DNA of 64,000 nt, from the NCBI GenBank assembly GCA_963714425.1, contig CAVQOI010000006.1, positions 99,629 to 163,628 of the forward strand, written 5' to 3'. Below, in pieces: positions 1-64,000 of this stretch. Below the pieces are notes generated by a model. That model saw nothing but the letters and a program-made list of their open reading frames with translations, was not told the DNA's origin and made no database searches. The translations under genes were made by a program, and so were the position numbers. Source of the stretch: an uncultured Chloroflexia bacterium (GTDB lineage Bacteria; Chloroflexota; Anaerolineae; Anaerolineales; UBA4823). Position 1 is the stretch's first letter. Each line of letters begins with the position of its first letter.

Positions 1-37
1 CACTCCTCTCCATTCTCTACGCTCAATTCTCCTCAAT

Positions 38-1297
38 CTAATCTCTCTTAAACCTCGAATAATCCGGCTTGGGCATGTTCAACCCTGACACCGGCAAGCC
101 ATTCAGGGCGCGCACCTGTAACGGCAGGCCGAACAGGTGGATAAACCCCTCCGCATCCGACTGGTCGTAGACGTCTTCCTGCCCGAAGGTGGCAAAGTCC
201 TCGCGGTACAAGCTTAAGCTGCTCTTCCTCCCGGCGGGGATGATGTTGCCCTTGTAAAGTTTCAAACGCACTGAGCCGGTGACGGGTCCCTGCGTGGCGT
301 CTACGAAAGAGTCCAGGGCTTCGCGCAGTGGCGAGAACCACATGCCATTGTAAACCAGATCGGCGTACTTGAGCGCCACCTGGTCCTTGTAACTGATCGT
401 CTCACGGTCCAGAACGATCAATTCAAGCTCGCGGTGTGCTGCCAGCAGGATGGTGCCTCCCGGGGTCTCGTAGACGCCGTGAGATTTCATGCCCACCAGG
501 CGGCTCTCCACCAGGTCGGCGCGCCCGATGCCGTGCTTCCCGCCCAAGACGTTCAAATGCGCCACCACCTGCGCCGGGGAGAGCTTCTCGCCATTGATTG
601 CTACTGGCGTTCCGCTATCAAAAGCGATCTCCACATATTCAGCCTGCTCTGGGGCGCTCTCAGGTGAGACGCTGAGCTGGAACATGTCCTCGTCTGGTTC
701 CATCCATGGGTTTTCCAGCGGGCCGCCTTCGTGCGAGATGTGCCACAGGTTGCCATCGCGGCTGTAGATCGACTTGAGGGTCGCCTTGATGGGGATGCCG
801 CGAGCGCTGGCATAAGCGATGGCATCCTCACGCGATCGGATATCCCACTCGCGCCAGGGAGCGATCACCTGCAAGCGAGGGTCCAGGGCGGTATAGGTGA
901 GCTCGAAGCGTACCTGGTCATTGCCCTTGCCGGTGGCGCCATGGGCCACAGCGTCGGCGCCAACTTCGTGGGCAACCTCCACCTGGTGCTTGGCAATCAG
1001 CGGGCGTGCGACAGACGTGCCAAGCAGGTATTTGCGCTCGTATACCGCCCCAGCGCGCAGCATAGGGAAGAGGTAATCCTGGGCGAACTCCTCTTTCAGA
1101 TCGTGCTGGACGAACTGGCGGGCGCCACTTGCCAGGGCTTTGGCTTCCAGCCCTTCCAGCTCCTCTCCCTGGCCAACATCCGCGGTGAAGCACACCACTT
1201 CGCAGCCGTAATTCTCCTTGAGCCAGGGCACAATAATCGACGTGTCCAGCCCTCCGGAGTAAGCCAACACCACTTTTTTAACCGCTGGTTTGATCAT
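38..1297 (-). CDS. argG: argininosuccinate synthase
   Basis: 419-aa ORF with the N-terminal [11 protein letters not shown]-loop motif and full-length ArgG-like sequence. A gaggagg RBS lies about 5 nt upstream of the ATG at 1297. Confidence 0.95.
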
Positions 1298-1311
1298 TTC
1301 AGCCTCCTCGT

Positions 1312-1345
1312 TACAAAATAAAAAGCCCTCCTGGGAAGGAGGGCT
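1312..1345 (-). terminator. hairpin + T-run directly upstream of argG (terminator of the upstream co-directional gene, or an argG leader attenuator)
   Basis: Minus strand reads AGCCCTCC-ttccca-GGAGGGCT (8-bp stem, 1324-1345) followed by TTTTATTTT, then the argG RBS. Confidence 0.5.
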
Positions 1346-1495
1346 GTGGATAACCGATGCGCTAGTAGCTACTATTCGTGCACGTGCGCGCCTCTGACCT
1401 TCCAGTGGGAGGGCATGAGCGTACGACGAGCGCGAAGCTGAGCTACTATTGCGGACATATTGGGGGGCAGTTTATCATCCCATAGCGCTAGCGTC

Positions 1496-1512
1496 AAGGT
1501 GTGTATCATGGG
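1496..1512. repeat. left copy of 17-bp target-site duplication
   Basis: AGGTGTGTATCATGGGT is identical to 3111-3127 and abuts the left IS end. Confidence 0.75.
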
Positions 1513-3110
1513 TGTTAGCGCAAAGTAGTAGAGTCCCCTTTTCGCAAAGTTAAAATGTCCCCTCTGAAGGGACACGAAATGGACGAACTACTGAGAATGA
1601 GCAACCGAGAAATCACACGATTGGAAGCGATACAGCGGATCAAGGACAAACGCCTGACGCAGAAGGAAGCAGCCCGGATACTAAGTTTGAGTGTGCGGCA
1701 GGTCAAACGGCTCTATCGAGCATATAAAGTCCAAGGAGCGAAAGGGTTGGTCAGCGCCCGGCGAGGGAAGCCGAGCAACCATCGCCTGGATGCGGAAACG
1801 CAGCAGAAAGCCATCGACCTGATCTATGAGCACTATCGAGACTTTGGACCCACCTTAGCGCACGAGAAGCTGACGGAGAAACACAAGCTACGGATATCGC
1901 GGGAAAGTGTGCGCAAGATCATGATTGCAGAAGAGATGTGGAAGCCGAAGCGGGCGAAAAAGCCGTCGATGCACCAGATGCGTGAGCGGCGAGCTTGTTT
2001 TGGGGAATTGGTGCAGATCGATGGCTCGGATCACGACTGGTTCGAAGGGCGCGGGCCGAAGTGCACCCTGCTGGTGTATATTGACGATGCCACGGGGCAA
2101 CTCTTGGAGTTGTGGTTTGTGCCGGACGAGACCTTTTTCGGCTACTGCGAAGCTTCCCGGCACTATTTTGAGCGGTATGGCAAGCCGGTGGCCTTCTACA
2201 GCGACAAGCACGGCATCTTTCGGGTCAATCAAGTGCAAACGATCGGTCTAGGGAGTGGTCTTACCCAGTTCGCACGAGCCATGCAGGAGTTGGACATCCA
2301 AATCATCTGTGCCAACACCCCCCAAGCCAAAGGGCGCATCGAACGCGCCAATCAGACCCTCCAGGACCGCCTGGTCAAGGAGCTGCGCCTGCTAGGTATT
2401 TCCGACATCGACAGCGCCAATGCCTATCTACCCGTGTTCCGCCTGGATTTCAACCGCCGCTTTGCCGTGGCTCCCCGCAGCAACCATGATGCCCACCGCC
2501 CCTTACTCAAAACCGAAAACCTGGATATCATCTTGACCCGCCAGAAAACCGCTACGCTCTCCAAGAACCTCACCGTGCAAGCCAACAAGGTGATCTACCA
2601 GATCCAATCCAACCGCCCTGACTATGCTCTGCGCAAGGCTCAAGTCACCGTCTGTGAGAATGCCAAAGGAGAAGTCACCATCCTCTACCGAAACAAACCC
2701 CTATCTTACACGATCTTTCACAAGCCTACTCGCCAGGCTCAGGTCGCCGATACCAAAACCCTCGATCGCCAGATCAAGCCGCCCCCTGTCCCCGCCCCCA
2801 ACCACCCCTGGCGCCGATACGGCCGTCATCTCAACGGCAAACCTATCCAGGAAACCACTCCCCATGGCGCAGACTGATATGGATCGGCCTGTGAGTTTAT
2901 CGCTTTCGGCCAAAAACTGGGCAGAAACCAAAGAACAGAGCGATCTCCGCTCTGCCCAGTCTTCGGCCTCGTGTCGGCGCTCGGGTCGCTCTCCAGCGTT
3001 GCCCTATCCTCCGCACGAGCGCCTCGAGTCTACCATATCCGATTATTCATCCCTGGCAAAGGGGACATCTCTACTTTGCAGAAAAAGGGACATTTCTATT
3101 TTGCATTGAC
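1513..3110 (+). mobile_element. insertion sequence, ISNCY / IS1202-group-like, apparently intact
   Basis: Single transposase ORF. Imperfect terminal inverted repeats (left GTTAGCGCAAAGTAG..., reverse complement of right end GTCAATGCAAAATAG...). Each end carries two subterminal GGGGAC...CTTTGC-type motifs. The element is flanked by a perfect 17-bp direct repeat. Confidence 0.75.
1555..2877 (+). CDS. ISNCY/IS1202-group transposase (HTH + rve/DDE integrase core)
   Basis: 440-aa ORF with an N-terminal HTH (LTQKEAARILSLSVRQVKRLYRAYK). A DDE-type core follows (LVQIDGSDHDWF, YSDKHGIF, PQAKGRIERANQTLQDRL). Confidence 0.85.
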   Translation: MSPLKGHEMDELLRMSNREITRLEAIQRIKDKRLTQKEAARILSLSVRQVKRLYRAYKVQGAKGLVSARRGKPSNHRLDAETQQKAIDLIYEHYRDFGPTLAHEKLTEKHKLRISRESVRKIMIAEEMWKPKRAKKPSMHQMRERRACFGELVQIDGSDHDWFEGRGPKCTLLVYIDDATGQLLELWFVPDETFFGYCEASRHYFERYGKPVAFYSDKHGIFRVNQVQTIGLGSGLTQFARAMQELDIQIICANTPQAKGRIERANQTLQDRLVKELRLLGISDIDSANAYLPVFRLDFNRRFAVAPRSNHDAHRPLLKTENLDIILTRQKTATLSKNLTVQANKVIYQIQSNRPDYALRKAQVTVCENAKGEVTILYRNKPLSYTIFHKPTRQAQVADTKTLDRQIKPPPVPAPNHPWRRYGRHLNGKPIQETTPHGAD

Positions 3111-3127
3111 AGGTGTGTATCATGGGT
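3111..3127. repeat. right copy of 17-bp target-site duplication
   Basis: AGGTGTGTATCATGGGT is identical to 1496-1512 and abuts the right IS end. Confidence 0.75.
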
Positions 3128-3181
3128 TAGGATTTGCCATGCACAGGATGCAGCTTTTTCCTGGTCGTTCCTTTGGGTGGG

Positions 3182-4909
3182 TTATTGGTGGATTTTGTAG
3201 ACCCGGGCGTAATCCAGCCCATTGATCCACACCGTGTGCTCTGGGGTGAGGTCGGCGACATAATCCAGGATGGGTGAGGCGATTTCGCGCTGACGTTGGG
3301 AGATATAGATGACGACGTAATCTGAGTCGAGAAATTTCTGCCAATCATCCTCGGTCAAGTCCTGCGCAAACGACACCTGCCTGACCCTCCCGTTGAAGTA
3401 GTAAGAGAAACAACCGGAAGCATAGTAGGAGAGTACCTCCAGCTGGCTCGCCTTATACTTTTTATTCAGGTAATTTGCGGCCTGGTCCAGACCCTCCCCC
3501 CAGCCAATCGGCAATACATACTGAGCCTGGCGAGCCCCTCCCATTAATGGATTGTAATAAGACAGGTAGTAGGGATAGGTGCTCAGCGACAGCATGCCCT
3601 GAAGTGCAACCGCCAGCAATGCCATGAATGGGGCAGCGTAGCGCCAGAAGCTGCGCCTTGTCTCCCCCGATAGGAATAAGATCAAAGCCGACCAACCCAG
3701 CCCGGCGATGATATCGAAGGGGGCGTAGACCGGCAGCAGATAACGGTCATATTTGCTGTCGCTGGTTGTCATGGCTGCCGTGAATACCCCAATAAAGAGC
3801 AGCAAACCCAGCAGCACGAAGCGAGACTTCGGAGATGCCAAAGGCTGGCGTTTCTTCACAATCGCCCAGGCTGCCAGGATCAGACCGAAGAGCACGACCG
3901 GGCTGCTGCGCATGAGATAAGTCACCGGGTAGAAATCCCAGTACTCGAGACCAAATTGATCGCTGGTGACGATCTTCCCCATGAAGAAGCGCGGCGTGCC
4001 TGCGTCTGTTTCGTAATGGGTCGAACCCTGGATGGCAATTTTCTGGAGTGTCTGGATTGGACTGACCCACATGGCAGGCCACAATGCGACAAAGGTGATC
4101 GCCATGATCAACCCCCAGATCACGGAGATTCGGATCGTCCTCCCAAGCAGCTTCGGAATCCAGGCTCCTAGATGGGCCTCTCGATCCTTCCACAGCGCAT
4201 ACAGGATCAACATCCCCACAACCGGTATGGTCAATACAGCCGGCAATTTGGTCAGCAATCCTAACCCGGCCGCAACGGCCGAAACCACCAGGTCACGTGT
4301 CCGTCGTGTTTGCAGATACCCCATAATTGCCAGTAAGGACAGCAGCATCAGATTGCCTACCAGACCGTCCAGGTGGAGCACGCGCGTCAGCGCGATGTGA
4401 TAGGGTTCGAGGGCGATAAGCAAAAAGGCAAGGGTTGCCGGGAGGGCTCCAATCAGCCCGATAGCATATCCGTAGCTGGCCAGCAGCACCAGTGTGTGCC
4501 CGATGATCATGAAGATGCGACTGGCTACCAGCAGATCTAAGGCGGTAACCCCTTTGGCGTTGCTGAGATAGCGATTGAACTCATTGGAGTCAACTTTATC
4601 CGGACCGTCCAGGCGATACTCAGGGTGCTGGACAAGAAAACCTGCCGTGCCAGCCCACATCACGGTCACGCCCGGGTGTTCGCTGCGGTATGTCCACGCC
4701 GGCTGTCCCTGGCTGATCGCCATGTAGTAATTTGCGGAGCGCGCCAGCCATAAGTGTTCGTCGGGCGTCACCAGGCGATTCAAGGCAACCAGTCGGGGCA
4801 AGGCGATGGCAATCGCCAGGATGATCCACGCGGACCATCCCATCCAGCGCGAGCGGAAGCCGGGCGTATTGCTGCGAATGTTGGAAAAGATATCCATAGG
4901 ATTCATCAA
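3182..4909 (-). CDS. GT-C fold lipid-carrier-dependent glycosyltransferase (PMT_2/ArnT, GT39/GT83-like)
   Basis: 575-aa polytopic membrane protein. It has an N-terminal TM followed by VTPDEHLW...EHPGVTVMW, many TM helices, and a soluble C-terminal ~150 aa. Confidence 0.7.
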   Translation of the reverse strand: MMNPMDIFSNIRSNTPGFRSRWMGWSAWIILAIAIALPRLVALNRLVTPDEHLWLARSANYYMAISQGQPAWTYRSEHPGVTVMWAGTAGFLVQHPEYRLDGPDKVDSNEFNRYLSNAKGVTALDLLVASRIFMIIGHTLVLLASYGYAIGLIGALPATLAFLLIALEPYHIALTRVLHLDGLVGNLMLLSLLAIMGYLQTRRTRDLVVSAVAAGLGLLTKLPAVLTIPVVGMLILYALWKDREAHLGAWIPKLLGRTIRISVIWGLIMAITFVALWPAMWVSPIQTLQKIAIQGSTHYETDAGTPRFFMGKIVTSDQFGLEYWDFYPVTYLMRSSPVVLFGLILAAWAIVKKRQPLASPKSRFVLLGLLLFIGVFTAAMTTSDSKYDRYLLPVYAPFDIIAGLGWSALILFLSGETRRSFWRYAAPFMALLAVALQGMLSLSTYPYYLSYYNPLMGGARQAQYVLPIGWGEGLDQAANYLNKKYKASQLEVLSYYASGCFSYYFNGRVRQVSFAQDLTEDDWQKFLDSDYVVIYISQRQREIASPILDYVADLTPEHTVWINGLDYARVYKIHQ

Positions 4910-4924
4910 AGCGCAGGATGAATT

Positions 4925-6656
4925 TCAGCGAATCTTGTAAATGCGCACATACTCAAGGTTGTTGATCACGACGGTTTCTTCGGGTGTCCTTTCAGATACA
5001 TAGTCAAGCACGGGTTTAGGGAGCTGCCTTTGCCACTGGTTGATGTAAATGACCGCATAATCGGCGTTGATAAAATTCTCCCACTCGCGTTTTTTCATCT
5101 CCGGCGTATACGGAAAACCACGCGTGTGTCCTTTGAAGATGAAATTGAATGAGCCGGCAGGATACCAGGAGATTACGTGCAAGTCTTCGGCGGCCGGCTT
5201 TTGATTGAGGTACCTGGCGGCTTGATCAATCCCTTCTCCCCAGCCCACGGGTAGCACCTCAGCTGCTTTTTGGCTGCCTCCCATGATTGGATTGTAGTAG
5301 GTGAAATAATACGGGTGGGAGCTCAGAGATAAAACCGCCTGGATGGCAAGCACGGCTGCTATCCCAACAGGTAACAGAAACCGCCCTGCTCTGGCGCCAG
5401 CCTTGGAGGAGAACAGCCCTGCCCATCCCAACCCGGCAATCAGGTTGGCAGGGAGGAAAGCCGGCAATAGATATCGATCCGCCATTTTCTCGCTGAGAGT
5501 CAATCCCATTACGAATATTCCAATGAGCGAGATGACCCCAAAAAGCGTCAGGCGTGTGCTGGGCTCCCGAAATGGCCCGAACTCTTAACCACCCCCCCGG
5601 CAAGGCGAGCAGTATTCCAAGCAGGATGATTGGTGTTGTCCGCCACAGAAAAGTCAGGGGGTAAAACTCGACAAATTGGGGTCCGATCCTGCCTTGCTCA
5701 TAGACCACACCCTTAAAAAACATGCTGGCGAAATGACCCTGCTCGGCGTATCTTTGTGCCCGGCTGAGCACCAGGAGGAGTGTATTGGCTGGATCAATCC
5801 ACATCGCGGGCCAAAACGCCACGAATACCAGCATGCCGAGCCCAGCCCAAAGCATCACTGGCCAGGCAGCGCGCCTGATCAATTGCCATAAATTCCCCGT
5901 TGTAGAAAACGTCAACCTCTTCCAAAAATCTACAAGGGCCAACACGCCCACTACTGGGATAAGCAAAAGCGCCGGCGACTTCGTCAACCAGCCCAGCCCT
6001 GCAGCGATGCCGGAAACCAACAGCGAGAGCAGGCTGTTCCGCCGCAAGTAGTGCAGGAAAGCCAGGAGTGCGAGAAAAACCAGATTGCTGGACAATCCAT
6101 CCAGGTGAAATACGCGCGTCAGCGCCAGGTGGAATGGATCGAAAGCGATGAACATGAATGTCATCAGCGCGGGACCCAGCCCAATCAGCTGTCGTGCAAA
6201 AAGGTAACCCAAAGCCAGAACGATTGTGTGCCCGATCACAAGGATCAGTCGCGCTCCGGCTAGAAGTTCTAAGGAGGACAACTTTTTTACGCGGGTGATG
6301 TAATAGTGGAACTGGTCGGGTTCTAGCTGCCCCACACCGCTGCCGCGATAGCCCGGGTATTGCAGCAGAAAAGCCGCCGTGCCCGCCCACATAACTGTTA
6401 CACCTGGATGCTCTTTTTGGTAGGTAGATGGTAAATCGGCATGCGTCAGCGCGTAGTAAAAGTTGGCAGAGCGGCTGAGCCAAAGATGTTCATCTGCAGT
6501 TACGAAGTGGTCTAACGCAATGCTGCGGGGGATAAAAATGGATAGTATGACGGCTGCCAGCGCCAAAACATCTCGCCAGGAGCGCCAGGAGATTTGAAAG
6601 CGTGTAAATTCAGATAGAGCCATCGGTTGTGGGCAAGGACGGACATGTTCTCGCAA
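4925..6656 (-). pseudogene. paralogue of the adjacent GT-C glycosyltransferase, reading frame broken once
   Basis: ORFs 5259..6656 (N-terminal part) and 4925..5509 (C-terminal part) are each colinear with 3182..4909. For example, EPSTRLTLFGVISLIGIFVMGLTLSEKMADRYLLP aligns with SPKSRFVLLGLLLFIGVFTAAMTTSDSKYDRYLLP. The frame switch maps to 5559-5587, next to short G/C/T runs. Confidence 0.65.
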
Positions 6657-6691
6657 AGCAGTTAGGCTATTATAATCCAGCCTCGCACGGC

Positions 6692-6817
6692 AGATCTGTC
6701 CTGGCGCTCAAGTTGCTCTCCGGAGAGTTTCACGAAGGCGAGCTGATCCGGGTGGAGCGCGGCGAGCAGGGGTTGGTATTCTCGGCGAGCATCCCAACAG
6801 GAGTAGTGGAAGTATAA
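6692..6817 (+). pseudogene. clpB: 3'-terminal relic of a ClpB-type chaperone gene
   Basis: RSVLALKLLSGEFHEGELIRVERGEQGLVFSASIP resembles the extreme C-terminus of ClpB (…LAxxILxGEfxEGdxixV…GxLVF). No upstream ClpB sequence remains. A GC-rich imperfect hairpin follows at 6839-6880. Confidence 0.45.
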
Positions 6818-6936
6818 GCAACAGTTTTCGATATTCTTCCCCCTCGCCGCCCCTGGTGGAAGGGAGGGGGACCGAGGGGGCGAGTTATATTCCAGATCCC
6901 TTGTCTAACCCTATGTGAATAAGAGCAGTCCTCCAG

Positions 6937-7326
6937 CTATCCCTCTTCGTCATCCTCCTCCTCAGCCAGGCTGGCAGGGATGGCTTCCCCTGCCGCCGGT
7001 GAGCTCTGAGCTGCTCTGGCGCGCAGGGCGACCACTTTTTTCCCGGCTACCGTCATCGGTTGCGGGTAGAGGGTGATCCGCTTGCCGAGCCAATCGTCCG
7101 TCTCTTCGCTACAAAGAAAATCAGAAATCTGGTACGCCATGGTACGGTTGAGGACAACTCCCTTGTGTGCCTCCTTGAAGTAAAGCACCCATTTCTCCAC
7201 TTCGGGGGCGTTTGCTTGGGGGTGCATTCTCTCTCGGGTTATCTTGGTGATTGTCAGGGTGACCGCCTTGCCCTGTAGGTCTTCCCCCGTTGCGTAGCGG
7301 CGCGGGAACATCTGGTCCAGCTTCAT
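6937..7326 (-). CDS. hypothetical protein with acidic C-terminal tail
   Basis: Internal ATG at 7326 is preceded by a ggagg RBS. The 129-aa product ends in AEEEDDEEG. It is co-directional with, and 33 nt downstream of, the glycosidase gene. I do not recognise a domain. Confidence 0.5.
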   Translation of the reverse strand: MKLDQMFPRRYATGEDLQGKAVTLTITKITRERMHPQANAPEVEKWVLYFKEAHKGVVLNRTMAYQISDFLCSEETDDWLGKRITLYPQPMTVAGKKVVALRARAAQSSPAAGEAIPASLAEEEDDEEG

Positions 7327-7358
7327 CGTCGATTGCCTCCCCTTGAATATTTTTCCTG

Positions 7359-8582
7359 CTACCCGAACCTCATTCTGAGCACGATTAAAAACACGAACGC
7401 CATCGCAGGGGCCATCATTGTGGGCACCCACAGCACACTGGCAAGCTCGAAGAGCGGCTGGCTGGGGGCTGCCTGCACAGGCTCGGAAACCGCCGCTGCT
7501 CCCCGGGCGCTTCCAGGCTCGCCTCCATCGCGGTCAGATCGGTTGCGATGGCAACTCCTGCCTCTGTTCAACCCTTGGTTGGCAGTTTCCTCAACCAACC
7601 CTTTATTTTCTCCGGAATTAGCCATCTCTGGAGATGCCTGGGCTGGGTTGGCATCGACCGCAGCCTGCTCTGCATTCAAGGAGACCTCGATCTGGTTCGA
7701 TTTCGGTTGGGTCGGAACCCCCCCCTTAATGCCCAACGCCTGCGGGATGGGCCGTTCAGAGGCGATGATTGATTTGTCCTGGCAAATTAATTGAGTGGAT
7801 CCACCGCCGTCAAGCATCATGATCTTGTAGGCTCCGAAGCTGCGTAGCACCGAAGCGGCGTCCACCTGGCGGGCACTGCGCGTCGAGAAGATCAGCACCG
7901 TCTCAAAACGCTCATCTCCGTTCTTGTCTACCACGCCTAAGAAGGTGCGACCAACATATTTTTTGATGTTCTTTGGGGCATCCTCAGCCAGTCCGGCAAC
8001 AATATTCGGAGCTGATGAGGAGTAAAGCGCCTCTTTGCTAAGCTCGCGGATATCGGCATGGTCATCCCAAAGCTCAAGCATGAGCTTCTTGCCTTTGAAT
8101 TGATCCTTGCCATAGCCGTCGCTGACGATCTCCCCTTCTACCTTAAGGGAGAAGGGCAGGCGTGTTGGGCTCTCCGGCATGTAGAAGAACTGCCCATTCA
8201 CCACGCAGAAGGGTGTTGCGTGGCTGGAGGCGAAGTCGTTCCAGAACTGTTTGAGTGACCAGGAGTTGATGCGTGGGTCATCGCCTCCGTATGCTCCCTT
8301 TCCCTGGCGTTGTTCCTGTATTGGACCATGCAACAGCTCGATGGCAGCGCCTTCTGAAAAATCGACCACCTGGACGAAATCGGGCGTGCCGCCTGAATAG
8401 TCCTTGCGGTACAGGTCCACACCAAACGTTCTGCTGACCTCATCAAAGCCATCAGGAATGACCAACCCGGAAGGGCGCATCCCAGGGTTTGCCGGGCTCT
8501 GTGCCTCAACAGTCGCGAGAGTAGCTGCTCCCAGAGCGAGCACGGCGATCAAGATGAAGAGCAGGCGTTTGAGCATTGACAT
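7359..8582 (-). CDS. phosphodiester glycosidase (NAGPA/DUF2233) family protein, signal peptide + C-terminal TM
   Basis: N-terminal signal-like LLFILIAVLALGAATLATVEA. It carries VVNGQFFYM and the family-typical MMLDGGGSTQL motif, plus a hydrophobic C-terminal segment. Confidence 0.65.
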   Translation of the reverse strand: MSMLKRLLFILIAVLALGAATLATVEAQSPANPGMRPSGLVIPDGFDEVSRTFGVDLYRKDYSGGTPDFVQVVDFSEGAAIELLHGPIQEQRQGKGAYGGDDPRINSWSLKQFWNDFASSHATPFCVVNGQFFYMPESPTRLPFSLKVEGEIVSDGYGKDQFKGKKLMLELWDDHADIRELSKEALYSSSAPNIVAGLAEDAPKNIKKYVGRTFLGVVDKNGDERFETVLIFSTRSARQVDAASVLRSFGAYKIMMLDGGGSTQLICQDKSIIASERPIPQALGIKGGVPTQPKSNQIEVSLNAEQAAVDANPAQASPEMANSGENKGLVEETANQGLNRGRSCHRNRSDRDGGEPGSARGAAAVSEPVQAAPSQPLFELASVLWVPTMMAPAMAFVFLIVLRMRFG

Positions 8583-8771
8583 TTTTATTGAACAAGATCA
8601 AGAAGGAATATATGCAACCCAGTTAATGGAGCATGGCAATTTTATCAAAGGTATCGATAATATTATAGCACAATTGTTCTAATTTGCAAGGAGGTTAATC
8701 AAATCTTTACAGATTTACTGGTGTTCCATTTAGTTGCAATATATATGCCGGGTGGAGATTATTAATAACGC

Positions 8772-8814
8772 AAGTGGGATCGCAATGGCGGCATCCGCCA
8801 TTGCGATCCCACTT
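8772..8814 (-). terminator. perfect 20-bp-stem palindrome downstream of the Yip1-like gene
   Basis: AAGTGGGATCGCAATGGCGG-cat-CCGCCATTGCGATCCCACTT. It lies 50 nt after the stop at 8864, with only a weak T-rich tail. Confidence 0.45.
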
Positions 8815-8863
8815 GGAGGTTGAGACCCCGCTTCCTATCTATGCTAAGAAGCGGTTGGGAGTT

Positions 8864-9382
8864 TTATTGCCCAGTGATCGCGCCCGCGAATCCCAAGACT
8901 ATGCCGATGGCGACGTAGCCAATGATCAGAACGATAAAACCGATCAGGGCAGTCAAGAAGGCTTTGCTGTTGTCCAGGTCCAATCCCTGCCGGATGGCAA
9001 TGAAGCCGGCAATCAGGCTCCAGATCCCGCCAACCAGAGCACCCAGGCAGGGTATGATCGCCAGCAGTTGCGGAGCCTGGGCAAAACCGATTACACGCAG
9101 CATTTCGCCCATGGTGGCTTTTCCGCCGAACACCGATGTGCCCACACCATAGGAAACAGCCGACCACAGTAGCCAGCCAAAGATTGCCCAAATGAGTGAG
9201 CTGATGAAAGTCGAGACAAAATTGCCATTCTGCATGCTGGCTCCGATCCCGCTCCCTAATCCGGTCAGCACCGCAACCAGCGCAACAACCAGCACTGCCT
9301 GACCCGTGGCGGATTCGTCATGCTCGATTTCCTCGAAGGTGTTGATATCTAACTTGAACACGCCAATGATTCGTTTAATCAT
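8864..9382 (-). CDS. Yip1-domain membrane protein
   Basis: ATG at 9382 sits 7 nt after GGAGG. The N-terminus MIKRIIGVFKLDINTFEEIEHDESATGQA is followed by 4-5 TM helices, as in the YIP1 family. Confidence 0.65.
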   Translation of the reverse strand: MIKRIIGVFKLDINTFEEIEHDESATGQAVLVVALVAVLTGLGSGIGASMQNGNFVSTFISSLIWAIFGWLLWSAVSYGVGTSVFGGKATMGEMLRVIGFAQAPQLLAIIPCLGALVGGIWSLIAGFIAIRQGLDLDNSKAFLTALIGFIVLIIGYVAIGIVLGFAGAITGQ

Positions 9383-9577
9383 TAGAGTTCCTCCTCTCAC
9401 TCAGTTAACCCCCCATAACGGAGAAAGATACAGATCCGCTGTACCTGCGCCTTTGTCCAGGTATGAACTAGCCGTTTGGCGGATGCGCACGCGGCGAAAA
9501 GCTCCTATACTCTTAATCGCCGGTTTAATTACCGGGTGAATACGATAACGTAGACAATACTTTAATGGAGGGTACTC

Positions 9578-10489
9578 ATGTCCAATGAAAACAATCCCCT
9601 GACCGCTCTTTCAGACGCGATGGCGGACGCTGTCGCCCGCGCCGGTTCGGGAACAGTTATGGTGAACGCTCGGCGGCGCTTCCCGGCTAGCGGCATTGCC
9701 TATGCCAAAAATATGATCCTGACTGCCGACCATGTTGTCGAGCGTGATGATGATATCAATATACTCCTGCCAGATGGCAGTGAGATGAAAGCCAGCCTGG
9801 TGGGGCGCGACCCCGGCAATGACCTGGCTGTGCTCAAGGTGGCTGGCGCTTCGCTGTCGGTTGCTGAGTCCGCGCCATCAGACGCCCGCGTGGGCCAGCT
9901 GGTCCTGGCGCTGGGGCGGCCTACATCCGAAGGCATCCAGGCCAGCCTGGGGATCGTCAGCGCCATTGGCGGACCGGTTCGCACCGGACGTGGCGGCTTG
10001 CTCGACCGCTATTTGCGCACCGACGCTACACCCTACCCCGGTTTTTCTGGCGGGCCTCTGGTGGATACCGCTGGTCGTGTGATCGGGGTGAACACCTCGG
10101 GTCTGGCGCACGGTGCTTCGTTGGCTATCCCTGTCAGCCTGGCCTGGCAGATAGCCGGCGTCCTGGCAAAACACGGGCGTGTGCGCCGCGGTTTCCTGGG
10201 GGTTCGCAGCCAGCCGGTGTCCATTCAGGGAGCACAGCAGAAAGCATTGGACCGAGAGCAGTCCACTGGCTTGCTGCTTGTCGGTGTAGAAGAGGATAGT
10301 CCTGCGGGAGCCGCTGGGCTGCTGGTGGGCGATATTATTGTCGCTATTGCCGGCGAACCGGTTTCTGACCCGGACCAGCTCTTGGCGTCTCTGGTAGGCG
10401 ATGCGGTCGGTAAAGCCATACAGGTGCAGGTTCTGCGCGGCGGTCAGGCCAAGACAATCAAGGTTACAATTGGTGAACGCAAAGAGTAG
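9578..10489 (+). CDS. S1C (HtrA/DegP-like) serine protease with PDZ-like C-terminus, no signal peptide seen
   Basis: Triad contexts TADHVV, NDLAVLKV and GFSGGPLV. The C-terminal GFLGV...GLLLVGVEEDSPAGAAGLLVGDIIVAI is PDZ-like. Confidence 0.8.
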   Translation: MSNENNPLTALSDAMADAVARAGSGTVMVNARRRFPASGIAYAKNMILTADHVVERDDDINILLPDGSEMKASLVGRDPGNDLAVLKVAGASLSVAESAPSDARVGQLVLALGRPTSEGIQASLGIVSAIGGPVRTGRGGLLDRYLRTDATPYPGFSGGPLVDTAGRVIGVNTSGLAHGASLAIPVSLAWQIAGVLAKHGRVRRGFLGVRSQPVSIQGAQQKALDREQSTGLLLVGVEEDSPAGAAGLLVGDIIVAIAGEPVSDPDQLLASLVGDAVGKAIQVQVLRGGQAKTIKVTIGERKE

Positions 10490-10550
10490 AGACATCTCGG
10501 TGGGGCGCATTAGCCCCCGGATGGATCGTCCTGGAGTACCAGATTCAACC

Positions 10551-11219
10551 ATGAACGCTTTAGAGTTATCCGATCGTGTCGCCGGCGCTCTGGCAGCCAC
10601 TGCCCGGACTGTCCAGCGCAGCCTGGTGGTTGTCCAAAACGGGCGTCAGGGTGCAGGGGCAGGTGTGGTCTGGCGCAGCGCCGGATACATTATTACCAAT
10701 CATCACGTCGTCGCCCAGCATCGAGGCTTCTTTGGGCGTAGAAGAGGTCACCGTGTAGCTGCAAAATCCTATCGAGTGACCCTGCCAGATGGCCGTGAGC
10801 TTCCAGCGCAGGTGGTCGCCGAAGAGCCTGAGCTGGACCTGGCGCTGCTGAAGATTGATGCCCAGGATCTTCACCCGGCGCCGGTTGCCGACTCGCGTGG
10901 GCTGCAGGTTGGACAGATTGTGCTGGCGGTGGGTCATCCATGGGGGCAGAGAAATGCTGTCACCGCAGGGATCATCAGCGGCTTAAGTACTGCCCAAACG
11001 CAAGGTCCGGCGGGAGCAGGCCGCTCCGTGCCCATCATCCGCTCTGATGTCACCCTGGCGCCCGGTAACTCCGGCGGGCCGATGGTGAACGCCACCGGCG
11101 GCGTGGTTGGGATAAACACCATGGTCGTGGGCGGGGACCTGGGCGTAGCAATTCCCAGCTACGAAGTGGACGCTTTTGTTCGGCGAGCCTTGGATGGAGG
11201 CAAAGAGGCGGTGGTGTGA
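10551..11219 (+). CDS. trypsin-like (S1C) serine protease, no PDZ, no signal peptide seen
   Basis: Triad contexts TNHHVV, LDLALLKI and GNSGGPMV. I chose the start at ATG 10551. 10521 is possible. The 10401 extension overlaps the upstream gene. Confidence 0.7.
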   Translation: MNALELSDRVAGALAATARTVQRSLVVVQNGRQGAGAGVVWRSAGYIITNHHVVAQHRGFFGRRRGHRVAAKSYRVTLPDGRELPAQVVAEEPELDLALLKIDAQDLHPAPVADSRGLQVGQIVLAVGHPWGQRNAVTAGIISGLSTAQTQGPAGAGRSVPIIRSDVTLAPGNSGGPMVNATGGVVGINTMVVGGDLGVAIPSYEVDAFVRRALDGGKEAVV

Positions 11220-11839
11220 TTCGAGTCGCCATTGTGGCTCAGGCAGCGGCTTTACGCCTGGGATTGCATAGCCTGCTGGGTGATGGCGAAGCCGTGGAGG
11301 TGGTTGCTGAGGCCGCTTTCATCACCGAGCTTGAGATTCCATTACATGAGATTGACGTGCTGGTCCTGGCCTCGCCGCTCCTGCCTGTTGACCTGAGAGA
11401 TTTGCTTGAGATCGATGGCGCGCCGGCGCTTCTTCTGCTCAGCGAGGGTGAGCGCGCCTCGACAGCGCTCGCCGGACTGGCAAGCGCTTGGGGCGCTTTG
11501 CCTTTGGACGCCAGCGCTGAGGAGCTTGTGGCGGCAGTTTCTGCTTTGCACCAGGGGCTGATAGTGGTAGCGCCTGCGCTGGCGGAGCCGGCTCTTCAGC
11601 GAGTGCTCGGCATGCAAGCTGGGGATGTAGAGGCCCTGGCAGCGCCGCTCACCGAGCGCGAATTGGAGGTGCTGCAGTTGCTGGCTCAGGGCATGGCGAA
11701 CAAGCAGATCGCTCACTCGCTGAGCATCAGCGAGCACACCGTGAAGTTTCACGTCTCGGCGATCTACTCCAAATTGGGGGCGACCAACCGCACGGAGGCA
11801 GTTCGGTTAGGGGTCCAGCAAGGATTGGTAATTTTATGA
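11216..11839 (+). CDS. LuxR/NarL-family DNA-binding regulator with degenerate (pseudo-)receiver domain
   Basis: The GTG start overlaps the protease stop (GTGA). The C-terminal LuxR HTH is LTERELEVLQLLAQGMANKQIAHSLSISEHTVKFHVSAIYSKLG. The receiver-like N-terminus lacks the DD pocket and the phospho-acceptor Asp by eye. Confidence 0.8.
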   Translation: MIRVAIVAQAAALRLGLHSLLGDGEAVEVVAEAAFITELEIPLHEIDVLVLASPLLPVDLRDLLEIDGAPALLLLSEGERASTALAGLASAWGALPLDASAEELVAAVSALHQGLIVVAPALAEPALQRVLGMQAGDVEALAAPLTERELEVLQLLAQGMANKQIAHSLSISEHTVKFHVSAIYSKLGATNRTEAVRLGVQQGLVIL

Positions 11840-12037
11840 GGTTCTTCCACTCAAGTCTTTGGTTCAGTGATCAATCGAAAGATTATTGAAAACCCAGGAA
11901 AATAATCCTGCGAGGCGGACGCCAGCCCACCGAAGCTGCCTGGTGACACCTTGCGTGGGGGATTGCTTCGGAACCCCTAGGGGACTTCTTTGCCATGACC
12001 TCCCCTGAGATCATATTTCGAATATCTACGCAGTCTT

Positions 12038-12274
12038 TTGGGAGGGTATAATGATGGTGTGGCCAATTCAGAGTATGTTGCTTTTCGGAATCGATGGGAA
12101 GCTGTAAAAAAAATCGAGATAGTGGAAGCACAAACCGCTACCGTCGAATTGCGCTGGAAACAACTCAATGGAATTCTTCGCCTGGCAAGGGGATTGAACT
12201 TGCGTCTCGACTCTTCTGATGATTCGGAGTTTATTGTCTTCGAACGTTGGGTTAAGTTAAGGGAGGCAGGTTGA
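12038..12274 (+). CDS. small hypothetical protein (candidate antitoxin-like partner)
   Basis: 78-codon ORF with a non-ATG start. Its stop overlaps the TTG start of the next gene (TTGA at 12271-12274). The stretch is locally AT-richer. Confidence 0.4.
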   Translation: MGGYNDGVANSEYVAFRNRWEAVKKIEIVEAQTATVELRWKQLNGILRLARGLNLRLDSSDDSEFIVFERWVKLREAG

Positions 12275-12843
12275 AAACCCCAGATGAGCTCTCGCCACTC
12301 CTGGAACCATTATCTGCCTTACAAAAACTGATCTCACATTTTGGCGAACGGGGCATCATCATAGGGGGAATCGCCGCCAGTCTTCTAGGCAAGCCCCGCT
12401 TAACAGCAGATATCGATGCATTAATCCTCTTACGGACAGAAGAAATACATGAGTTGATTTCAGTAGCTCAGGGGGAAGGGCTGACAACAAGGATCGATAA
12501 CGCAGCGGAATTTGCGCGCAAGAATCGCGTACTATTACTCACCCACCAAGCCAGTATGACGAATATTGATATTTCTTTAGGTCTATTACCATTTGAGGAA
12601 GAAGCGGTTGCCCGAAGTTTGGTTTTTGATGCTTCTGGGATATCCATACGCTTGCCTACCCCGGAGGATCTAATCATCTTTAAGGCGGTTGCTCACCGTC
12701 AGAAAGACCTGATGGATATCGAATCCATTATCGAGAGTCACCCTGATCTAGATCAGGAGCGCATTGAGAATTGGGTAAAACAATTTGCAGACGCTTTGGA
12801 TATGCCTGAGATTTGGGATGATCTCGCAGATCTGCTTATGTAA
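12271..12843 (+). CDS. minimal nucleotidyltransferase-fold protein (DUF6036 / AbiEii-like N-terminal motif)
   Basis: IIIGGIAASLLGKPRLTADIDALI matches the GG-x-A...G-x-x-R-x-T-x-D-x-D nucleotidyltransferase motif. The protein is 190 aa. Confidence 0.55.
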   Translation: MKTPDELSPLLEPLSALQKLISHFGERGIIIGGIAASLLGKPRLTADIDALILLRTEEIHELISVAQGEGLTTRIDNAAEFARKNRVLLLTHQASMTNIDISLGLLPFEEEAVARSLVFDASGISIRLPTPEDLIIFKAVAHRQKDLMDIESIIESHPDLDQERIENWVKQFADALDMPEIWDDLADLLM

Positions 12844-12904
12844 TGTATTGAAATTCAATCAGTGAGGATAGACAATTTCTTGAGTACTCACATGGTTAAA
12901 ATCG

Positions 12905-12928
12905 GAGGCCCCGGCTTGCCGGGGCCTC
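12905..12928. terminator. bidirectional hairpin between convergent genes
   Basis: GAGGCCCCGG-cttg-CCGGGGCCTC followed by TCTTATTT. It lies between the stops at 12843 (+) and 12935 (-). Confidence 0.6.
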
Positions 12929-12934
12929 TCTTAT

Positions 12935-13429
12935 TTAATTGTTGCTTGCGATCTCTTTCGCTTTGCCTTCGATCACCTTGGGTGTCTCAACTTTGCTGAC
13001 GGTTATGCGCTTGGGCTTGACCTCTTCGGTCTTGGGTAGGTGTAAGCTGAGCACGCCGGCCTCGAAGCGGGCCTGGATGGCGTCCGACTGCACATGCGTG
13101 GGCAGGGTCAGCCTGCGGGTGAAGCTGCCATAGCGGCGCTCGCGCAGGTGATAAAGTACGCCCTCTTTCTCCTCTTCACCTTTGAACTCGCCCTTGAGGG
13201 TCAAGGTCTTGCCGCTGAAGGTGATATCCAGGTCATCTGGGTTGATGCCCGGCAGCGAGGCTCTGACAACGTACTCGTCATCGGTCTCGGCGACGTCCAG
13301 GGCCAACTCGTCTGAAAGCGACTCCCACTCCCAGGAAGGGCCAAAGTAAGCGTCGTTGAAGAGCCGGTCCAGAGTGCTGCGCAACGACATCATTTCGCGG
13401 AAAGGATCTCTACGGGTAATGTTGAACAT
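12935..13429 (-). CDS. Hsp20/alpha-crystallin small heat-shock protein
   Basis: 164 aa with an alpha-crystallin core (ALDVAETDDEYVVRASLPGINPDDLDITF...GSFTRRLTLP...AGVLSLHLPK). Confidence 0.9.
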   Translation of the reverse strand: MFNITRRDPFREMMSLRSTLDRLFNDAYFGPSWEWESLSDELALDVAETDDEYVVRASLPGINPDDLDITFSGKTLTLKGEFKGEEEKEGVLYHLRERRYGSFTRRLTLPTHVQSDAIQARFEAGVLSLHLPKTEEVKPKRITVSKVETPKVIEGKAKEIASNN

Positions 13430-13578
13430 AGCTACCTCCTTTGCTGATCGCTCCTGAACGGATCAGCTTGATACATTAGCATCTTAAACCATAGATGTCA
13501 GAAGAAGATAGGAGGAATATATGAAGATTGTAAAAAAATACCCTTGTGGTCGCGGCGAGATTATAGCAAAATGAATTT

Positions 13579-15021
13579 GTGTTGATATCTGTAATCAGAC
13601 CAGGCTTCAGGCAGGTCGGCGGGATCTCGTTCCTCGCAGGCGCGGCGATGCTGGCTTGCTTTGTCGGGATTTCCCGGCTACCCAGCTTGCGTGGTGAGCA
13701 CATGGCGTCTTATTTGAGCTTTTTTATGCTCGCCGGGTTAGCCTGCACCATAGCAGGCTTGCGTATGCGCCGCGACAGCCTACCCGTGGCTATCCTCTGG
13801 GGGTTTGCCATCCTGTTCCGTCTGCTGCTGCTGGCAAATACTCCCAGCCTCTCGGACGATGTCTACCGCTATATCTGGGATGGGCACCTCTTGAGCCAGG
13901 GGGTGAACCCCTATTCAGAGCCCGTTGACTCGCTCGAGCTATTGAGCTACGACATTCCTACGCGCCAGATGGTGAACCATGCCTGGATGGCTTCCCCCTA
14001 CCTGCCAGTCGCCCAGGTGTATTTCGCCGTCATCACCCGCATTGCCCCGCGCAGCGCCGTTGCCTTTCAGGTAGGGGCTTTAGCCATGGATTTGCTGACC
14101 GGCTGGCTGGTCATGGCAACCCTGGCGAAGCTGGGTTTGCCCCGCCAGGCAGCCTTGCTCTATCTGTGGAATCCATTGGTCGTGGTGGAGTTTGCCCATG
14201 GCGCCCATGTTGATGTGCTGATGCTGTGCCTGACCATGGCGGCGCTGTTAATCGCCGTATCAGGCTCCAACTCACCGCATCACCAGTGGGCTTCAGCGTT
14301 GTGCCTGGGGGCGGCGACTCTGACCAAGCCGCTGCCAGTGCTTCTGGTGCCCTTGCTGCTTTCTCGTTGGAGATGGCGGGGGTTGGCAGTTTATGTGCTC
14401 ACGATCACCAGCGCTTGCGCCCTTTTTGCCGCAGGTGCTGGATGGGGGTTGGTGGGAGAGCTGGATGGCAGGGGCGTATTCGGCGCGCTGCGCATCTACG
14501 CCAGCTATTGGAACTACAACGGCAGCCTGTACCATTGGCTGGAAGTATGGCTGAGCGGCTACCCCAGCCCGGGGGCAGTGCCGCCGCAGGTCGCCGGTGA
14601 GGCGACCGTACGCATCCTGCGCGCCATCACTGGGGGGATGACCCTGCTGGCAGCTCTTGGCGCAGGCTTGGCTACGCAGAGGAATTTAGACGATCGCAGG
14701 CTGGCAAGATTGGTATGGATCCCTTTTGGGACTTACCTTCTGCTGGCGCATACTCTCCATCCCTGGTACGTAACCCTGGTCCTGCCGTTCCTACCCTTCC
14801 TGGTTGCTGGTGCTGCAGAGCATTCCTCCCACAGCCGCTTCGTCTGGCCATGGCTGTACTTCTCGATTGCGGTCGGGTTGTCTTACGTCACCTATCTCGA
14901 TCCGCAGAACCCGCGCGAGTTCGACCTTGTCCGTCAGGTTGAATACTTCCCTCTTTATTTTGGTTTGGCATGGGCAGCCTGGCCATATGTTTGGCGGAGG
15001 GTGAGAATAAAACTTCAATAA
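13579..15021 (+). CDS. GT-C fold mannosyltransferase-like membrane protein (GT87/DUF2029-like)
   Basis: Polytopic protein with the SDDVYRYIWDGHLLSQGVNPYS loop motif typical of PimE/DUF2029-type enzymes. The true start may be an internal Met. Confidence 0.6.
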   Translation: MLISVIRPGFRQVGGISFLAGAAMLACFVGISRLPSLRGEHMASYLSFFMLAGLACTIAGLRMRRDSLPVAILWGFAILFRLLLLANTPSLSDDVYRYIWDGHLLSQGVNPYSEPVDSLELLSYDIPTRQMVNHAWMASPYLPVAQVYFAVITRIAPRSAVAFQVGALAMDLLTGWLVMATLAKLGLPRQAALLYLWNPLVVVEFAHGAHVDVLMLCLTMAALLIAVSGSNSPHHQWASALCLGAATLTKPLPVLLVPLLLSRWRWRGLAVYVLTITSACALFAAGAGWGLVGELDGRGVFGALRIYASYWNYNGSLYHWLEVWLSGYPSPGAVPPQVAGEATVRILRAITGGMTLLAALGAGLATQRNLDDRRLARLVWIPFGTYLLLAHTLHPWYVTLVLPFLPFLVAGAAEHSSHSRFVWPWLYFSIAVGLSYVTYLDPQNPREFDLVRQVEYFPLYFGLAWAAWPYVWRRVRIKLQ

Positions 15022-15148
15022 AACGAGTGATTTTAAACGAAAACAGCAGGTTTGTATACTATACTCTAGAACACCGTGTGTATCAATCCGTGGTAAGAAT
15101 GCGCAGGTTTGAACCGTCAATAAATCAGGTTTCAAAGATAGACAAGAG

Positions 15149-15658
15149 ATGGAGGGTGATTTTATGGGTACAGTCTTCAAGGAAACGCAAACGAGAGCGC
15201 CTCTGGGATGGATTGCAGCGTTGCGTATCGTGGTCGGGGTGATGATCTTGACAACATGGTTCAGCAACATGATGAAAGGATTTTATACCCCCGAAGGATT
15301 GTTAGATTTCTTCACGCATGTTTTCCCTCAATCCGAGAACCCGCTCGGATGGTACGCGGCGTTCATTAATAATGTAATCCTGCCGATCCGGGGCGTGTTC
15401 GCGCCCTTCCAGCTGGTTGCCGAATTTGCCCTGGGGATTGCCCTCCTCCTCGGCGCCTTCACACCGCTCTTCAGCTTGGCAGGCATCTTCTTTCTGCTCA
15501 ATACGTTCTTTGCCACCTATGGGCACGACTGGCCCTGGGCTTATGGGTTGCCAATTGCCATCCTGGGAGTGACTTTCCTGACGCGCGCTGGTAGGGCGCT
15601 GGGGATCGACGCGGCCCTGCTCACACGTTTTGGAGAGCGCGGGCGTCTGCTTTGGTAA
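15149..15658 (+). CDS. DoxX/DoxD-like small membrane protein
   Basis: About 165 aa with four predicted TM helices (LGWIAALRIVVGVMILTTW...). It sits between two glycosyltransferase genes. Confidence 0.5.
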   Translation: MEGDFMGTVFKETQTRAPLGWIAALRIVVGVMILTTWFSNMMKGFYTPEGLLDFFTHVFPQSENPLGWYAAFINNVILPIRGVFAPFQLVAEFALGIALLLGAFTPLFSLAGIFFLLNTFFATYGHDWPWAYGLPIAILGVTFLTRAGRALGIDAALLTRFGERGRLLW

Positions 15659-15661
15659 GCT

Positions 15662-17152
15662 ATGTTCATTGTTGAATCCCTGTATGGTATCGCATCTTTC
15701 ATCCTGGCAGTTTACGGCCTTAACAGCCTGTACCTGATCTGGCTTTACCTGAAATCCAGACAGCCCCGCCCGTCTCCACCGACGCTGGCATTTTGGCCGC
15801 GCGTGACCCTCCAGTTGCCTGTATTCAATGAGATGCACACCGTTGGTCGCCTTCTGGCGGCAATCAACGCTCTGGAGTACCCCCGCCACTTGCTGGAGGT
15901 GCAAGTGCTGGATGATTCTACCGACGAGACATCAGCCATTGTCGCCGCGCAGGTCGCCAGGCTGAGCGCGCACGGCCTGAAGATTGCCCACCTGCGTCGC
16001 CTGAACCGGCATAATTACAAAGCCGGGGCGCTGGCTGCTGGGTTACAGAGTGCGCGTGGTGATTTCATTGCTGTCTTTGACGCGGATTTCGTCCCGCCTC
16101 CGGACTATCTCAAGCGCGCCCTGCCCTGGTTTGCAGACACTCGTGTAGGCTGCGTGCAAGCCCGCTGGACTCACACAAACCGAGAATACTCCTGGTTCAC
16201 GCGCTTGCAGGCGTTGGCCATTGATGGACACTTTATCGTCGAGCAAACCGCCCGCTCGCGCCACCAGCTCTTTCTGAACTTCAACGGCACAGCGGGCATA
16301 TGGCGGCGCGCTTGCATTGAAGACTCCGGAGGCTGGCAGGCGGATACGCTAACCGAAGACCTTGACCTGAGTTACCGGGCGCAGCTCAAGGGTTGGCGTA
16401 TCGAATACCTGCCCGAATTGTGTGTGCCAGCTGAGCTACCGGTGCAGGTGGCTGCCTTCAAGCGCCAGCAGGCGCGCTGGGCTCGTGGCAGCCTGCAAAC
16501 CGCGCGCAAGCACGCCCTTCCATTGTTGCGCGCCCGGCTGCCATTGCGGATCAAGATTGAGGCATTGCTTCACCTGACACATTACTTCGTCCACCCGCTC
16601 ATTCTCCTGGCGCTCATCCTGGCTTTGCCCATGAGCCTGGCGCGTTCTCCGTTGCTGGCCTGGGCGCCTGTCCTCATCATAGCCGCCCTAGGACCGCCTC
16701 TGCTGTACCTGGTTGCAAGCGCTCCGGATGTACCCGGCGTGTGGCAACGCCTGGCATTGATCCCGGGGCTTGTGTTCCTGGGGATTGGATTATCGGTCAA
16801 TAACAGCCGGGCTGCGCTATTGGGGTTGCTGTCTAATTCCACAGGGTCTTTCCAGCGCACGCCGAAGTTTGCCCTTCACAATGTAGAGGATCGCTGGCAG
16901 CTCAGCCGTTATGCCCTGCGGCACGATTCCTGGGTATGGGTCGAGCTGGTCCTGGGTATCTACGCGCTGGTCTGCGTTCTCTTCTTTTCAGTACAACGCA
17001 ATTGGGGCTTTGTCCCCTGGCTGCTTCTTTATGCAGGTAGCTTTAGCTATGTGGTCTCGCTGGCGCTGGCGCAAACTGCCCAGCACGTACACTTGATCAA
17101 AAACAGGTCTGTAGGTGTTACGCCTGCGGGAACGATCGATGCCACCTGGTAG
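15662..17152 (+). CDS. processive family-2 glycosyltransferase (cellulose-synthase/CslA-like)
   Basis: D,D,D,QxxRW signature: VLDDSTDET, VFDADF, LTEDLDLSYR, KRQQARWARG. TM helices are present at both ends. Confidence 0.85.
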   Translation: MFIVESLYGIASFILAVYGLNSLYLIWLYLKSRQPRPSPPTLAFWPRVTLQLPVFNEMHTVGRLLAAINALEYPRHLLEVQVLDDSTDETSAIVAAQVARLSAHGLKIAHLRRLNRHNYKAGALAAGLQSARGDFIAVFDADFVPPPDYLKRALPWFADTRVGCVQARWTHTNREYSWFTRLQALAIDGHFIVEQTARSRHQLFLNFNGTAGIWRRACIEDSGGWQADTLTEDLDLSYRAQLKGWRIEYLPELCVPAELPVQVAAFKRQQARWARGSLQTARKHALPLLRARLPLRIKIEALLHLTHYFVHPLILLALILALPMSLARSPLLAWAPVLIIAALGPPLLYLVASAPDVPGVWQRLALIPGLVFLGIGLSVNNSRAALLGLLSNSTGSFQRTPKFALHNVEDRWQLSRYALRHDSWVWVELVLGIYALVCVLFFSVQRNWGFVPWLLLYAGSFSYVVSLALAQTAQHVHLIKNRSVGVTPAGTIDATW

Positions 17153-17161
17153 CTGCGTCCA

Positions 17162-20100
17162 TCAGGGCAGTTTATCCAGCTCGGCTTTGGCGCGGGTGGC
17201 TGCCTGTTCTAAGGATGCATCGCACGCGGCAGCTGCTTGAAACTCTGTGTTTGCCTGATCTGCCTGCCCTATAGCGTAGTAGACCCATCCTAACGTGAAG
17301 TGTGCCTGTGCCCATTGAGGGGCGCGCTCGACAATTTTTTGGGCGAGGTCGAGTGCCAATTGAGGTTCGCTGCTATCGCCTGAGAGGCTCGTAGCCAGGT
17401 AGCTGCGGGCTTCCAGCAGGGGAACGAAAAGCTCAGCGTAGTCTCCTGAAATATTCACCCCATATTCCGGAAGCAGTTTGCCTGCTTGCTCGTAGGCGCT
17501 CAGGGCAGCTTCGCCATCCCCACGGCGCAATGCAATATCTCCCAGCAGGGTCTGGGCAGCGGCGTTTGACGGGTATCCTTGCAGTGCAAGCTGGAGCTCA
17601 CCTTCTGCTGCCGTGAGATTGCCGCGCTCGAGCTGGATCACACCCTGGTCATAATGCGCCAACGATTGGAATACCGGCGGCAGGGAGCTGGATTCCAGCG
17701 CAGTCTGCAAGAGATCTTCTGCCTCTTGTAGTTGTCCATTCCCCAGATAAAACTCGGCAGCCACCAGGTGGGCGAGCATGTCATCCGGATATTTTTCCAG
17801 CAAGCTTGCCATGACTTCAGCTTGCTGTTCATAATCCCCCTGAGCGGCATAGGCAGAGGCTGGCAGCGAAAAATACAGCGCCTGGCTCGCCCCAAGCGTG
17901 GCTGCTTGGGAGTAGTTTTTCGCCATGTCACTCAGGTCGCAGCGCTTATAAGCCACCTGACCCAACCCCAGATATCCCACAGGATCATCGCCATTCAGGT
18001 CGACCAGTGCCTGGTACGTACCCTGTGCATCCTGCAGCCGACCAACGCGAGAGTACAGGCCGGCAAGCTGGTTGAGCAACAATGAATTTTCGGATGCGCT
18101 GACTGTAGCAGCTTCTAGCTCCAGGATCGCCTCTTCGACGTTTCCCAATCTGGCAAGTAGCAATGCAACCTGGGAGCGCAGCTCGGGCGAGTCCTGCAGC
18201 GCCAACGCCTTGCGGTATGATTCTACAGCGCCTTCCAAATCCCCGTTTGCCGCCAGAGCATCCCCCAATCCCGCGTGCGCCACGTACATCCCTGGATCGC
18301 CATCGATTGCCTGCTGGTACTCATGGATTGCAGTTTCGGTCTCGCCGCGCTGCGAATAGATGAGGCCAAGGTAAGCATGAACATTGGGGTCTTCCTGGAT
18401 GCTGAGCGCTTGCTGGTATGCAGCGATGGCTTGATCGATCTCCCCCAGCTTTTCGTAGGCATTCCCCAATGAGACGCGTGCGCTGGCATCTTCCGGATCG
18501 TCCTGAGCCACCCTTTGGAATTCATCGCGCGCTTGGGCAAATTCGCCTTTCTCGTAATACAGCGATCCCAGCGCATACCGGGCGCTGCTCATCTTCGGGT
18601 CGAGGCTGATCGCCTGGGAGAGGGCGCTTTGTGCTTCTACATTGCGATCTTGTAGCAATTGAGTCACACCCAGAAGATAGCTGGACGAGGCGGCGTATGG
18701 TTCGAGCTTCGCTGCCACGCTGAACTCGGCTTCAGCTTGCTCATAATTGCCTTGCTCCCAGTAATACCCGCCAAGCAGCAGGTGCGGGTCTGGGTCGCAG
18801 GGCGATAGGCTTGCAGCCGTTTCAAAGGACTGCCTGGTCTTCTGCTCGTCCTCCAGCTTCAGATATGCCAGGCCCAGGAGTGTGAATGCAGAGCTATTCT
18901 CTGGTTCCAGCTCGCTCCAGCTTTTGAATTCTCGCACTGCATCTTCAAGCCGACCGTTCTGCAGGGCGATGCTGCCCAGCCCGCGGTGAACGTCAGGTAA
19001 ATCGGGCTGCAATTCTTGAGCCTGAAGGAACGCCTCGCGCGCCTCGTCCAGTTTCCCGGCTTGCAGGGTTGCGTCTCCCAGGGCAATGAGGGATGCAGCT
19101 GTTTCCACATCCTGGTTGCTTTGCTGCTCTTGGAGGACTTCGATGGCTTGGTCGTACTGCGATTGCGCCGGGGCGTCTTGCCCGGATGCAGCATACAAAG
19201 AAGCCAGCATCAATAATGCATCTTCATCCTGGGAGTCGCGTTCTACCGCCGCTTGAGCAGCCTGGATTGCCAGATCGATCTGCCCAGACTGGCTGTACAG
19301 CCCGGCCAGAAGCGTGTGGTTGGCAGGCTCATTGGGTTGCAGGGTTGCCGCCTGCTTTGCCGCAGCAATGGCGTCTTCAAGGCGCACCGCGGGAGAGCAC
19401 ACCTGAGGATAAAGAACCGCCAGGTTGTAATAAACTTCTGGGAGCTGGGGGTTCAAGGCGCGTGCGGTTTCGAGATCTTGCACCGCCTCGATGAAGCGAT
19501 TGCTTTGAGCCAGCCCCACTGCCCTTTGCATGTAGACCAATTCCGCCCCTGGTGAGGCTTGCTTGCCGCCCGTACCGTTATCCGATGTGGGTGGAGCGAC
19601 CTTGGAGAGAGCTTTGTCGTACAGAATCAGGGCTGTCTCCAGGTCACCCTGCGATTGGTACGCCAGGGCTAATACTGCTTCGGTGATATAGGCTACTTGC
19701 TCCGGCCCGTTCTCTACGAAAAGATTGAGCTCGTCCACCATGCGCGGCACGCGCAGGTATTTGAAGAAGTCACCAAGATCAACCTGCGCCGGTCCGCCAG
19801 CCTCTGCCAGCCCAGCAGCTTTGGCGGTTTGCAGGAATATGTTGCTGCCCGGTGTGGCGGGGGTCGGGGCCGGTTCGAGCATCTCGATTGATGGGCTGAC
19901 CCCCAGATCATCGTACCAGCCCCAGATCAGGATCGCAGCCCCCAGCTTTTTGCCGGCTGCCTTGGCCAACTCAGCATCCGTATAGGTCTCTCCCAGGCGC
20001 ACCACATTCACCTGTCCCCCCAGGTCAGACAGCTCGCTCTCCAGCTGGTCGAAGATGCGCCGCCCGAAATCCACATTAATCGAAGCCTGCGAGCCGTCGA

Positions 20101-21316
20101 AATCTGCGATTGCCAGGGTATACCCGCCAGACTGGCTGGTTGGCGGAGGTGCAAACAGACTCAGACCACCCAGGCTCAAGAATATCACCATGCCCACTAC
20201 CAACAAGAAGACCGCTCCGGCTGTCAGCCCTCCCCAGCGCGGTATCTTCCGCAAGGTTGCAAGCGTCTCATGCACCAGGCCCTTGCCTTCTGCTGCCAAT
20301 TCAGGGAGCGGGACCTGCGAGTTCTGCGAGGTCTGGGGGGAGGTGGGACCATGTGCCTGCGATGGGAATTCCGTTGAGACCGTCTTGATCGCCGGCTCTG
20401 GGGCACGGATTTCCAGCGAACTATCGACCTCAGTCGCCCCTTCAAGGACGATGGGTTTGGGTTCTTCCGCCTCGAGATCGACATCCAACCCTCTGAGAGC
20501 CCGGTCAAACGATCCGGCGAACTGGCTCAGGGTTGGGTAACGCTTGGAGGGGTCTTTGTGGAGGGCGCGCAGCAAAACTGCCTCGGCTGCCAGCGGCAGG
20601 TTGGGGTTTAGCCCGCGCGGAGCGGGTGGATCTTCAGTGAGGTGCTTCATCAAGAGCGCAGTTGCCGTCTCCCCGATGAATGGCACCCGCCCTGTTACCA
20701 TTTCATACGCCATAATGCCCAGCGAATACTGGTCGCTTCGCCCATCCACGCTCTTGCCTGACGCCTGCTCGGGCGACATGTAAGCCGGTGTGCCAATCAC
20801 GCCGCCGGTCATGCTGATCTGCATTGATTCATGCAGCAGTTTGACGATGCCAAAATCGCTGATCACCGGCTCATCCTGGCTGGTGAACAGGATGTTTGCG
20901 GGTTTGATATCCCGGTGCACGGCCCCATGCGTGTGGGCATAATCCAGCCCTTCCGCTAGGGAAATTATGTTCTGCGCCACTAAGCCAAGCTCAGCCAGCT
21001 GGCCCTGGCGGAGCTGCTCCGCCAGGCGGTCTTTAAGCGTCCCGCCTTCCAGGTATTCCATGACCATGAAAGGCTGGTCGTTAAAGATGTCAAAATCGTA
21101 CAGGCGCACGATGTGAGGATGGCGCAGTGCAGCCACCAGGCGGGCTTCCTGGCGGAAGCGGTCGGCGAAACCGCTCTCCTGCGCCAGGTGTGGGTGGATA
21201 ACCTTGATCGCCACTCGGCGCTCCAATAATTCATCCGCCGCTTCGTATACAGCTGCCATTCCCCCGCTGCCCAGCGAGCGGATGACGGTATATTTGCCGA
21301 AGGTTGTGGGCTTCAT
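17162..21316 (-). CDS. Ser/Thr protein kinase - TM - extracytoplasmic domain - long TPR array
   Basis: Hanks kinase motifs (GSGGMAAVY, VAIK, HRDIKPANILF, DFGIVK, GTPAYMSPEQ). One TM helix (AVFLLVVGMVIFLSLGG). About 900 aa of TPR-like repeats follow. Confidence 0.9.
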   Translation of the reverse strand: MKPTTFGKYTVIRSLGSGGMAAVYEAADELLERRVAIKVIHPHLAQESGFADRFRQEARLVAALRHPHIVRLYDFDIFNDQPFMVMEYLEGGTLKDRLAEQLRQGQLAELGLVAQNIISLAEGLDYAHTHGAVHRDIKPANILFTSQDEPVISDFGIVKLLHESMQISMTGGVIGTPAYMSPEQASGKSVDGRSDQYSLGIMAYEMVTGRVPFIGETATALLMKHLTEDPPAPRGLNPNLPLAAEAVLLRALHKDPSKRYPTLSQFAGSFDRALRGLDVDLEAEEPKPIVLEGATEVDSSLEIRAPEPAIKTVSTEFPSQAHGPTSPQTSQNSQVPLPELAAEGKGLVHETLATLRKIPRWGGLTAGAVFLLVVGMVIFLSLGGLSLFAPPPTSQSGGYTLAIADFDGSQASINVDFGRRIFDQLESELSDLGGQVNVVRLGETYTDAELAKAAGKKLGAAILIWGWYDDLGVSPSIEMLEPAPTPATPGSNIFLQTAKAAGLAEAGGPAQVDLGDFFKYLRVPRMVDELNLFVENGPEQVAYITEAVLALAYQSQGDLETALILYDKALSKVAPPTSDNGTGGKQASPGAELVYMQRAVGLAQSNRFIEAVQDLETARALNPQLPEVYYNLAVLYPQVCSPAVRLEDAIAAAKQAATLQPNEPANHTLLAGLYSQSGQIDLAIQAAQAAVERDSQDEDALLMLASLYAASGQDAPAQSQYDQAIEVLQEQQSNQDVETAASLIALGDATLQAGKLDEAREAFLQAQELQPDLPDVHRGLGSIALQNGRLEDAVREFKSWSELEPENSSAFTLLGLAYLKLEDEQKTRQSFETAASLSPCDPDPHLLLGGYYWEQGNYEQAEAEFSVAAKLEPYAASSSYLLGVTQLLQDRNVEAQSALSQAISLDPKMSSARYALGSLYYEKGEFAQARDEFQRVAQDDPEDASARVSLGNAYEKLGEIDQAIAAYQQALSIQEDPNVHAYLGLIYSQRGETETAIHEYQQAIDGDPGMYVAHAGLGDALAANGDLEGAVESYRKALALQDSPELRSQVALLLARLGNVEEAILELEAATVSASENSLLLNQLAGLYSRVGRLQDAQGTYQALVDLNGDDPVGYLGLGQVAYKRCDLSDMAKNYSQAATLGASQALYFSLPASAYAAQGDYEQQAEVMASLLEKYPDDMLAHLVAAEFYLGNGQLQEAEDLLQTALESSSLPPVFQSLAHYDQGVIQLERGNLTAAEGELQLALQGYPSNAAAQTLLGDIALRRGDGEAALSAYEQAGKLLPEYGVNISGDYAELFVPLLEARSYLATSLSGDSSEPQLALDLAQKIVERAPQWAQAHFTLGWVYYAIGQADQANTEFQAAAACDASLEQAATRAKAELDKLP

Positions 21317-21409
21317 GAAAAGTCTGTGGCAAACATGCTCAATATTTTTCCTTGGATCTTCTTTAAGAGCCTCAACGTACTTCCTACCGGCAGCAGGAAA
21401 TCTGTGTTC

Positions 21410-23113
21410 TCATCGAGGCCCCCTCTTCATTTTTCTTAATTCTAATTTCAGGCGTACTTTGACATCGTTATCCACGAAAAGCGAGCCGTGGTGTTGTTGC
21501 ACGGGATGGATTTCTGAGCCTTCCATCACAGTGCTGTGCTCTGGCACAGTGGCATCGCCGCACTCCTGTGCGACCAGATTGAGCTTGGTCCACTCTCCGG
21601 AGTTGCTGCGCTCGACGTTAATGCGCCCTATTGTCTTGAGCCCATAGCCAAAGACGGAAATCGAGGGGATGCTGACCCGCTTGCCCAGCTCTTTGCGGAA
21701 CTGGCGCGCCTGGCGCAGCAGCGGAAGGCTGTCTTCAGGAAGCCAGCCCTCGTCGTCCAGGACATGGACGGGTTTGCCCTGCTGGTCGAAGACACAGTCG
21801 TAAACCGGCAGGATCTGGTACGTCGAAGGGAAGGAGATCAGCACGCTGCGCAGGCGGTCGCCAAGCATACCAAAGGGCAACAAGTCTGCCTTCATGGCTA
21901 CGTTGGCGATCGCCTTGGGCACACCGTAGTGCGGGCCGCCCAGGAGGATCACGCGCTCTACTTTTTTCTTTCCACCTAGACGTTCGATATAATAGCGGCT
22001 GACCAGGCAGCCTAAGCTGTGGGCGATCAGCACAACCGGGCCAGGCTGCTTCCAGGCTTCGATTGTTTCTGCCAGGCGCTGGGCAGCCAGGCGCACGTCC
22101 AGCCGCCAATCGTAAGCAAACTCAAGCAAGTCATCATTGAGCTTGTACCCCAGGCTCTCCACCAGGAACTCACTCATGCGCCCATATGTATCGAGTTTAA
22201 TCAAATTTGGCACGATGACCACTTCGCTGACGATGTTGCGCGCCTCGATGGGTGCCTCATCCGGTAGGGCTAGTACTTCTGGATCGCTGAATAACTTGCG
22301 CACGTTAGGCCATATGCGCTCTTCCCCAATCCACAGCTCCGATCCCATCAATCCTGGGACGAACACGACAGGTGGGTGGGCAGTCGCAACCTGAGCTGCA
22401 GCTGCGTCCACTATGGTTAGATCATCTGGGCGGATCGCTTCTTTAAACACAAGCTGGGCAGGACCAATCCGGACGGTATCCCCATTCTCCAGCCTGGTTT
22501 CAGAGATCATAGTTGATCCCATCCAGGTGCCGTTCGTGCTGCCCAGATCGCGTATCACCACCCCGCTGTCCCGGCGCTCGATTTGGGCATGTTTGCGAGA
22601 CGCTTTTACATGGTCGATGACGATATCGTTCTCCAGGCCGCGACCGATGGTCAGGCGGTCCTGGATCAAGGGTAACTCCCAGGTTTTTTCGGGAGTGTGG
22701 ATCACCACGCGCGCCCGGCTGGTGTCGTTGATCGTCATGGCGACCGACTCCTGGGCAATGGTTTGCTCCAGCTCGTTCATGGTATCGATCGAGACCAGGT
22801 CGAGTTCCTGGGTCTGGTGCGGCACCTCGTAGCGCAAGACGCTGTTGCCAATCCGGATGACATCCCCGGGAGAGAGCAGCGCACGCGTGACGCGCTCGCC
22901 ATTCACCTGGATGCCGTTGGCAGACTCCAGGTCTACCAGGGCGGCACCTTCCTGGCTGTTCTCCAACCTGGCGTGAGAACGGGAAACCTTGCTATCCATT
23001 AATAAAATATCACTGGACGGATCGCGCCCGATGTCGATTTGGGTTTTCGCCAGCTCGAAGGCTTGCTCGCTGCCGTCGGCAGCTGTTAATACCAGTTTTC
23101 CATACGCCTGCAT
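21410..23113 (-). CDS. FHA-FHA-alpha/beta-hydrolase (LCAT-family lipase/acyltransferase) fusion protein
   Basis: ATG 23113 follows a GAGGAGG RBS. There are two FHA cores (IGRDPSSDILLMDSKVSRSHARL...NGIQVNG and IGRGLENDIVIDHVKASRKHAQI...STNGTWMG). The C-terminal part has VFVPGLMGSELW, YDWR, an AHSLG elbow and GDATVP. Confidence 0.8.
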   Translation of the reverse strand: MQAYGKLVLTAADGSEQAFELAKTQIDIGRDPSSDILLMDSKVSRSHARLENSQEGAALVDLESANGIQVNGERVTRALLSPGDVIRIGNSVLRYEVPHQTQELDLVSIDTMNELEQTIAQESVAMTINDTSRARVVIHTPEKTWELPLIQDRLTIGRGLENDIVIDHVKASRKHAQIERRDSGVVIRDLGSTNGTWMGSTMISETRLENGDTVRIGPAQLVFKEAIRPDDLTIVDAAAAQVATAHPPVVFVPGLMGSELWIGEERIWPNVRKLFSDPEVLALPDEAPIEARNIVSEVVIVPNLIKLDTYGRMSEFLVESLGYKLNDDLLEFAYDWRLDVRLAAQRLAETIEAWKQPGPVVLIAHSLGCLVSRYYIERLGGKKKVERVILLGGPHYGVPKAIANVAMKADLLPFGMLGDRLRSVLISFPSTYQILPVYDCVFDQQGKPVHVLDDEGWLPEDSLPLLRQARQFRKELGKRVSIPSISVFGYGLKTIGRINVERSNSGEWTKLNLVAQECGDATVPEHSTVMEGSEIHPVQQHHGSLFVDNDVKVRLKLELRKMKRGPR

Positions 23114-23302
23114 GGGATCCTCCTCAGTATCAATCTCTAGAAGGGGTGGTGGGGTGGCATGGGAGGAGAGTGCCCACAACGCAAACCCCAAATTGCCCCG
23201 CTTTGTCGGGCGCTTGCAATAAGACGAATCTAAGTCTATTTTATCCGAAAATTACCAGATTTCTAGTGCGCTCTTGTGTTATGGCTTTCCGTGACGAAAT
23301 TG

Positions 23303-23331
23303 TTGACAAGACCCCTCGAATTTTATAAGAT
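23303..23331 (+). promoter_or_regulatory. sigma70-like promoter candidate for the KAP NTPase gene
   Basis: TTGACA (23303-23308), a 17-nt spacer, then TAAGAT (23326-23331), about 20 nt upstream of the ATG at 23350. Confidence 0.35.
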
Positions 23332-23349
23332 ATATATGGGAACCTACTA

Positions 23350-26300
23350 ATGGCCAGACCCAGTCCCGATCGCCCGACTACAGAAGACCGGCTGAATTTC
23401 CGCAGCTATGTTTTACCCATCACGCGCACCATCCGCGATGCCGCCCGCGCTGACCAGCTCCCGCTGACCATTGGCATCTTCGGTCGCTGGGGCTCGGGTA
23501 AGACCAGCCTGATGCGCATGGTGGAGCAGGAGCTGGGCCCCACGCCGGAGGAGCGCCGCATTTCCGACCAGCGCAGCCAGGCAGCCCAGCGCGCCTTGCG
23601 CTGGATGGTGCCCATCCTGATTGTGTGGCTGTTGCTGATCCTGGCTGGCTTGTTCTCGACCCTGGTTGCAGCGCTTTGGGTCCAGGCTTATACCGGGCTG
23701 GGTGACCTGCAGTCACAGGTGCTCTGGGCGTCAGCCATGTTTGGGGCGTTCGGGGGATGGGTAGCGGCGTTCTATGTTGTTTGGGCGCGCGCCGTTATTG
23801 AGCAAGACCTGGAACCCAAGTACATCCTGAACCTGGCGCTGCGTCCATTGACCGGTTTGTTGGCGGGCGTTCTGGTCTTTTTCCTGCTCTCAGGGGGTGA
23901 TAGCCTCTTTGCTTCTGCGCGTCTCGCTGGCCTGAATCGCACAGTCTACATTCTCCTCGCCTTTGTGAGCGGATTTTCTAATTGGCTTGATTTATTACTA
24001 TCCGCACGCTTATCACCCTGGATCGAGCGCCTGCGGAGGCGCAATGTCAAGCAGGCGAAGCAGGCGGTGGATCGCAAGGCGACTGCCCAACGTGTGGAAA
24101 CGCGTGGCGATTACCAGGTGATCTGGTTCAACGCCTGGAAGTTTGCTAATGAAGACGAACTGTGGGCGGCACTGCTCCAAGAGGTGCTGCGCCAGATCAA
24201 GGTCAAAGCCGTCGGGCGCGAGCGCTTGCGTATCAAGTGGCAGCTGTGGAAACGCAGTATCGACTGGAGCTCCGGTTTTCGCGATGTTGCCCGCAAGCTG
24301 TTGCCCGCCGCCGGCAAGACCCTGCTGGCAGCCGGATTCGCAACCCTGGGAGGTCTGGTGGCTGCCTGGGCGGTAAGCAGCCGCTATGGTGAGCAGATCG
24401 GGCAGACTGCCGGCGCGGTGGGAGCGGTGCTCACCGGGCTGTTACCGATATCAGCCTGGCTGCGAGCTAACCTCGTCACCCCGCTGGCTGACCTGGATTT
24501 AGATAAATATCGCAAGAAAGCCTCTTACAAGGATCACCTGACTTTCCTGGCAGAGTTCAGCAATGAGTTCCGCGGAATCGCCCGCATCGCCCGCGGCGAC
24601 GGCAACCCGCTGGTGCTCATGCTCGACGACCTGGACCGCTGCCTTCCGGAGCAAGCTGTCTCTGTTTTAGAGGCGATTAAGCTCTTCATCAGCGAGGATG
24701 CCCCCGTAGCCTTTATGATCGGCGCCGACCAGGAGTTCATTGAGCGCGCCATCGAGGTCAAGTACGAGAAGATGATTGCCCGCACAGATACCGACCCGGA
24801 ACGCCGCGAGCGCTTCGCCCGGTTGGGTAGGGAATACCTGGAGAAGATTGTGCAGCTCTCCTTCCACCTGCCGCCCATTGAAGAGGGCTTGATCGACAGC
24901 TTCATTGACGATGTTTTTAAAGACAACACCTGGGTGGTGGATCACTCCCACATCTTCGCCGCCGGTCTGCAGCCCAACCCGCGTCAGGTCTTGCGCGTGC
25001 TCAATATCTATAATTTTATGATCGAGCTGGCTCAGGAGAAGAAGTGGCTGTATGCCAAGATCATCCAGCCAGACGTGCTTGCCAAGGCGGTCGTGGTGCA
25101 GTACCGCTGGCCCGAATTATGGCGGAGGCTGGAGTCTCGCCTGGACTTGCTCGCCGCCATTGAGAAATTCTTCCGAGAGGGAGCCGTGCCCACCGATGCC
25201 GCTCTGGCCGCGATCGTCGAGACCTTCGCCAAAGAGGCAGACCTGCGCAATTTGCTGACCGTGAAAGAAAGTGGGTCGCTGGCGGGTGTGGACCTGCGCA
25301 AATATATATATCTCTCGGAGAGCACCCAAACCCGGCCTGAACAAGAAGAGAAACCCACACAGCCGCCTGAGAAAGTTCCGGTGAAACGGGTGCGGCGTAA
25401 AGCACCCACCCAGGAAGATGAAGCTGCCGAGAGTCTAAACGTCGCCCTTGAGAAAACCACTCAGGCGTTGGGAGAGGTCAACCGCCTGCGCCCAGCCTGG
25501 CGGCAGCTGGGAATTTCTCAAAGACGGATCACGACCTACGAGAATCGCCTTAAGCGCGCCCTTACAGACAAAGATCTGCAAGCAGCGCAGACCGCCCAAA
25601 GCGAATTCCAAAAGGTCCTGGAGACCTCCCAGGCAGGTCGCGTTCAGAAGATTGAGCAGCGACGGGTTGAGCTGCGTCAGAAGGTTAAAGAGCTGGGTTC
25701 GGGTGGCGCTGATTCGGCGCTGCTTGGCTTGATGGAGGATTATCTAGAGCGCGCCGCGAAAGCCATCGAAGCTAACGACCTGGAAATGGCAAGCGTGCAT
25801 CTTGAGGATGCCGAATCCCTGGCTGGCAGCGCCCAGGCAGACCTGGCAGCCCGCAAATCCGACGAAGTTGAACGAAAAATCGAAGCCAGGCTCTCCAAAG
25901 ATGGGCGTCTGGTCTTCGAGCGGGCGGTGACCTACCAGCCGGTGGAGATCCGCATGGAGATTCCCGGCAGAGAGAAAGACGGTGAGATCATCGCCTACTC
26001 CCCGCGTGGAGAGAACCGCTCTCCTGTGCCTGGGTTGCGTGGCCGCTTGTGGGACGTCAAGGACCGTATCTTGCAAGGCGAAGTCCCCGCAGAGGATAGC
26101 CACTGGTTGCGCGTACAGCTTGGAGAAGCTCTGCGCCCGGTGCTGCAGCTCGCCGATCCAGCGTCACCGGATAATTTCCGCTTGCGCCTGTCTTCGGTCA
26201 ACCAGACCATCGATGACCTGCCATGGGAGATGGCTCTTACCAGCGAAGGTCACGACCTGCCTCTGGGGCTAGACCCGCGCCTGGCGGTGGTGCGCGGCGC

Positions 26301-26877
26301 AGTCACGCCGACCAGTACCCCACCTCTGGATCTGGAGAGGCTGCAGCCGAAAATGCTGGTCTTCTACCTCGGTGCGGACGATAGCAGCCCGCTCACCCTG
26401 CTGCGCCAGATCCGCTTTCCCTTTGAGGTGCAATTCCTGTCTGGTTTGAAGCGTCCAGAGATCTACGCCATCTTTCAAAAGGAACGCCCAATCCTGGCGC
26501 ACTGGATCTCCGCCGAGGTGAGCACGAGGCAAACCGGAAAAGGCAGTACGGGAATAAACTTCAACGTCAGTGGTTTCGACGTTGAGATCGATCCGCGTGA
26601 TGCAGGGCTGATGGTATTTGATTTTCCTGGAGGTCAGGATATGGCGCGTGCATTGGTGGGGTATGGGATGCCTGCCGCGCTGTCCTGGCAATTGGGTGTC
26701 AATGATGCCGCCGCCGGTGCTTTCTACTATCCCTTCTACAACGCACTGCTGCGCTCCGGGCAGCCCGAGTTCGCCGTCACCGAAGGGCGGCGCGCCATAG
26801 CTGCCGCGCTGGGGGATGATTCACCCCTTGCCCTCTCGCCGGTGCTCTATTTGGCAGGTAGCGCTCAGCCGGCTTGA
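23350..26877 (+). CDS. KAP-family P-loop NTPase (TM-inserted) - coiled coil - CHAT-like C-terminal domain
   Basis: Walker A GRWGSGKTS. About 4+2 TM helices are inserted before and after VIWFNAWKF. Walker B is LVLMLDDLDRC. The middle is charged and coiled-coil. The C-terminus has FRLRLSS...DDLPWEMAL and ...AGAFYYPFYNALLRSGQPEFAVTEGRRAI, reminiscent of CHAT domains. Confidence 0.75.
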   Translation: MARPSPDRPTTEDRLNFRSYVLPITRTIRDAARADQLPLTIGIFGRWGSGKTSLMRMVEQELGPTPEERRISDQRSQAAQRALRWMVPILIVWLLLILAGLFSTLVAALWVQAYTGLGDLQSQVLWASAMFGAFGGWVAAFYVVWARAVIEQDLEPKYILNLALRPLTGLLAGVLVFFLLSGGDSLFASARLAGLNRTVYILLAFVSGFSNWLDLLLSARLSPWIERLRRRNVKQAKQAVDRKATAQRVETRGDYQVIWFNAWKFANEDELWAALLQEVLRQIKVKAVGRERLRIKWQLWKRSIDWSSGFRDVARKLLPAAGKTLLAAGFATLGGLVAAWAVSSRYGEQIGQTAGAVGAVLTGLLPISAWLRANLVTPLADLDLDKYRKKASYKDHLTFLAEFSNEFRGIARIARGDGNPLVLMLDDLDRCLPEQAVSVLEAIKLFISEDAPVAFMIGADQEFIERAIEVKYEKMIARTDTDPERRERFARLGREYLEKIVQLSFHLPPIEEGLIDSFIDDVFKDNTWVVDHSHIFAAGLQPNPRQVLRVLNIYNFMIELAQEKKWLYAKIIQPDVLAKAVVVQYRWPELWRRLESRLDLLAAIEKFFREGAVPTDAALAAIVETFAKEADLRNLLTVKESGSLAGVDLRKYIYLSESTQTRPEQEEKPTQPPEKVPVKRVRRKAPTQEDEAAESLNVALEKTTQALGEVNRLRPAWRQLGISQRRITTYENRLKRALTDKDLQAAQTAQSEFQKVLETSQAGRVQKIEQRRVELRQKVKELGSGGADSALLGLMEDYLERAAKAIEANDLEMASVHLEDAESLAGSAQADLAARKSDEVERKIEARLSKDGRLVFERAVTYQPVEIRMEIPGREKDGEIIAYSPRGENRSPVPGLRGRLWDVKDRILQGEVPAEDSHWLRVQLGEALRPVLQLADPASPDNFRLRLSSVNQTIDDLPWEMALTSEGHDLPLGLDPRLAVVRGAVTPTSTPPLDLERLQPKMLVFYLGADDSSPLTLLRQIRFPFEVQFLSGLKRPEIYAIFQKERPILAHWISAEVSTRQTGKGSTGINFNVSGFDVEIDPRDAGLMVFDFPGGQDMARALVGYGMPAALSWQLGVNDAAAGAFYYPFYNALLRSGQPEFAVTEGRRAIAAALGDDSPLALSPVLYLAGSAQPA

Positions 26878-27206
26878 TCTCCCGCCTGTGTAATCCCGTT
26901 AAGTTTATTTTTAGTAATATCTGTCACTTGCTTATTGTCTGAATATCATATATATATTTTTTAGCAACAATCCCCGCAATTCTTCTGCATCCCCATATTG
27001 TTGCTTAATGCCCTCCGGGCAGTTTTAAGCCCGATCAAATTACTGGTATGACAATATGCTACAACCGTAATAATGGAGAGGCCAGACGGATTGCGCCTTT
27101 CCTCAACTGATTCGCTGAAAGGAGGTGAGGGGTCCAGGACAGCATCCGAGATAATGGGGATAGTTTCTATATGGGTAAAACGAAATAGTAACGAGAGGAG
27201 ATAGCT

Positions 27207-29033
27207 ATGGCACTTGGAGGATATGCAGATCGTGTTGCTCGCATCGACTTGACAAAAGGTCAAGTCGCCTATGAGGCGATCCCAGATGAATGGAAGCGCA
27301 AATACATTGGTGGTCGCGGCGTGGGTGTGAAGTATGTATTTGATAATGGCCCGCAGGTCGATCCCCTTTCCCCTGATAACCTCCTTTGCTTTATGAATGG
27401 TCCCCTTACAGGGACAGAGGTCAACCTGAGCGGTCGTATGGCAGTGGTCACAAAATCGCCGCAAACAGGGACGGTTACAGATAGCCACCATGGCGGTTGG
27501 TCAGCTGCTCGTTTGCGTTGGGCTGGCTTCGATGGCTTGGTCTTTAAAGGCAAAGCCGAGAAACCCTCCTACGTCCTGGTTCAGAACGGCAAGGTGGAAA
27601 TACTGGATGCTTCGCTTTTGTGGGGCAAGGGCATCCACGAGACGGTCAAGTACTTCAAAGAGAAGTATGGCGAAAAGGACTTGAGCGTTATCGCGATTGG
27701 ACCGGCGGGCGAGAAGCTTAATCGCTTTGCTAATTGGATGAATGAGGATGATAGGGCTAGCGGGCGCGGAGGCACTGGCTGCGTTGGCGGAAGTAAACAT
27801 CTCAAAGCGATTGTGATCAAGGCTGAAAAGAAGATGCCCAAAGCGGTCAATAAGGAGCTTTGGAAAGAATCGCATGCAAAAGCCCTGGCAGAGCTCAGTG
27901 ATACCCGGGTGGTAACGTCGCCGCGTAAAGGTGGTTTATCGGTACTCGGCACAAACGTATTGATGAACATGGTTAATGTCATCGGCGCCATGCCTACGAA
28001 CAACTCAAAAACCACCTTTTTCCCAGAGCATGAGGCAATCAGCGGTGAGCGGATTAAAGAGACGATTCTGGTTAGTGATCCTACTTGCCATGCCTGCCCA
28101 GTAGCCTGTAAGAAGGAAGTGGAGATCAAGGAAGGCCCATTTGCTGGTCTACGAATGGAGAGCTTTGAGTATGAGCCCGCATGGGCGATAGGTGCTAATT
28201 GCGGTAATGATAATGCCCCGAGCGTCGCGAAAATCATTGACCAATGTAACGATTATGGCATGGACGCCATCGAAATGGGCAATGTGCTCTCGATGTACAT
28301 GGAAGCCAGCGAGAAAGGTTACCTCAATGGTAGCGATGGCTTGACGTGGGGGGATTATATGGGCATGGTGGCGCTTGTCGATAAAGTCGGTATGCGCGAG
28401 GGGATTGGTGATGTCCTGGCAGAGGGTACAGAGAGCGCAGCTAAGCATTTTGGGCATCCTGAGATCGCCATGACTGTGAAAGGAATGGCAATCCCTGCCT
28501 ATGATCCGCGTGGGATAAAAGGGATGGGTCTTGGGTACGCTACCAGCAACCGTGGTGCCTGTCACCTCCGAGCCTACACACCAGCTGCTGAAGTGGTCGG
28601 AAATGTGCTTGGTCCATCGACTATCACCGATCCACTGGAATGGAAAGGCAAAGGCAAGTTGGTTGTCATTTTCCAGCACGTCCACACTGTCACAGACTGC
28701 CTGGATGTGTGTAAATTTGCCACTTTTGCCGAGTCCTTGGATACCTTCGCGGCTCAGTTCGCTGCGGTCACGGGTATGGATGCCGATGCAGGCTATCTAC
28801 TGAAGGTAGGCGAGCGCGTCTGGAACCTGGAGCGTTACTACAATAACTTAAATGGTTTCAGGGAAGGGAGCGACTATCTTCCTGAGCGCTTCCTGAAAGA
28901 ACCCGCCACAGGGCCAGGATCTACTGGCCAGGTGTGTGAGCTCGATCAGATGCTGGAAGAGTACTATCAAGAGCGGGGCTGGGTCGACGGGGTTGTCCCG
29001 GAGACAAAGCTAAAGGAATTGGAGATTATTTAG
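27207..29033 (+). CDS. aor: aldehyde:ferredoxin oxidoreductase (tungstopterin AOR family)
   Basis: 608 aa. The N-terminus GYADRVARIDLTKGQVAYEAIPDEWKRKYIGGRGVGVKY and the overall length are typical of AOR. A gagaggag RBS is present. Confidence 0.9.
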   Translation: MALGGYADRVARIDLTKGQVAYEAIPDEWKRKYIGGRGVGVKYVFDNGPQVDPLSPDNLLCFMNGPLTGTEVNLSGRMAVVTKSPQTGTVTDSHHGGWSAARLRWAGFDGLVFKGKAEKPSYVLVQNGKVEILDASLLWGKGIHETVKYFKEKYGEKDLSVIAIGPAGEKLNRFANWMNEDDRASGRGGTGCVGGSKHLKAIVIKAEKKMPKAVNKELWKESHAKALAELSDTRVVTSPRKGGLSVLGTNVLMNMVNVIGAMPTNNSKTTFFPEHEAISGERIKETILVSDPTCHACPVACKKEVEIKEGPFAGLRMESFEYEPAWAIGANCGNDNAPSVAKIIDQCNDYGMDAIEMGNVLSMYMEASEKGYLNGSDGLTWGDYMGMVALVDKVGMREGIGDVLAEGTESAAKHFGHPEIAMTVKGMAIPAYDPRGIKGMGLGYATSNRGACHLRAYTPAAEVVGNVLGPSTITDPLEWKGKGKLVVIFQHVHTVTDCLDVCKFATFAESLDTFAAQFAAVTGMDADAGYLLKVGERVWNLERYYNNLNGFREGSDYLPERFLKEPATGPGSTGQVCELDQMLEEYYQERGWVDGVVPETKLKELEII

Positions 29034-29040
29034 AGAAAAG

Positions 29041-29068
29041 GGTCGGGCAAGTGATAACTTGCCCGACC
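29041..29068. terminator. bidirectional hairpin between convergent aor and moaD-like genes
   Basis: GGTCGGGCAAG-tgataa-CTTGCCCGACC followed by TTCTT. Confidence 0.55.
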
Positions 29069-29071
29069 TTC

Positions 29072-29359
29072 TTACAAACCTCCACCTACAGGTGGGAAAA
29101 TCGAGATTAGATCGTCTGGCGCCAGGATGGTATCTAACGTATCATCCAGGAAGGTGCTGTCGCGCCCATTAACAAAGAAATGAATGTGCTTGTAAAGATT
29201 GCCATCTGGATCAAGCATCTCGGCACGCAGGGCGGGATATCGTTTGATGATTTCATCAATTAGCTGGCGCAATGTGCAGCCATGCAGGATCGAAAAATTC
29301 GCCTGACGGCTGCCTACGATCTGGCGCAGGGTTGCGTAAAAGTTAACGATCATCTTCAA
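29072..29359 (-). CDS. MoaD/ThiS-family ubiquitin-like small protein
   Basis: 95 aa. The beta-grasp-like sequence ends ...ISIFPPVGGGL. Confidence 0.7.
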   Translation of the reverse strand: MKMIVNFYATLRQIVGSRQANFSILHGCTLRQLIDEIIKRYPALRAEMLDPDGNLYKHIHFFVNGRDSTFLDDTLDTILAPDDLISIFPPVGGGL

Positions 29360-29506
29360 GAATTTCCTGCTTGATACTCGGCAATTGAGATCTGTTGTGG
29401 ATAAAATTACATTTTGTCTGCATATGATCTCATATTACAACAGGATGATTTCATCAGTCAAGGGCTGAACTCCGACAAATCTATTACTCTTGGCTACGGA
29501 TCTTGC

Positions 29507-30074
29507 CTAAGCCCCCTCGTATGCGCTTCGCAGCCAACCCACCAGCTCTGCATCCACCCCATCCAGCGACTCCAGCCGCACGCGATGGCTGACCATGGAG
29601 TTGAAACTTCCCGACGTTTCCAACCTCCCACTTGGTGGGGTATCCTTGAGGTTAATGCCCACATCGAAGCGCGTTTTGGTACTGGGCTGCAAGATGGCGA
29701 ACTGCTTGCTGCGCCGCACGCTGACATAGCTCTTTTTGGGCGCCAGCTCCACGTCTTCCCCAAAAGCCTGCACCGCCTCGATGATCGCCTCGTAGATCGG
29801 GCGCAAGAGGGCTTTCTCCCCAGCGTATTGCGCTCTCAACCAGATCATCGCCCGTGCCGGAGGACATCACCCCCGAATCGCGGCTGGTCAGGGCGATCAG
29901 GTTGGCGTAGCCGTAGGTCAGTCCGTGCTGATCTTTCAAGAAGTTGATGATTTCACGGTGTTTCTTTGGACCGCTGGTGCGCACCAGCCTCACCCATTCT
30001 TCCAGGGATTTCCCGGTATTTTGCTGTAGATTCTTGATCATGGTGGCGCCAGCCGCGTCGATCTTGTCGGACAT
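29507..30074 (-). pseudogene. DUF4287 + DUF5655 protein, frame broken once
   Basis: ORF 29652..30074 is DUF4287-like (IKNLQQNTGKSLEEWVRLVRTSGPKKHREIINFLKDQHGLTYGYANLIA). ORF 29507..29848 is DUF5655-like (AQYAGEKALLRPIYEAI...KKSYVSVRR...). These are normally one polypeptide. The junction is near 29828-29840. Confidence 0.6.
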
Positions 30075-30236
30075 ATAAATTTCCTCCTGAGGTTAGCTAA
30101 TATGTTCTAAGTATACCAGAATTGTCCGAGTTGACCAGGGAGTATGGGGCAGATCAAATCACACCGTGTCGAAAGATCATCACTGGTCGAGATAAACTGT
30201 TTCTTAATGATACGGTCGCTCTCCATGCGAGTTAGC

Positions 30237-30258
30237 AAAACCGCCCTGCGGCGGTTTT
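30237..30258 (-). terminator. hairpin with flanking A/T runs downstream of the giant-protein operon
   Basis: AAAACCGCC-ctgc-GGCGGTTTT. On the minus strand the stem is followed by TTTTGCT. Confidence 0.45.
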
Positions 30259-30421
30259 TGAAATGTGCTTAAAAAAACTCAAACCTCAACCGATACCTGG
30301 CTGATAAGGGTTGCAGCCCCGGTGGTACGCCTCACTTGTAAAATCCACCCTGATGCCCCCACTTGATGAGGGGAGTAACTTAGATCCTACGCACCTTTGA
30401 TTTGGAGATCTTTCTGGCGTC

Positions 30422-31130
30422 CTATATATTGGATTGCCTGCGCCGCCTCCGGAACAGGGCCAGAGCAGCGCCGGTCAAGACCAAGCCGCCGGCGAAAAGT
30501 GCCTCCATCCGCACCCAGACCGGGCTGCTGCCAGCCTGGAAGGACACTAGCTCGAGGGCGGTTGGGGTCCAGGCGTAATATTCGATAAAACCCATCCACC
30601 GCGAACAGGCCAGAGGAATCGTAAAGAAAACTGTCGTCGTATTCCACGGTTGCGGTGTAGACCTTGTTCTCGGAAGCATCCCACACCCGCCAGCACATTC
30701 GTTCCCCACCTAACATACCATCAACGACACCCCCTGTAGCCGTATTATCCCCCCATACAGGGAATGCATCATCCACCCCCTGCCCCTGCCAAACAATCAC
30801 CCCGGCGCACAAGCTTTGAGCCAGGGTGGCGCACGTCCCCCCCACGGGCCGGAAGATGGCGAACTCGTCTCCAGCTACCGGCGTAAAATAGCCAACCGTA
30901 TGTATCTTCGGAGCGCCTCCAGGGACGAACATAGTGGCATTCCCACCCGTGTTGGTCACACAGTTATCGAAGTGTACCGGATTTGGTCCCTGGGCAACCG
31001 ATTTGCTAATGCTGATGAATGCAAATAGCGCGGCTGCTGCCAGGCTGACTGGTAAAATCAACCCCCAAATACGCCTCCAATGAAGTAGACAACGAGCAGT
31101 TGACTGTTGGTTTGACATAGCATCCTCCAA
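30422..31130 (-). pseudogene. secreted protein (paralogue of 31326..32192 N-domain) whose C-terminal TM + poly-Arg anchor is in a second frame
   Basis: The signal peptide and conserved domain are in frame 30387..31130. ORF 30422..30709 ends ...SSPVWVRMEALFAGGLVLTGAALALFRRRRRQSNI. The frame switch lies somewhere in 30500-30590. Confidence 0.5.
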
Positions 31131-31325
31131 ATTTGAATTTTCTTAACGGTATATTGTTCAATAAATCCGTGTTCGTTGCGAAGGGGGGCTCACAGGCGAC
31201 ACTGTGAACCCCCTCTCCCGTAGTCCAAAAATTCATTATTTTGTGATCTGGCGCTATAACCTCCGGGCCTAAGCCTCCTCAGGCAGCGTAGAAGAAGACT
31301 ATTCCATCGCCATCAGCGCTACCGA

Positions 31326-32192
31326 TCAATTCGCCGGGTAGGTGAGCGTGCCTGGGGCTGTCAGGTAGAGCTGGTAGCCCTGGCCGGGCAGCATGTTGTG
31401 GATCTGGTCGATGCCTAGGATTGGCGAGTAGATTCGCCCGGAGCCATTCTTCGCCAGGAAGAGCGAGCTGCCCAGGCTCGACAGTGCGGTTTCGATATCC
31501 AAGGGGCTATCCCGCAGGTAGCTGACCATCCTCCAGCCGGCTGCCAGGTCGATGGGCGTGCTTTCGGGAACAACCTGCGTGCCGCTGATGGTCAGCGTAT
31601 GTGGGGCAGTCATGTAGACTTTGTAGCCTTCCAGCACGTTCCAATTCCCAATCTGGTTGATACCGAGTGTGGGCATATACACACGCCCGAGCCCGTTTTT
31701 CACGATGACCACATCCGAGACGATCTGGCTGAAGACGTCTACCATGTTCGGGGTAGCAGGGTCGATGTAGCTGGAGATCAGATTCCAGCCCTGATTCAGC
31801 GTGATCTCCTGGACATCCGGCAGGTTGAGGTCCAATACGCCCACCACATGCCAGGAATCTGCGGCGTAGAGACCGTCGCCCACCGTGTATGTGGCGGTGA
31901 CATTGGGGTATTCCACGCCCTCCGAATAATCCCAGATGCGGTAGCGCATCTCCTCGCCGGCCTCCAGCCCGTCCACTTCAGGAGTGATTGAATTATCTCC
32001 CCAGGCAGCAATTGCGAGGATGCTCCCATCCCAAATTCCTACACCGGCGCACAGGTTGTTGCCGGAGTTGTAGATGGCGATCTCATCCCCGGCTTCCAGC
32101 GCCAACCCGTCGATGATGGTCACATCGATGGGAATGAACACTGTTGCGTCGTTCCCGGTATTCTCCGCGCAGCCCACGAAATACTGCTCCAC
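31326..32192 (-). CDS. hypothetical protein: N-terminal conserved domain shared with 30422..31130, plus two ~75-aa C-terminal repeats
   Basis: GTG start is preceded by GGAG-N7. The shared pattern is C-x-x-NTG-x-(N/D)AT-x-F-x-P...AGDE-x-AI...CAG...W-x-G...WGDN...VDG...GE-x-M...R-x-WD. The repeats are GWNLISS...IVKNGLGRVYMPTLGINQIGNW...GYKVYM and GWRMVSY...LAKNGSGRIYSPILGIDQIHNM...GYQLYL. Confidence 0.6.
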   Translation of the reverse strand: MEQYFVGCAENTGNDATVFIPIDVTIIDGLALEAGDEIAIYNSGNNLCAGVGIWDGSILAIAAWGDNSITPEVDGLEAGEEMRYRIWDYSEGVEYPNVTATYTVGDGLYAADSWHVVGVLDLNLPDVQEITLNQGWNLISSYIDPATPNMVDVFSQIVSDVVIVKNGLGRVYMPTLGINQIGNWNVLEGYKVYMTAPHTLTISGTQVVPESTPIDLAAGWRMVSYLRDSPLDIETALSSLGSSLFLAKNGSGRIYSPILGIDQIHNMLPGQGYQLYLTAPGTLTYPAN

Positions 32193-32214
32193 GCTGCCAC
32201 TCCACTGGCTGATT

Positions 32215-35200
32215 TTATTTTCGTGGCGGCGAGTTCTCCCAGGGATTGCTGGTGCCGATCTGGGCCGTGTTGCTCAGCGCTGTGCCAGCCGGGGCGTCCA
32301 CCTGCACGTACACGTCGAAGAAGCTGTCTGCCCCATTGGGGAGCGTGCCCAGATCCCAAACCAGCGGGTCGTTGCTCACCAGTGGGAAGGGCGAGGTACC
32401 GCCCAGGTAAGTCATCCCTGCCGAGAGGGTATCGGTGATGAGAACATTCTCGGCAGGACCATTGCCCTGGTTGGCGTAATGGATGTGGAAGGTATATTGA
32501 CCACCAGAGCTGGGTTGACCGTCAGCCCACTTATTGATATATAAGTGAGGTCTTCCAATCGAGAAAACGTTGATGATCTGGTGTTCCACAGGTTCGAAGT
32601 AGCTCACCGCTACATTCATATCCGGCTGCAGGTCATAGACACCTGCCCAACTGCAGTTGTAGCTACCCCCAGCCGGATCCACGCTGCCTTCGATTTGCTC
32701 GGGAGCATCCTCTGTCCAGACCTGGCAGGTCATGCGCAGCGTCTCAACGAAGGGCGCCGTGATGGTGCCGCTGACGCTGTCTGTATCCAGGTCCAGGTCT
32801 CCGGTGATCTCACCGATGTGCACTTCCGCAGTCCTGCCGTCATCGCTGCGCGCCTGGATCCAATCGCCCTCGGCTATGTCCGGTTGGTTAGGCGACCAGA
32901 GATGTCCCTGGCTCTCGAAGCCATCGGAACCCCAGGCCCCGCCCGCGTAGGTTATCTCTTCGTAGGTGGCTTTCTCAACATCCAGGCTGTCTGTCACCGT
33001 GATCCACACCGTATGCCCGGCGGGGTAGATGGCTTGCAGCCAGTCGTGTCCATAGTTGACTCGCAGCAGCAGGTCCTCCGCCTGGAAGCGGTGATGGAAA
33101 TAAACATGGGCGTAGTCGATGGTGGTGTCGTAGCGCACCTCGCCGTTGCCCCCCGGCGGGATATCCGCAAAGGTCGCCGCGAAATTACCATTTTCGTCGG
33201 TTTGAACGTTCATCCCACCGTAGCCATCCAGATGGACATTCACGACTTCTGGTCCAGGCTGGTCGATCTGACCCCAAACCGTATCCGTGCTCGAATCAGC
33301 CTGGACGCTGAAGGGGTCGGGCGCGGTGATCACCACCGGCAGCAAGCCAGCTCCAGCCGTTACGGTTATGGTCTCTCCAGGGGTGACCCATGGAATGTCG
33401 CCGATGTTCCAGCAACCGCCGCAGCCAGGATCGGCCCAGGCGGTGAACTGCTCAGCGCCTTTGGTCACCGTCACGGTAACTCCGGGCATGGCCTCGCCCC
33501 ACATGCCGTAGCTGCCCTGGCTTACCCACAGCTCGACACGCTCCACCTCCCCCAGGACTGTCTCGGTGGTGGCGATATTGTCCTCCGGGTTGGATTCGTC
33601 GGGGTGCAGGCTGATCTCGGCGGTGTTGGTGTACCAGCGTGGACGGGCGATGGGATCATCCAGGTTGGCGTTGAATTGCAGCCAGCCGCTATCACCCGGG
33701 TACATCTCGGAGAACTGCCAGCGCAGTTGCCCGGGGGTGAGCTCGGAGGTCACCAGGCGATTCCAATCGAAGCCCATATTCCACCAGCCATCCCACTGGG
33801 TATTTTCGGGCAGCGTATCCGTGATCCAGACGCCCGCGACGGTCTGGTCGCCAATATTGGCGAAATCGATCTGGTAGCCCAGCTGGGAGTCGCCATTCCA
33901 CCAATAGCGCTTGCTCAAGCGCAGGTTGGGGCCATGGTCGAAGAGCGTCTCCGTCCAGGTGCTGGTGTTGTCATCATAGGTGTCCTCGCCTGGTAAGTGG
34001 CTGATCTCAACCGTGTTGACCAGGAGAGTCCCCGGTGCGGCGTCTTCGTCGGCGCGCACCGAAACCTCGTAGTGACCGACCTCACCATTTTCAATGCTAC
34101 CCACCACCCACACCACCTGGTTGCCGTTTATCGATAAGGGGGTCACATCTTCAATAAAGCTCCAGTGGCGGTCGAAGCGCTGGATGTAATTGAGGGTAGT
34201 GCTGACAGGCAGGGTATCGGTAATCAATACGCCATCGACTGGCACATTGCCATTGTTTTGATATTGCATGTGGTAGCGGAACGTTCCGCCCGGCACCAGC
34301 GAGCCGCCTCCCCACCATTTGTTAACGTTTATGTTGGTGTGCGGGTTATTGATGTTCACCCAGTTGGAAGCCTGGTTGTCATTGCTTTCGAGGTCGTTGG
34401 CAGCCCACACCTCTGCAATGTTTTCGATATTCGTACCGACAGGCGCATCGACGTCCACCAGGAAGCGCAGGTACACCTGGCTGCACCAGCCTTGCGGGAG
34501 CGATGGGCGCATCACCACCAGCTCGGAAGCATCACTGGATACTTCCGTCCAGCCAGCGTGCTGCCCCCACCAGTTGAGCAGGGCCATGTGCGCCGGAAGA
34601 GTGTCGGTCAGGACCAGGGCGCTGCTGCCCGTGCTGCCATTGTTGCAGGTATTAACCTCCCAGACGAATTGACCTCCCGGTGTCGGGTCGCCTGTCCAGG
34701 CGCCCTTGCCCAGGTTGACGTGGGTATCGTTGTCCAGGACCTGCCCGCTCCAGGAGCGCTCGTTATCATCAGGATTACCCCCATCGGGTGTCCCGGCAAT
34801 CCGGGCTGTACTGGTGATGGTCTCCAAGGCCGGCGCGGTGACCTGGGCGAAGACGTCGAACTGGAGCCAATTCCCAGGGGGGAGGGTGCCCAGCTGGAAG
34901 ACCACATACGGGTCTCCGCTGGGGTTTATTCCGGTGACGATAGGCATGCCAGACGTGTCATCGAGATATTGCATGCCCTCCAGGGTCTGGGTGATGACCA
35001 CGTTGTTGGCATCCAGCTCCCCCTGGTTGATGTACTGTACCTGCAGCTGCAGGTTGCCCCCCTCGCCAGCATTGCCATGAGAAGACACCTGTACCCCGAT
35101 GTCGGGCGAGGGCGCGTGGAAAGCGTTGAAGACCGAATCGCCATCCGGCTCGTAGTACTCCACGCCGATATCCTGCCCGGCGAGCACGTCCCATTCGCTC

Positions 35201-37317
35201 AGCGGGTCCCAGGCACAGGTGTACACATCTACACCGTCCGGCTGGACGTAGTCCTGCTTCTGGGGAGCTTCGCCATTCGGCGAGCCCCAGGTGTGGCAGC
35301 GTAGCTCCACCGGCTGGGAGATCCACTCCGCCAGGACTGTTCCTTCGATGCGGTCGTTATCGGGGTCTACCGATCCCGTGATGCTGCCGATGTGGATGGT
35401 GCTGGTGTAGCCATTGTCCACCAGCCCGTACACCCAGTCGCCTTCCTGAATATCCGGATGGCTCGGTACCCAGTCATCGCCTTGAGGCTCGAAGCCGGGT
35501 TGTCCTCCCCACCAGGGGATGTTATAGGTCTCCACCTGGGCATGCGCTTTTTCGGTGACCCCATCGCTTTCGGTTACGGTGATCCACACCGTGTGCCCGA
35601 GTTCGTAGCGCCCCTGGACCCAATCATGGGCGACGTTGGTTGACATGAGTAGGTCGGGTGACTGGTATCTACGGTGGAACACAGCCGTCGCCAGGTCCAT
35701 GGTGGTCTCGTAGCGCACGTGTCCCTGCCCGCCGCGCGGGATATCATTGAATGTGACCGTGTAATACCCTGAGGCATCCACCTGGGCGTCCTTGCCCGAG
35801 TAGCCATTCAGCTCGACGCGCAGCCATGAGCCGGGGTCCACACCCAGCTGGCCTGTTACCTGGTCGGTCTGCGAATTGCTGGCAACATCGAAGGGATCGG
35901 GCACGTGGATCTCCACGGGCATCAGCCCGGCGCCAGCCGTGACGGTAAACGTGTATCCGGGCCAAACCGGGCCGATGTCGGGCATGCTCCAGCAGCCGCC
36001 GCAGCTCGGGTCTGCGTAAGCGGTGTAGGTCTCGCCTTGGTTCAGCACGCTGACGGTGCTATCGGGTTGTGCGCTGCCCCATGCATCGGAATGATCGGTG
36101 CCCACCCACATCTCAAACTGGTCCACCTCGCCGCCGCTGAAAGCCACGTCGGTGTAGGTGTTGTCCGCGGGGTTGGTCTCGCCTTCAGGGGCGCTGATCT
36201 CGACCGTGTTGGTGTACCACACCATGCGCTGACCAGGAGTGTCAAGCGGGGCATCGAATCGGATGCGCGTCCCCCAACCCGGTTCCATCCGGTTGAGCTG
36301 CCAGGATAGTGTGTGGTTTCCCGGATCCTCCACAATCAAGTCGATCCACTCCCAATAGTCGTGCCCCCAGCCGGCAAAGGTGGTGGAGAGCGGGTAGGTA
36401 TCGGTGACGATCGGGGAGTAGACGCCCTCGTCGCCCACATTGCTCAAGTCGATCTCGTAGTGCAGCCAGCCGTCGCCGTACCACTCGTGATATTTGCTTA
36501 CGCGCAGGTTTGGGCCGTGTTCGTACACCTGCTGCTCGTCGCAGGCGGTGTTGTTATAGGGCGTATCCTCTTCGGCATCAGGCGCGATAGTGGCGCAGTT
36601 GAGCAGCGCCGTGCCCGGCGCGGTCGATTCCAGAATGAGCAGGCGGTAGGTCAGGCCAAAGCCCCAGCTCACGCCAATCTCGCCCACGTCCCAAACGATA
36701 ACGTCATCCATCACCAGGACGGGGTCAATCGGCTGCCCGTTATAGTCGTAAGCGCTGCCCTCCACGTAAGCCGTTCCGGCGGGCAGCGTGTCGGTCAGGC
36801 GCCCGCTGACGAGGATGTTGCCGCTGTTCCAGTAATCCAGCTTGTAGCCGTACTCGTTTCCGGGCGTCAAAACGCCGTTATTGAAGTACTTGCCCAGGTT
36901 CAGGTCGGCGCGTGGGTTGCTGATGCGCGCCTCTTCATTCATACGCACGTTGTTATCCGGGTTAATATCTCCGGCGGTGCTGACCTCCACCCGGTTGGAA
37001 AGGGTCGTATTGAGCGGCAGGGCTGGGTCGGCAAGCAGGCGCAAGTTGAGATTGGTGCAGTTCTGGCCGGGCATGGAAGGGAAGTACAGCTGCAATACCC
37101 CATCATTCACGGTCTGTTCGCTCCAGAACACCTCCCCCCACCAGTTGCGCGGCTCGAGGCTGACGAAGGTGGTCGAGACCGGCAGGGTATCCGTCAGCCA
37201 GACCGGTCCGGCGGCGGCGAAGCGGTCATTGCAGTATTGCACGTCGTAGACGAACTCTTGCCCGGCGACCACATCCCCGGGGTTGGGCCATTTGTCCACG
37301 CGGATATCGATGTCATC
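32215..37317 (-). repeat. internal colinear super-repeat within the giant gene (unit A ~34342-37317, unit B ~32215-34341)
   Basis: The same domain order occurs twice at protein level: DUF11 - DUF11 - about 330-aa CGGCW module - DUF11. The CGGCW codons at 35989-36003 and 33409-33423 are exactly 2580 nt apart. The copies are divergent, so the duplication is old. Confidence 0.6.
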
Positions 37318-40300
37318 CACCTGCACATTGGCGGTGCCCGAGCAAGCCGAATCGTTGCCGGGGTCGCTATCTCCGGATGTGCTGGTGGTAATGCTCCCGC
37401 ACAGCGGCGCCAGCGCCCCATCGCCTGTGGGGTGCGCCGGGTCCAAAAGCACGGTCACAAAAACATTGCGCTGCTCGTAAGGCGCCAGCGTGCCCAGGCT
37501 CCAGGTGACCACGCCGCCCGCTCCGATCTCGGGCGTGACCCCAAAGGTGTCGCCCGCCAGGGTTGTGCTGGGCGGCAGAGTCACCACCACCTGCACGTCC
37601 TGGGCAGCCAGCTCGCCGTCGTTGCTGAAATTGACGCCGAAAGCGTAAGGCCCGCCGGGCTGGGCGCCGCCGTTGGTGTTATAAACAGAGAGGTACAGCT
37701 CTGGCCTGGGCAGGTTGATATTGCGTTCGATCTCGTGCCCGTGCCCTGCCAGGTAATAAACCGAGATACTATCACCGTTGTTCACATCCCAGCCAATCGA
37801 GCCGAAATCCAGCGTGTATGTGCCGCTGGTGCTGACTTGCACGTCCTTCAGCTCGGTCCAATTCCCCACCGAATCCCCAATCCAGCCGCGTAGCAGCGCA
37901 TCCGCCGGCGCAAGTCCGGTCACCAAGTCAGTAGCGATATCCGCCTGGGCGGTGAGCTCCACGATCAACAGCGTATCCTGCAAGCCGCTGCCGAAATCCA
38001 TGGCGATCAAATCACCGGGAGTGAGGCTGTAGTCGGGGAATTCCAGTGCATAGCTGGTCGCTCCCCACCACCCGCTCCCAGCCTCGGTTGTCCCGCTGGC
38101 AACCACCTCGTCCAGCGAGTTGGTAATGGTGATATAGATAGTATTGCCCGGGATGGCGTTGCCGCCGAATATTGTGCTGCTGCCATCCGGGTTGTAGCGA
38201 GCGGTCAGGTTTGGGTAGGCGAAATAAGCCTGGGCGCGGTTGCCGTCCAGTGCCTGGTAGCTGACAGCTGCCCCCGTTCCAAAGTCCATATCCATCCCGT
38301 ACGCGCTGGCGTCCACCGCGTACACCTGCTCGCCGCCGGACGGGTAAGTGGGCGCCCAGGCGCCAAAGCTGCTTGCGGGATCCCAGCCATCCACGTACAA
38401 CAATCCCTGTGAGCCTTTCCCTGTGATAAGGTCGGTAGCGCGGTCGATTGTGGTTGTCAGGTCTGGCACCTGCAGCCAGCCGCCCCAGTCCGAGCCGTTG
38501 GTCACACTCATCCAATCGCCCGCAGCGATCTCGCCGTCGAATTTCAGCCAGTACCACTCCGCGCTTCCATCGTTGTCGGTGGACACCTGGCGTTTGATAG
38601 TCGTCTGGTCGCTCTCATAGAGCGTGGCAGTGATGACCTCATCTGGATCGTACTGTGGGCTGCTCACCCCCCACGGCATGACGACATTGAAGTAACGCAC
38701 TTCGAAATCCTTGCGCGTGGCAAAGTTATTGGCGTCGTAGTGAAGCACGCGCCCGCTGGTCCCGGCGCGCACATCCTGCCCGGGCATTGCGATGCTGAAG
38801 CTGGGGGTGGCTGGGGCAGTCCCCGATGCCATTCTGTAAACCGGATAAGTCCAGGCGGGCCAGGGGAAGGAGACGATTGTCACCTCGCCTGGCAGGTCTG
38901 CGTTGCCCAGGTAGCCGTCGTTGGTAGTATCGGCGGTCAGCGTCAGGTCAGCCACCACCATCGACCCACTCCATGTGGCTGTCTCTAAGGTGATGATATC
39001 CCCCGCCACGATATCCACTCCCAGGGCGCCGAAATCAACCCAGCCAGTGCCGTTCGTGGCATCCGTCTGCCCGCTGATCGTGTAATCCATGCCTCCCTGG
39101 TTAAGGGTGTAGGTGAAGGGCTGCAGCGGCGTATCAGCACTGCCAGCCACAGCATTCCAATCCGTGTGAGCTGTGATGCGCGGGGGGAATACCGACAGCA
39201 TCACCTCTGAGCCATCGACCGCCGCGTACGCCGGGTAAATATTATCCTGCGCTGTCAGATCATAGGCAGGAAAAGTGGCGGTGTAGTTGCCGCCGGCATC
39301 TGTCGTGGTCTGCGTTTCCGTATATGTACCCAACATCCAGTTGTACAGGAACACGCGCACCGGCTGCAAGGCAGGCGCTTGTCCGGTGATCACATTGGCG
39401 GAGAGATTAACACTTGCAGTTAATAGGCTGGTATCTAGGGTTTGCAGGTTGCCCCCACCCAGGTCTACCTCGATGGTGTCCCCCGGCACGACTTCCAGCT
39501 CGGCGCCGTAATCGCCATGCGGCCAGTAGCCGTAGACAGTCTGCGAGCCGCGCACCGTGCTGGTGCCAGCCACATACACCGTGACCGTCACCGGCTGGTA
39601 AGGCTCCGCGTAGCCAAAAATCCAGTTGAAGGTATCGACGTTAAATTCATCCCCGGGGTATGCGTAGTGATAGACGTGCCCTCCTCCCACAATGGTGTCT
39701 ATACGGGCAAAATTATGCGGTCCTACGTCCTCGCTGAAGCTGGCGGTAAAGTCACCCAGACCGTCGGTGGTGGCAGTTGCCCGGGGCGTTTCGGAATTGG
39801 GTTCCCATGCCCAAATGCCCAGGCTGGCAGTTACCTCGCTGTCGGCTGACACGCCTCCCAGGTTGCCCACCACCTGCTCGGTCGTTGTCTGCAGTTCACC
39901 AGAGAAGGTGGGAAGAATGATAGATTGCAGGAAAGTCCCGTTTATATAAACATCAATGCTTTCACCGCCGACCAGGTCTACCTGGCGACCGTCCGTGCCC
40001 CACAAGGGGGTAAAGTAGAATCCCACCCCATCCGCGTAGGTAGCCCCAAAGGCGCTTCCGCCAAATGCAGTGGCGGTCACAAGGTCGCCAGCACTCACGT
40101 AGCCAAATAGGACGTCATAGGCCATATCCACGTTCACACCGGCTGGAGGCGGCTCGTGCGCCTGGGGTGAGAGCAGTCTGGGAAATGCAGCCTTACCTGC
40201 CCCCTGCAGGCTGGCGACAGGAGATAGCGCTGTAAAGTCTGCGGCAGCCAGCTCGTTGAGGCGCTCTGCCGGGCTCCCAACGCTCTGTAGGGTGTTTGCT

Positions 40301-40689
40301 CCAGCCGACTTGTGTCTTTGCCGCGAGGGAGACTCTGGCGACCAGGTATCCCAGCCATTGCTCAGGTCCGAAGCAGTCTGGCTTGCCACCGGCGGGTGCC
40401 AGGGCGTATCGATAAATTGGCGATGAGACGCCTTTGATGTGCCAGATGGGAGATTCCCCTTCAGGCGTGTGTCTGGGCTGGTGATGGAATCCAACACGGT
40501 CTCACTGGATGGATCGCCCGAATCTTGTACAAGGGCAGGCTCATTTGCGTGCTTACCGGCTTGATCTGCAATGCTTTGTGCATCCGAGACCCGTTCTAGG
40601 TTGACTCGGCTTACAGCACTTAGCACAAGCGCGACTAAACTCATCGCAGCAACAACGACGGAAATCAGGATCAGTGAGCGCGATTTCAT
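32215..40689 (-). CDS. giant (~2820 aa) N-terminally anchored surface protein with multiple DUF11 (conserved repeat) domains
   Basis: The likely start is ATG 40689 (MKSRSLILISVVVAAMSLVALVLSAV, RBS gagg). The ORF is open to 40737. At least seven DUF11-type cores are present ((L/I/V)TDT(L/Y)P(V/L/A/E)(S/G/H/N)(T/M)...). There are also many Ig-like modules and two CGGCW-containing modules. Confidence 0.85.
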   Translation of the reverse strand: MKSRSLILISVVVAAMSLVALVLSAVSRVNLERVSDAQSIADQAGKHANEPALVQDSGDPSSETVLDSITSPDTRLKGNLPSGTSKASHRQFIDTPWHPPVASQTASDLSNGWDTWSPESPSRQRHKSAGANTLQSVGSPAERLNELAAADFTALSPVASLQGAGKAAFPRLLSPQAHEPPPAGVNVDMAYDVLFGYVSAGDLVTATAFGGSAFGATYADGVGFYFTPLWGTDGRQVDLVGGESIDVYINGTFLQSIILPTFSGELQTTTEQVVGNLGGVSADSEVTASLGIWAWEPNSETPRATATTDGLGDFTASFSEDVGPHNFARIDTIVGGGHVYHYAYPGDEFNVDTFNWIFGYAEPYQPVTVTVYVAGTSTVRGSQTVYGYWPHGDYGAELEVVPGDTIEVDLGGGNLQTLDTSLLTASVNLSANVITGQAPALQPVRVFLYNWMLGTYTETQTTTDAGGNYTATFPAYDLTAQDNIYPAYAAVDGSEVMLSVFPPRITAHTDWNAVAGSADTPLQPFTYTLNQGGMDYTISGQTDATNGTGWVDFGALGVDIVAGDIITLETATWSGSMVVADLTLTADTTNDGYLGNADLPGEVTIVSFPWPAWTYPVYRMASGTAPATPSFSIAMPGQDVRAGTSGRVLHYDANNFATRKDFEVRYFNVVMPWGVSSPQYDPDEVITATLYESDQTTIKRQVSTDNDGSAEWYWLKFDGEIAAGDWMSVTNGSDWGGWLQVPDLTTTIDRATDLITGKGSQGLLYVDGWDPASSFGAWAPTYPSGGEQVYAVDASAYGMDMDFGTGAAVSYQALDGNRAQAYFAYPNLTARYNPDGSSTIFGGNAIPGNTIYITITNSLDEVVASGTTEAGSGWWGATSYALEFPDYSLTPGDLIAMDFGSGLQDTLLIVELTAQADIATDLVTGLAPADALLRGWIGDSVGNWTELKDVQVSTSGTYTLDFGSIGWDVNNGDSISVYYLAGHGHEIERNINLPRPELYLSVYNTNGGAQPGGPYAFGVNFSNDGELAAQDVQVVVTLPPSTTLAGDTFGVTPEIGAGGVVTWSLGTLAPYEQRNVFVTVLLDPAHPTGDGALAPLCGSITTSTSGDSDPGNDSACSGTANVQVDDIDIRVDKWPNPGDVVAGQEFVYDVQYCNDRFAAAGPVWLTDTLPVSTTFVSLEPRNWWGEVFWSEQTVNDGVLQLYFPSMPGQNCTNLNLRLLADPALPLNTTLSNRVEVSTAGDINPDNNVRMNEEARISNPRADLNLGKYFNNGVLTPGNEYGYKLDYWNSGNILVSGRLTDTLPAGTAYVEGSAYDYNGQPIDPVLVMDDVIVWDVGEIGVSWGFGLTYRLLILESTAPGTALLNCATIAPDAEEDTPYNNTACDEQQVYEHGPNLRVSKYHEWYGDGWLHYEIDLSNVGDEGVYSPIVTDTYPLSTTFAGWGHDYWEWIDLIVEDPGNHTLSWQLNRMEPGWGTRIRFDAPLDTPGQRMVWYTNTVEISAPEGETNPADNTYTDVAFSGGEVDQFEMWVGTDHSDAWGSAQPDSTVSVLNQGETYTAYADPSCGGCWSMPDIGPVWPGYTFTVTAGAGLMPVEIHVPDPFDVASNSQTDQVTGQLGVDPGSWLRVELNGYSGKDAQVDASGYYTVTFNDIPRGGQGHVRYETTMDLATAVFHRRYQSPDLLMSTNVAHDWVQGRYELGHTVWITVTESDGVTEKAHAQVETYNIPWWGGQPGFEPQGDDWVPSHPDIQEGDWVYGLVDNGYTSTIHIGSITGSVDPDNDRIEGTVLAEWISQPVELRCHTWGSPNGEAPQKQDYVQPDGVDVYTCAWDPLSEWDVLAGQDIGVEYYEPDGDSVFNAFHAPSPDIGVQVSSHGNAGEGGNLQLQVQYINQGELDANNVVITQTLEGMQYLDDTSGMPIVTGINPSGDPYVVFQLGTLPPGNWLQFDVFAQVTAPALETITSTARIAGTPDGGNPDDNERSWSGQVLDNDTHVNLGKGAWTGDPTPGGQFVWEVNTCNNGSTGSSALVLTDTLPAHMALLNWWGQHAGWTEVSSDASELVVMRPSLPQGWCSQVYLRFLVDVDAPVGTNIENIAEVWAANDLESNDNQASNWVNINNPHTNINVNKWWGGGSLVPGGTFRYHMQYQNNGNVPVDGVLITDTLPVSTTLNYIQRFDRHWSFIEDVTPLSINGNQVVWVVGSIENGEVGHYEVSVRADEDAAPGTLLVNTVEISHLPGEDTYDDNTSTWTETLFDHGPNLRLSKRYWWNGDSQLGYQIDFANIGDQTVAGVWITDTLPENTQWDGWWNMGFDWNRLVTSELTPGQLRWQFSEMYPGDSGWLQFNANLDDPIARPRWYTNTAEISLHPDESNPEDNIATTETVLGEVERVELWVSQGSYGMWGEAMPGVTVTVTKGAEQFTAWADPGCGGCWNIGDIPWVTPGETITVTAGAGLLPVVITAPDPFSVQADSSTDTVWGQIDQPGPEVVNVHLDGYGGMNVQTDENGNFAATFADIPPGGNGEVRYDTTIDYAHVYFHHRFQAEDLLLRVNYGHDWLQAIYPAGHTVWITVTDSLDVEKATYEEITYAGGAWGSDGFESQGHLWSPNQPDIAEGDWIQARSDDGRTAEVHIGEITGDLDLDTDSVSGTITAPFVETLRMTCQVWTEDAPEQIEGSVDPAGGSYNCSWAGVYDLQPDMNVAVSYFEPVEHQIINVFSIGRPHLYINKWADGQPSSGGQYTFHIHYANQGNGPAENVLITDTLSAGMTYLGGTSPFPLVSNDPLVWDLGTLPNGADSFFDVYVQVDAPAGTALSNTAQIGTSNPWENSPPRK

Positions 40690-41172
40690 GTTTAACCTCT
40701 TACCTAGACTGATTGACTTACGCAAAGTTACTCCCAATTGCCGGAGAGAATTGATGCTGAGATCAACCCGTTCCGAGGGAAATCTATACCATCAAGTCAG
40801 CTTGGTAACATTAATTTTTTTCTTACCGACGATTTACCGTTTAAATCCCGCCCGAAACAATCGTTTACGACCAACACTAAGCTGCCAAAGGCTGTTTCTG
40901 CCTTGGCTGGCAAAGCGTTAGCAACGCACATCTAATATTAGTACAATTTTACACTAATGTGGACGCAAGTCAATAAACCTTAAGTAGGGGAGGCCTGTCT
41001 CATCCAGGGCGTGGTTCAGCATCAACTTCTTCCCACGCGCGCACTAAGGGTAAGTCCTGTTGAGCACAAATAAGCAGTTGCAACAGCTGCGGGTCATTTC
41101 TGCAAGCGACCACGCTGCCGGCAGTGACATTCACAACTGTCGCTAACAGCTATACTTACTGGGGAAATGTGC

Positions 41173-42033
41173 TTACGCCGCTACAGCTTTTGAGCGTTTG
41201 CGGAAAGCTTTTATCCAGCGCATGGCGTACTCGTCGCGACCCATTAACAGATCGCTCGCAAGCAGCATGGTCTGGATCTCGGGCACGGTTGGATCGGTGA
41301 TGGCGGCAGTCATCCCCCGCGCGATTGCCAGGGCAAGGTAGGCAATATTGATCACCTTGCGGTCCGGTAACCCGAAGGACACATTGCTGGCGCCCAGGCT
41401 CAGGTTGACGCCCAGCTCGTCCCGCACCAGAGCAATCGAGTCCAGGGTGACTTGCCCGGCCTTGTAATCCGCACCGACTGTCAATGCCAGACAATCGATC
41501 AGGATATCCTCGGCGGGGATGCCGTAGTCCGCAGCCCGTTGGATCAATTTCCTGGCAACCGCCAGGCGCGCAGCTGGTGTAGCCGGGATGCCGCTCTCAT
41601 CGGTGATCACCCCGATGACTGCTGCGCCGTACTCTTTCGCCAGGGGCAGCACTTGCTGCATCATGCTCTCTTCAGCGGTAGTTGAATTGATCAACGCCTT
41701 GCCGGGAAAGATCTCCAGGGCCGCTTTGAGGGCCTCAGGGTTGGCTGAGTCGAAGCACAAGGGCACCTGCGCCACTTCCATGACTGCCTGCACTGCACCC
41801 CGTAACAGAGCCGGTTCGTCCGCACCCGGTACACCCGCGTTTACATCCAGGATCTGCGCCCCGGCCTCCACCTGCTTACGGGCGTCCTCCTGGACGACGG
41901 TGAAATCACCCTGTGCCATGCTCTCAGCCAGCTTCTTTCTCCGGGTGGGATTGATCCGCTCGCCGATGATGGCAAAGGGTTGGTCAGGGCTGATGATGAC
42001 CGACCGGTCCTTGAATGCTAATCTCGTTTCCAT
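41173..42033 (-). CDS. methyltetrahydrofolate:corrinoid methyltransferase (pterin-binding domain protein)
   Basis: 286 aa. FAIIGERINPTRRKKLAESMAQGDF...EAGAQILDVNAG is typical of AcsE/MtrH/MetH pterin-binding barrels. Confidence 0.8.
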   Translation of the reverse strand: METRLAFKDRSVIISPDQPFAIIGERINPTRRKKLAESMAQGDFTVVQEDARKQVEAGAQILDVNAGVPGADEPALLRGAVQAVMEVAQVPLCFDSANPEALKAALEIFPGKALINSTTAEESMMQQVLPLAKEYGAAVIGVITDESGIPATPAARLAVARKLIQRAADYGIPAEDILIDCLALTVGADYKAGQVTLDSIALVRDELGVNLSLGASNVSFGLPDRKVINIAYLALAIARGMTAAITDPTVPEIQTMLLASDLLMGRDEYAMRWIKAFRKRSKAVAA

Positions 42034-42041
42034 GTCCCCTC

Positions 42042-42668
42042 CTAACTGAGCATCTGGCGCACGGTGCGCACAGCCACAGACGCATCCGGAGCAAAAGCGT
42101 CAGCGCCGATCTGGCGGGCGAACTCCGCGGTTACCGGTGCGCCGCCGATCACAACCTTCACCTGGCTGCGGATTCCAGCCTCCTCGAGCGCCTGGATGGT
42201 GTTTTTCATATTGCTCATCGTCGTTGTAAGCAATGCCGACATACCTACCACCTGTGCGCCACTTTGCGCTGCCTGGACGAATGCCTGCGGGGAGACGTCC
42301 ACGCCTAGGTCCTGCACCTCATAGCCAGCCCCTCCAAGCATCATCGCTACCAGGTTCTTACCGATATCGTGCAGGTCACCCTTGACCGTACCGATAGCAA
42401 TCTTGCCAGCCGATTTTACGCCGCTTTCCACCAACTGGGGCTTGAGAAGCGCCAGCCCGGTCTGCATGGCGCGGGCTGCGACAAGCATTTCGGGGACGAA
42501 GAAATCGCCCTCCTCAAACCTGCGGCCAACTTCATTCATGGCTGCAATCAGTGCATCATTCAATATCAACTCTGCCGCCATTCCCCGCGCCAGGGCAGCC
42601 TTAACGCCTTCCTGAACCTGAGGCGCATCCCCATCGATCACGGAATTGTAGAGTCCTGTCAGATCCAT
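42042..42668 (-). CDS. corrinoid (B12-binding) protein
   Basis: 208 aa with a helical cap plus a Rossmann domain carrying the DxHxxG motif (GDLHDIGKNLV). It sits 8 nt upstream of the methyltransferase. Confidence 0.85.
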   Translation of the reverse strand: MDLTGLYNSVIDGDAPQVQEGVKAALARGMAAELILNDALIAAMNEVGRRFEEGDFFVPEMLVAARAMQTGLALLKPQLVESGVKSAGKIAIGTVKGDLHDIGKNLVAMMLGGAGYEVQDLGVDVSPQAFVQAAQSGAQVVGMSALLTTTMSNMKNTIQALEEAGIRSQVKVVIGGAPVTAEFARQIGADAFAPDASVAVRTVRQMLS

Positions 42669-43091
42669 TTCTTTTCCTTAGTGAGATTGGTGTTTGATCG
42701 CCAGATTGTGGTCTGTTGTCCGTTTGCTTGTGAGTTCCTGGTATATCCCGGGAAAGCGCAGCACCGTGAATCATGCGCCCACCGGTGTAATTATAAACCA
42801 GGGAGCGCCGCTATTTCCTTTGTCCCTGACTGAAGTACCACCCGCTTCTGGCGCACGCCAGCCATACATTCAGCTGATGGATTCCTGTTCGCTCCTGTCG
42901 AGAGGTTCGTGGGTCGCATGCCCCATGAGTGCTTCAATATATCCGAGGGCAGGATTAGGGCACCTCGATCGATCCGATGCACTGGCACTTAATAGATCTC
43001 TATTGAGTGCCAGCTTTTTGATTCTCCCCAAGCATAAGCCGGCGGGAGAAAAGGAGGTAACCACACAATTTGCGCAACCACAACCGGGTAC

Positions 43092-43298
43092 ATGCAACGC
43101 TCGGAACTTACTGACTGTAACGAAATGGCAGAATTGGCGCGAGCCCACCAGAAAACCGTTTGCTGCTGGATCAAGCGAAACAAACTTAAAGCAATCCAAG
43201 TTGACCCCCGTACTTTTCGTGCCCCGGTAGGGCACATCGAAAAGTTTCTGCACCAGATTGATTACTGTAAGACCGATGCGCTTCCCTGCGTTAAGTAG
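43092..43298 (+). CDS. excisionase-family (MerR-superfamily) HTH protein
   Basis: EMAELARAHQKTVCCWIKRNKLKAIQVDPRTFRAPVGHIEKFL matches the HTH_17/Xis-type pattern (…TVyrWIkxGkLkAiq…yRIp…le.FL). Confidence 0.55.
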   Translation: MQRSELTDCNEMAELARAHQKTVCCWIKRNKLKAIQVDPRTFRAPVGHIEKFLHQIDYCKTDALPCVK

Positions 43299-43430
43299 CC
43301 GTCACAGTGGGGTATAATTAAGAACCCAGAAAAGGGAACGAAAACCTCTCATCTCTACCCTACGAAATTGGTTTTGTAAAGTTATCTCTACCGCCGAGCG
43401 CCGGGAAACCAGGCCCTTTTCTCCGAAAGT

Positions 43431-44411
43431 TTGATGTCGTTAGAAAGAAGGGCAATGTTTAAACGGATCCTCGTCCCACTGGATAGTTCAAAGTTGGCGG
43501 AGTGTGTTCTGCCGCATCTGGTTGCCATTGCCAGGATCTGTGAACCAGAAGTGCAGTTGTTGCGCGTTTCGGAACCTCTTGGTGTGACAGCGCGCTTGCG
43601 CTTGATTGACCCGGTGGATTGGCTGACCCGTAAAGCTGAGGCAGGGAGTTATCTCTCGGGTATCACTGAGCGCTTACAGGATGCTGGCTTGCGAGTATCG
43701 ATGCAGCTTTACGATGGAAGACCTGCTGAACGGATTATTGAAATTGCTCACACCTGGAATGCAGACCTGATCTTGATGAGCAGTCACGGTCAGAGCGGTT
43801 TAAGTCCGTGGAATGTCAGCAGCGTTGTACAGCAGGTCATTCTGCGCGCCCACCGTTCCTTCATGATCATCCGAGCCTATCAACCCGTAACTGCCGACCT
43901 GACAGGCCTGCGTTACCGCAAGATATTCCTTCCGCTGGACGGTTCCCAGCGAGCGGAAATGCCACTGAATATAGCTGAATCTCTGGCAAATGCCCACAAC
44001 AGCGAGATCCTGGCAGCCCACGTTGTTCGGCAGCCGGAACTGCCTCGCCGGACATCTGCTTCGCAGGAAGACTTGCTGCTGGTCAACCAATTGACGGAGC
44101 GGAATCGAGTCGAAGCGATCAAATATCTTGAAGATCTGAGATCTCGGGTAGATGTGACTATCCATACAATACTGGAGGTCAGCCCTAGTATCAGCCGCTC
44201 CTTGCACCAGATCGCTGAGCAGCACAATGTAGATCTGACTATTTTAAGCGCCCATGGTTATTCTGGTGATACACGCTGGCCCTATGGCAGTGTAGGGCTT
44301 GGCTTTATCGTATACGGCAGTACGCCGCTGCTGATCCTGCAGGATTTGCCGACCAACGGGATCGAGCCAACCCAGGCGGAGATCGCCGCCCGTGAAAGCG
44401 GAGGCCACTAG
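43431..44411 (+). CDS. tandem universal stress protein (2 x UspA domain)
   Basis: FKRILVPLDSS... and YRKIFLPLDGS... begin two Usp domains. Each ends with ...SHG.SG... motifs. Confidence 0.85.
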   Translation: MMSLERRAMFKRILVPLDSSKLAECVLPHLVAIARICEPEVQLLRVSEPLGVTARLRLIDPVDWLTRKAEAGSYLSGITERLQDAGLRVSMQLYDGRPAERIIEIAHTWNADLILMSSHGQSGLSPWNVSSVVQQVILRAHRSFMIIRAYQPVTADLTGLRYRKIFLPLDGSQRAEMPLNIAESLANAHNSEILAAHVVRQPELPRRTSASQEDLLLVNQLTERNRVEAIKYLEDLRSRVDVTIHTILEVSPSISRSLHQIAEQHNVDLTILSAHGYSGDTRWPYGSVGLGFIVYGSTPLLILQDLPTNGIEPTQAEIAARESGGH

Positions 44412-44414
44412 TCC

Positions 44415-47400
44415 GTGCTGGATCAGGCCCCCATCATGCCGGCAGGGCTGCAGCCCGAGACCCAGCCGGACAATCCGCCAGTCGACCTGGAGAGTAAGGC
44501 TCGCTGGCTGGCAGAAGATCACCGCCGCCATACCCAGACACCCCCTGGCCTGCACACCAGCTCGACTGGTGTAGGTCAAAGCTCACCAAACCCAGCAGGG
44601 CTCTTATCGGCGCGCCTCCCCCGTTACATTTCAATACTTAAGGAAGCTGCCGGTCGCTTGCAAGCGCAAACCTCGAAAGCTGGACAGCTCTCGCTGGCCG
44701 CTGAATGGCTGCTGGATAATTATTACATTGCGTCGCAGGCGCTCCGCGATGTTCAGCAAGATCTGCCGCCACATTATGAACGCCAGCTCCCTCGCTTGCA
44801 AGCAGGGCAGGCGCGTATCTACGATCTATCCGTAGAGATTATCCAATCCGAGAATGCCCTTCTCGACCTTGGGCGTGTCGAACGCTTCGTACGTGCTTAT
44901 CAAGAAGCGCAGCCGCTCACGATGGGTGAGTTGTGGGCACTGCCGACCATGCTGCGACTGGGGATTCTGGAATGCCTATTGGCGGCGGTTGCCCGGCTCA
45001 CAGAGCTTCCCGGAGAGGCGATTAAGGCAAGTGCGCCCATCTTGAAGTCCCTTGGACAACTCGACGACCCGCAAACCGTGGAAAATAGTTTCCGCAGCTT
45101 GCGAGTCCTGGCTGTTTTTGATTGGAAGCATTTCATTGAATCCTTAAGTCTGGTGGATGCTACCCTGCGCCAGGACCCGGCAAGGCTGTATGCTGGCATG
45201 GACTTTGAGACACGTGACCGTTACAGGAAGGTCGTGGAAGAAATCGCCACTTCAGGGCAGGCTGATGAGCTGGCAGTCGCCCAAGCTGCCGTAAGCCTGG
45301 CACGCGCTGGGGTAGAACAGCTCATTCCCTCGCAAGAATCACCAGATCCGGATGATCATCCATATCCAGGAGATCAACTTATCGGCTGGGATCGATTCCG
45401 CTCGCAGCTTGACGAACATGTTGGGTATTATCTGTTGGATCGGGGTCGCCCGGCACTGGAACAGGCTGCTGGGAACATTTCAAAACCCGGGCAGCGGCTG
45501 CATCGCTTCACCCACGCTCACCCCACTCCAATTTACCTCGGGTCGATCGCATTTCTTACGCTTGGATTGATCATGATCGCACTGGCTTTTGCCGCTATGC
45601 TCAGGGCGCCGGCAGACGGACTCCTCTTGGTTTTCGTTCTCGCCCTGGTCCCAGCGCTAACGACCGCTGTGGACCTGGTCAACTGGGCGGTCACGCAGGT
45701 CGTCAAGCCGGAAGGCCTCCCACGCATGGATTTCAGCCAGGGATTGCCACAGGAGTGTGCAGCCTTGGTTGTCATACCGGCCTTGCTGTCTGGGCCCGAT
45801 GAGGTCGATTCGCTGGTGGAACAGTTGGAGCAGCACTACCTGCGTAACGCTGACCCAGGGCTCACCTTTGCTTTAGTGACCGACTTCAAGGATGCCCCGG
45901 CAGAAAACCAACCTGGCGATGCCGACCTGGTTGGACGAGCGCAGCAAGGGATCCGCAGTCTAAATACAAAATACCAGCAGGCAGGGCAGGGGCCTTCCAC
46001 TGAAGGGCGCTTCGTACTTCTTCAGCGGGAGCGGCGTTGGAATCCCTCCGAAGGCGTTTGGATGGGCTGGGAACGCAAGCGCGGCAAACTGCATGAACTG
46101 AATCGCTTGATCCTGGCAGCCCAAGGCGTCTCCTTGGGCAGTTCTTCCATTAATAGCGCATCCTCATTCCCAATTCGTGAGGGGGATCTGTCTTTCCTTA
46201 AGCTCGTGCGCTATGTGATTACCTTGGACGCAGATACAATCCTGCCGCGCGACGCCGCCCGAGAGTTGATCGCGGTCCTGGCTCATCCCCTGAATCGCGC
46301 CCATCTCAAACCAGCGGTTGCAGGGGAGTGCGGCGAAAAAATAGTCGCAGGTTATACCATTCTCCAGCCACGTACGGATATCAATCCGATTAGCAGCGCT
46401 GCATCTTACTTCACGCGCATCTTTTCGGGGGATACTGGCCTTGACCTATACACCCGGGCTGTCTCGGATGTCTACCAGGACCTCTTCGGAGAAGGCAGCT
46501 ACGTCGGTAAGGGAGCATACGAGGTCGACAGCTTCGAGCGCAGCCTGGAGGGGTGCATCCCCGAAAATTCCCTGCTCAGCCATGACCTGCTAGAGGGAAT
46601 TCATGGGCGGACAGCGTTAGTGACCAGTACCGTCTTGATCGAGGACCTGCCGCCTAACTACCTGGTGCATGGCCGCCGGCTGCACCGTTGGACCAGTGGC
46701 GATTGGCAGCTCCTGCCGTGGCTGTTCTCACGCCGCCTGTCGGCGATCAGCCGTTGGAAGATTCTGGATAACCTGCGGCGTAGCCTGGTGGCCCCGTCCC
46801 TTCTGTTATTCATCCTGGCCGGATGGCTGGTCCTGCCCGGTTCTCCCGGGACCTGGACGGTTATTGGAGCACTCGTCCTGGCTGTGCCGGTGATGACCGG
46901 GGTCTTCGGAGCGTTTCGCCGGCGATTGGGTGGCCAGCCGGTGCGCCAGACCGAGGCCGGCATAAGAAATAGCTTCTTCCGCTGGCTACTAGCCCTGGCA
47001 TTTCTCCCGTACGAGGCGCAGATTGCCACAGACGCAATACTAAAAACACTGGTGCGGCTGGGCATCACCCATCGCGGATTGCTGCGTTGGACAACCAGCG
47101 ACCAGGCTGCCCGCCGCTTGGTTGATCGGGTTGCCCTGGCGACCTGGCGGAAGATGGCCTTTTCTCCCATCCTGGCGATCGTTCTGGTTCTCCTGATCAC
47201 ACTGCTTCAACCGGCAGCGCTCGCCTGGGCCGCCCCCTTGTTGGCAGCCTGGACCTTGGCTCCCGGGATAGCCATTTGGGTCAGCCGGCCTCTGTCGCGG
47301 CGGGCGGCAAAGCTCGATAACAGCCAGGTGCGAGAGCTGCGCCGGCTGGCTCGCCGCACCTGGCTGTTCTTTGAACAGTTTATCAGTCCTGAAGATCAGT

Positions 47401-50400
47401 GGTTGCCCCCCGACCACTTTCAGGAATCACCCCTGGGGATCGTCGCCCATCGCACCTCGCCGACCAATATCGGTTTATCCTTGCTTTCCGCCATGGGGGC
47501 ATACGACCTGGGCTATCTTGAGGCCCTCACGCTGTCCACGCGTCTGACCTCTTCACTTGACACACTTGAAAAGCTGGAGCGCTTCCGGGGTCACTTATTA
47601 AACTGGTATGACACACGCAGCCTGGATCCATTGCAGCCTCGCTACGTATCCACAGTGGATAGCGGCAACCTGGCAGCCTGCCTGCTGGCACTGCGCCAGG
47701 GCTGTCTGGAAGTCCTTGGTCACCCTGTATTGCGCTGGGAATCATTTGAAGGGCTGCTAGACGCCATCGACCTGCTCGATGATGTGTTCCGTGACCAGGA
47801 GGCCCCGTCTCTACAACCGGCGATCGATAAGCTGAGAAGTGCGCTCAGCTCGATCGTCCAAGCCATCCAATCCGTGAAAGATGAGCCGGCACGGTGGATA
47901 GGTTTGCTCTTCGGAATTAGGTAGCAGTGGGAATGGTCAGGTATCGCCGCGGAATTGGTCCGAGATCGACCGTCTCATCGTGGAACTGGTGGAGTCCAAT
48001 GCCCCTGAGTTGGGTGCAGAAAACCTGCGCCGCCTGCGGTATTACAACCGGGGCGTGCGCCAGCAGCTCAACAGTACACAGCGCTGTATTGATTTACTCC
48101 TGCCGTGGCTTGCCGCTTTCCAGGACATCCCTGCCCTGTTCCGTGATGGAGATCTAAACTCCAGCCTGGCGGAAGACTGGCAGGCTCTGGAGATGATTTT
48201 TTCTAAGCAGCCTTCTTTGGTGGAGATCCCTGCCGCCTGCCAGGCAGGTCGCCAGGCATTAAGACAGCTCAAGGATTCCATAAAAACTCAGGATGGTGCA
48301 GGTTGGGAAGAGGCACGCCGCTGGGTACAAGGCCTGGAGAATTCGCTGGATTCTGACGGAATGAAGGCTGAGGTCCTTGTGATCAGTTTTAATGACCTGG
48401 CGCGTCGCAGCGATGCTCTCTTCCAGGCAATGGATTTTTCCTTCCTGTTCGATTCTCAGCGCCAGGTCTTCCATATTGGCTACAACGTCACCACAAGCGA
48501 CCTGGATATGAATTATTACGACTTGCTGGCCTCGGAAGCTCGTCTCGCCAGCCTGGTGGCTATTGCCAAGGGGGAGGTCCCACAGAGTCATTGGCTGCAC
48601 CTCGGTCGCCCCATTACGCGTGTAGACGGCCGGCAAGCACTCCTCTCGTGGAGCGCCACGATGTTTGAGTACCTCATGCCGCGATTGATGGTGAGCAGCG
48701 AACCCGGCACCCTGCTTGGCCAAACCCTGGAAGTAGTAGCCGACCGCCAGATCGAATATGGGCGTGAGAAGAACATCCCCTGGGGAATTTCGGAATCGGG
48801 GTATTACCGCTTTGATGCTAACCAATTCTACCAATATCGCGCTTTGGGGTGCCTGGGTTGGGCTATAAGCGTGGTTTGGCCGATGACTTGGTCATCACCC
48901 CGCACGCTTCGCTGCTTGCCCTGCCGCTGCGCCCACGTGAGGTTCTCCAGAATATAGAGCACCTCAAACGGCTGGGCATGCTCGGGATGTACGGTTTTTA
49001 TGAAGCAGCCGACTTCACACTGGCACGCCTTGCGGTGGGCCAGGAGAAAGCGATTGTACAGTCCTACATGGCTCACCACCAGGGGATGATCATGCTCTCG
49101 CTGGTCAATTATTTGCAGAGAGATGCGATGGTACGGCGCTTCCAGCGCGACCCACGAATCCAAAGTGTAGAATTGCTGTTATTGGAGCAGATTCCAAAAG
49201 ACGCACCTATCGAGCAGCCGAATGCTGAAGGTTCATCGGGGATGCGCTCTATACAGACCCGCAATCTTGCCAGCCCCTGGCAAGTGGATTCGCAAGCTCC
49301 TCAACCCAGGGTGCATTACCTCTCGAATGGCCACTACAGAGTACTGATTACCGCCGCTGGCAGTGGGTATAGCGCCTGGGAGGATGTTGATCTGACCCGC
49401 TGGCAGCCCGATACAACCCTGGATAACTGGGGGACCTGGATCTATGTCCAGGACCAGGAGAGTGGCGCAACCTGGTCGTCAGGTCTTCAGCCAACTTTAG
49501 TAGTTGGCGATGAGCATGAGGTCTTCTTTAGCAGTCACTTTGCCGAGTTCCGCCGCCAAAACGGCCTCCTGGCTCAGGTGACACAGGTCTTCGTCGCCCC
49601 GGAAGAGGATGTTGAGGTTCGTCTGGTGACCCTAACGAACCATGGGGATTTGCCGCGGCATTTACAGCTGACCAGCTATGGAGAGGTCGTCCTGGCGCCT
49701 CAGGTCGCCGACGCCCGCCATCCGGCTTTCAACAAGCTGTTTATCGAAAGTGAGCCGCTGCCAAGGGGCAATGGGTTGCTTTTCAGCCGCCGCCCGCGTT
49801 CTGGGTCGGAAGAAGAGATTTTTTTGGCCCATGCGCTGGTGACTGACTCAGGCGAGATCACGGTTGTGCGGCCCAGGCTGGAAACCGACCGCGGCAAGTT
49901 CTTGGGGCGCGGCCGCAGCGCCCGTCATCCGGCTGCCCTGGAAGCAGGCTTGTTGCCTGGAATCGGGAACTCTCTCGACCCGATCTATTCGATTAGCCAG
50001 GGAGTCTATCTACCGCCGCATACCACCCTAAGCTTTGCTTTCCTGACGGCCGCAGCACGCTCGGCGGAGAGCTCCACGGCATTAATTGAGAGCTACTCAG
50101 CCCTAAGTGCAATCCAGGCAGCCCGAGAAAAGGCCCGCGTGCTCGCTGAAGTAGAATTAGCCGAATTGGATATCTCCACCCCCCTGTTGAAAGATTTTCA
50201 AACCCTTTTGTCTTTGTTGGTTTTCCCTTCTCATGCACTCCGGGCCAGCCCTGAGCGGTTAGCTGCTAACCAAAAAGGCCAAGCAGGACTGTGGCCCTTT
50301 GCAATTTCTGGTGATTACCCCATCTTGCTTGTCGAAATTGGGACCGAGCAGGAGCTTACCCTGGCCCGAGAGCTGCTCCAGGCGCACACTTACTGGCGCA

Positions 50401-52620
50401 GGCGCCAGCTCATGATCGATCTGGTGTTTTTAGACAAGCAAGGCACCAGCTATAACCAGGAGCTCAGCTCGCAGCTCTACCGCCTGGTCGCAAGCACGGA
50501 CAGTGAAGGCTGGCTTAACCGCCGCGGGGGTATCTTTTTGCTACACGCAGACCAGATGGGAGAGGCCGACCGGATTCTTTTGGAAACGGTGGCGCGGGTG
50601 GTGTTGGACGGCGCCCAGGGGACTCTGTCCGAGCGTCTTCAGCATACCCCGGAGCTTGTCCATAAGCCGTCCCGGCTGCCACCTTTATCTTCAGCGCTGC
50701 CCGAAGGGGTGGACCCACAGCCGACCCTGCCCCTACCTCGCCCGCAAGGCCTGTTGTACGATAACGGTCTGGGCGGTTTTAGCCCGGATGGAAGTGAGTA
50801 CTGCATCTACCTGGCGCCTGGTCAGGTTACTCCTGCCCCCTGGGTTAACGTGATAGCAAACCCAAACTTCGGTTTCCTGGCATCCGAGTCTGGATTAGGC
50901 GCCTCCTGGGCCGAAAATAGCGGCGAAAATCGGCTAAGTCCCTGGGGAAACGATCCGGTTTCCAATGAGCCACACGAAGTCGTATATTTACGGGATGAAG
51001 AAACAGCCATCGTCTGGTCGCCCACCCCACAGCCCGCTCCTGCCCCGGCTCCCTATCTGGCGCGCCACGGTGCCGGATACACGATCTACGAGCACCACAG
51101 TCATGGCCTTTCCCAGCGGCTGCAGGTGTTCTCCCCGCCAGATACTCCCCTTAAAATTTTACAGCTTAATTTGAAAAACACCTGGGACCGGGCACGGCGC
51201 ATCACAGCCACTTATTACGTCGAATGGGTGTTGGGCGTAAGCCGGGAAAGCTCTCAGCAGTATTTGATCTCGGAATTCAATAGCGATCCTCAGGCCTTGC
51301 TGGTCCGCAATCCGTATAATAACGAGTTCTCAGATCGCGTTGCCTTTGTTTCAGCCAGCAACCCCTTACACGGGCTGACCACTGACCGGACTGAATTCCT
51401 TGGCCGGATGGGCAACCTGCAGGAGCCAGCTGCCCTCAAGCGTATTGGCCTTGAGGGGACAGTGGAATCGGGGATGGACCCCTGGCGCGGCATTGCAACT
51501 GCACATCGACATCCAACCTGGCGCTTCGGAAGTAGTTTACTTCGTGCTGGGCCAGGCCGAGGACCGGGATGCAGCCCTGGCTTTGGCAAGCCAATACCAG
51601 GACCCGCAGCAAGTGCACGCTGCTTGGGATGCCAATAACCGGTTTTGGAATGACCTGCTCGGAGCTGTGCAGGTTCACACCCCCGAACCCGCATTTGACC
51701 TGCTGATCAACCGCTGGCTGCTATACCAGACCCTGGCTTGCCGCATCTGGGGGCGAACTGCCTTCTACCAATCCAGCGGAGCCTATGGGTTTCGCGATCA
51801 GCTCCAGGACGTTCTGGCGCTGCTGCACGTCGCTCCACATCTGGCGCGCGAGCACCTGTTGCGCGCTGCCAGGCACCAATTTGAGGCTGGAGACGTCCTG
51901 CATTGGTGGCACTCCCCTTCCGGGCGCGGCGTGCGCACCCGTATTAGCGACGATATGCTCTGGCTGCCTTATGTAACCGCCGAATATGTAAACCTCACCG
52001 GCGAAGATTCAGTCTTGAGCGAGAAGATCCCCTTCCGCCATGCGTCTCTGCTGGAACCGGGGCAGGACGAACGCTATGGGCATTACCCGGAAACCAGCGC
52101 AACTTATACCTTGTTCGAGCATTGCCGCCGTGCGTTGGTTAAAGGGATGACTTCTGGGATGCACAACTTGCCCTTGATGGGCGGAGGGGATTGGAATGAC
52201 GGTATGAACCGGGTCGGAAAGGACGGTCGTGGCGAGAGCACCTGGCTGGGTTGGTTTCTTTATAGCACCCTCAACCGCTTTGCAGACCTGTGTGAGCGGC
52301 GCGGCCAGGACGAGCCAGCCGCTGGCTATCGCCATCGTGCCTCCGACCTGGCCCAGGCTATCGAAAACAGCGCCTGGGACGGCGAATGGTACCTTCGCGC
52401 TTTTTATGATGACGGCTCGCCCCTGGGCTCGTCAACGGACGAGGAATGCCAGATCGATTCAATCGCCCAATCCTGGGGGGTTATTTCCGGCGGCGGGGAC
52501 CCGCAGCGCGTTGCCCAGGCCATGCAATCAGTCTCCGATCAACTGGTACGGCGCTCCCAGCAGCTGGTGCTGCTGTTTACGCCCCCCTTCGACAAGACGC
52601 TGCATGACCCGGGTTACATT
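44415..52620 (+). pseudogene. cgs: cyclic beta-1,2-glucan synthase (Cgs/NdvB/ChvB-type; GT84 + GH94), three frame breaks and a 3' truncation
   Basis: Four consecutive ORFs (44415..47924, 47980..48957, 48849..51638, 51400..52671) are colinear with one ~2.8k-aa Cgs. Motifs seen: AEWLLDNYYI, LDADTILPRDAAREL..HPLN, LLSHDLLEG, FGVPGLGYKRGLADDLV across a shift, GAYGFRDQLQDV and GGGDWNDGMN. Homology stops after DPGYI at about 52620. Confidence 0.8.
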
Positions 52621-52622
52621 TC

Positions 52623-53060
52623 ATGCAGGATCGCACACACAACGGTGTTCCTTTCCGAATTCTCAATGTGATCGATGAGTACACAGGAGAATTTTTGACT
52701 GCTAAAGTAGCCAGAAGATTGACCCACAAAGAAGTGCTGGAACTGTTACTGGATCTGTTTCTACAACGAAGGGTACCGGTTCATATCCGTTCGGATTATG
52801 GCTCACAGTTTATAGCCAAGAAAGTACGCCGGTGCCTGCCGCTGGATGTCAAACCGCTGTTTATCGAACCGGGCAGTCCTTAGGAGAATGGCTACACTGA
52901 GAGCTTCAACGGCAAGATGAGGGATGAGCTGTTAGACAGAGATATTCTCTGTAAGGAGGCTGAAATATTGATTGAACAATAGCGAATTGAGTACAAGCCC
53001 GTTCCCCGCATAGTGCTTTGGGTTTCCGACCCCCAGTGCCCAAAATGGTTATTGAGATGA
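52623..53060 (+). mobile_element. 5'-truncated, decayed IS3-family-type transposase (rve core) remnant
   Basis: FRILNVIDEYTGEFL...VHIRSDYGSQFIAKKV...LFIEPGSP*ENGYTESFNGKMRDELL...ILIEQ*RIEY...SPHSALGFRPPVP. It has two in-frame TAG codons where Trp is expected and at least one frameshift. No N-terminal half or terminal repeats are present. Confidence 0.7.
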
Positions 53061-53236
53061 CTCCCCAATTTCAACCACTTGGACTATCATTCTGAGTGGC
53101 ACATATTCTTGGGGGCATCTCATGCGAGGACCCTTTGAGGTCGACGTTTAGGAAGCAGTATATTAATGTATAATTAAGACACACTCTCACCGCATGGATC
53201 GAATCCACATACTTTTCGAATTATGGAGGGATTGAT

Positions 53237-56200
53237 ATGCTACCAATATCCATGCGGCCAATGGGGGTTGTTAGACTCTGTGTATTCCTCACCGCGACCC
53301 TCCTGGGGATCAGCTCCGCGGTCCTCCCAGCTTTAGCTGCCCGATCTTATCGCCCCAGCGACGATTGCACCCCCGGTCCCCACAGCGGGGTAATCACTGT
53401 CGACCAGACCTGGTGCATGGCAGATAACCCGCACATCCTAATTGATGAAGTTAGCGTAGCAGCAGGCGTCACGCTCACGATTGAGCCGGGGGTGATCGTG
53501 CAGGCAGGCATTTACGACGGCCTGACCATCCGCGGGCGGATGGATGCGATTGGCACGATCGACCAGCCCATCCTCTTCACTTCGCTGGCAGATACAGGCC
53601 CGGAACAATGGCGCGGGCTGGGTTTTCTGGATAGTGCAGCCTCTGGTCATTTACGCTATGTCACCGTCCGCTATGGGGGCATGTATCATTCCGAGGTGAG
53701 CACCTATGCCGAGGTTGCCGCCATAAATCTGGGCGCCGGACGGCTGACCATCGAGGACAGCCAGATTCATTCAGCCGGCCACAGTACTTCTGGTCATAAT
53801 TATGGCCTCACAATCTCCAACAGCCAATTCACCATGCTGCGAACTACGGTGAGTAATCTGGGCTGCTGCTCTAACGATTCTGGTGTGCACATCACCGGTG
53901 CCAACACCGTTGCGACCCTCAGCAACAATACTTTCTCCGGTATCCGATCAACTGCGCTGATCGTAGGCGGCGGGGCATCTGCCACGATCTCGCATAACGA
54001 TTTTCATGGCAATACACTCGCTATGGTGATTAGTGGAGATCAGGTGCTTGTCGAAGACAATGCGATCTACGACAACACAGCCGCATGGGTTTCCGGAGAT
54101 GGAGGTATTCATATCTATGGCGGTAGCCCCACAATCCGCCGGAATATCCTGCGCAATAACACCAGTGATTACTATGGTGCCATCTCGATTAGCGGCGCTG
54201 GCAGCCCGCTGCTGGAAAACAATGTGATTATCGGCAACCATGCTGACTATCAATGCAGTGCAATTTATATCCAATCCCCTGCCAATCCGATCTTTAAGCA
54301 CAACACGATTGCAAATAACATGGGCGGAGACGGCAGCGCCATATGCATGTTCGGCGAGGGGCAGCACGGGAGTTTCTATAACACCATCCTGGCTAATTCA
54401 GCTGTAGGAGTAAAAACCAGCTTCGAATCCGGCAGCCTCGAGATGAATCATACGTTGTGGGACAATGTGCCCATCCGTTTAGAGGCAGGCGCAGGTAGCC
54501 TGGTAGAGAATTTCTCCATCGCTGGGCAGGCCAAATTTGACCTCGACGGCTATCACTTGACACGCAGCTCCAATGCTATCGGACTGGGGGCCGATGTGGG
54601 GGTGGCAAGCGACGTCGACGGCAATCTCCGCCCGCAGCCCCCCGGATCTCTGCCTGATCTGGGAGCGGATGAATTTCCTCGCGGCCAGACCCTTTCCTTC
54701 GAGATCGAATTTTACAGCGGGGATGTGAAGATGGAGATGACTGCGAGCGGCGGCGTGCAGATCGTCCAGGAATACTATCTTTTCTGGAATTACGGCAGCG
54801 AGGAAGAGGCCCCGCCACCCATCGCGATCACCATCACGGATACACTACCCGTTGAGATGGAGTTCGTTAAGCAGGAGACGACGGGTGCACAACAGTTTGA
54901 TTTTCACCGTGTAGGCCAGGCACTCACCTGGGAGTCGCAGCAGCCCGCCGAGGTAAATCAGGCTGGATATGTACAGTTCGGTATCGCTTACTCCAATGTC
55001 GAGCCTGGCCAAACCATAGACAATACCGTTCACGTTACTGCTGGGACAACCGAGCTCGAACAAACGGTCAGCGCTCAAATACCTTTCTTTACCCCCAAGA
55101 TCACTTACCCCATCGATGGCGAGGGTTGCTCAGGTCAGTTCCTCAATATGGTGGTGAGCGGCTATGCGTTGCCAGGCTCGTTGGTGAAATTATACGAAGA
55201 TGATCGTTGGAAGGCGACCGGAGTCGCGAACGAAGAAGACGGCCTCTTCACAATCACTTACGACTCGGATAATGCCGGCATCGAGGATTACACGAGGATC
55301 ACGGTGCGGTCGTGCAGTACCTCCAACCCTTACGACTGCAGCCAGCCCAGTGAGCCAGTTATTGTCACCAAGCAAACCGGCTTCTGGTGCCCGCGGCGTT
55401 CATCATGGGAGGGGGATCTTTAAGACGGTCCATAATGGGGAGCAGTACAACCACCAGCGTTTCGGTTTCCGCAACAATGAAGGCAAGCTGGCAACCGAAA
55501 ACTGGCTGTTCTTCGCCGGGCTGGGATTGGAGAACAGCACCCTCTCGCTGCACCTGTGTATCTGCCCTGGGGGTACGGACTATCCCACGGAAACATGGGT
55601 GATCGCCGGGGGTCAGCGTTACGATCCATCCGGGGGAACGACCCATATCCCCTCATTCTCGATCCCTCAGGCCAATGGGGCGATCGAGTTCCATGCCTTA
55701 TGCGCAGGCGAGGAGAAAATCAATCACGGCCTGATCCTGGTTGACCCGGACGGCTATATCTTTGATGTAACCCAGGGCTTTGACCCTGCCGAACCCACCC
55801 TGCACACCCTGGCGGGAGTCACCGTGACCTTGATGGTCTCAGAGCCCATGCTGGGCGGCTGGGTGCAGTGGCCCGCCCACCTGTACGATCACCAGACTAA
55901 CCCGCAGGTGACCGGCGCAGACGGCTACTATGCCTTCTACACTCAACCGGGCCAGTTTTATGTGCAGGCGTCTGGGAAAGAGGACTACCAGAACTGGCGC
56001 AGCCCGGTGATCACGGTCACCAACCAGCTGGTGCATCTGAACGTTCCGCTCACGCCGATAACTGTCCAAAATATCCACCCTGTCAATCTGACCATCAGCG
56101 GGCCTGATAGGCCGGTCTTGTATATTAACCAGGGGGATACGGTGGAATGGCTGGCTGAGATGGTCACCAACCTGTCCATCGAATCACGCCAATTGTACAC

Positions 56201-56405
56201 AGAAAACCCGGTCCTGCGATTGTTGAGCGCGCAGGATCCGCTCATAAATATTCTGGGCTGGGACAGCGGTATGCTGGCTCCGGGGCAGGCTTACCTGCGG
56301 CAGTTCACTCAGGATGGAGAATATCTATATAGCGATGGCCTGGGTCATACCGCCCGGGTGGTGGTTGGTGGCGTGCAGGTCTTTTTGCCCCAGGTCTGCC
56401 GCTAA
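53237..56405 (+). pseudogene. secreted right-handed beta-helix protein + DUF11-like + CnaB/CarboxypepD_reg-like + cupredoxin-like domains, frame broken once
   Basis: Signal peptide (VVRLCVFLTATLLGISSAVLPALA). PbH1-type repeats (NNTFSG, HNDFHGN, DNAIYDN, RNILRNN, NNVIIGN, HNTIANN). Also ITITDTLPVEMEF. ORFs 53237..55423 and 55200..56405 join across the G5 run at 55411-55415 (…SSWEG/IFKTVHNGEQ…). Confidence 0.65.
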
Positions 56406-56485
56406 CCCTCGGTTGGCGAGTACCAACCCACCAAGTGATTGATGTTGGCGGTAATGTGCAGCCTAAGTCACGAATTGGCTCCACA

Positions 56486-56533
56486 TTGACCGGCGTATAT
56501 TGACAGTTTTGACTCTCGTTGACTGGCGTTGAC
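56486..56533. promoter_or_regulatory. five phased TTGAC direct repeats (iteron/arm-site-like array)
   Basis: TTGAC occurs at 56486, 56500, 56509, 56519 and 56529 (spacing 14, 9, 10, 10 nt) in a non-coding AT-rich spacer. Confidence 0.3.
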
Positions 56534-56647
56534 AAGCTTATCAATAATCTTTTGCGTACAGTGGAAAATTTTATATTATTTGCTGAGTCCAACCGTAATT
56601 TCAGGGGAAAACTGTAGGTTCTCAGAGTTAGACCACCATATACGAGT

Positions 56648-56674
56648 AAAAAAAACCCCCCAAATCTGGGGGTT
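56648..56674 (-). terminator. rho-independent terminator (minus strand)
   Basis: Minus strand reads AACCCCC-agatttg-GGGGGTT followed by six more T. It lies immediately 3' of the tRNA-like fragment. Confidence 0.6.
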
Positions 56675-56676
56675 AA

Positions 56677-56701
56677 TGAGCGCGGAGAGGCTCGAACTCT
56701 C
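56677..56701 (-). other. tRNA-like 3' fragment (T-arm + acceptor 3' strand) without a matching 5' half
   Basis: Minus strand reads GAGAG-TTCGAGC-CTCTC-CGCGCTC-A, i.e. T-stem, canonical TTCGAnC loop, T-stem, 7-nt acceptor strand and discriminator. No complementary GAGCGCG and no D or anticodon arm lie upstream. Confidence 0.4.
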
Positions 56702-57141
56702 AACCAATGGCTTACTATATTTTGCTAAGTCCATTGGACAAGTCTGAATCAAGTACACTGGATGCTTTAATAAAACCTGTCAACACGAAAGCGTCCAATG
56801 GATTTGCTTCACAAAAACTCACATCGAAAAACATTGTAGCACTCTGATGCATAGAATCGGCAGCGATTCCACACATCTATTCATGCACCCGAGTTAATCT
56901 CATAACGGCCCTCACAGTATCCGCAACCTAGACGGCGAGCTTTGGCAGTAATAGCAAGACTCGTGTACGCTGGCGTTAGCAAATGCTATCGAACCAGAGC
57001 AACCCTTGTCGATCGTCGTCGTGCAACTTCCAGATACCAAGTGCAAAACCGGAAGCAATTGCACCGCCATAAAGTTCTGAAATACGTCAATCACTGAAGC
57101 TTTGAACACAGGCGAGATTACTACTTGACTATGGTATCAGG

Positions 57142-58461
57142 ATGCTATATAATCCAAATATAATTATTTTTTCAAGTGTAAATAATAATTATTCCTGGCA
57201 AACTTTTTCTGAAAATATCTTGCCCACGCTAAATCTCCAAGGAACCAATATCAACCTGGTAAAAGCGCATAACTTGCGTGTTGTGCTGCTTAACCTTTTG
57301 CATGATAACAGCCTCTCTCGCAGTCAACTCGCTAAACGCACAAGCCTTTCAAATACCACCATTACCAATCTCATCGCTGAGTTAATTGACCAAGGCATCG
57401 TCTCGGAGGAAGGCGAAAGCCATTCCTCAAGTGAAAGAACTCGCCCGGTAGGTCGACCACGCACAGGAATCCGGCTGGAACCAGCCGCTCGCTTTGTAGT
57501 GGGCGTTCACATCGGTATTGGCACTTTCAGAATCGGAATTGCTAATTTGCGGGATGAGATTATCCACAAGCAAAAGTATCATTTTGATATAGAGCTCCCC
57601 GCCTTGAAGGCATTGGATCAAATTGCCGACCACGTTGAAGACACAATTGCCTCAAGCCGGGTTGAGCGCAACAGAATCCTGGGCGTAGGAGTTGGCGCCT
57701 CTGGATTAGTTGATTTTCAATCAGGCATCAATGTAATGGCTCCAAACCTGAATTGGCGCAATGTGCCGATCAGAGAATATTTGCAAATGGTCTTAAATAT
57801 GCCCGTTGTGGTCGACAACAACGTGCGGGCGATGGCAGTAGGGGAGACCCATTTTGGTGCCGGGCGCGATGTGAACTCTCTTGTATTTGTTTACAGCCGT
57901 ATCGGTGTAGGAGCAGGTTTGACCTTCAAAGGGCAAGTGTATCGCGGAAGCTCGATGGGGGCAGGCGAGATTGGGCACACGATCATGCTTCTACAAGGAG
58001 GAGAGCCCTGCCGGTGCGGTAATAGCGGTTGCCTTGAGACTTTAGTGTCAGAAGTGGCTATTCTTCGTCAGGCCGAGGATATCGCTCACCATAATCCTGC
58101 CAGTATCCTCGCTCGAACTATGCTCGAAAGACAAGATCTGGACCCGATAGAGCAAGTATTAACATCGGCTCGCCAAGGTGACGAGGACGTTCGCCGTATG
58201 CTTGCTGAGCGTGCAAATTACCTGGGTATTGCTCTGGTCAACCTGGTGAATCTATACAATCCTGAATTAATCTTATTAGGAGGGATTTTCTCGCAAGGAC
58301 AAGATTTTTTCCTCCAACCGGCTCTCAATATGGTTCGCAAGATGTCTTTTGGAGGAATGGGAAAGAGTGTCCGAGTTCAAGCAACCAGCTTTGAGTGGAA
58401 AGCGGGTTTAATAGGTGCATCTGCGTTGGCCCTTATGAGCTTTTTTTATCACTCGGAATAG
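57142..58461 (+). CDS. ROK-family transcriptional regulator (wHTH + ROK sugar-kinase-like domain)
   Basis: The N-terminal wHTH is NLRVVLLNLLHDNSLSRSQLAKRTSLSNTTITNLIAELIDQGIV. The ROK core includes GAGEIGH and a CRCGNSGCLE zinc motif. The start is uncertain. Confidence 0.85.
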   Translation: MLYNPNIIIFSSVNNNYSWQTFSENILPTLNLQGTNINLVKAHNLRVVLLNLLHDNSLSRSQLAKRTSLSNTTITNLIAELIDQGIVSEEGESHSSSERTRPVGRPRTGIRLEPAARFVVGVHIGIGTFRIGIANLRDEIIHKQKYHFDIELPALKALDQIADHVEDTIASSRVERNRILGVGVGASGLVDFQSGINVMAPNLNWRNVPIREYLQMVLNMPVVVDNNVRAMAVGETHFGAGRDVNSLVFVYSRIGVGAGLTFKGQVYRGSSMGAGEIGHTIMLLQGGEPCRCGNSGCLETLVSEVAILRQAEDIAHHNPASILARTMLERQDLDPIEQVLTSARQGDEDVRRMLAERANYLGIALVNLVNLYNPELILLGGIFSQGQDFFLQPALNMVRKMSFGGMGKSVRVQATSFEWKAGLIGASALALMSFFYHSE

Positions 58462-58474
58462 TAGAGGGACTTGT

Positions 58475-59830
58475 ATGCCTTTCCGTATAGCTTTCTTACC
58501 TCTGGTTCGGACAACATTTGATGTATCGCTGGCGGTGGAAATGACCCACCTGGCTCGTGAGCATCTGCAAGCCTCCGGATTTGAGCTGGTTGAACCAGAG
58601 CAGCCTATCACCGATCTACCAGCTGCTCAGCAATTTGCTCGTGAACTCGCAGATAACACCGTGGACCTGCTTTTGATTTATCAGGCAACTTTCGCTGACA
58701 GCACCATGGTTATGGCACTCACAGAAGCGAGCGAAGCCCCCATCTTTTTGTGGGCTGTACCGGAACCCTGGACTGGTGAGCGGCTACGACTTAATTCGTT
58801 GTGTGGAATTAATCTTGCGGCGCATGCACTTACACTTCGCCATCGCAAATACCAATATGCCTATAGCATGCCGCAAGACCCCGCGGTCATTCTAAAAATC
58901 CGCTCTCTGGCCGCCGCAGGTTCTTTACGTCGGCGACTGAGGTCAGCGCATCTTGGCGTCGTAGGTGAACATCCGACAGGAATGGATTCTTGCCATCTGG
59001 ATGAGGCTAGCCTGAAAAACACATTTGGTGTGCAAATCACACCGATCGAATTAAGCGATGTTTTCACTCGGGCGCGCAATATTCCCGAGATGGCTATTGA
59101 TCATGCGCGTGCCCAGCTTGATTCTCAATTAGACAATCTCTCGTCCCTTGACCAGGTTCCGTTAAGAGGCACCTTGAGCGTTTATAACGCGCTGAAGGAA
59201 ATTGCAGCAGAAAAAAACCTGGACGGGTTAGCCGTGCGTTGCTGGCCAGAATTCTTTACAGATATGGGCTGCGCTGCCTGTGGCGCAATGTCTATGCTGA
59301 GTGATGGCCTGGGACTGTCTGCACCTCTTCCTTGCAGTTGTGAGGCGGATATCAACGGCACGCTGACCCAATTAATCCTCCAGTGGTTATCGGGCAACCC
59401 TAGCTTTGGGACTGATATGGTGGGGGTGGATACCGATAGGAACATGGTGGCCCTTTGGCATTGCGGACTGGCCCCCTTAGCAATGGCAGATCCAAGCGTA
59501 CAAGCCCGAGGAGGCATACATTCGAACCGCCACGTCCCGCTTGTAATGGATTTTCCTCTCAAGCCGGGAGAAGTAACCCTGGCTCGTATCAGTCAGGCGA
59601 CTGGAGAATTAAGGTTAGTTCTTGGAAACGGAGAAATACTGGACACCCCAAAGCCCTTCAGCGGTACAGCTGGTACGTTGAGGCTTGATTGTTCTGCAGA
59701 TGTGTTCCTTAATCTTCTAATGCGGGAGGGGCTGGAGCATCATATTTCCCTTGTATACGGGAATTTTTCTTCTGAGTTAAAGGCATTTGCGGACTTGGTT
59801 GATTTGCCCGTATTGGCCTTAGCACTCTAG
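58475..59830 (+). CDS. L-fucose/L-arabinose isomerase-like family protein (COG2407-type)
   Basis: 451 aa. Motifs are ...DLLLIYQATFADS..., PIFLWAVPE and RLRLNSLCGINLAAHAL. Its sugar-locus context fits. Confidence 0.5.
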   Translation: MPFRIAFLPLVRTTFDVSLAVEMTHLAREHLQASGFELVEPEQPITDLPAAQQFARELADNTVDLLLIYQATFADSTMVMALTEASEAPIFLWAVPEPWTGERLRLNSLCGINLAAHALTLRHRKYQYAYSMPQDPAVILKIRSLAAAGSLRRRLRSAHLGVVGEHPTGMDSCHLDEASLKNTFGVQITPIELSDVFTRARNIPEMAIDHARAQLDSQLDNLSSLDQVPLRGTLSVYNALKEIAAEKNLDGLAVRCWPEFFTDMGCAACGAMSMLSDGLGLSAPLPCSCEADINGTLTQLILQWLSGNPSFGTDMVGVDTDRNMVALWHCGLAPLAMADPSVQARGGIHSNRHVPLVMDFPLKPGEVTLARISQATGELRLVLGNGEILDTPKPFSGTAGTLRLDCSADVFLNLLMREGLEHHISLVYGNFSSELKAFADLVDLPVLALAL

Positions 59831-59908
59831 GAGGTGATTATCTGATAGATTCTGTCTGCAAAAACTTTGGAATACAATTGCATCAATAATTCAAAAGGAG
59901 AAAAAAAG

Positions 59909-61279
59909 ATGAAAGCCTTAAGATTGTTAGCTTTATGCCTCGCTGTCGTATTGCTGGTCGCCGCATGCGCGCCAGCCGCCACCGAGGCGCCAGTAGCAAC
60001 CGAAGCACCGATGGAAACGGAAGCACCTGCACCAACGGAGGCGCCCCCACCAACCGAGGCACCAGCTCCTACAGAAGCTCCCACCGAAGTACCCATGGAA
60101 CCTGTTGAGCTACGCTTTACCTATTATGCGGACGGAGTTGAAGCGGATGTAATCAAGCCGCTGCTAGACAAGTTTATGGCGGAAAACCCGGATATCACCG
60201 TCGTCCTTGACGTCGTCCCATATCAGACCATTGATGAACAGCTCCCTGTACAGGTGGAAAGTGGCCAGGGTCCTGATCTGGCGCGGATCACCAATTTCGG
60301 CGCTTACAAAGGCAAGCTCCTGGATCTGCGTACCTACTTCGCTGATCCGGCTTACTACGAAGCTGTCTTTCCGGCACCTATTCTCGAGGCGTTGGGCTAC
60401 GGCGGATACCCGGATGCACTGACGGTAACTGGCCCCTACGTCAACAAGACACTTTTTGACCAGGCGGGCGTGGAACTGCCGCCCGCAGGGACTACATGGC
60501 CAGAGTGGACCGAGCTAGCAAAGCAGGTTGCTGAGGCCACTACCGTGCAGTATGCTATATCCATTGACCGCACAGGTCATCGCTTCGCTGGCCCTGCTAT
60601 GAGCATGGGTGCAACCCTGATTAACGCGGATGGAAACTTTACGGTTGACACGCCTGGTTTCCGGGCTTTTGCTGAGATTGTGAAGGGCTGGCACGACGAG
60701 GGGATTACCCCTGCGGAGGTCTGGTTGGGGGCTGAGCCCGTCGGCAGTTGTATCGCAGCTTTCAAATCCGGCCAGTTGGTAATGTGCATGTCCGGATCCT
60801 GGCAAATAAACGGACTTGCCAACGATGTTGGCGACGCGTTTGACTGGGTGGTTGTGCCCAATCCTGCTGGTGATGGCGGCTCAACAGGAATCGCGGGGGG
60901 CTCTGCTGTTGTAGCTTTCGCTGACACTACGCACCCACAGGAAGCTGCCAGGCTGATTGAATATCTGATTCAGTCTGAAAGCTATAGCGCTTTCTCGGCT
61001 GGAACACTCTCACTACCGGCTCAAAAAGATGTAGCGGCTCAGGGTGTTGAATTCGCCACCGACAATCCATCAGTCCTGGCGGCTTTGTCAGCATATACGG
61101 CTGAAGTCCCGAAATTGACAGACCAGGCCGTATCCTTGAATGTGCATCCCTACGCCTTTGCGTACTATCGCAACAGTGCGAATCGCATTGCTCAGTATCT
61201 GAATGTAGAATTTGACCTTGATGAGATGCTCATCAATCTCCAGCAAGATATTGACAAAGCGATAGCAGAAGCACAGTAA
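59909..61279 (+). CDS. sugar ABC transporter substrate-binding lipoprotein
   Basis: ATG 59909 follows a GGAG RBS. The lipobox-like signal is LLALCLAVVLLVAAC, followed by a Thr/Glu/Ala/Pro linker and a family-1 SBP fold. Confidence 0.85.
   Translation: MKALRLLALCLAVVLLVAACAPAATEAPVATEAPMETEAPAPTEAPPPTEAPAPTEAPTEVPMEPVELRFTYYADGVEADVIKPLLDKFMAENPDITVVLDVVPYQTIDEQLPVQVESGQGPDLARITNFGAYKGKLLDLRTYFADPAYYEAVFPAPILEALGYGGYPDALTVTGPYVNKTLFDQAGVELPPAGTTWPEWTELAKQVAEATTVQYAISIDRTGHRFAGPAMSMGATLINADGNFTVDTPGFRAFAEIVKGWHDEGITPAEVWLGAEPVGSCIAAFKSGQLVMCMSGSWQINGLANDVGDAFDWVVVPNPAGDGGSTGIAGGSAVVAFADTTHPQEAARLIEYLIQSESYSAFSAGTLSLPAQKDVAAQGVEFATDNPSVLAALSAYTAEVPKLTDQAVSLNVHPYAFAYYRNSANRIAQYLNVEFDLDEMLINLQQDIDKAIAEAQ
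59981..60094 (+). repeat. degenerate 12-nt (TEAP) tandem repeat encoding the lipoprotein linker
   Basis: ACC GAG GCN CCN-type units encode TEAPVATEAPMETEAPAPTEAPPPTEAPAPTEAPTEVP. Confidence 0.6.
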
Positions 61280-61305
61280 GAGTTCCTTTCGTTTGTATTG
61301 GTGGG

Positions 61306-62364
61306 GTGCAGATCCATGCGTTCTGCATCCCACCAGAGAGGATGAGCGTAATGTTATTGCAACCTGGGATAGAACGGACAAGGAAGGTCGTAACAGGGTT
61401 TCTGAATGGGGTCTATGATCTGATTACATCTCTTCTTGACCTAGTATTCGGATTGATTCAACGTCTGATCGGCTTGCGCAGCATGCCCTATGTCTTTGTT
61501 TTGCCCAACCTGCTGATATTTGGCATATTTATACTTTTTCCCATGCTGCTTAATTTCGTTTATGCGTTCACCGGAGGTTCGAGCTTCACGCCATTTGACC
61601 GTCCCTGGGTTGCTACTGCAAATTTTGACCGATTATTAGCCTGCGATGATTATCTAAACCCGCGTACCTGCGGAGAGGATTTGTTTTGGAGAGCGGTTTA
61701 CAACACTACAGGCTATGTGGTTTTTCAAGTCGCTCTAATGGTATTGTTTGCATTGATTACAGCTTTGATCCTTAATCGTGATATCAAAGCACGCGGCTTT
61801 TTCCGGAGTGTTTTTTTCTACCCGGTATTACTTTCCCCCATCGTCGTTTCACTCATTTGGAAATGGATATTGCAGGAAAACGGCTTGCTGAATGGCATTC
61901 TAATCGGCATGGGTTATGACAAAATCCCCTTTTTGGTGAATGCCCAATGGGCCAGGTTTTGGGTCATTATGATCAGCGTTTGGGCCTTCATGGGATTTTA
62001 TACGCTTATTCTGCTGGCTGGCTTGCAGTCAATTCCGGCAGATTTGTATGAAGCGGCATCCATCGATGGGGCCAATCCCTGGCATTCTTTTTCGAAAATC
62101 ACCATGCCGTTGCTGATGCCAACCATGGTTGTCGTTCTGGTGCTATCTTTGATACGCGCCGTTCAGGTATTTGACATTGTCTTTGCCTTTACGGGTGGCG
62201 GACCAGGAACCGCTACCCTCTATATCGTGCAATATATCTACAATTATGGCTTTTCCAGCCCGAACAAGCAGTTTGGACTTGCTGCTGCGGCTTCCCTTCT
62301 CATGGCTGGTGTGCTGATCGTTTTGACAGTGGTCCAACTTGTCGCCCGACGTGAGGAGAGCTGA
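61306..62364 (+). CDS. sugar ABC transporter permease (MalF/UgpA-like)
   Basis: Six TM helices with the EAA-loop region YEAASIDGANPWHSFSKITMPLL. The start may be an internal Met. Confidence 0.85.
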   Translation: MQIHAFCIPPERMSVMLLQPGIERTRKVVTGFLNGVYDLITSLLDLVFGLIQRLIGLRSMPYVFVLPNLLIFGIFILFPMLLNFVYAFTGGSSFTPFDRPWVATANFDRLLACDDYLNPRTCGEDLFWRAVYNTTGYVVFQVALMVLFALITALILNRDIKARGFFRSVFFYPVLLSPIVVSLIWKWILQENGLLNGILIGMGYDKIPFLVNAQWARFWVIMISVWAFMGFYTLILLAGLQSIPADLYEAASIDGANPWHSFSKITMPLLMPTMVVVLVLSLIRAVQVFDIVFAFTGGGPGTATLYIVQYIYNYGFSSPNKQFGLAAAASLLMAGVLIVLTVVQLVARREES

Positions 62365-62365
62365 G

Positions 62366-63418
62366 ATGAACCGCATTTTTGAAATCCTGCGCCTGACCCG
62401 GGGTCACAAAAAACTTGACATTACCGATGTAATCTCATACACATACTTGGCCCTGGGCGTCGTCATCATGTTTGGCCCAATCGTGTGGCTGGTGCTGTCC
62501 TCGTTCAAAACGTCTGGTGAGATTATCAAATTTCCGCCGCGATTTTTGCCTTACCGCCAGGAAACCGCGGTTGTAGCTGGCTATGAAGAGCCACTGCCGC
62601 TGTATCAGATTACATTTAACGATGGCAGCATACAGACTCTGGCGCAGGTGCGCCGTATTGGATTGGAAGCCCAAATGATTGACCCAGTTAATCCGGGCGA
62701 AATTATCAAAGTCAACATCAACCAGCGCCAGCCCGTTGAACGCGTTTATTTTGGCCTGAGTAACTACATCGAAGGTGTGGAGAGTTTCAATTTTGGACTC
62801 TATTTATGGAATAGTGTGGTCGTGACAGTTGTGGCAACACTGCTCACCCTTCTGGTAAACAGTATGGCCGCCTTTGCGCTGAGCAAATACAAATTTCGTG
62901 GGCGCCAAACGATCTTTCTGATCATGATCAGCACGCTGATGGTACCGCTATCGGTTGTGCTTGTTCCAGTGTTCTTGGTTATTACCAGAGTCGGGTGGAA
63001 TAACAACCTGCTAGGCATTATCGTTCCTGCCGCTGCCACACCCACTGGCGTGTTCCTCTTGCGCCAGTATATGCTCACCATCCCTGACGAGCTGATTGAT
63101 GCAGCCCGAATTGATGGCGCCAGCGAGTGGCGCATTTATTCACAGGTCATTATGCCTCTAGCAAAACCAGCCCTGGCTGTGTTGACCATCTTCTCCGTCA
63201 TGTGGCGCTGGAACGATTTTCTCTGGCCCCTGATTGTCTTGAGCCGCAGTGAATATTTCACCCTGCAAGTTGGATTGGCATCCTTTCAGGGTGAACTCAA
63301 CGTGCAATGGAATCTGATCCTGGCGATGACAGTATTGACTTTACTGCCCATCACCTTAGTATTTGGCTTCTTGCAACGGAACATCACAACTGGTATTGCA
63401 ACCACCGGCATGAAATAG
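62366..63418 (+). CDS. sugar ABC transporter permease (MalG/UgpE-like) with long periplasmic loop
   Basis: ATG 62366 lies just after the upstream stop. The EAA-loop is DELIDAARIDGASEWRIYSQVIMPLAKP. Confidence 0.85.
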   Translation: MNRIFEILRLTRGHKKLDITDVISYTYLALGVVIMFGPIVWLVLSSFKTSGEIIKFPPRFLPYRQETAVVAGYEEPLPLYQITFNDGSIQTLAQVRRIGLEAQMIDPVNPGEIIKVNINQRQPVERVYFGLSNYIEGVESFNFGLYLWNSVVVTVVATLLTLLVNSMAAFALSKYKFRGRQTIFLIMISTLMVPLSVVLVPVFLVITRVGWNNNLLGIIVPAAATPTGVFLLRQYMLTIPDELIDAARIDGASEWRIYSQVIMPLAKPALAVLTIFSVMWRWNDFLWPLIVLSRSEYFTLQVGLASFQGELNVQWNLILAMTVLTLLPITLVFGFLQRNITTGIATTGMK

Positions 63419-63468
63419 CCTTTGTTATTTCATCCTCGTTGGAATTTTTCAAACATTGGTGTTGTGTA

Positions 63469-64000
63469 ATGATACTTCATCACGAAGGCATCATCCTTCA
63501 AAAGGGCTTTGAGTCCTTGGAAGCAGTCTCGCTGAAGGAGAAGTCATCCACCAGAGCGGTCTTCCGCACCATGGCTGGAGATTTTGAGATTTCTTGCTTC
63601 GCTCCGGGCGTATTACGGATGAGACTTATAGTCGAACACAGCCAGCCCGATTACGGCATCCTCGATGCAGCGCCTGAAAATCTAGAGCTGAATGTTTCCA
63701 GCATACAGCATGGCTACCGGGTTCAAGCTGGTGAGGTCGCACTTGAAATTTTTGGTGATCCCATGCGCATTCGCTTTTTTCAAGACAAGAAGCTGTTGCT
63801 GCAATCGGTCACCGATCGCACCATCGAAGGACAGCTGCGCTTTTCCCCGTTTGCCAAACGCGCCGATTCCTGGTTGGTGGCGCTGGCGTTGGCAAATAGT
63901 GAACCTGTTTACGGCTTGGGTGAAAAATGGTCGGCCCTCAACCGGCGCGGGCAACTCATTCACAGCTGGAATGAGGATGCCACCACCCTCAATTCCGAGC
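63469..64000 (+). CDS. GH31 alpha-glucosidase/alpha-xylosidase, N-terminal part (runs off window)
   Basis: I translated the open frame from ATG 63469 to the window end myself; it is not in the ORF track. ...EPVYGLGEKWSALNRRGQLIHSWNEDA resembles the GH31 N-terminal/catalytic junction. Confidence 0.65.
   Translation, partial: MILHHEGIILQKGFESLEAVSLKEKSSTRAVFRTMAGDFEISCFAPGVLRMRLIVEHSQPDYGILDAAPENLELNVSSIQHGYRVQAGEVALEIFGDPMRIRFFQDKKLLLQSVTDRTIEGQLRFSPFAKRADSWLVALALANSEPVYGLGEKWSALNRRGQLIHSWNEDATTLNSE

Follow-up and report, generated by a model that had tools for sequence, protein, structure and literature searches.

A conserved receptor kinase and FHA-lipase gene pair, probably unrelated to the KAP NTPase gene beside it, in a Chloroflexota genome

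Three large multidomain genes adjoin one another in a 64,000-nucleotide stretch of DNA (the window) from an uncultured Chloroflexia bacterium, which raises the question of whether they form one functional system. The first-pass annotation had read them as a candidate conflict or developmental module, in which a kinase-TPR protein writes phosphorylation marks, an FHA-lipase reads them and attacks the membrane, and a KAP NTPase with a caspase-like domain acts as a switch. The three open reading frames and the lengths of both gaps between them were confirmed (Table 1), and the domain calls for Pkinase, TPR, two FHA domains, LCAT and KAP_NTPase hold in Pfam profile searches. Taken together, the analyses indicate that the interval probably comprises a conserved kinase/FHA-lipase signalling pair and an unrelated KAP gene. 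Each of the two structural claims on its own, that the pair is real and that the KAP gene is unrelated to it, is very likely. The pair is apparently undescribed so far in Chloroflexota.

Table 1. Features of the interval and its surroundings, with window positions
Feature	Residues (aa)	Positions (nt)	Strand	Basis
HSP20 gene		12935-13429	-	other side of the block from KAP
Block of ~9.8 kb: GT87-like, DoxX-like, GT2, kinase-TPR, FHA-lipase		13579..23191	.	tblastn against L006/L007, Pfam
Receptor-type Hanks Ser/Thr kinase gene	1384	17162..21316	-	Pfam, translation, hydropathy, 17 orthologues
Kinase: TPR array	to 1384	17165-19396	-	many Pfam TPR families, about aa 640-1384
Kinase: conserved alpha/beta ectodomain (predicted)	396-640	19397-20131	-	30-49% identity among orthologues
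Kinase: single TM helix	364-382	20171-20227	-	hydropathy
Kinase: juxtamembrane motif A-T295-E-V-D		20423..20437	-	alignment and linker shuffles of partner kinases
Kinase: kinase domain	9-260	20537-21292	-	Pfam Pkinase, E 3.7e-47
Lipase-kinase spacer, 93 nt		21317..21409	-	terminator scan, no terminator-like site
FHA-FHA-LCAT/LPLA2-type lipase/acyltransferase gene (predicted)	567	21410..23113	-	Pfam, AF2, Foldseek
Lipase: alpha/beta-hydrolase domain	246-561	21431-22378	-	LCAT Pfam match, Foldseek
Lipase: putative nucleophile Ser366 in AHSLG	366	22016-22018	-	invariant motif
Lipase: FHA2	about 124-224	22442-22744	-	Pfam FHA
Lipase: inter-FHA linker with invariant T118	between FHA1 and FHA2		-	homologue conservation
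Lipase: FHA1	about 5-96	22826-23101	-	Pfam FHA
Divergent lipase/KAP spacer, 236 nt		23114..23349	.	HSP20 instead of lipase upstream of KAP in L006, L007
KAP P-loop NTPase gene	1175	23350..26877	+	Pfam KAP_NTPase, nine-member family alignment
KAP: Walker A	42-54	23473-23511	+	translation
KAP: inserted hydrophobic helices, four	89-217	23614-24000	+	hydrophobicity
KAP: inserted hydrophobic helices, two	324-371	24319-24462	+	hydrophobicity
KAP: Walker B	421-431	24610-24642	+	translation
KAP: long helical, coiled-coil-like region	690-836	25417-25857	+	
KAP: beta-rich and CHAT-like domain, predicted pseudo-protease	845-1175	25882-26874	+	Foldseek, alignment to 8tl0

The FHA-lipase matches the Pfam models for FHA (two domains, E 1.2e-37) and LCAT (PF02450, E 1.8e-13, 51 bits, cut-off 21), and its start is the ATG at 23113, where all homologues begin. 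Among 117 sequences, the pThr-binding residues of FHA1 (G29/R30, S44/R45/H47, N66/G67) and FHA2 (G157/R158, S172/R173/H175, N194/G195) are invariant or conserved in at least 90%. The AHSLG serine, D520, H536 and H542 are invariant, the placement of the Asp and His being read from the sequence alone. The AF2 model (pLDDT 88.7, pTM 0.89) matched LPLA2 (4x92, E 1e-17, TM 0.63 on the target) and LCAT (E 6e-14) in Foldseek searches, and no TM segment was found in the protein. The lipase is predicted to be a cytoplasmic Ser-Asp-His lipase or acyltransferase of the LCAT/LPLA2 type. The above-threshold Pfam match, the nucleophile motif and the fold are common to the window protein and that family. However, the window protein is bacterial and cytoplasmic, is devoid of a signal peptide, carries two FHA domains fused to its N terminus and shares just 17-22% identity with LCAT/LPLA2. 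Its own family numbers hundreds of proteins in Chloroflexota, about 561-568 aa long and 47-69% identical over the full length across the classes of the phylum, with relatives in at least 221 species genomes (a pattern-limited lower bound).

Analysis of the lipase loci showed that the kinase is a regular companion of the lipase. A same-strand Hanks kinase immediately adjoins the lipase in 52 of 76 loci, compared with 3 of 609 non-adjacent background ORFs, and lies within two genes of it in seven further loci. About 14 of the 76 loci have no intact kinase within this distance, indicating that the lipase can occur unaccompanied by an adjacent kinase; several loci without a kinase that close contain truncated kinase fragments. 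The neighbour-joining tree of the lipases separates two clades, one with the kinase downstream (mostly kinase-TPR proteins, including that of the window) and one with the kinase upstream. Thus, gene order splits with the lipase tree, suggesting that the pairing is old and inherited along with the gene. The pairing is also present in two Acidobacteriota loci (L072 and L079). Reciprocally, the lipase lies directly upstream in four of four metagenome loci with enough upstream sequence that encode an orthologue of the ectodomain kinase (at least 50% identity in the kinase domain). Downstream of the closest lipase homologue (68% identical) lies a kinase gene of 70% identity, with an overlap between the lipase stop and the kinase start, and the gene upstream of that homologue is not KAP. 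Lipase-kinase gaps in the orthologous pairs range from such overlap up to about 250 nt, and the two genes are likely co-transcribed. The functional link that the first-pass annotation drew between kinase as writer and FHA-lipase as reader and enzyme is supported by this widely conserved pairing.

The kinase translation contains the catalytic motifs HRDIKPANIL and DFG, and in other genomes 17 orthologues (about 1150-1460 aa) are encoded immediately downstream of the lipase gene. With a single hydrophobic helix in the protein, the ~1000 residues C-terminal to it, TPR array included, are predicted to be extracytoplasmic. A crude hydropathy scan of the orthologues gave one to three TM segments, leaving the topology of the TPR array uncertain in some of them. 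A juxtamembrane linker separates the kinase domain from the TM helix. Of 51 partner kinases, 38 have a T-x-[VILMF]-[DE] motif in the 90 aa that follow the kinase domain, compared with 6.8 +/- 2.4 after shuffling (500 linker shuffles, maximum 14), and the motif is aligned as ATEVD, ATLVE or STEID across both gene-order types. The control with non-partner kinases comprises only about five clear cases, and the motif could be general to Chloroflexota kinases rather than specific to the partners. In the window kinase, the sequence is A-T295-E-V-D, a pThr-x-x-D site that the kinase might autophosphorylate and to which the FHA domains might dock.

The best reading of the cassette, by analogy, is a phospho-signalling unit like PknF-Rv1747, whose output may be a cytoplasmic phospholipase or acyltransferase. 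PknF-Rv1747 of M. tuberculosis, an operon of a Hanks kinase and an FHA-FHA-ABC exporter, provides a precedent (PMC3138270, PMC8339232). In both pairs, the gene of a membrane Hanks kinase lies beside that of a two-FHA protein with a membrane-directed output, and the inter-FHA linker contains conserved Thr residues. The window FHA domains are nearest to mycobacterial ones (GarA, FhaA/Rv0020c and Rv1747), and a 3xFHA-ABC exporter gene recurs within some Chloroflexota clusters, in about ten lipase loci. However, the output of PknF-Rv1747 is an ABC exporter, whereas that of the window pair is predicted to be a soluble LCAT/LPLA2-type lipase. Unlike PknF, the window kinase is predicted to bear a huge extracytoplasmic ectodomain/TPR array, and the window pair occurs in Chloroflexota and some Acidobacteriota.

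A specific mechanism of docking and recruitment can be proposed tentatively, at slightly below even probability. An extracytoplasmic cue would be sensed by the ectodomain/TPR array and activate the kinase, which would autophosphorylate the juxtamembrane Thr295 and possibly also phosphorylate the invariant T118 of the lipase linker. Binding of these pThr sites by the FHA domains would recruit the soluble lipase to the cytoplasmic side of the membrane, relieve its autoinhibition, or both. The lipase would then deacylate or transacylate a membrane glycerolipid, and the envelope lipids would be remodelled. Regulation by the kinase could in principle be activating or inhibitory.

The pair might instead serve regulated self-destruction, in which the kinase triggers the phospholipase to damage the cell's own membrane, as abortive infection or to lyse or fragment the cells of a filament in a programmed way. 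Phospholipase effectors and Ser/Thr kinases are both known in defence systems, and the lipase model also matches the fold of the T6SS phospholipase toxin Tle4 (Foldseek E 4e-10), a resemblance that leaves room for a toxic, membrane-damaging role. Some genomes contain two paralogous kinase-lipase pairs (L018/L022 and L030/L040), and in certain clades the genes after the pair encode STAND/TPR or cyclase-NB-ARC-TPR proteins. The kinase also matches the PADLOC models of PD-T4-6 and the MADS kinase MAD6 (E 2.8e-93). However, these matches cover the generic kinase domain only, which the housekeeping PknB model recognises just as well (317 bits), and the lipase has no PADLOC match. Moreover, the lipase is very highly conserved and of constant length, the gene order is congruent with its tree, and the flanks are housekeeping genes rather than a defence island; the other conserved neighbours of the pair are MgsA, His_Phos, EamA, HAD and CNNM. 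The 'housekeeping' call is based on gene context and sequence conservation rather than on universality. The conserved pairing and these contexts argue against a defence role of the PD-T4-6/MADS-like kinase, and self-destruction is an unlikely function of the pair. Reading the pair as a defence or conflict system, as in the earlier annotation, is not supported, given the level of lipase identity, the phylogenetic order and the neighbours; the PADLOC check that it recommended returned only generic similarity to kinase and KAP domains.

Less probable still, and doubtful on the evidence of gene neighbourhood, is a role of the lipase as an acyltransferase in an envelope glycolipid or polysaccharide pathway together with the GT2 and GT87-like proteins, the kinase being a mere regulator. 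The rearranged block also contains the GT87-like, DoxX-like and GT2 genes, with PMT_2-type transferases encoded further upstream, and at one other locus (L011) homologues of the GT87-like and GT2 genes occur within 10 kb of the lipase gene. However, the glycosyltransferase genes recur in only 1 of 80 lipase loci and are encoded on the strand opposite to the pair; they do not count among its conserved neighbours. Phospho-signalling by the kinase/FHA-lipase pair is the preferred reading.

The KAP protein matches Pfam KAP_NTPase (PF07693) with 84.8 bits (cut-off 20, E 8.4e-24), and its TM helices sit between Walker A and Walker B, in agreement with the earlier description of a TM-inserted KAP. 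The family comprises nine clusters, is rare and patchy, and always occurs as a solo gene in variable contexts. The KAP match and inserted TM helices are shared with QatA/PifA/RdrA-like KAP ATPases, the similarity to QatA and PifA being partial and at the HMM level and that to RdrA being one of fold. The C-terminal architecture, a coiled coil with an apparently dead CHAT-like domain, is unique, and, in contrast to QatA and RdrA, the window KAP gene is accompanied by neither QatBCD nor RdrB nor any other partner gene. Assignment to the Qat system (QatABCD) was rejected: the NCBIfam QatA score of 139 bits is far below the cut-off of 600, the match is confined to aa 247-513, and the genes beside KAP encode the FHA-lipase and an aldehyde:ferredoxin oxidoreductase (AOR) rather than QatBCD. 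RADAR (RdrA-RdrB) was likewise rejected, the Foldseek likeness to RdrA (E about 3e-4) being limited to the NTPase part and no deaminase/RdrB gene lying nearby.

The CHAT-like call stands as homology, but not as an active caspase-like module. The window protein scores below threshold against Pfam CHAT (PF12770, 16.2 bits, gathering cut-off 24, E 0.0074). However, three of the nine family members match this model (best E 3.4e-9), the C-terminal profile matches the SAVED-CHAT structure 8tl0 (E 5.7e-7), and the Foldseek search placed the C-terminal model nearest to TPR-CHAT/Csx29; CHAT-like homology is therefore supported at the level of profile and predicted fold. The likeness to CHAT proteases (Csx29, the TPR-CHAT of Craspase, and SAVED-CHAT) extends over the C-terminal ~330 aa. 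These proteases have a GHG His and a NAC Cys, whereas the window domain has neither. In the alignment to 8tl0, 'FIGHGT' lies opposite 'liaaka' (window AHWISAEV) and 'LNACCT' opposite 'ldvprs' (window FDFPGG), and no Cys is invariant in the nine-member family alignment. With the catalytic positions not kept, the domain is a predicted pseudo-protease that would act as a binding module or scaffold.

Comparisons of gene order separate the KAP gene from the pair. Neither lipase nor kinase lies near KAP in any of seven other KAP-family loci, and no KAP gene occurs in the 80 lipase loci. In the closest relatives, L006 and L007, the order is HSP20-KAP-AOR, with HSP20 divergent from KAP and no lipase or kinase between them. 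Tblastn searches with the window genes showed that the flanking HtrA, GerE, HSP20, KAP and AOR are collinear and 73-88% identical in these relatives, whereas the genes of the block, from GT87-like to FHA-lipase, have no match in either. Thus, the block lies between HSP20 and KAP only in the window lineage. Judging from these gene orders, the KAP gene adjoins the cassette only through a lineage-specific rearrangement, and the divergent spacer is a rearrangement junction rather than a shared regulatory region. The sigma70-like promoter candidate noted earlier in this spacer is present as a site (23303-23331, + strand; another lies at 23265-23238, - strand), but such sites are no more numerous in the region than expected from shuffled sequence.

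A single NTPase-based conflict or defence system of all three genes is accordingly highly improbable. The genes adjoin, their domains are of the kinds expected in such systems, the KAP domain resembles those of QatA, PifA and RdrA, and elsewhere in the KAP superfamily there are fusions to domains of effector or sensor type, FGE-sulfatase and TIR among them. However, synteny fails in both directions and the three-gene module is thus not supported; at the corresponding position, the chromosomes of the closest relatives have KAP but lack the pair, the CHAT-like domain has no catalytic dyad, the Qat and RADAR partners are missing, and mobile-element or defence genes are absent around the pair. The first-pass annotation cautioned that the adjacency could be chance, kinase and FHA genes being abundant. 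The adjacency of KAP to the pair is confined to this lineage. Chloroflexota do encode numerous Hanks kinases and FHA proteins, and some 20-kb lipase loci contain several extra kinases, but chance adjacency of kinase and lipase has a negligible probability, the pairing being far above background, reciprocal, and kept in two ancient clades and in Acidobacteriota.

The receptor Hanks kinase gene and the FHA-FHA-LCAT lipase gene form a real and conserved pair. With one genome scanned for each species, at least 221 lipase relatives were confirmed, and 80 loci were taken for comparison; after ORF calling and clustering, kinase positions were counted in the 76 loci in which a lipase ORF was called. 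The kinase lies on the same strand directly downstream of the lipase in 26 of the 76 loci, directly upstream in another 26, and within two genes in 7. No kinase was seen in 3 loci in which a contig end cuts one side, and none lies within two genes in 14 loci with both sides visible, with truncated or frameshifted kinase fragments present in several of the loci scored as kinase-less. Among ORFs lying more than two genes from the lipase, the background is 3 kinases in 609. The neighbor-joining tree of the lipases has two clades, one with the kinase downstream, to which the window belongs, and one with the kinase upstream, indicating that the gene order is inherited with the lipase gene. In 17 loci the lipase is directly followed by a giant kinase-TPR orthologue (~1150-1460 aa), at distances from an overlap to ~250 nt, whose kinase domain is 55-66% and whose ectodomain is 30-49% identical to that of the window. 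Downstream of the closest lipase homologue (L089, 68% identical) comes a kinase of 70% identity, its start overlapping the stop of the lipase; the gene upstream of this lipase encodes a PAS/GAF protein, not KAP. A reciprocal search of metagenomes with the kinase ectodomain found the lipase upstream in each of the four loci where the kinase is orthologous and the sequence reaches far enough upstream, and no lipase upstream of the more distant kinase paralogues. A terminator scan of the window showed no terminator-like site between the lipase and the kinase.

Genes and features of the window and of compared loci (positions without a handle refer to the window; L-handles denote genomic or metagenome loci)
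Feature	Position	Strand	Length (aa)	Content
Kinase-TPR gene	17162-21316	-	1384	Pkinase, aa 9-260 (E 3.7e-47), and very long TPR array (Pfam)
FHA-lipase gene	21410-23113	-	567	Two FHA domains (E 1.2e-37) and LCAT-family alpha/beta hydrolase PF02450 (Pfam)
KAP P-loop NTPase gene	23350-26877	+	1175	KAP_NTPase, 84.8 bits vs. cut-off of 20 (Pfam)
Block between HSP20 and KAP	13579-23191			GT87-like, DoxX-like, GT2, kinase-TPR, FHA-lipase
ORF between GerE and HSP20	12271-12843	+	190	DUF6036/DUF2204/AbiEii nucleotidyltransferase-like (type IV toxin-antitoxin-like NTase)
Probable cell-surface protein	32215-40737	-	2840	DUF11 repeats and DUF7619
ORF	44415-47924	+	1169	No Pfam match at E <= 1e-5
3xFHA-ABC exporter	L016:11689-14520; L064:4230-7583; further L019, L025, L027, L042, L050		900-1100	3xFHA, ABC_tran, ABC2_membrane
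STAND-ATPase-TPR protein (Caldilineaceae)	L068:13396-16329; also L073, L081		~975
Adenylate cyclase-NB-ARC-TPR protein (Anaerolinea-like clade)	L077:11707-14445; also L067, L078, L080, L083
Relatives of the kinase ectodomain	L092:3642-4364; L094:1943-2677

The lipase, with its length counted from the ATG common to all homologues, has a PF02450 score of 51 bits against a cut-off of 21 and the nucleophile motif AHS366LG, and it has no transmembrane segment. AF2 predicts it as a compact structure with high confidence (pLDDT 88.7, pTM 0.89). In Foldseek, the hydrolase domain of the model was matched with LPLA2 at E 1e-17 (TM 0.63 on the target), with LCAT at E 6e-14 and, less strongly, with the T6SS phospholipase Tle4. 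For the FHA domains the matches are mycobacterial GarA, FhaA and Rv1747, and the phosphothreonine-binding GR, SR.H and NG positions of both are invariant or at least 90% conserved across 117 sequences. In the linker between the two FHA domains, T118 is invariant and T131 nearly so. The family is large and uniform: more than 100 of the best matches are 50-69% identical over the full length, at 561-572 aa, and nearly all of the best matches carry a Chloroflexota label. Homologues of ~47-50% identity also occur in three Acidobacteriota assemblies, suggesting an old transfer or a distribution beyond Chloroflexota. Two of these (L072, a Bryobacterales MAG with a 4.76-Mb contig, and L079) cluster with each other in the lipase tree, and kinases lie near both; the third (L086) has a separate place in the tree and no kinase within two genes of the lipase. 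Two MAGs encode two paralogues each (L018 and L022 in JACRMI01, L030 and L040 in JADFRQ01), and the paralogues within one genome have different partners, either a kinase-TPR for one and a 616-aa kinase for the other, or an upstream kinase for one and none for the other.

Translation and hydropathy analysis of the kinase showed a single hydrophobic helix (aa 364-382), followed by a non-TPR domain of ~250 aa and by TPRs to the C terminus. Because both come after the sole hydrophobic helix, the ectodomain and the TPR array are predicted to lie outside the cell. The non-TPR ectodomain (aa 396-640) contains an invariant IWGxYD motif and has relatives of 37-39% identity in two metagenome loci in which an upstream kinase domain is not detectable; the ectodomain may thus be a sensor module in its own right, extracytoplasmic and without a Pfam model. 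The juxtamembrane linkers of the partner kinases are otherwise variable, yet all show a common short motif at a distance of 22-32 residues from the end of the kinase domain, which is ATEVD (T295) in the window, ATLVE or ATLLD in other kinase-TPR orthologues, and ATEVD or STEID in the kinase-upstream clade. The pattern T-x-[VILMF]-[DE] is present in 38 of the 51 partner kinases; when these linkers were shuffled 500 times, it occurred in 6.8 +/- 2.4 and at most in 14. A classical type of FHA ligand, as for Rad53 FHA1, is pT-x-x-D/E. Owing to this resemblance, we infer that the threonine is an autophosphorylation site on which the FHA domains of the lipase dock.

The best-supported model for the pair is a phospho-signalling cassette of the PknF/Rv1747 type. 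An external cue would be sensed by the ectodomain and TPR array of the receptor kinase, which would phosphorylate its own juxtamembrane threonine and perhaps the lipase linker as well; binding by the FHA domains would then recruit or activate the soluble LCAT-type enzyme at the inner face of the membrane, where it would deacylate or transacylate lipids. According to two reports on M. tuberculosis, PknF is encoded in the same operon as Rv1747 and regulates it positively (PMC3138270, PMC8339232). Rv1747 has the same architecture as the 3xFHA-ABC exporter that adjoins the kinase or the lipase in ~10 loci, and there two FHA-gated membrane outputs may be under the control of a single kinase. The pair differs from the known type of Hanks kinase with an FHA-fused effector in its output domain, which is new, and in its unusual sensor. 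Neither an FHA-LCAT lipase nor its pairing with a kinase was found described in literature on Chloroflexi, Anaerolineae and Hanks kinases.

A suicide or abortive-infection function is the less likely alternative for the pair, since it is highly conserved, its gene order is congruent with the lipase tree, its contexts are housekeeping and no specific defence-HMM match was obtained. The recurrent neighbors other than the exporter are MgsA/RarA, a histidine phosphatase, EamA, HAD, CNNM/CorC and MacB-type ABC components. The surroundings in the window include envelope glycosyltransferases, an HtrA protease, the DUF11 surface protein and an aldehyde:ferredoxin oxidoreductase, and nothing like a defence island or a mobile element was seen around the pair. 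The glycosyltransferase genes were considered as functional partners and rejected, as only one other locus (L011) has them. In some clades the pair is followed by a STAND-TPR or a cyclase-NB-ARC-TPR gene. In Caldilineaceae, the STAND-ATPase-TPR protein comes after a shorter partner kinase, and in the Anaerolinea-like clade the cyclase protein comes after the lipase. Thus, TPR signalling proteins recur beside the pair in varied forms.

The PknF/Rv1747-like reading makes the pair a concrete and testable circuit, running from an extracellular TPR sensor through the kinase and a phosphothreonine docking motif to the FHA domains and the lipase. Hanks-kinase signalling in bacteria is known mostly from Actinobacteria and Firmicutes, to our knowledge few direct kinase-to-enzyme outputs have been defined so far, and the pair is strongly conserved across Chloroflexota, a large phylum that has been little studied and is for the most part uncultured. 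If confirmed, the circuit would be the first phosphothreonine-controlled phospholipase or acyltransferase in bacteria and an entry into how Chloroflexota regulate their unusual envelopes. A far-reaching version, which we regard as improbable, is that the Chloroflexota pair is a widespread phospho-switch, a bacterial counterpart of eukaryotic receptor-kinase-to-phospholipase signalling, in which the giant extracellular-TPR kinase itself draws a cytoplasmic LCAT-type phospholipase to the membrane and triggers it there, either to remodel lipids in response to a signal or to kill or fragment filament cells in a controlled way, and that, separately, the KAP protein with its dead CHAT domain is a membrane-embedded NTPase immune sensor of new architecture.

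The first-pass annotation had proposed the kinase-TPR, FHA-lipase and KAP/CHAT-like genes as one novel candidate module for NTPase-based conflict or for development. Its three ORFs are present, the gaps that it gave, 93 nt from lipase to kinase and 236 nt from lipase to KAP, are correct, and its kinase, TPR, double FHA, LCAT and KAP calls are above threshold in the Pfam profile search. However, synteny of the three genes fails in both directions. KAP is absent from the 80 lipase loci of ~20 kb each (tblastn), and neither the FHA-lipase nor the kinase-TPR is near KAP in any of seven KAP-family contexts, whose neighbors are PPK2/SMC, DnaG-RpoD, SLFN_AlbA_2/YceG, HSP20 with GerE (twice), LacI and PDDEXK_5; the only recurrent partner is HSP20, in the two closest relatives. 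In these relatives (L006 and L007) the flanking genes are 73-88% identical to those of the window, and the order HtrA-GerE-HSP20(-)-KAP(+)-AOR is collinear with it, the sole difference being the ~9.8-kb block that the window carries between HSP20 and KAP. Thus, lipase and KAP meet at a junction made by a rearrangement in this lineage, and KAP is a rare gene that stands by itself. The proposed three-gene conflict system is not supported. The 190-aa ORF has no counterpart at the same place in either relative. A sigma70-like site does exist upstream of KAP, but such sites are no more frequent than in shuffled sequence and are therefore uninformative. The PADLOC check of the interval returned only generic or far sub-cut-off matches: those of the kinase to PD-T4-6, MAD6 and PglW are due to the generic kinase domain alone, those of KAP to QatA and PifA are far under the PADLOC/NCBIfam cut-offs, and the lipase has no PADLOC/NCBIfam match. 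These matches were not accepted as evidence for defence. The window shows how local rearrangement can yield a plausible-looking defence module, and what makes it interesting is the conserved pair, with a docking motif that can be tested, rather than the three-gene module.

The KAP protein has 4 + 2 hydrophobic helices between Walker A (aa 42-54) and Walker B (aa 421-431), followed by a long helical segment (aa 690-836) and a C-terminal domain of ~330 aa. The CHAT homology of this domain is real though sub-threshold. The window protein scores 16.2 bits against the Pfam CHAT threshold of 24, whereas three of nine family members match CHAT (best E 3.4e-9) and a profile of the domain matches the SAVED-CHAT structure 8tl0 (E 5.7e-7). 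Because of its moderate confidence (pLDDT 69.7, pTM 0.40), the full-length AF2 model was used only for domain-level fold matches; its best PDB matches in Foldseek are TPR-CHAT/Csx29 of Craspase (E about 1e-6), and the NTPase part matches RADAR RdrA. A caspase-like activity is not supported, as the catalytic His ('GHG') and Cys ('NAC') have no counterpart in the alignment to 8tl0 (AHWISAEV and FDFPGG in the window) and the nine-member family alignment lacks a conserved Cys. The most fitting description of the domain is that of a predicted CHAT-like pseudo-protease. The eLife 2020 paper on conflict systems names KAP in two places only, and the passages seen, which lie outside these places, do not deal with the architecture of membrane-embedded NTPase, coiled coil and pseudo-protease; this architecture and its patchy distribution would fit a conflict or sensor role. 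Besides the window protein, the very small full-length family comprises just eight 90% clusters (35-67% identity), and the remaining matches share the KAP domain alone, mostly with FGE-sulfatase fusions. Most of the 110 KAP NTPases among the matches listed (P0011-P0120) are fused to FGE-sulfatase (PF03781), and their named sources are mostly Chloroflexi or Anaerolineales. These proteins look like a large, variable sensor-type family apart from the CHAT-like branch, and rarer fusions among the matches listed carry TIR, NACHT-like or EAD domains.
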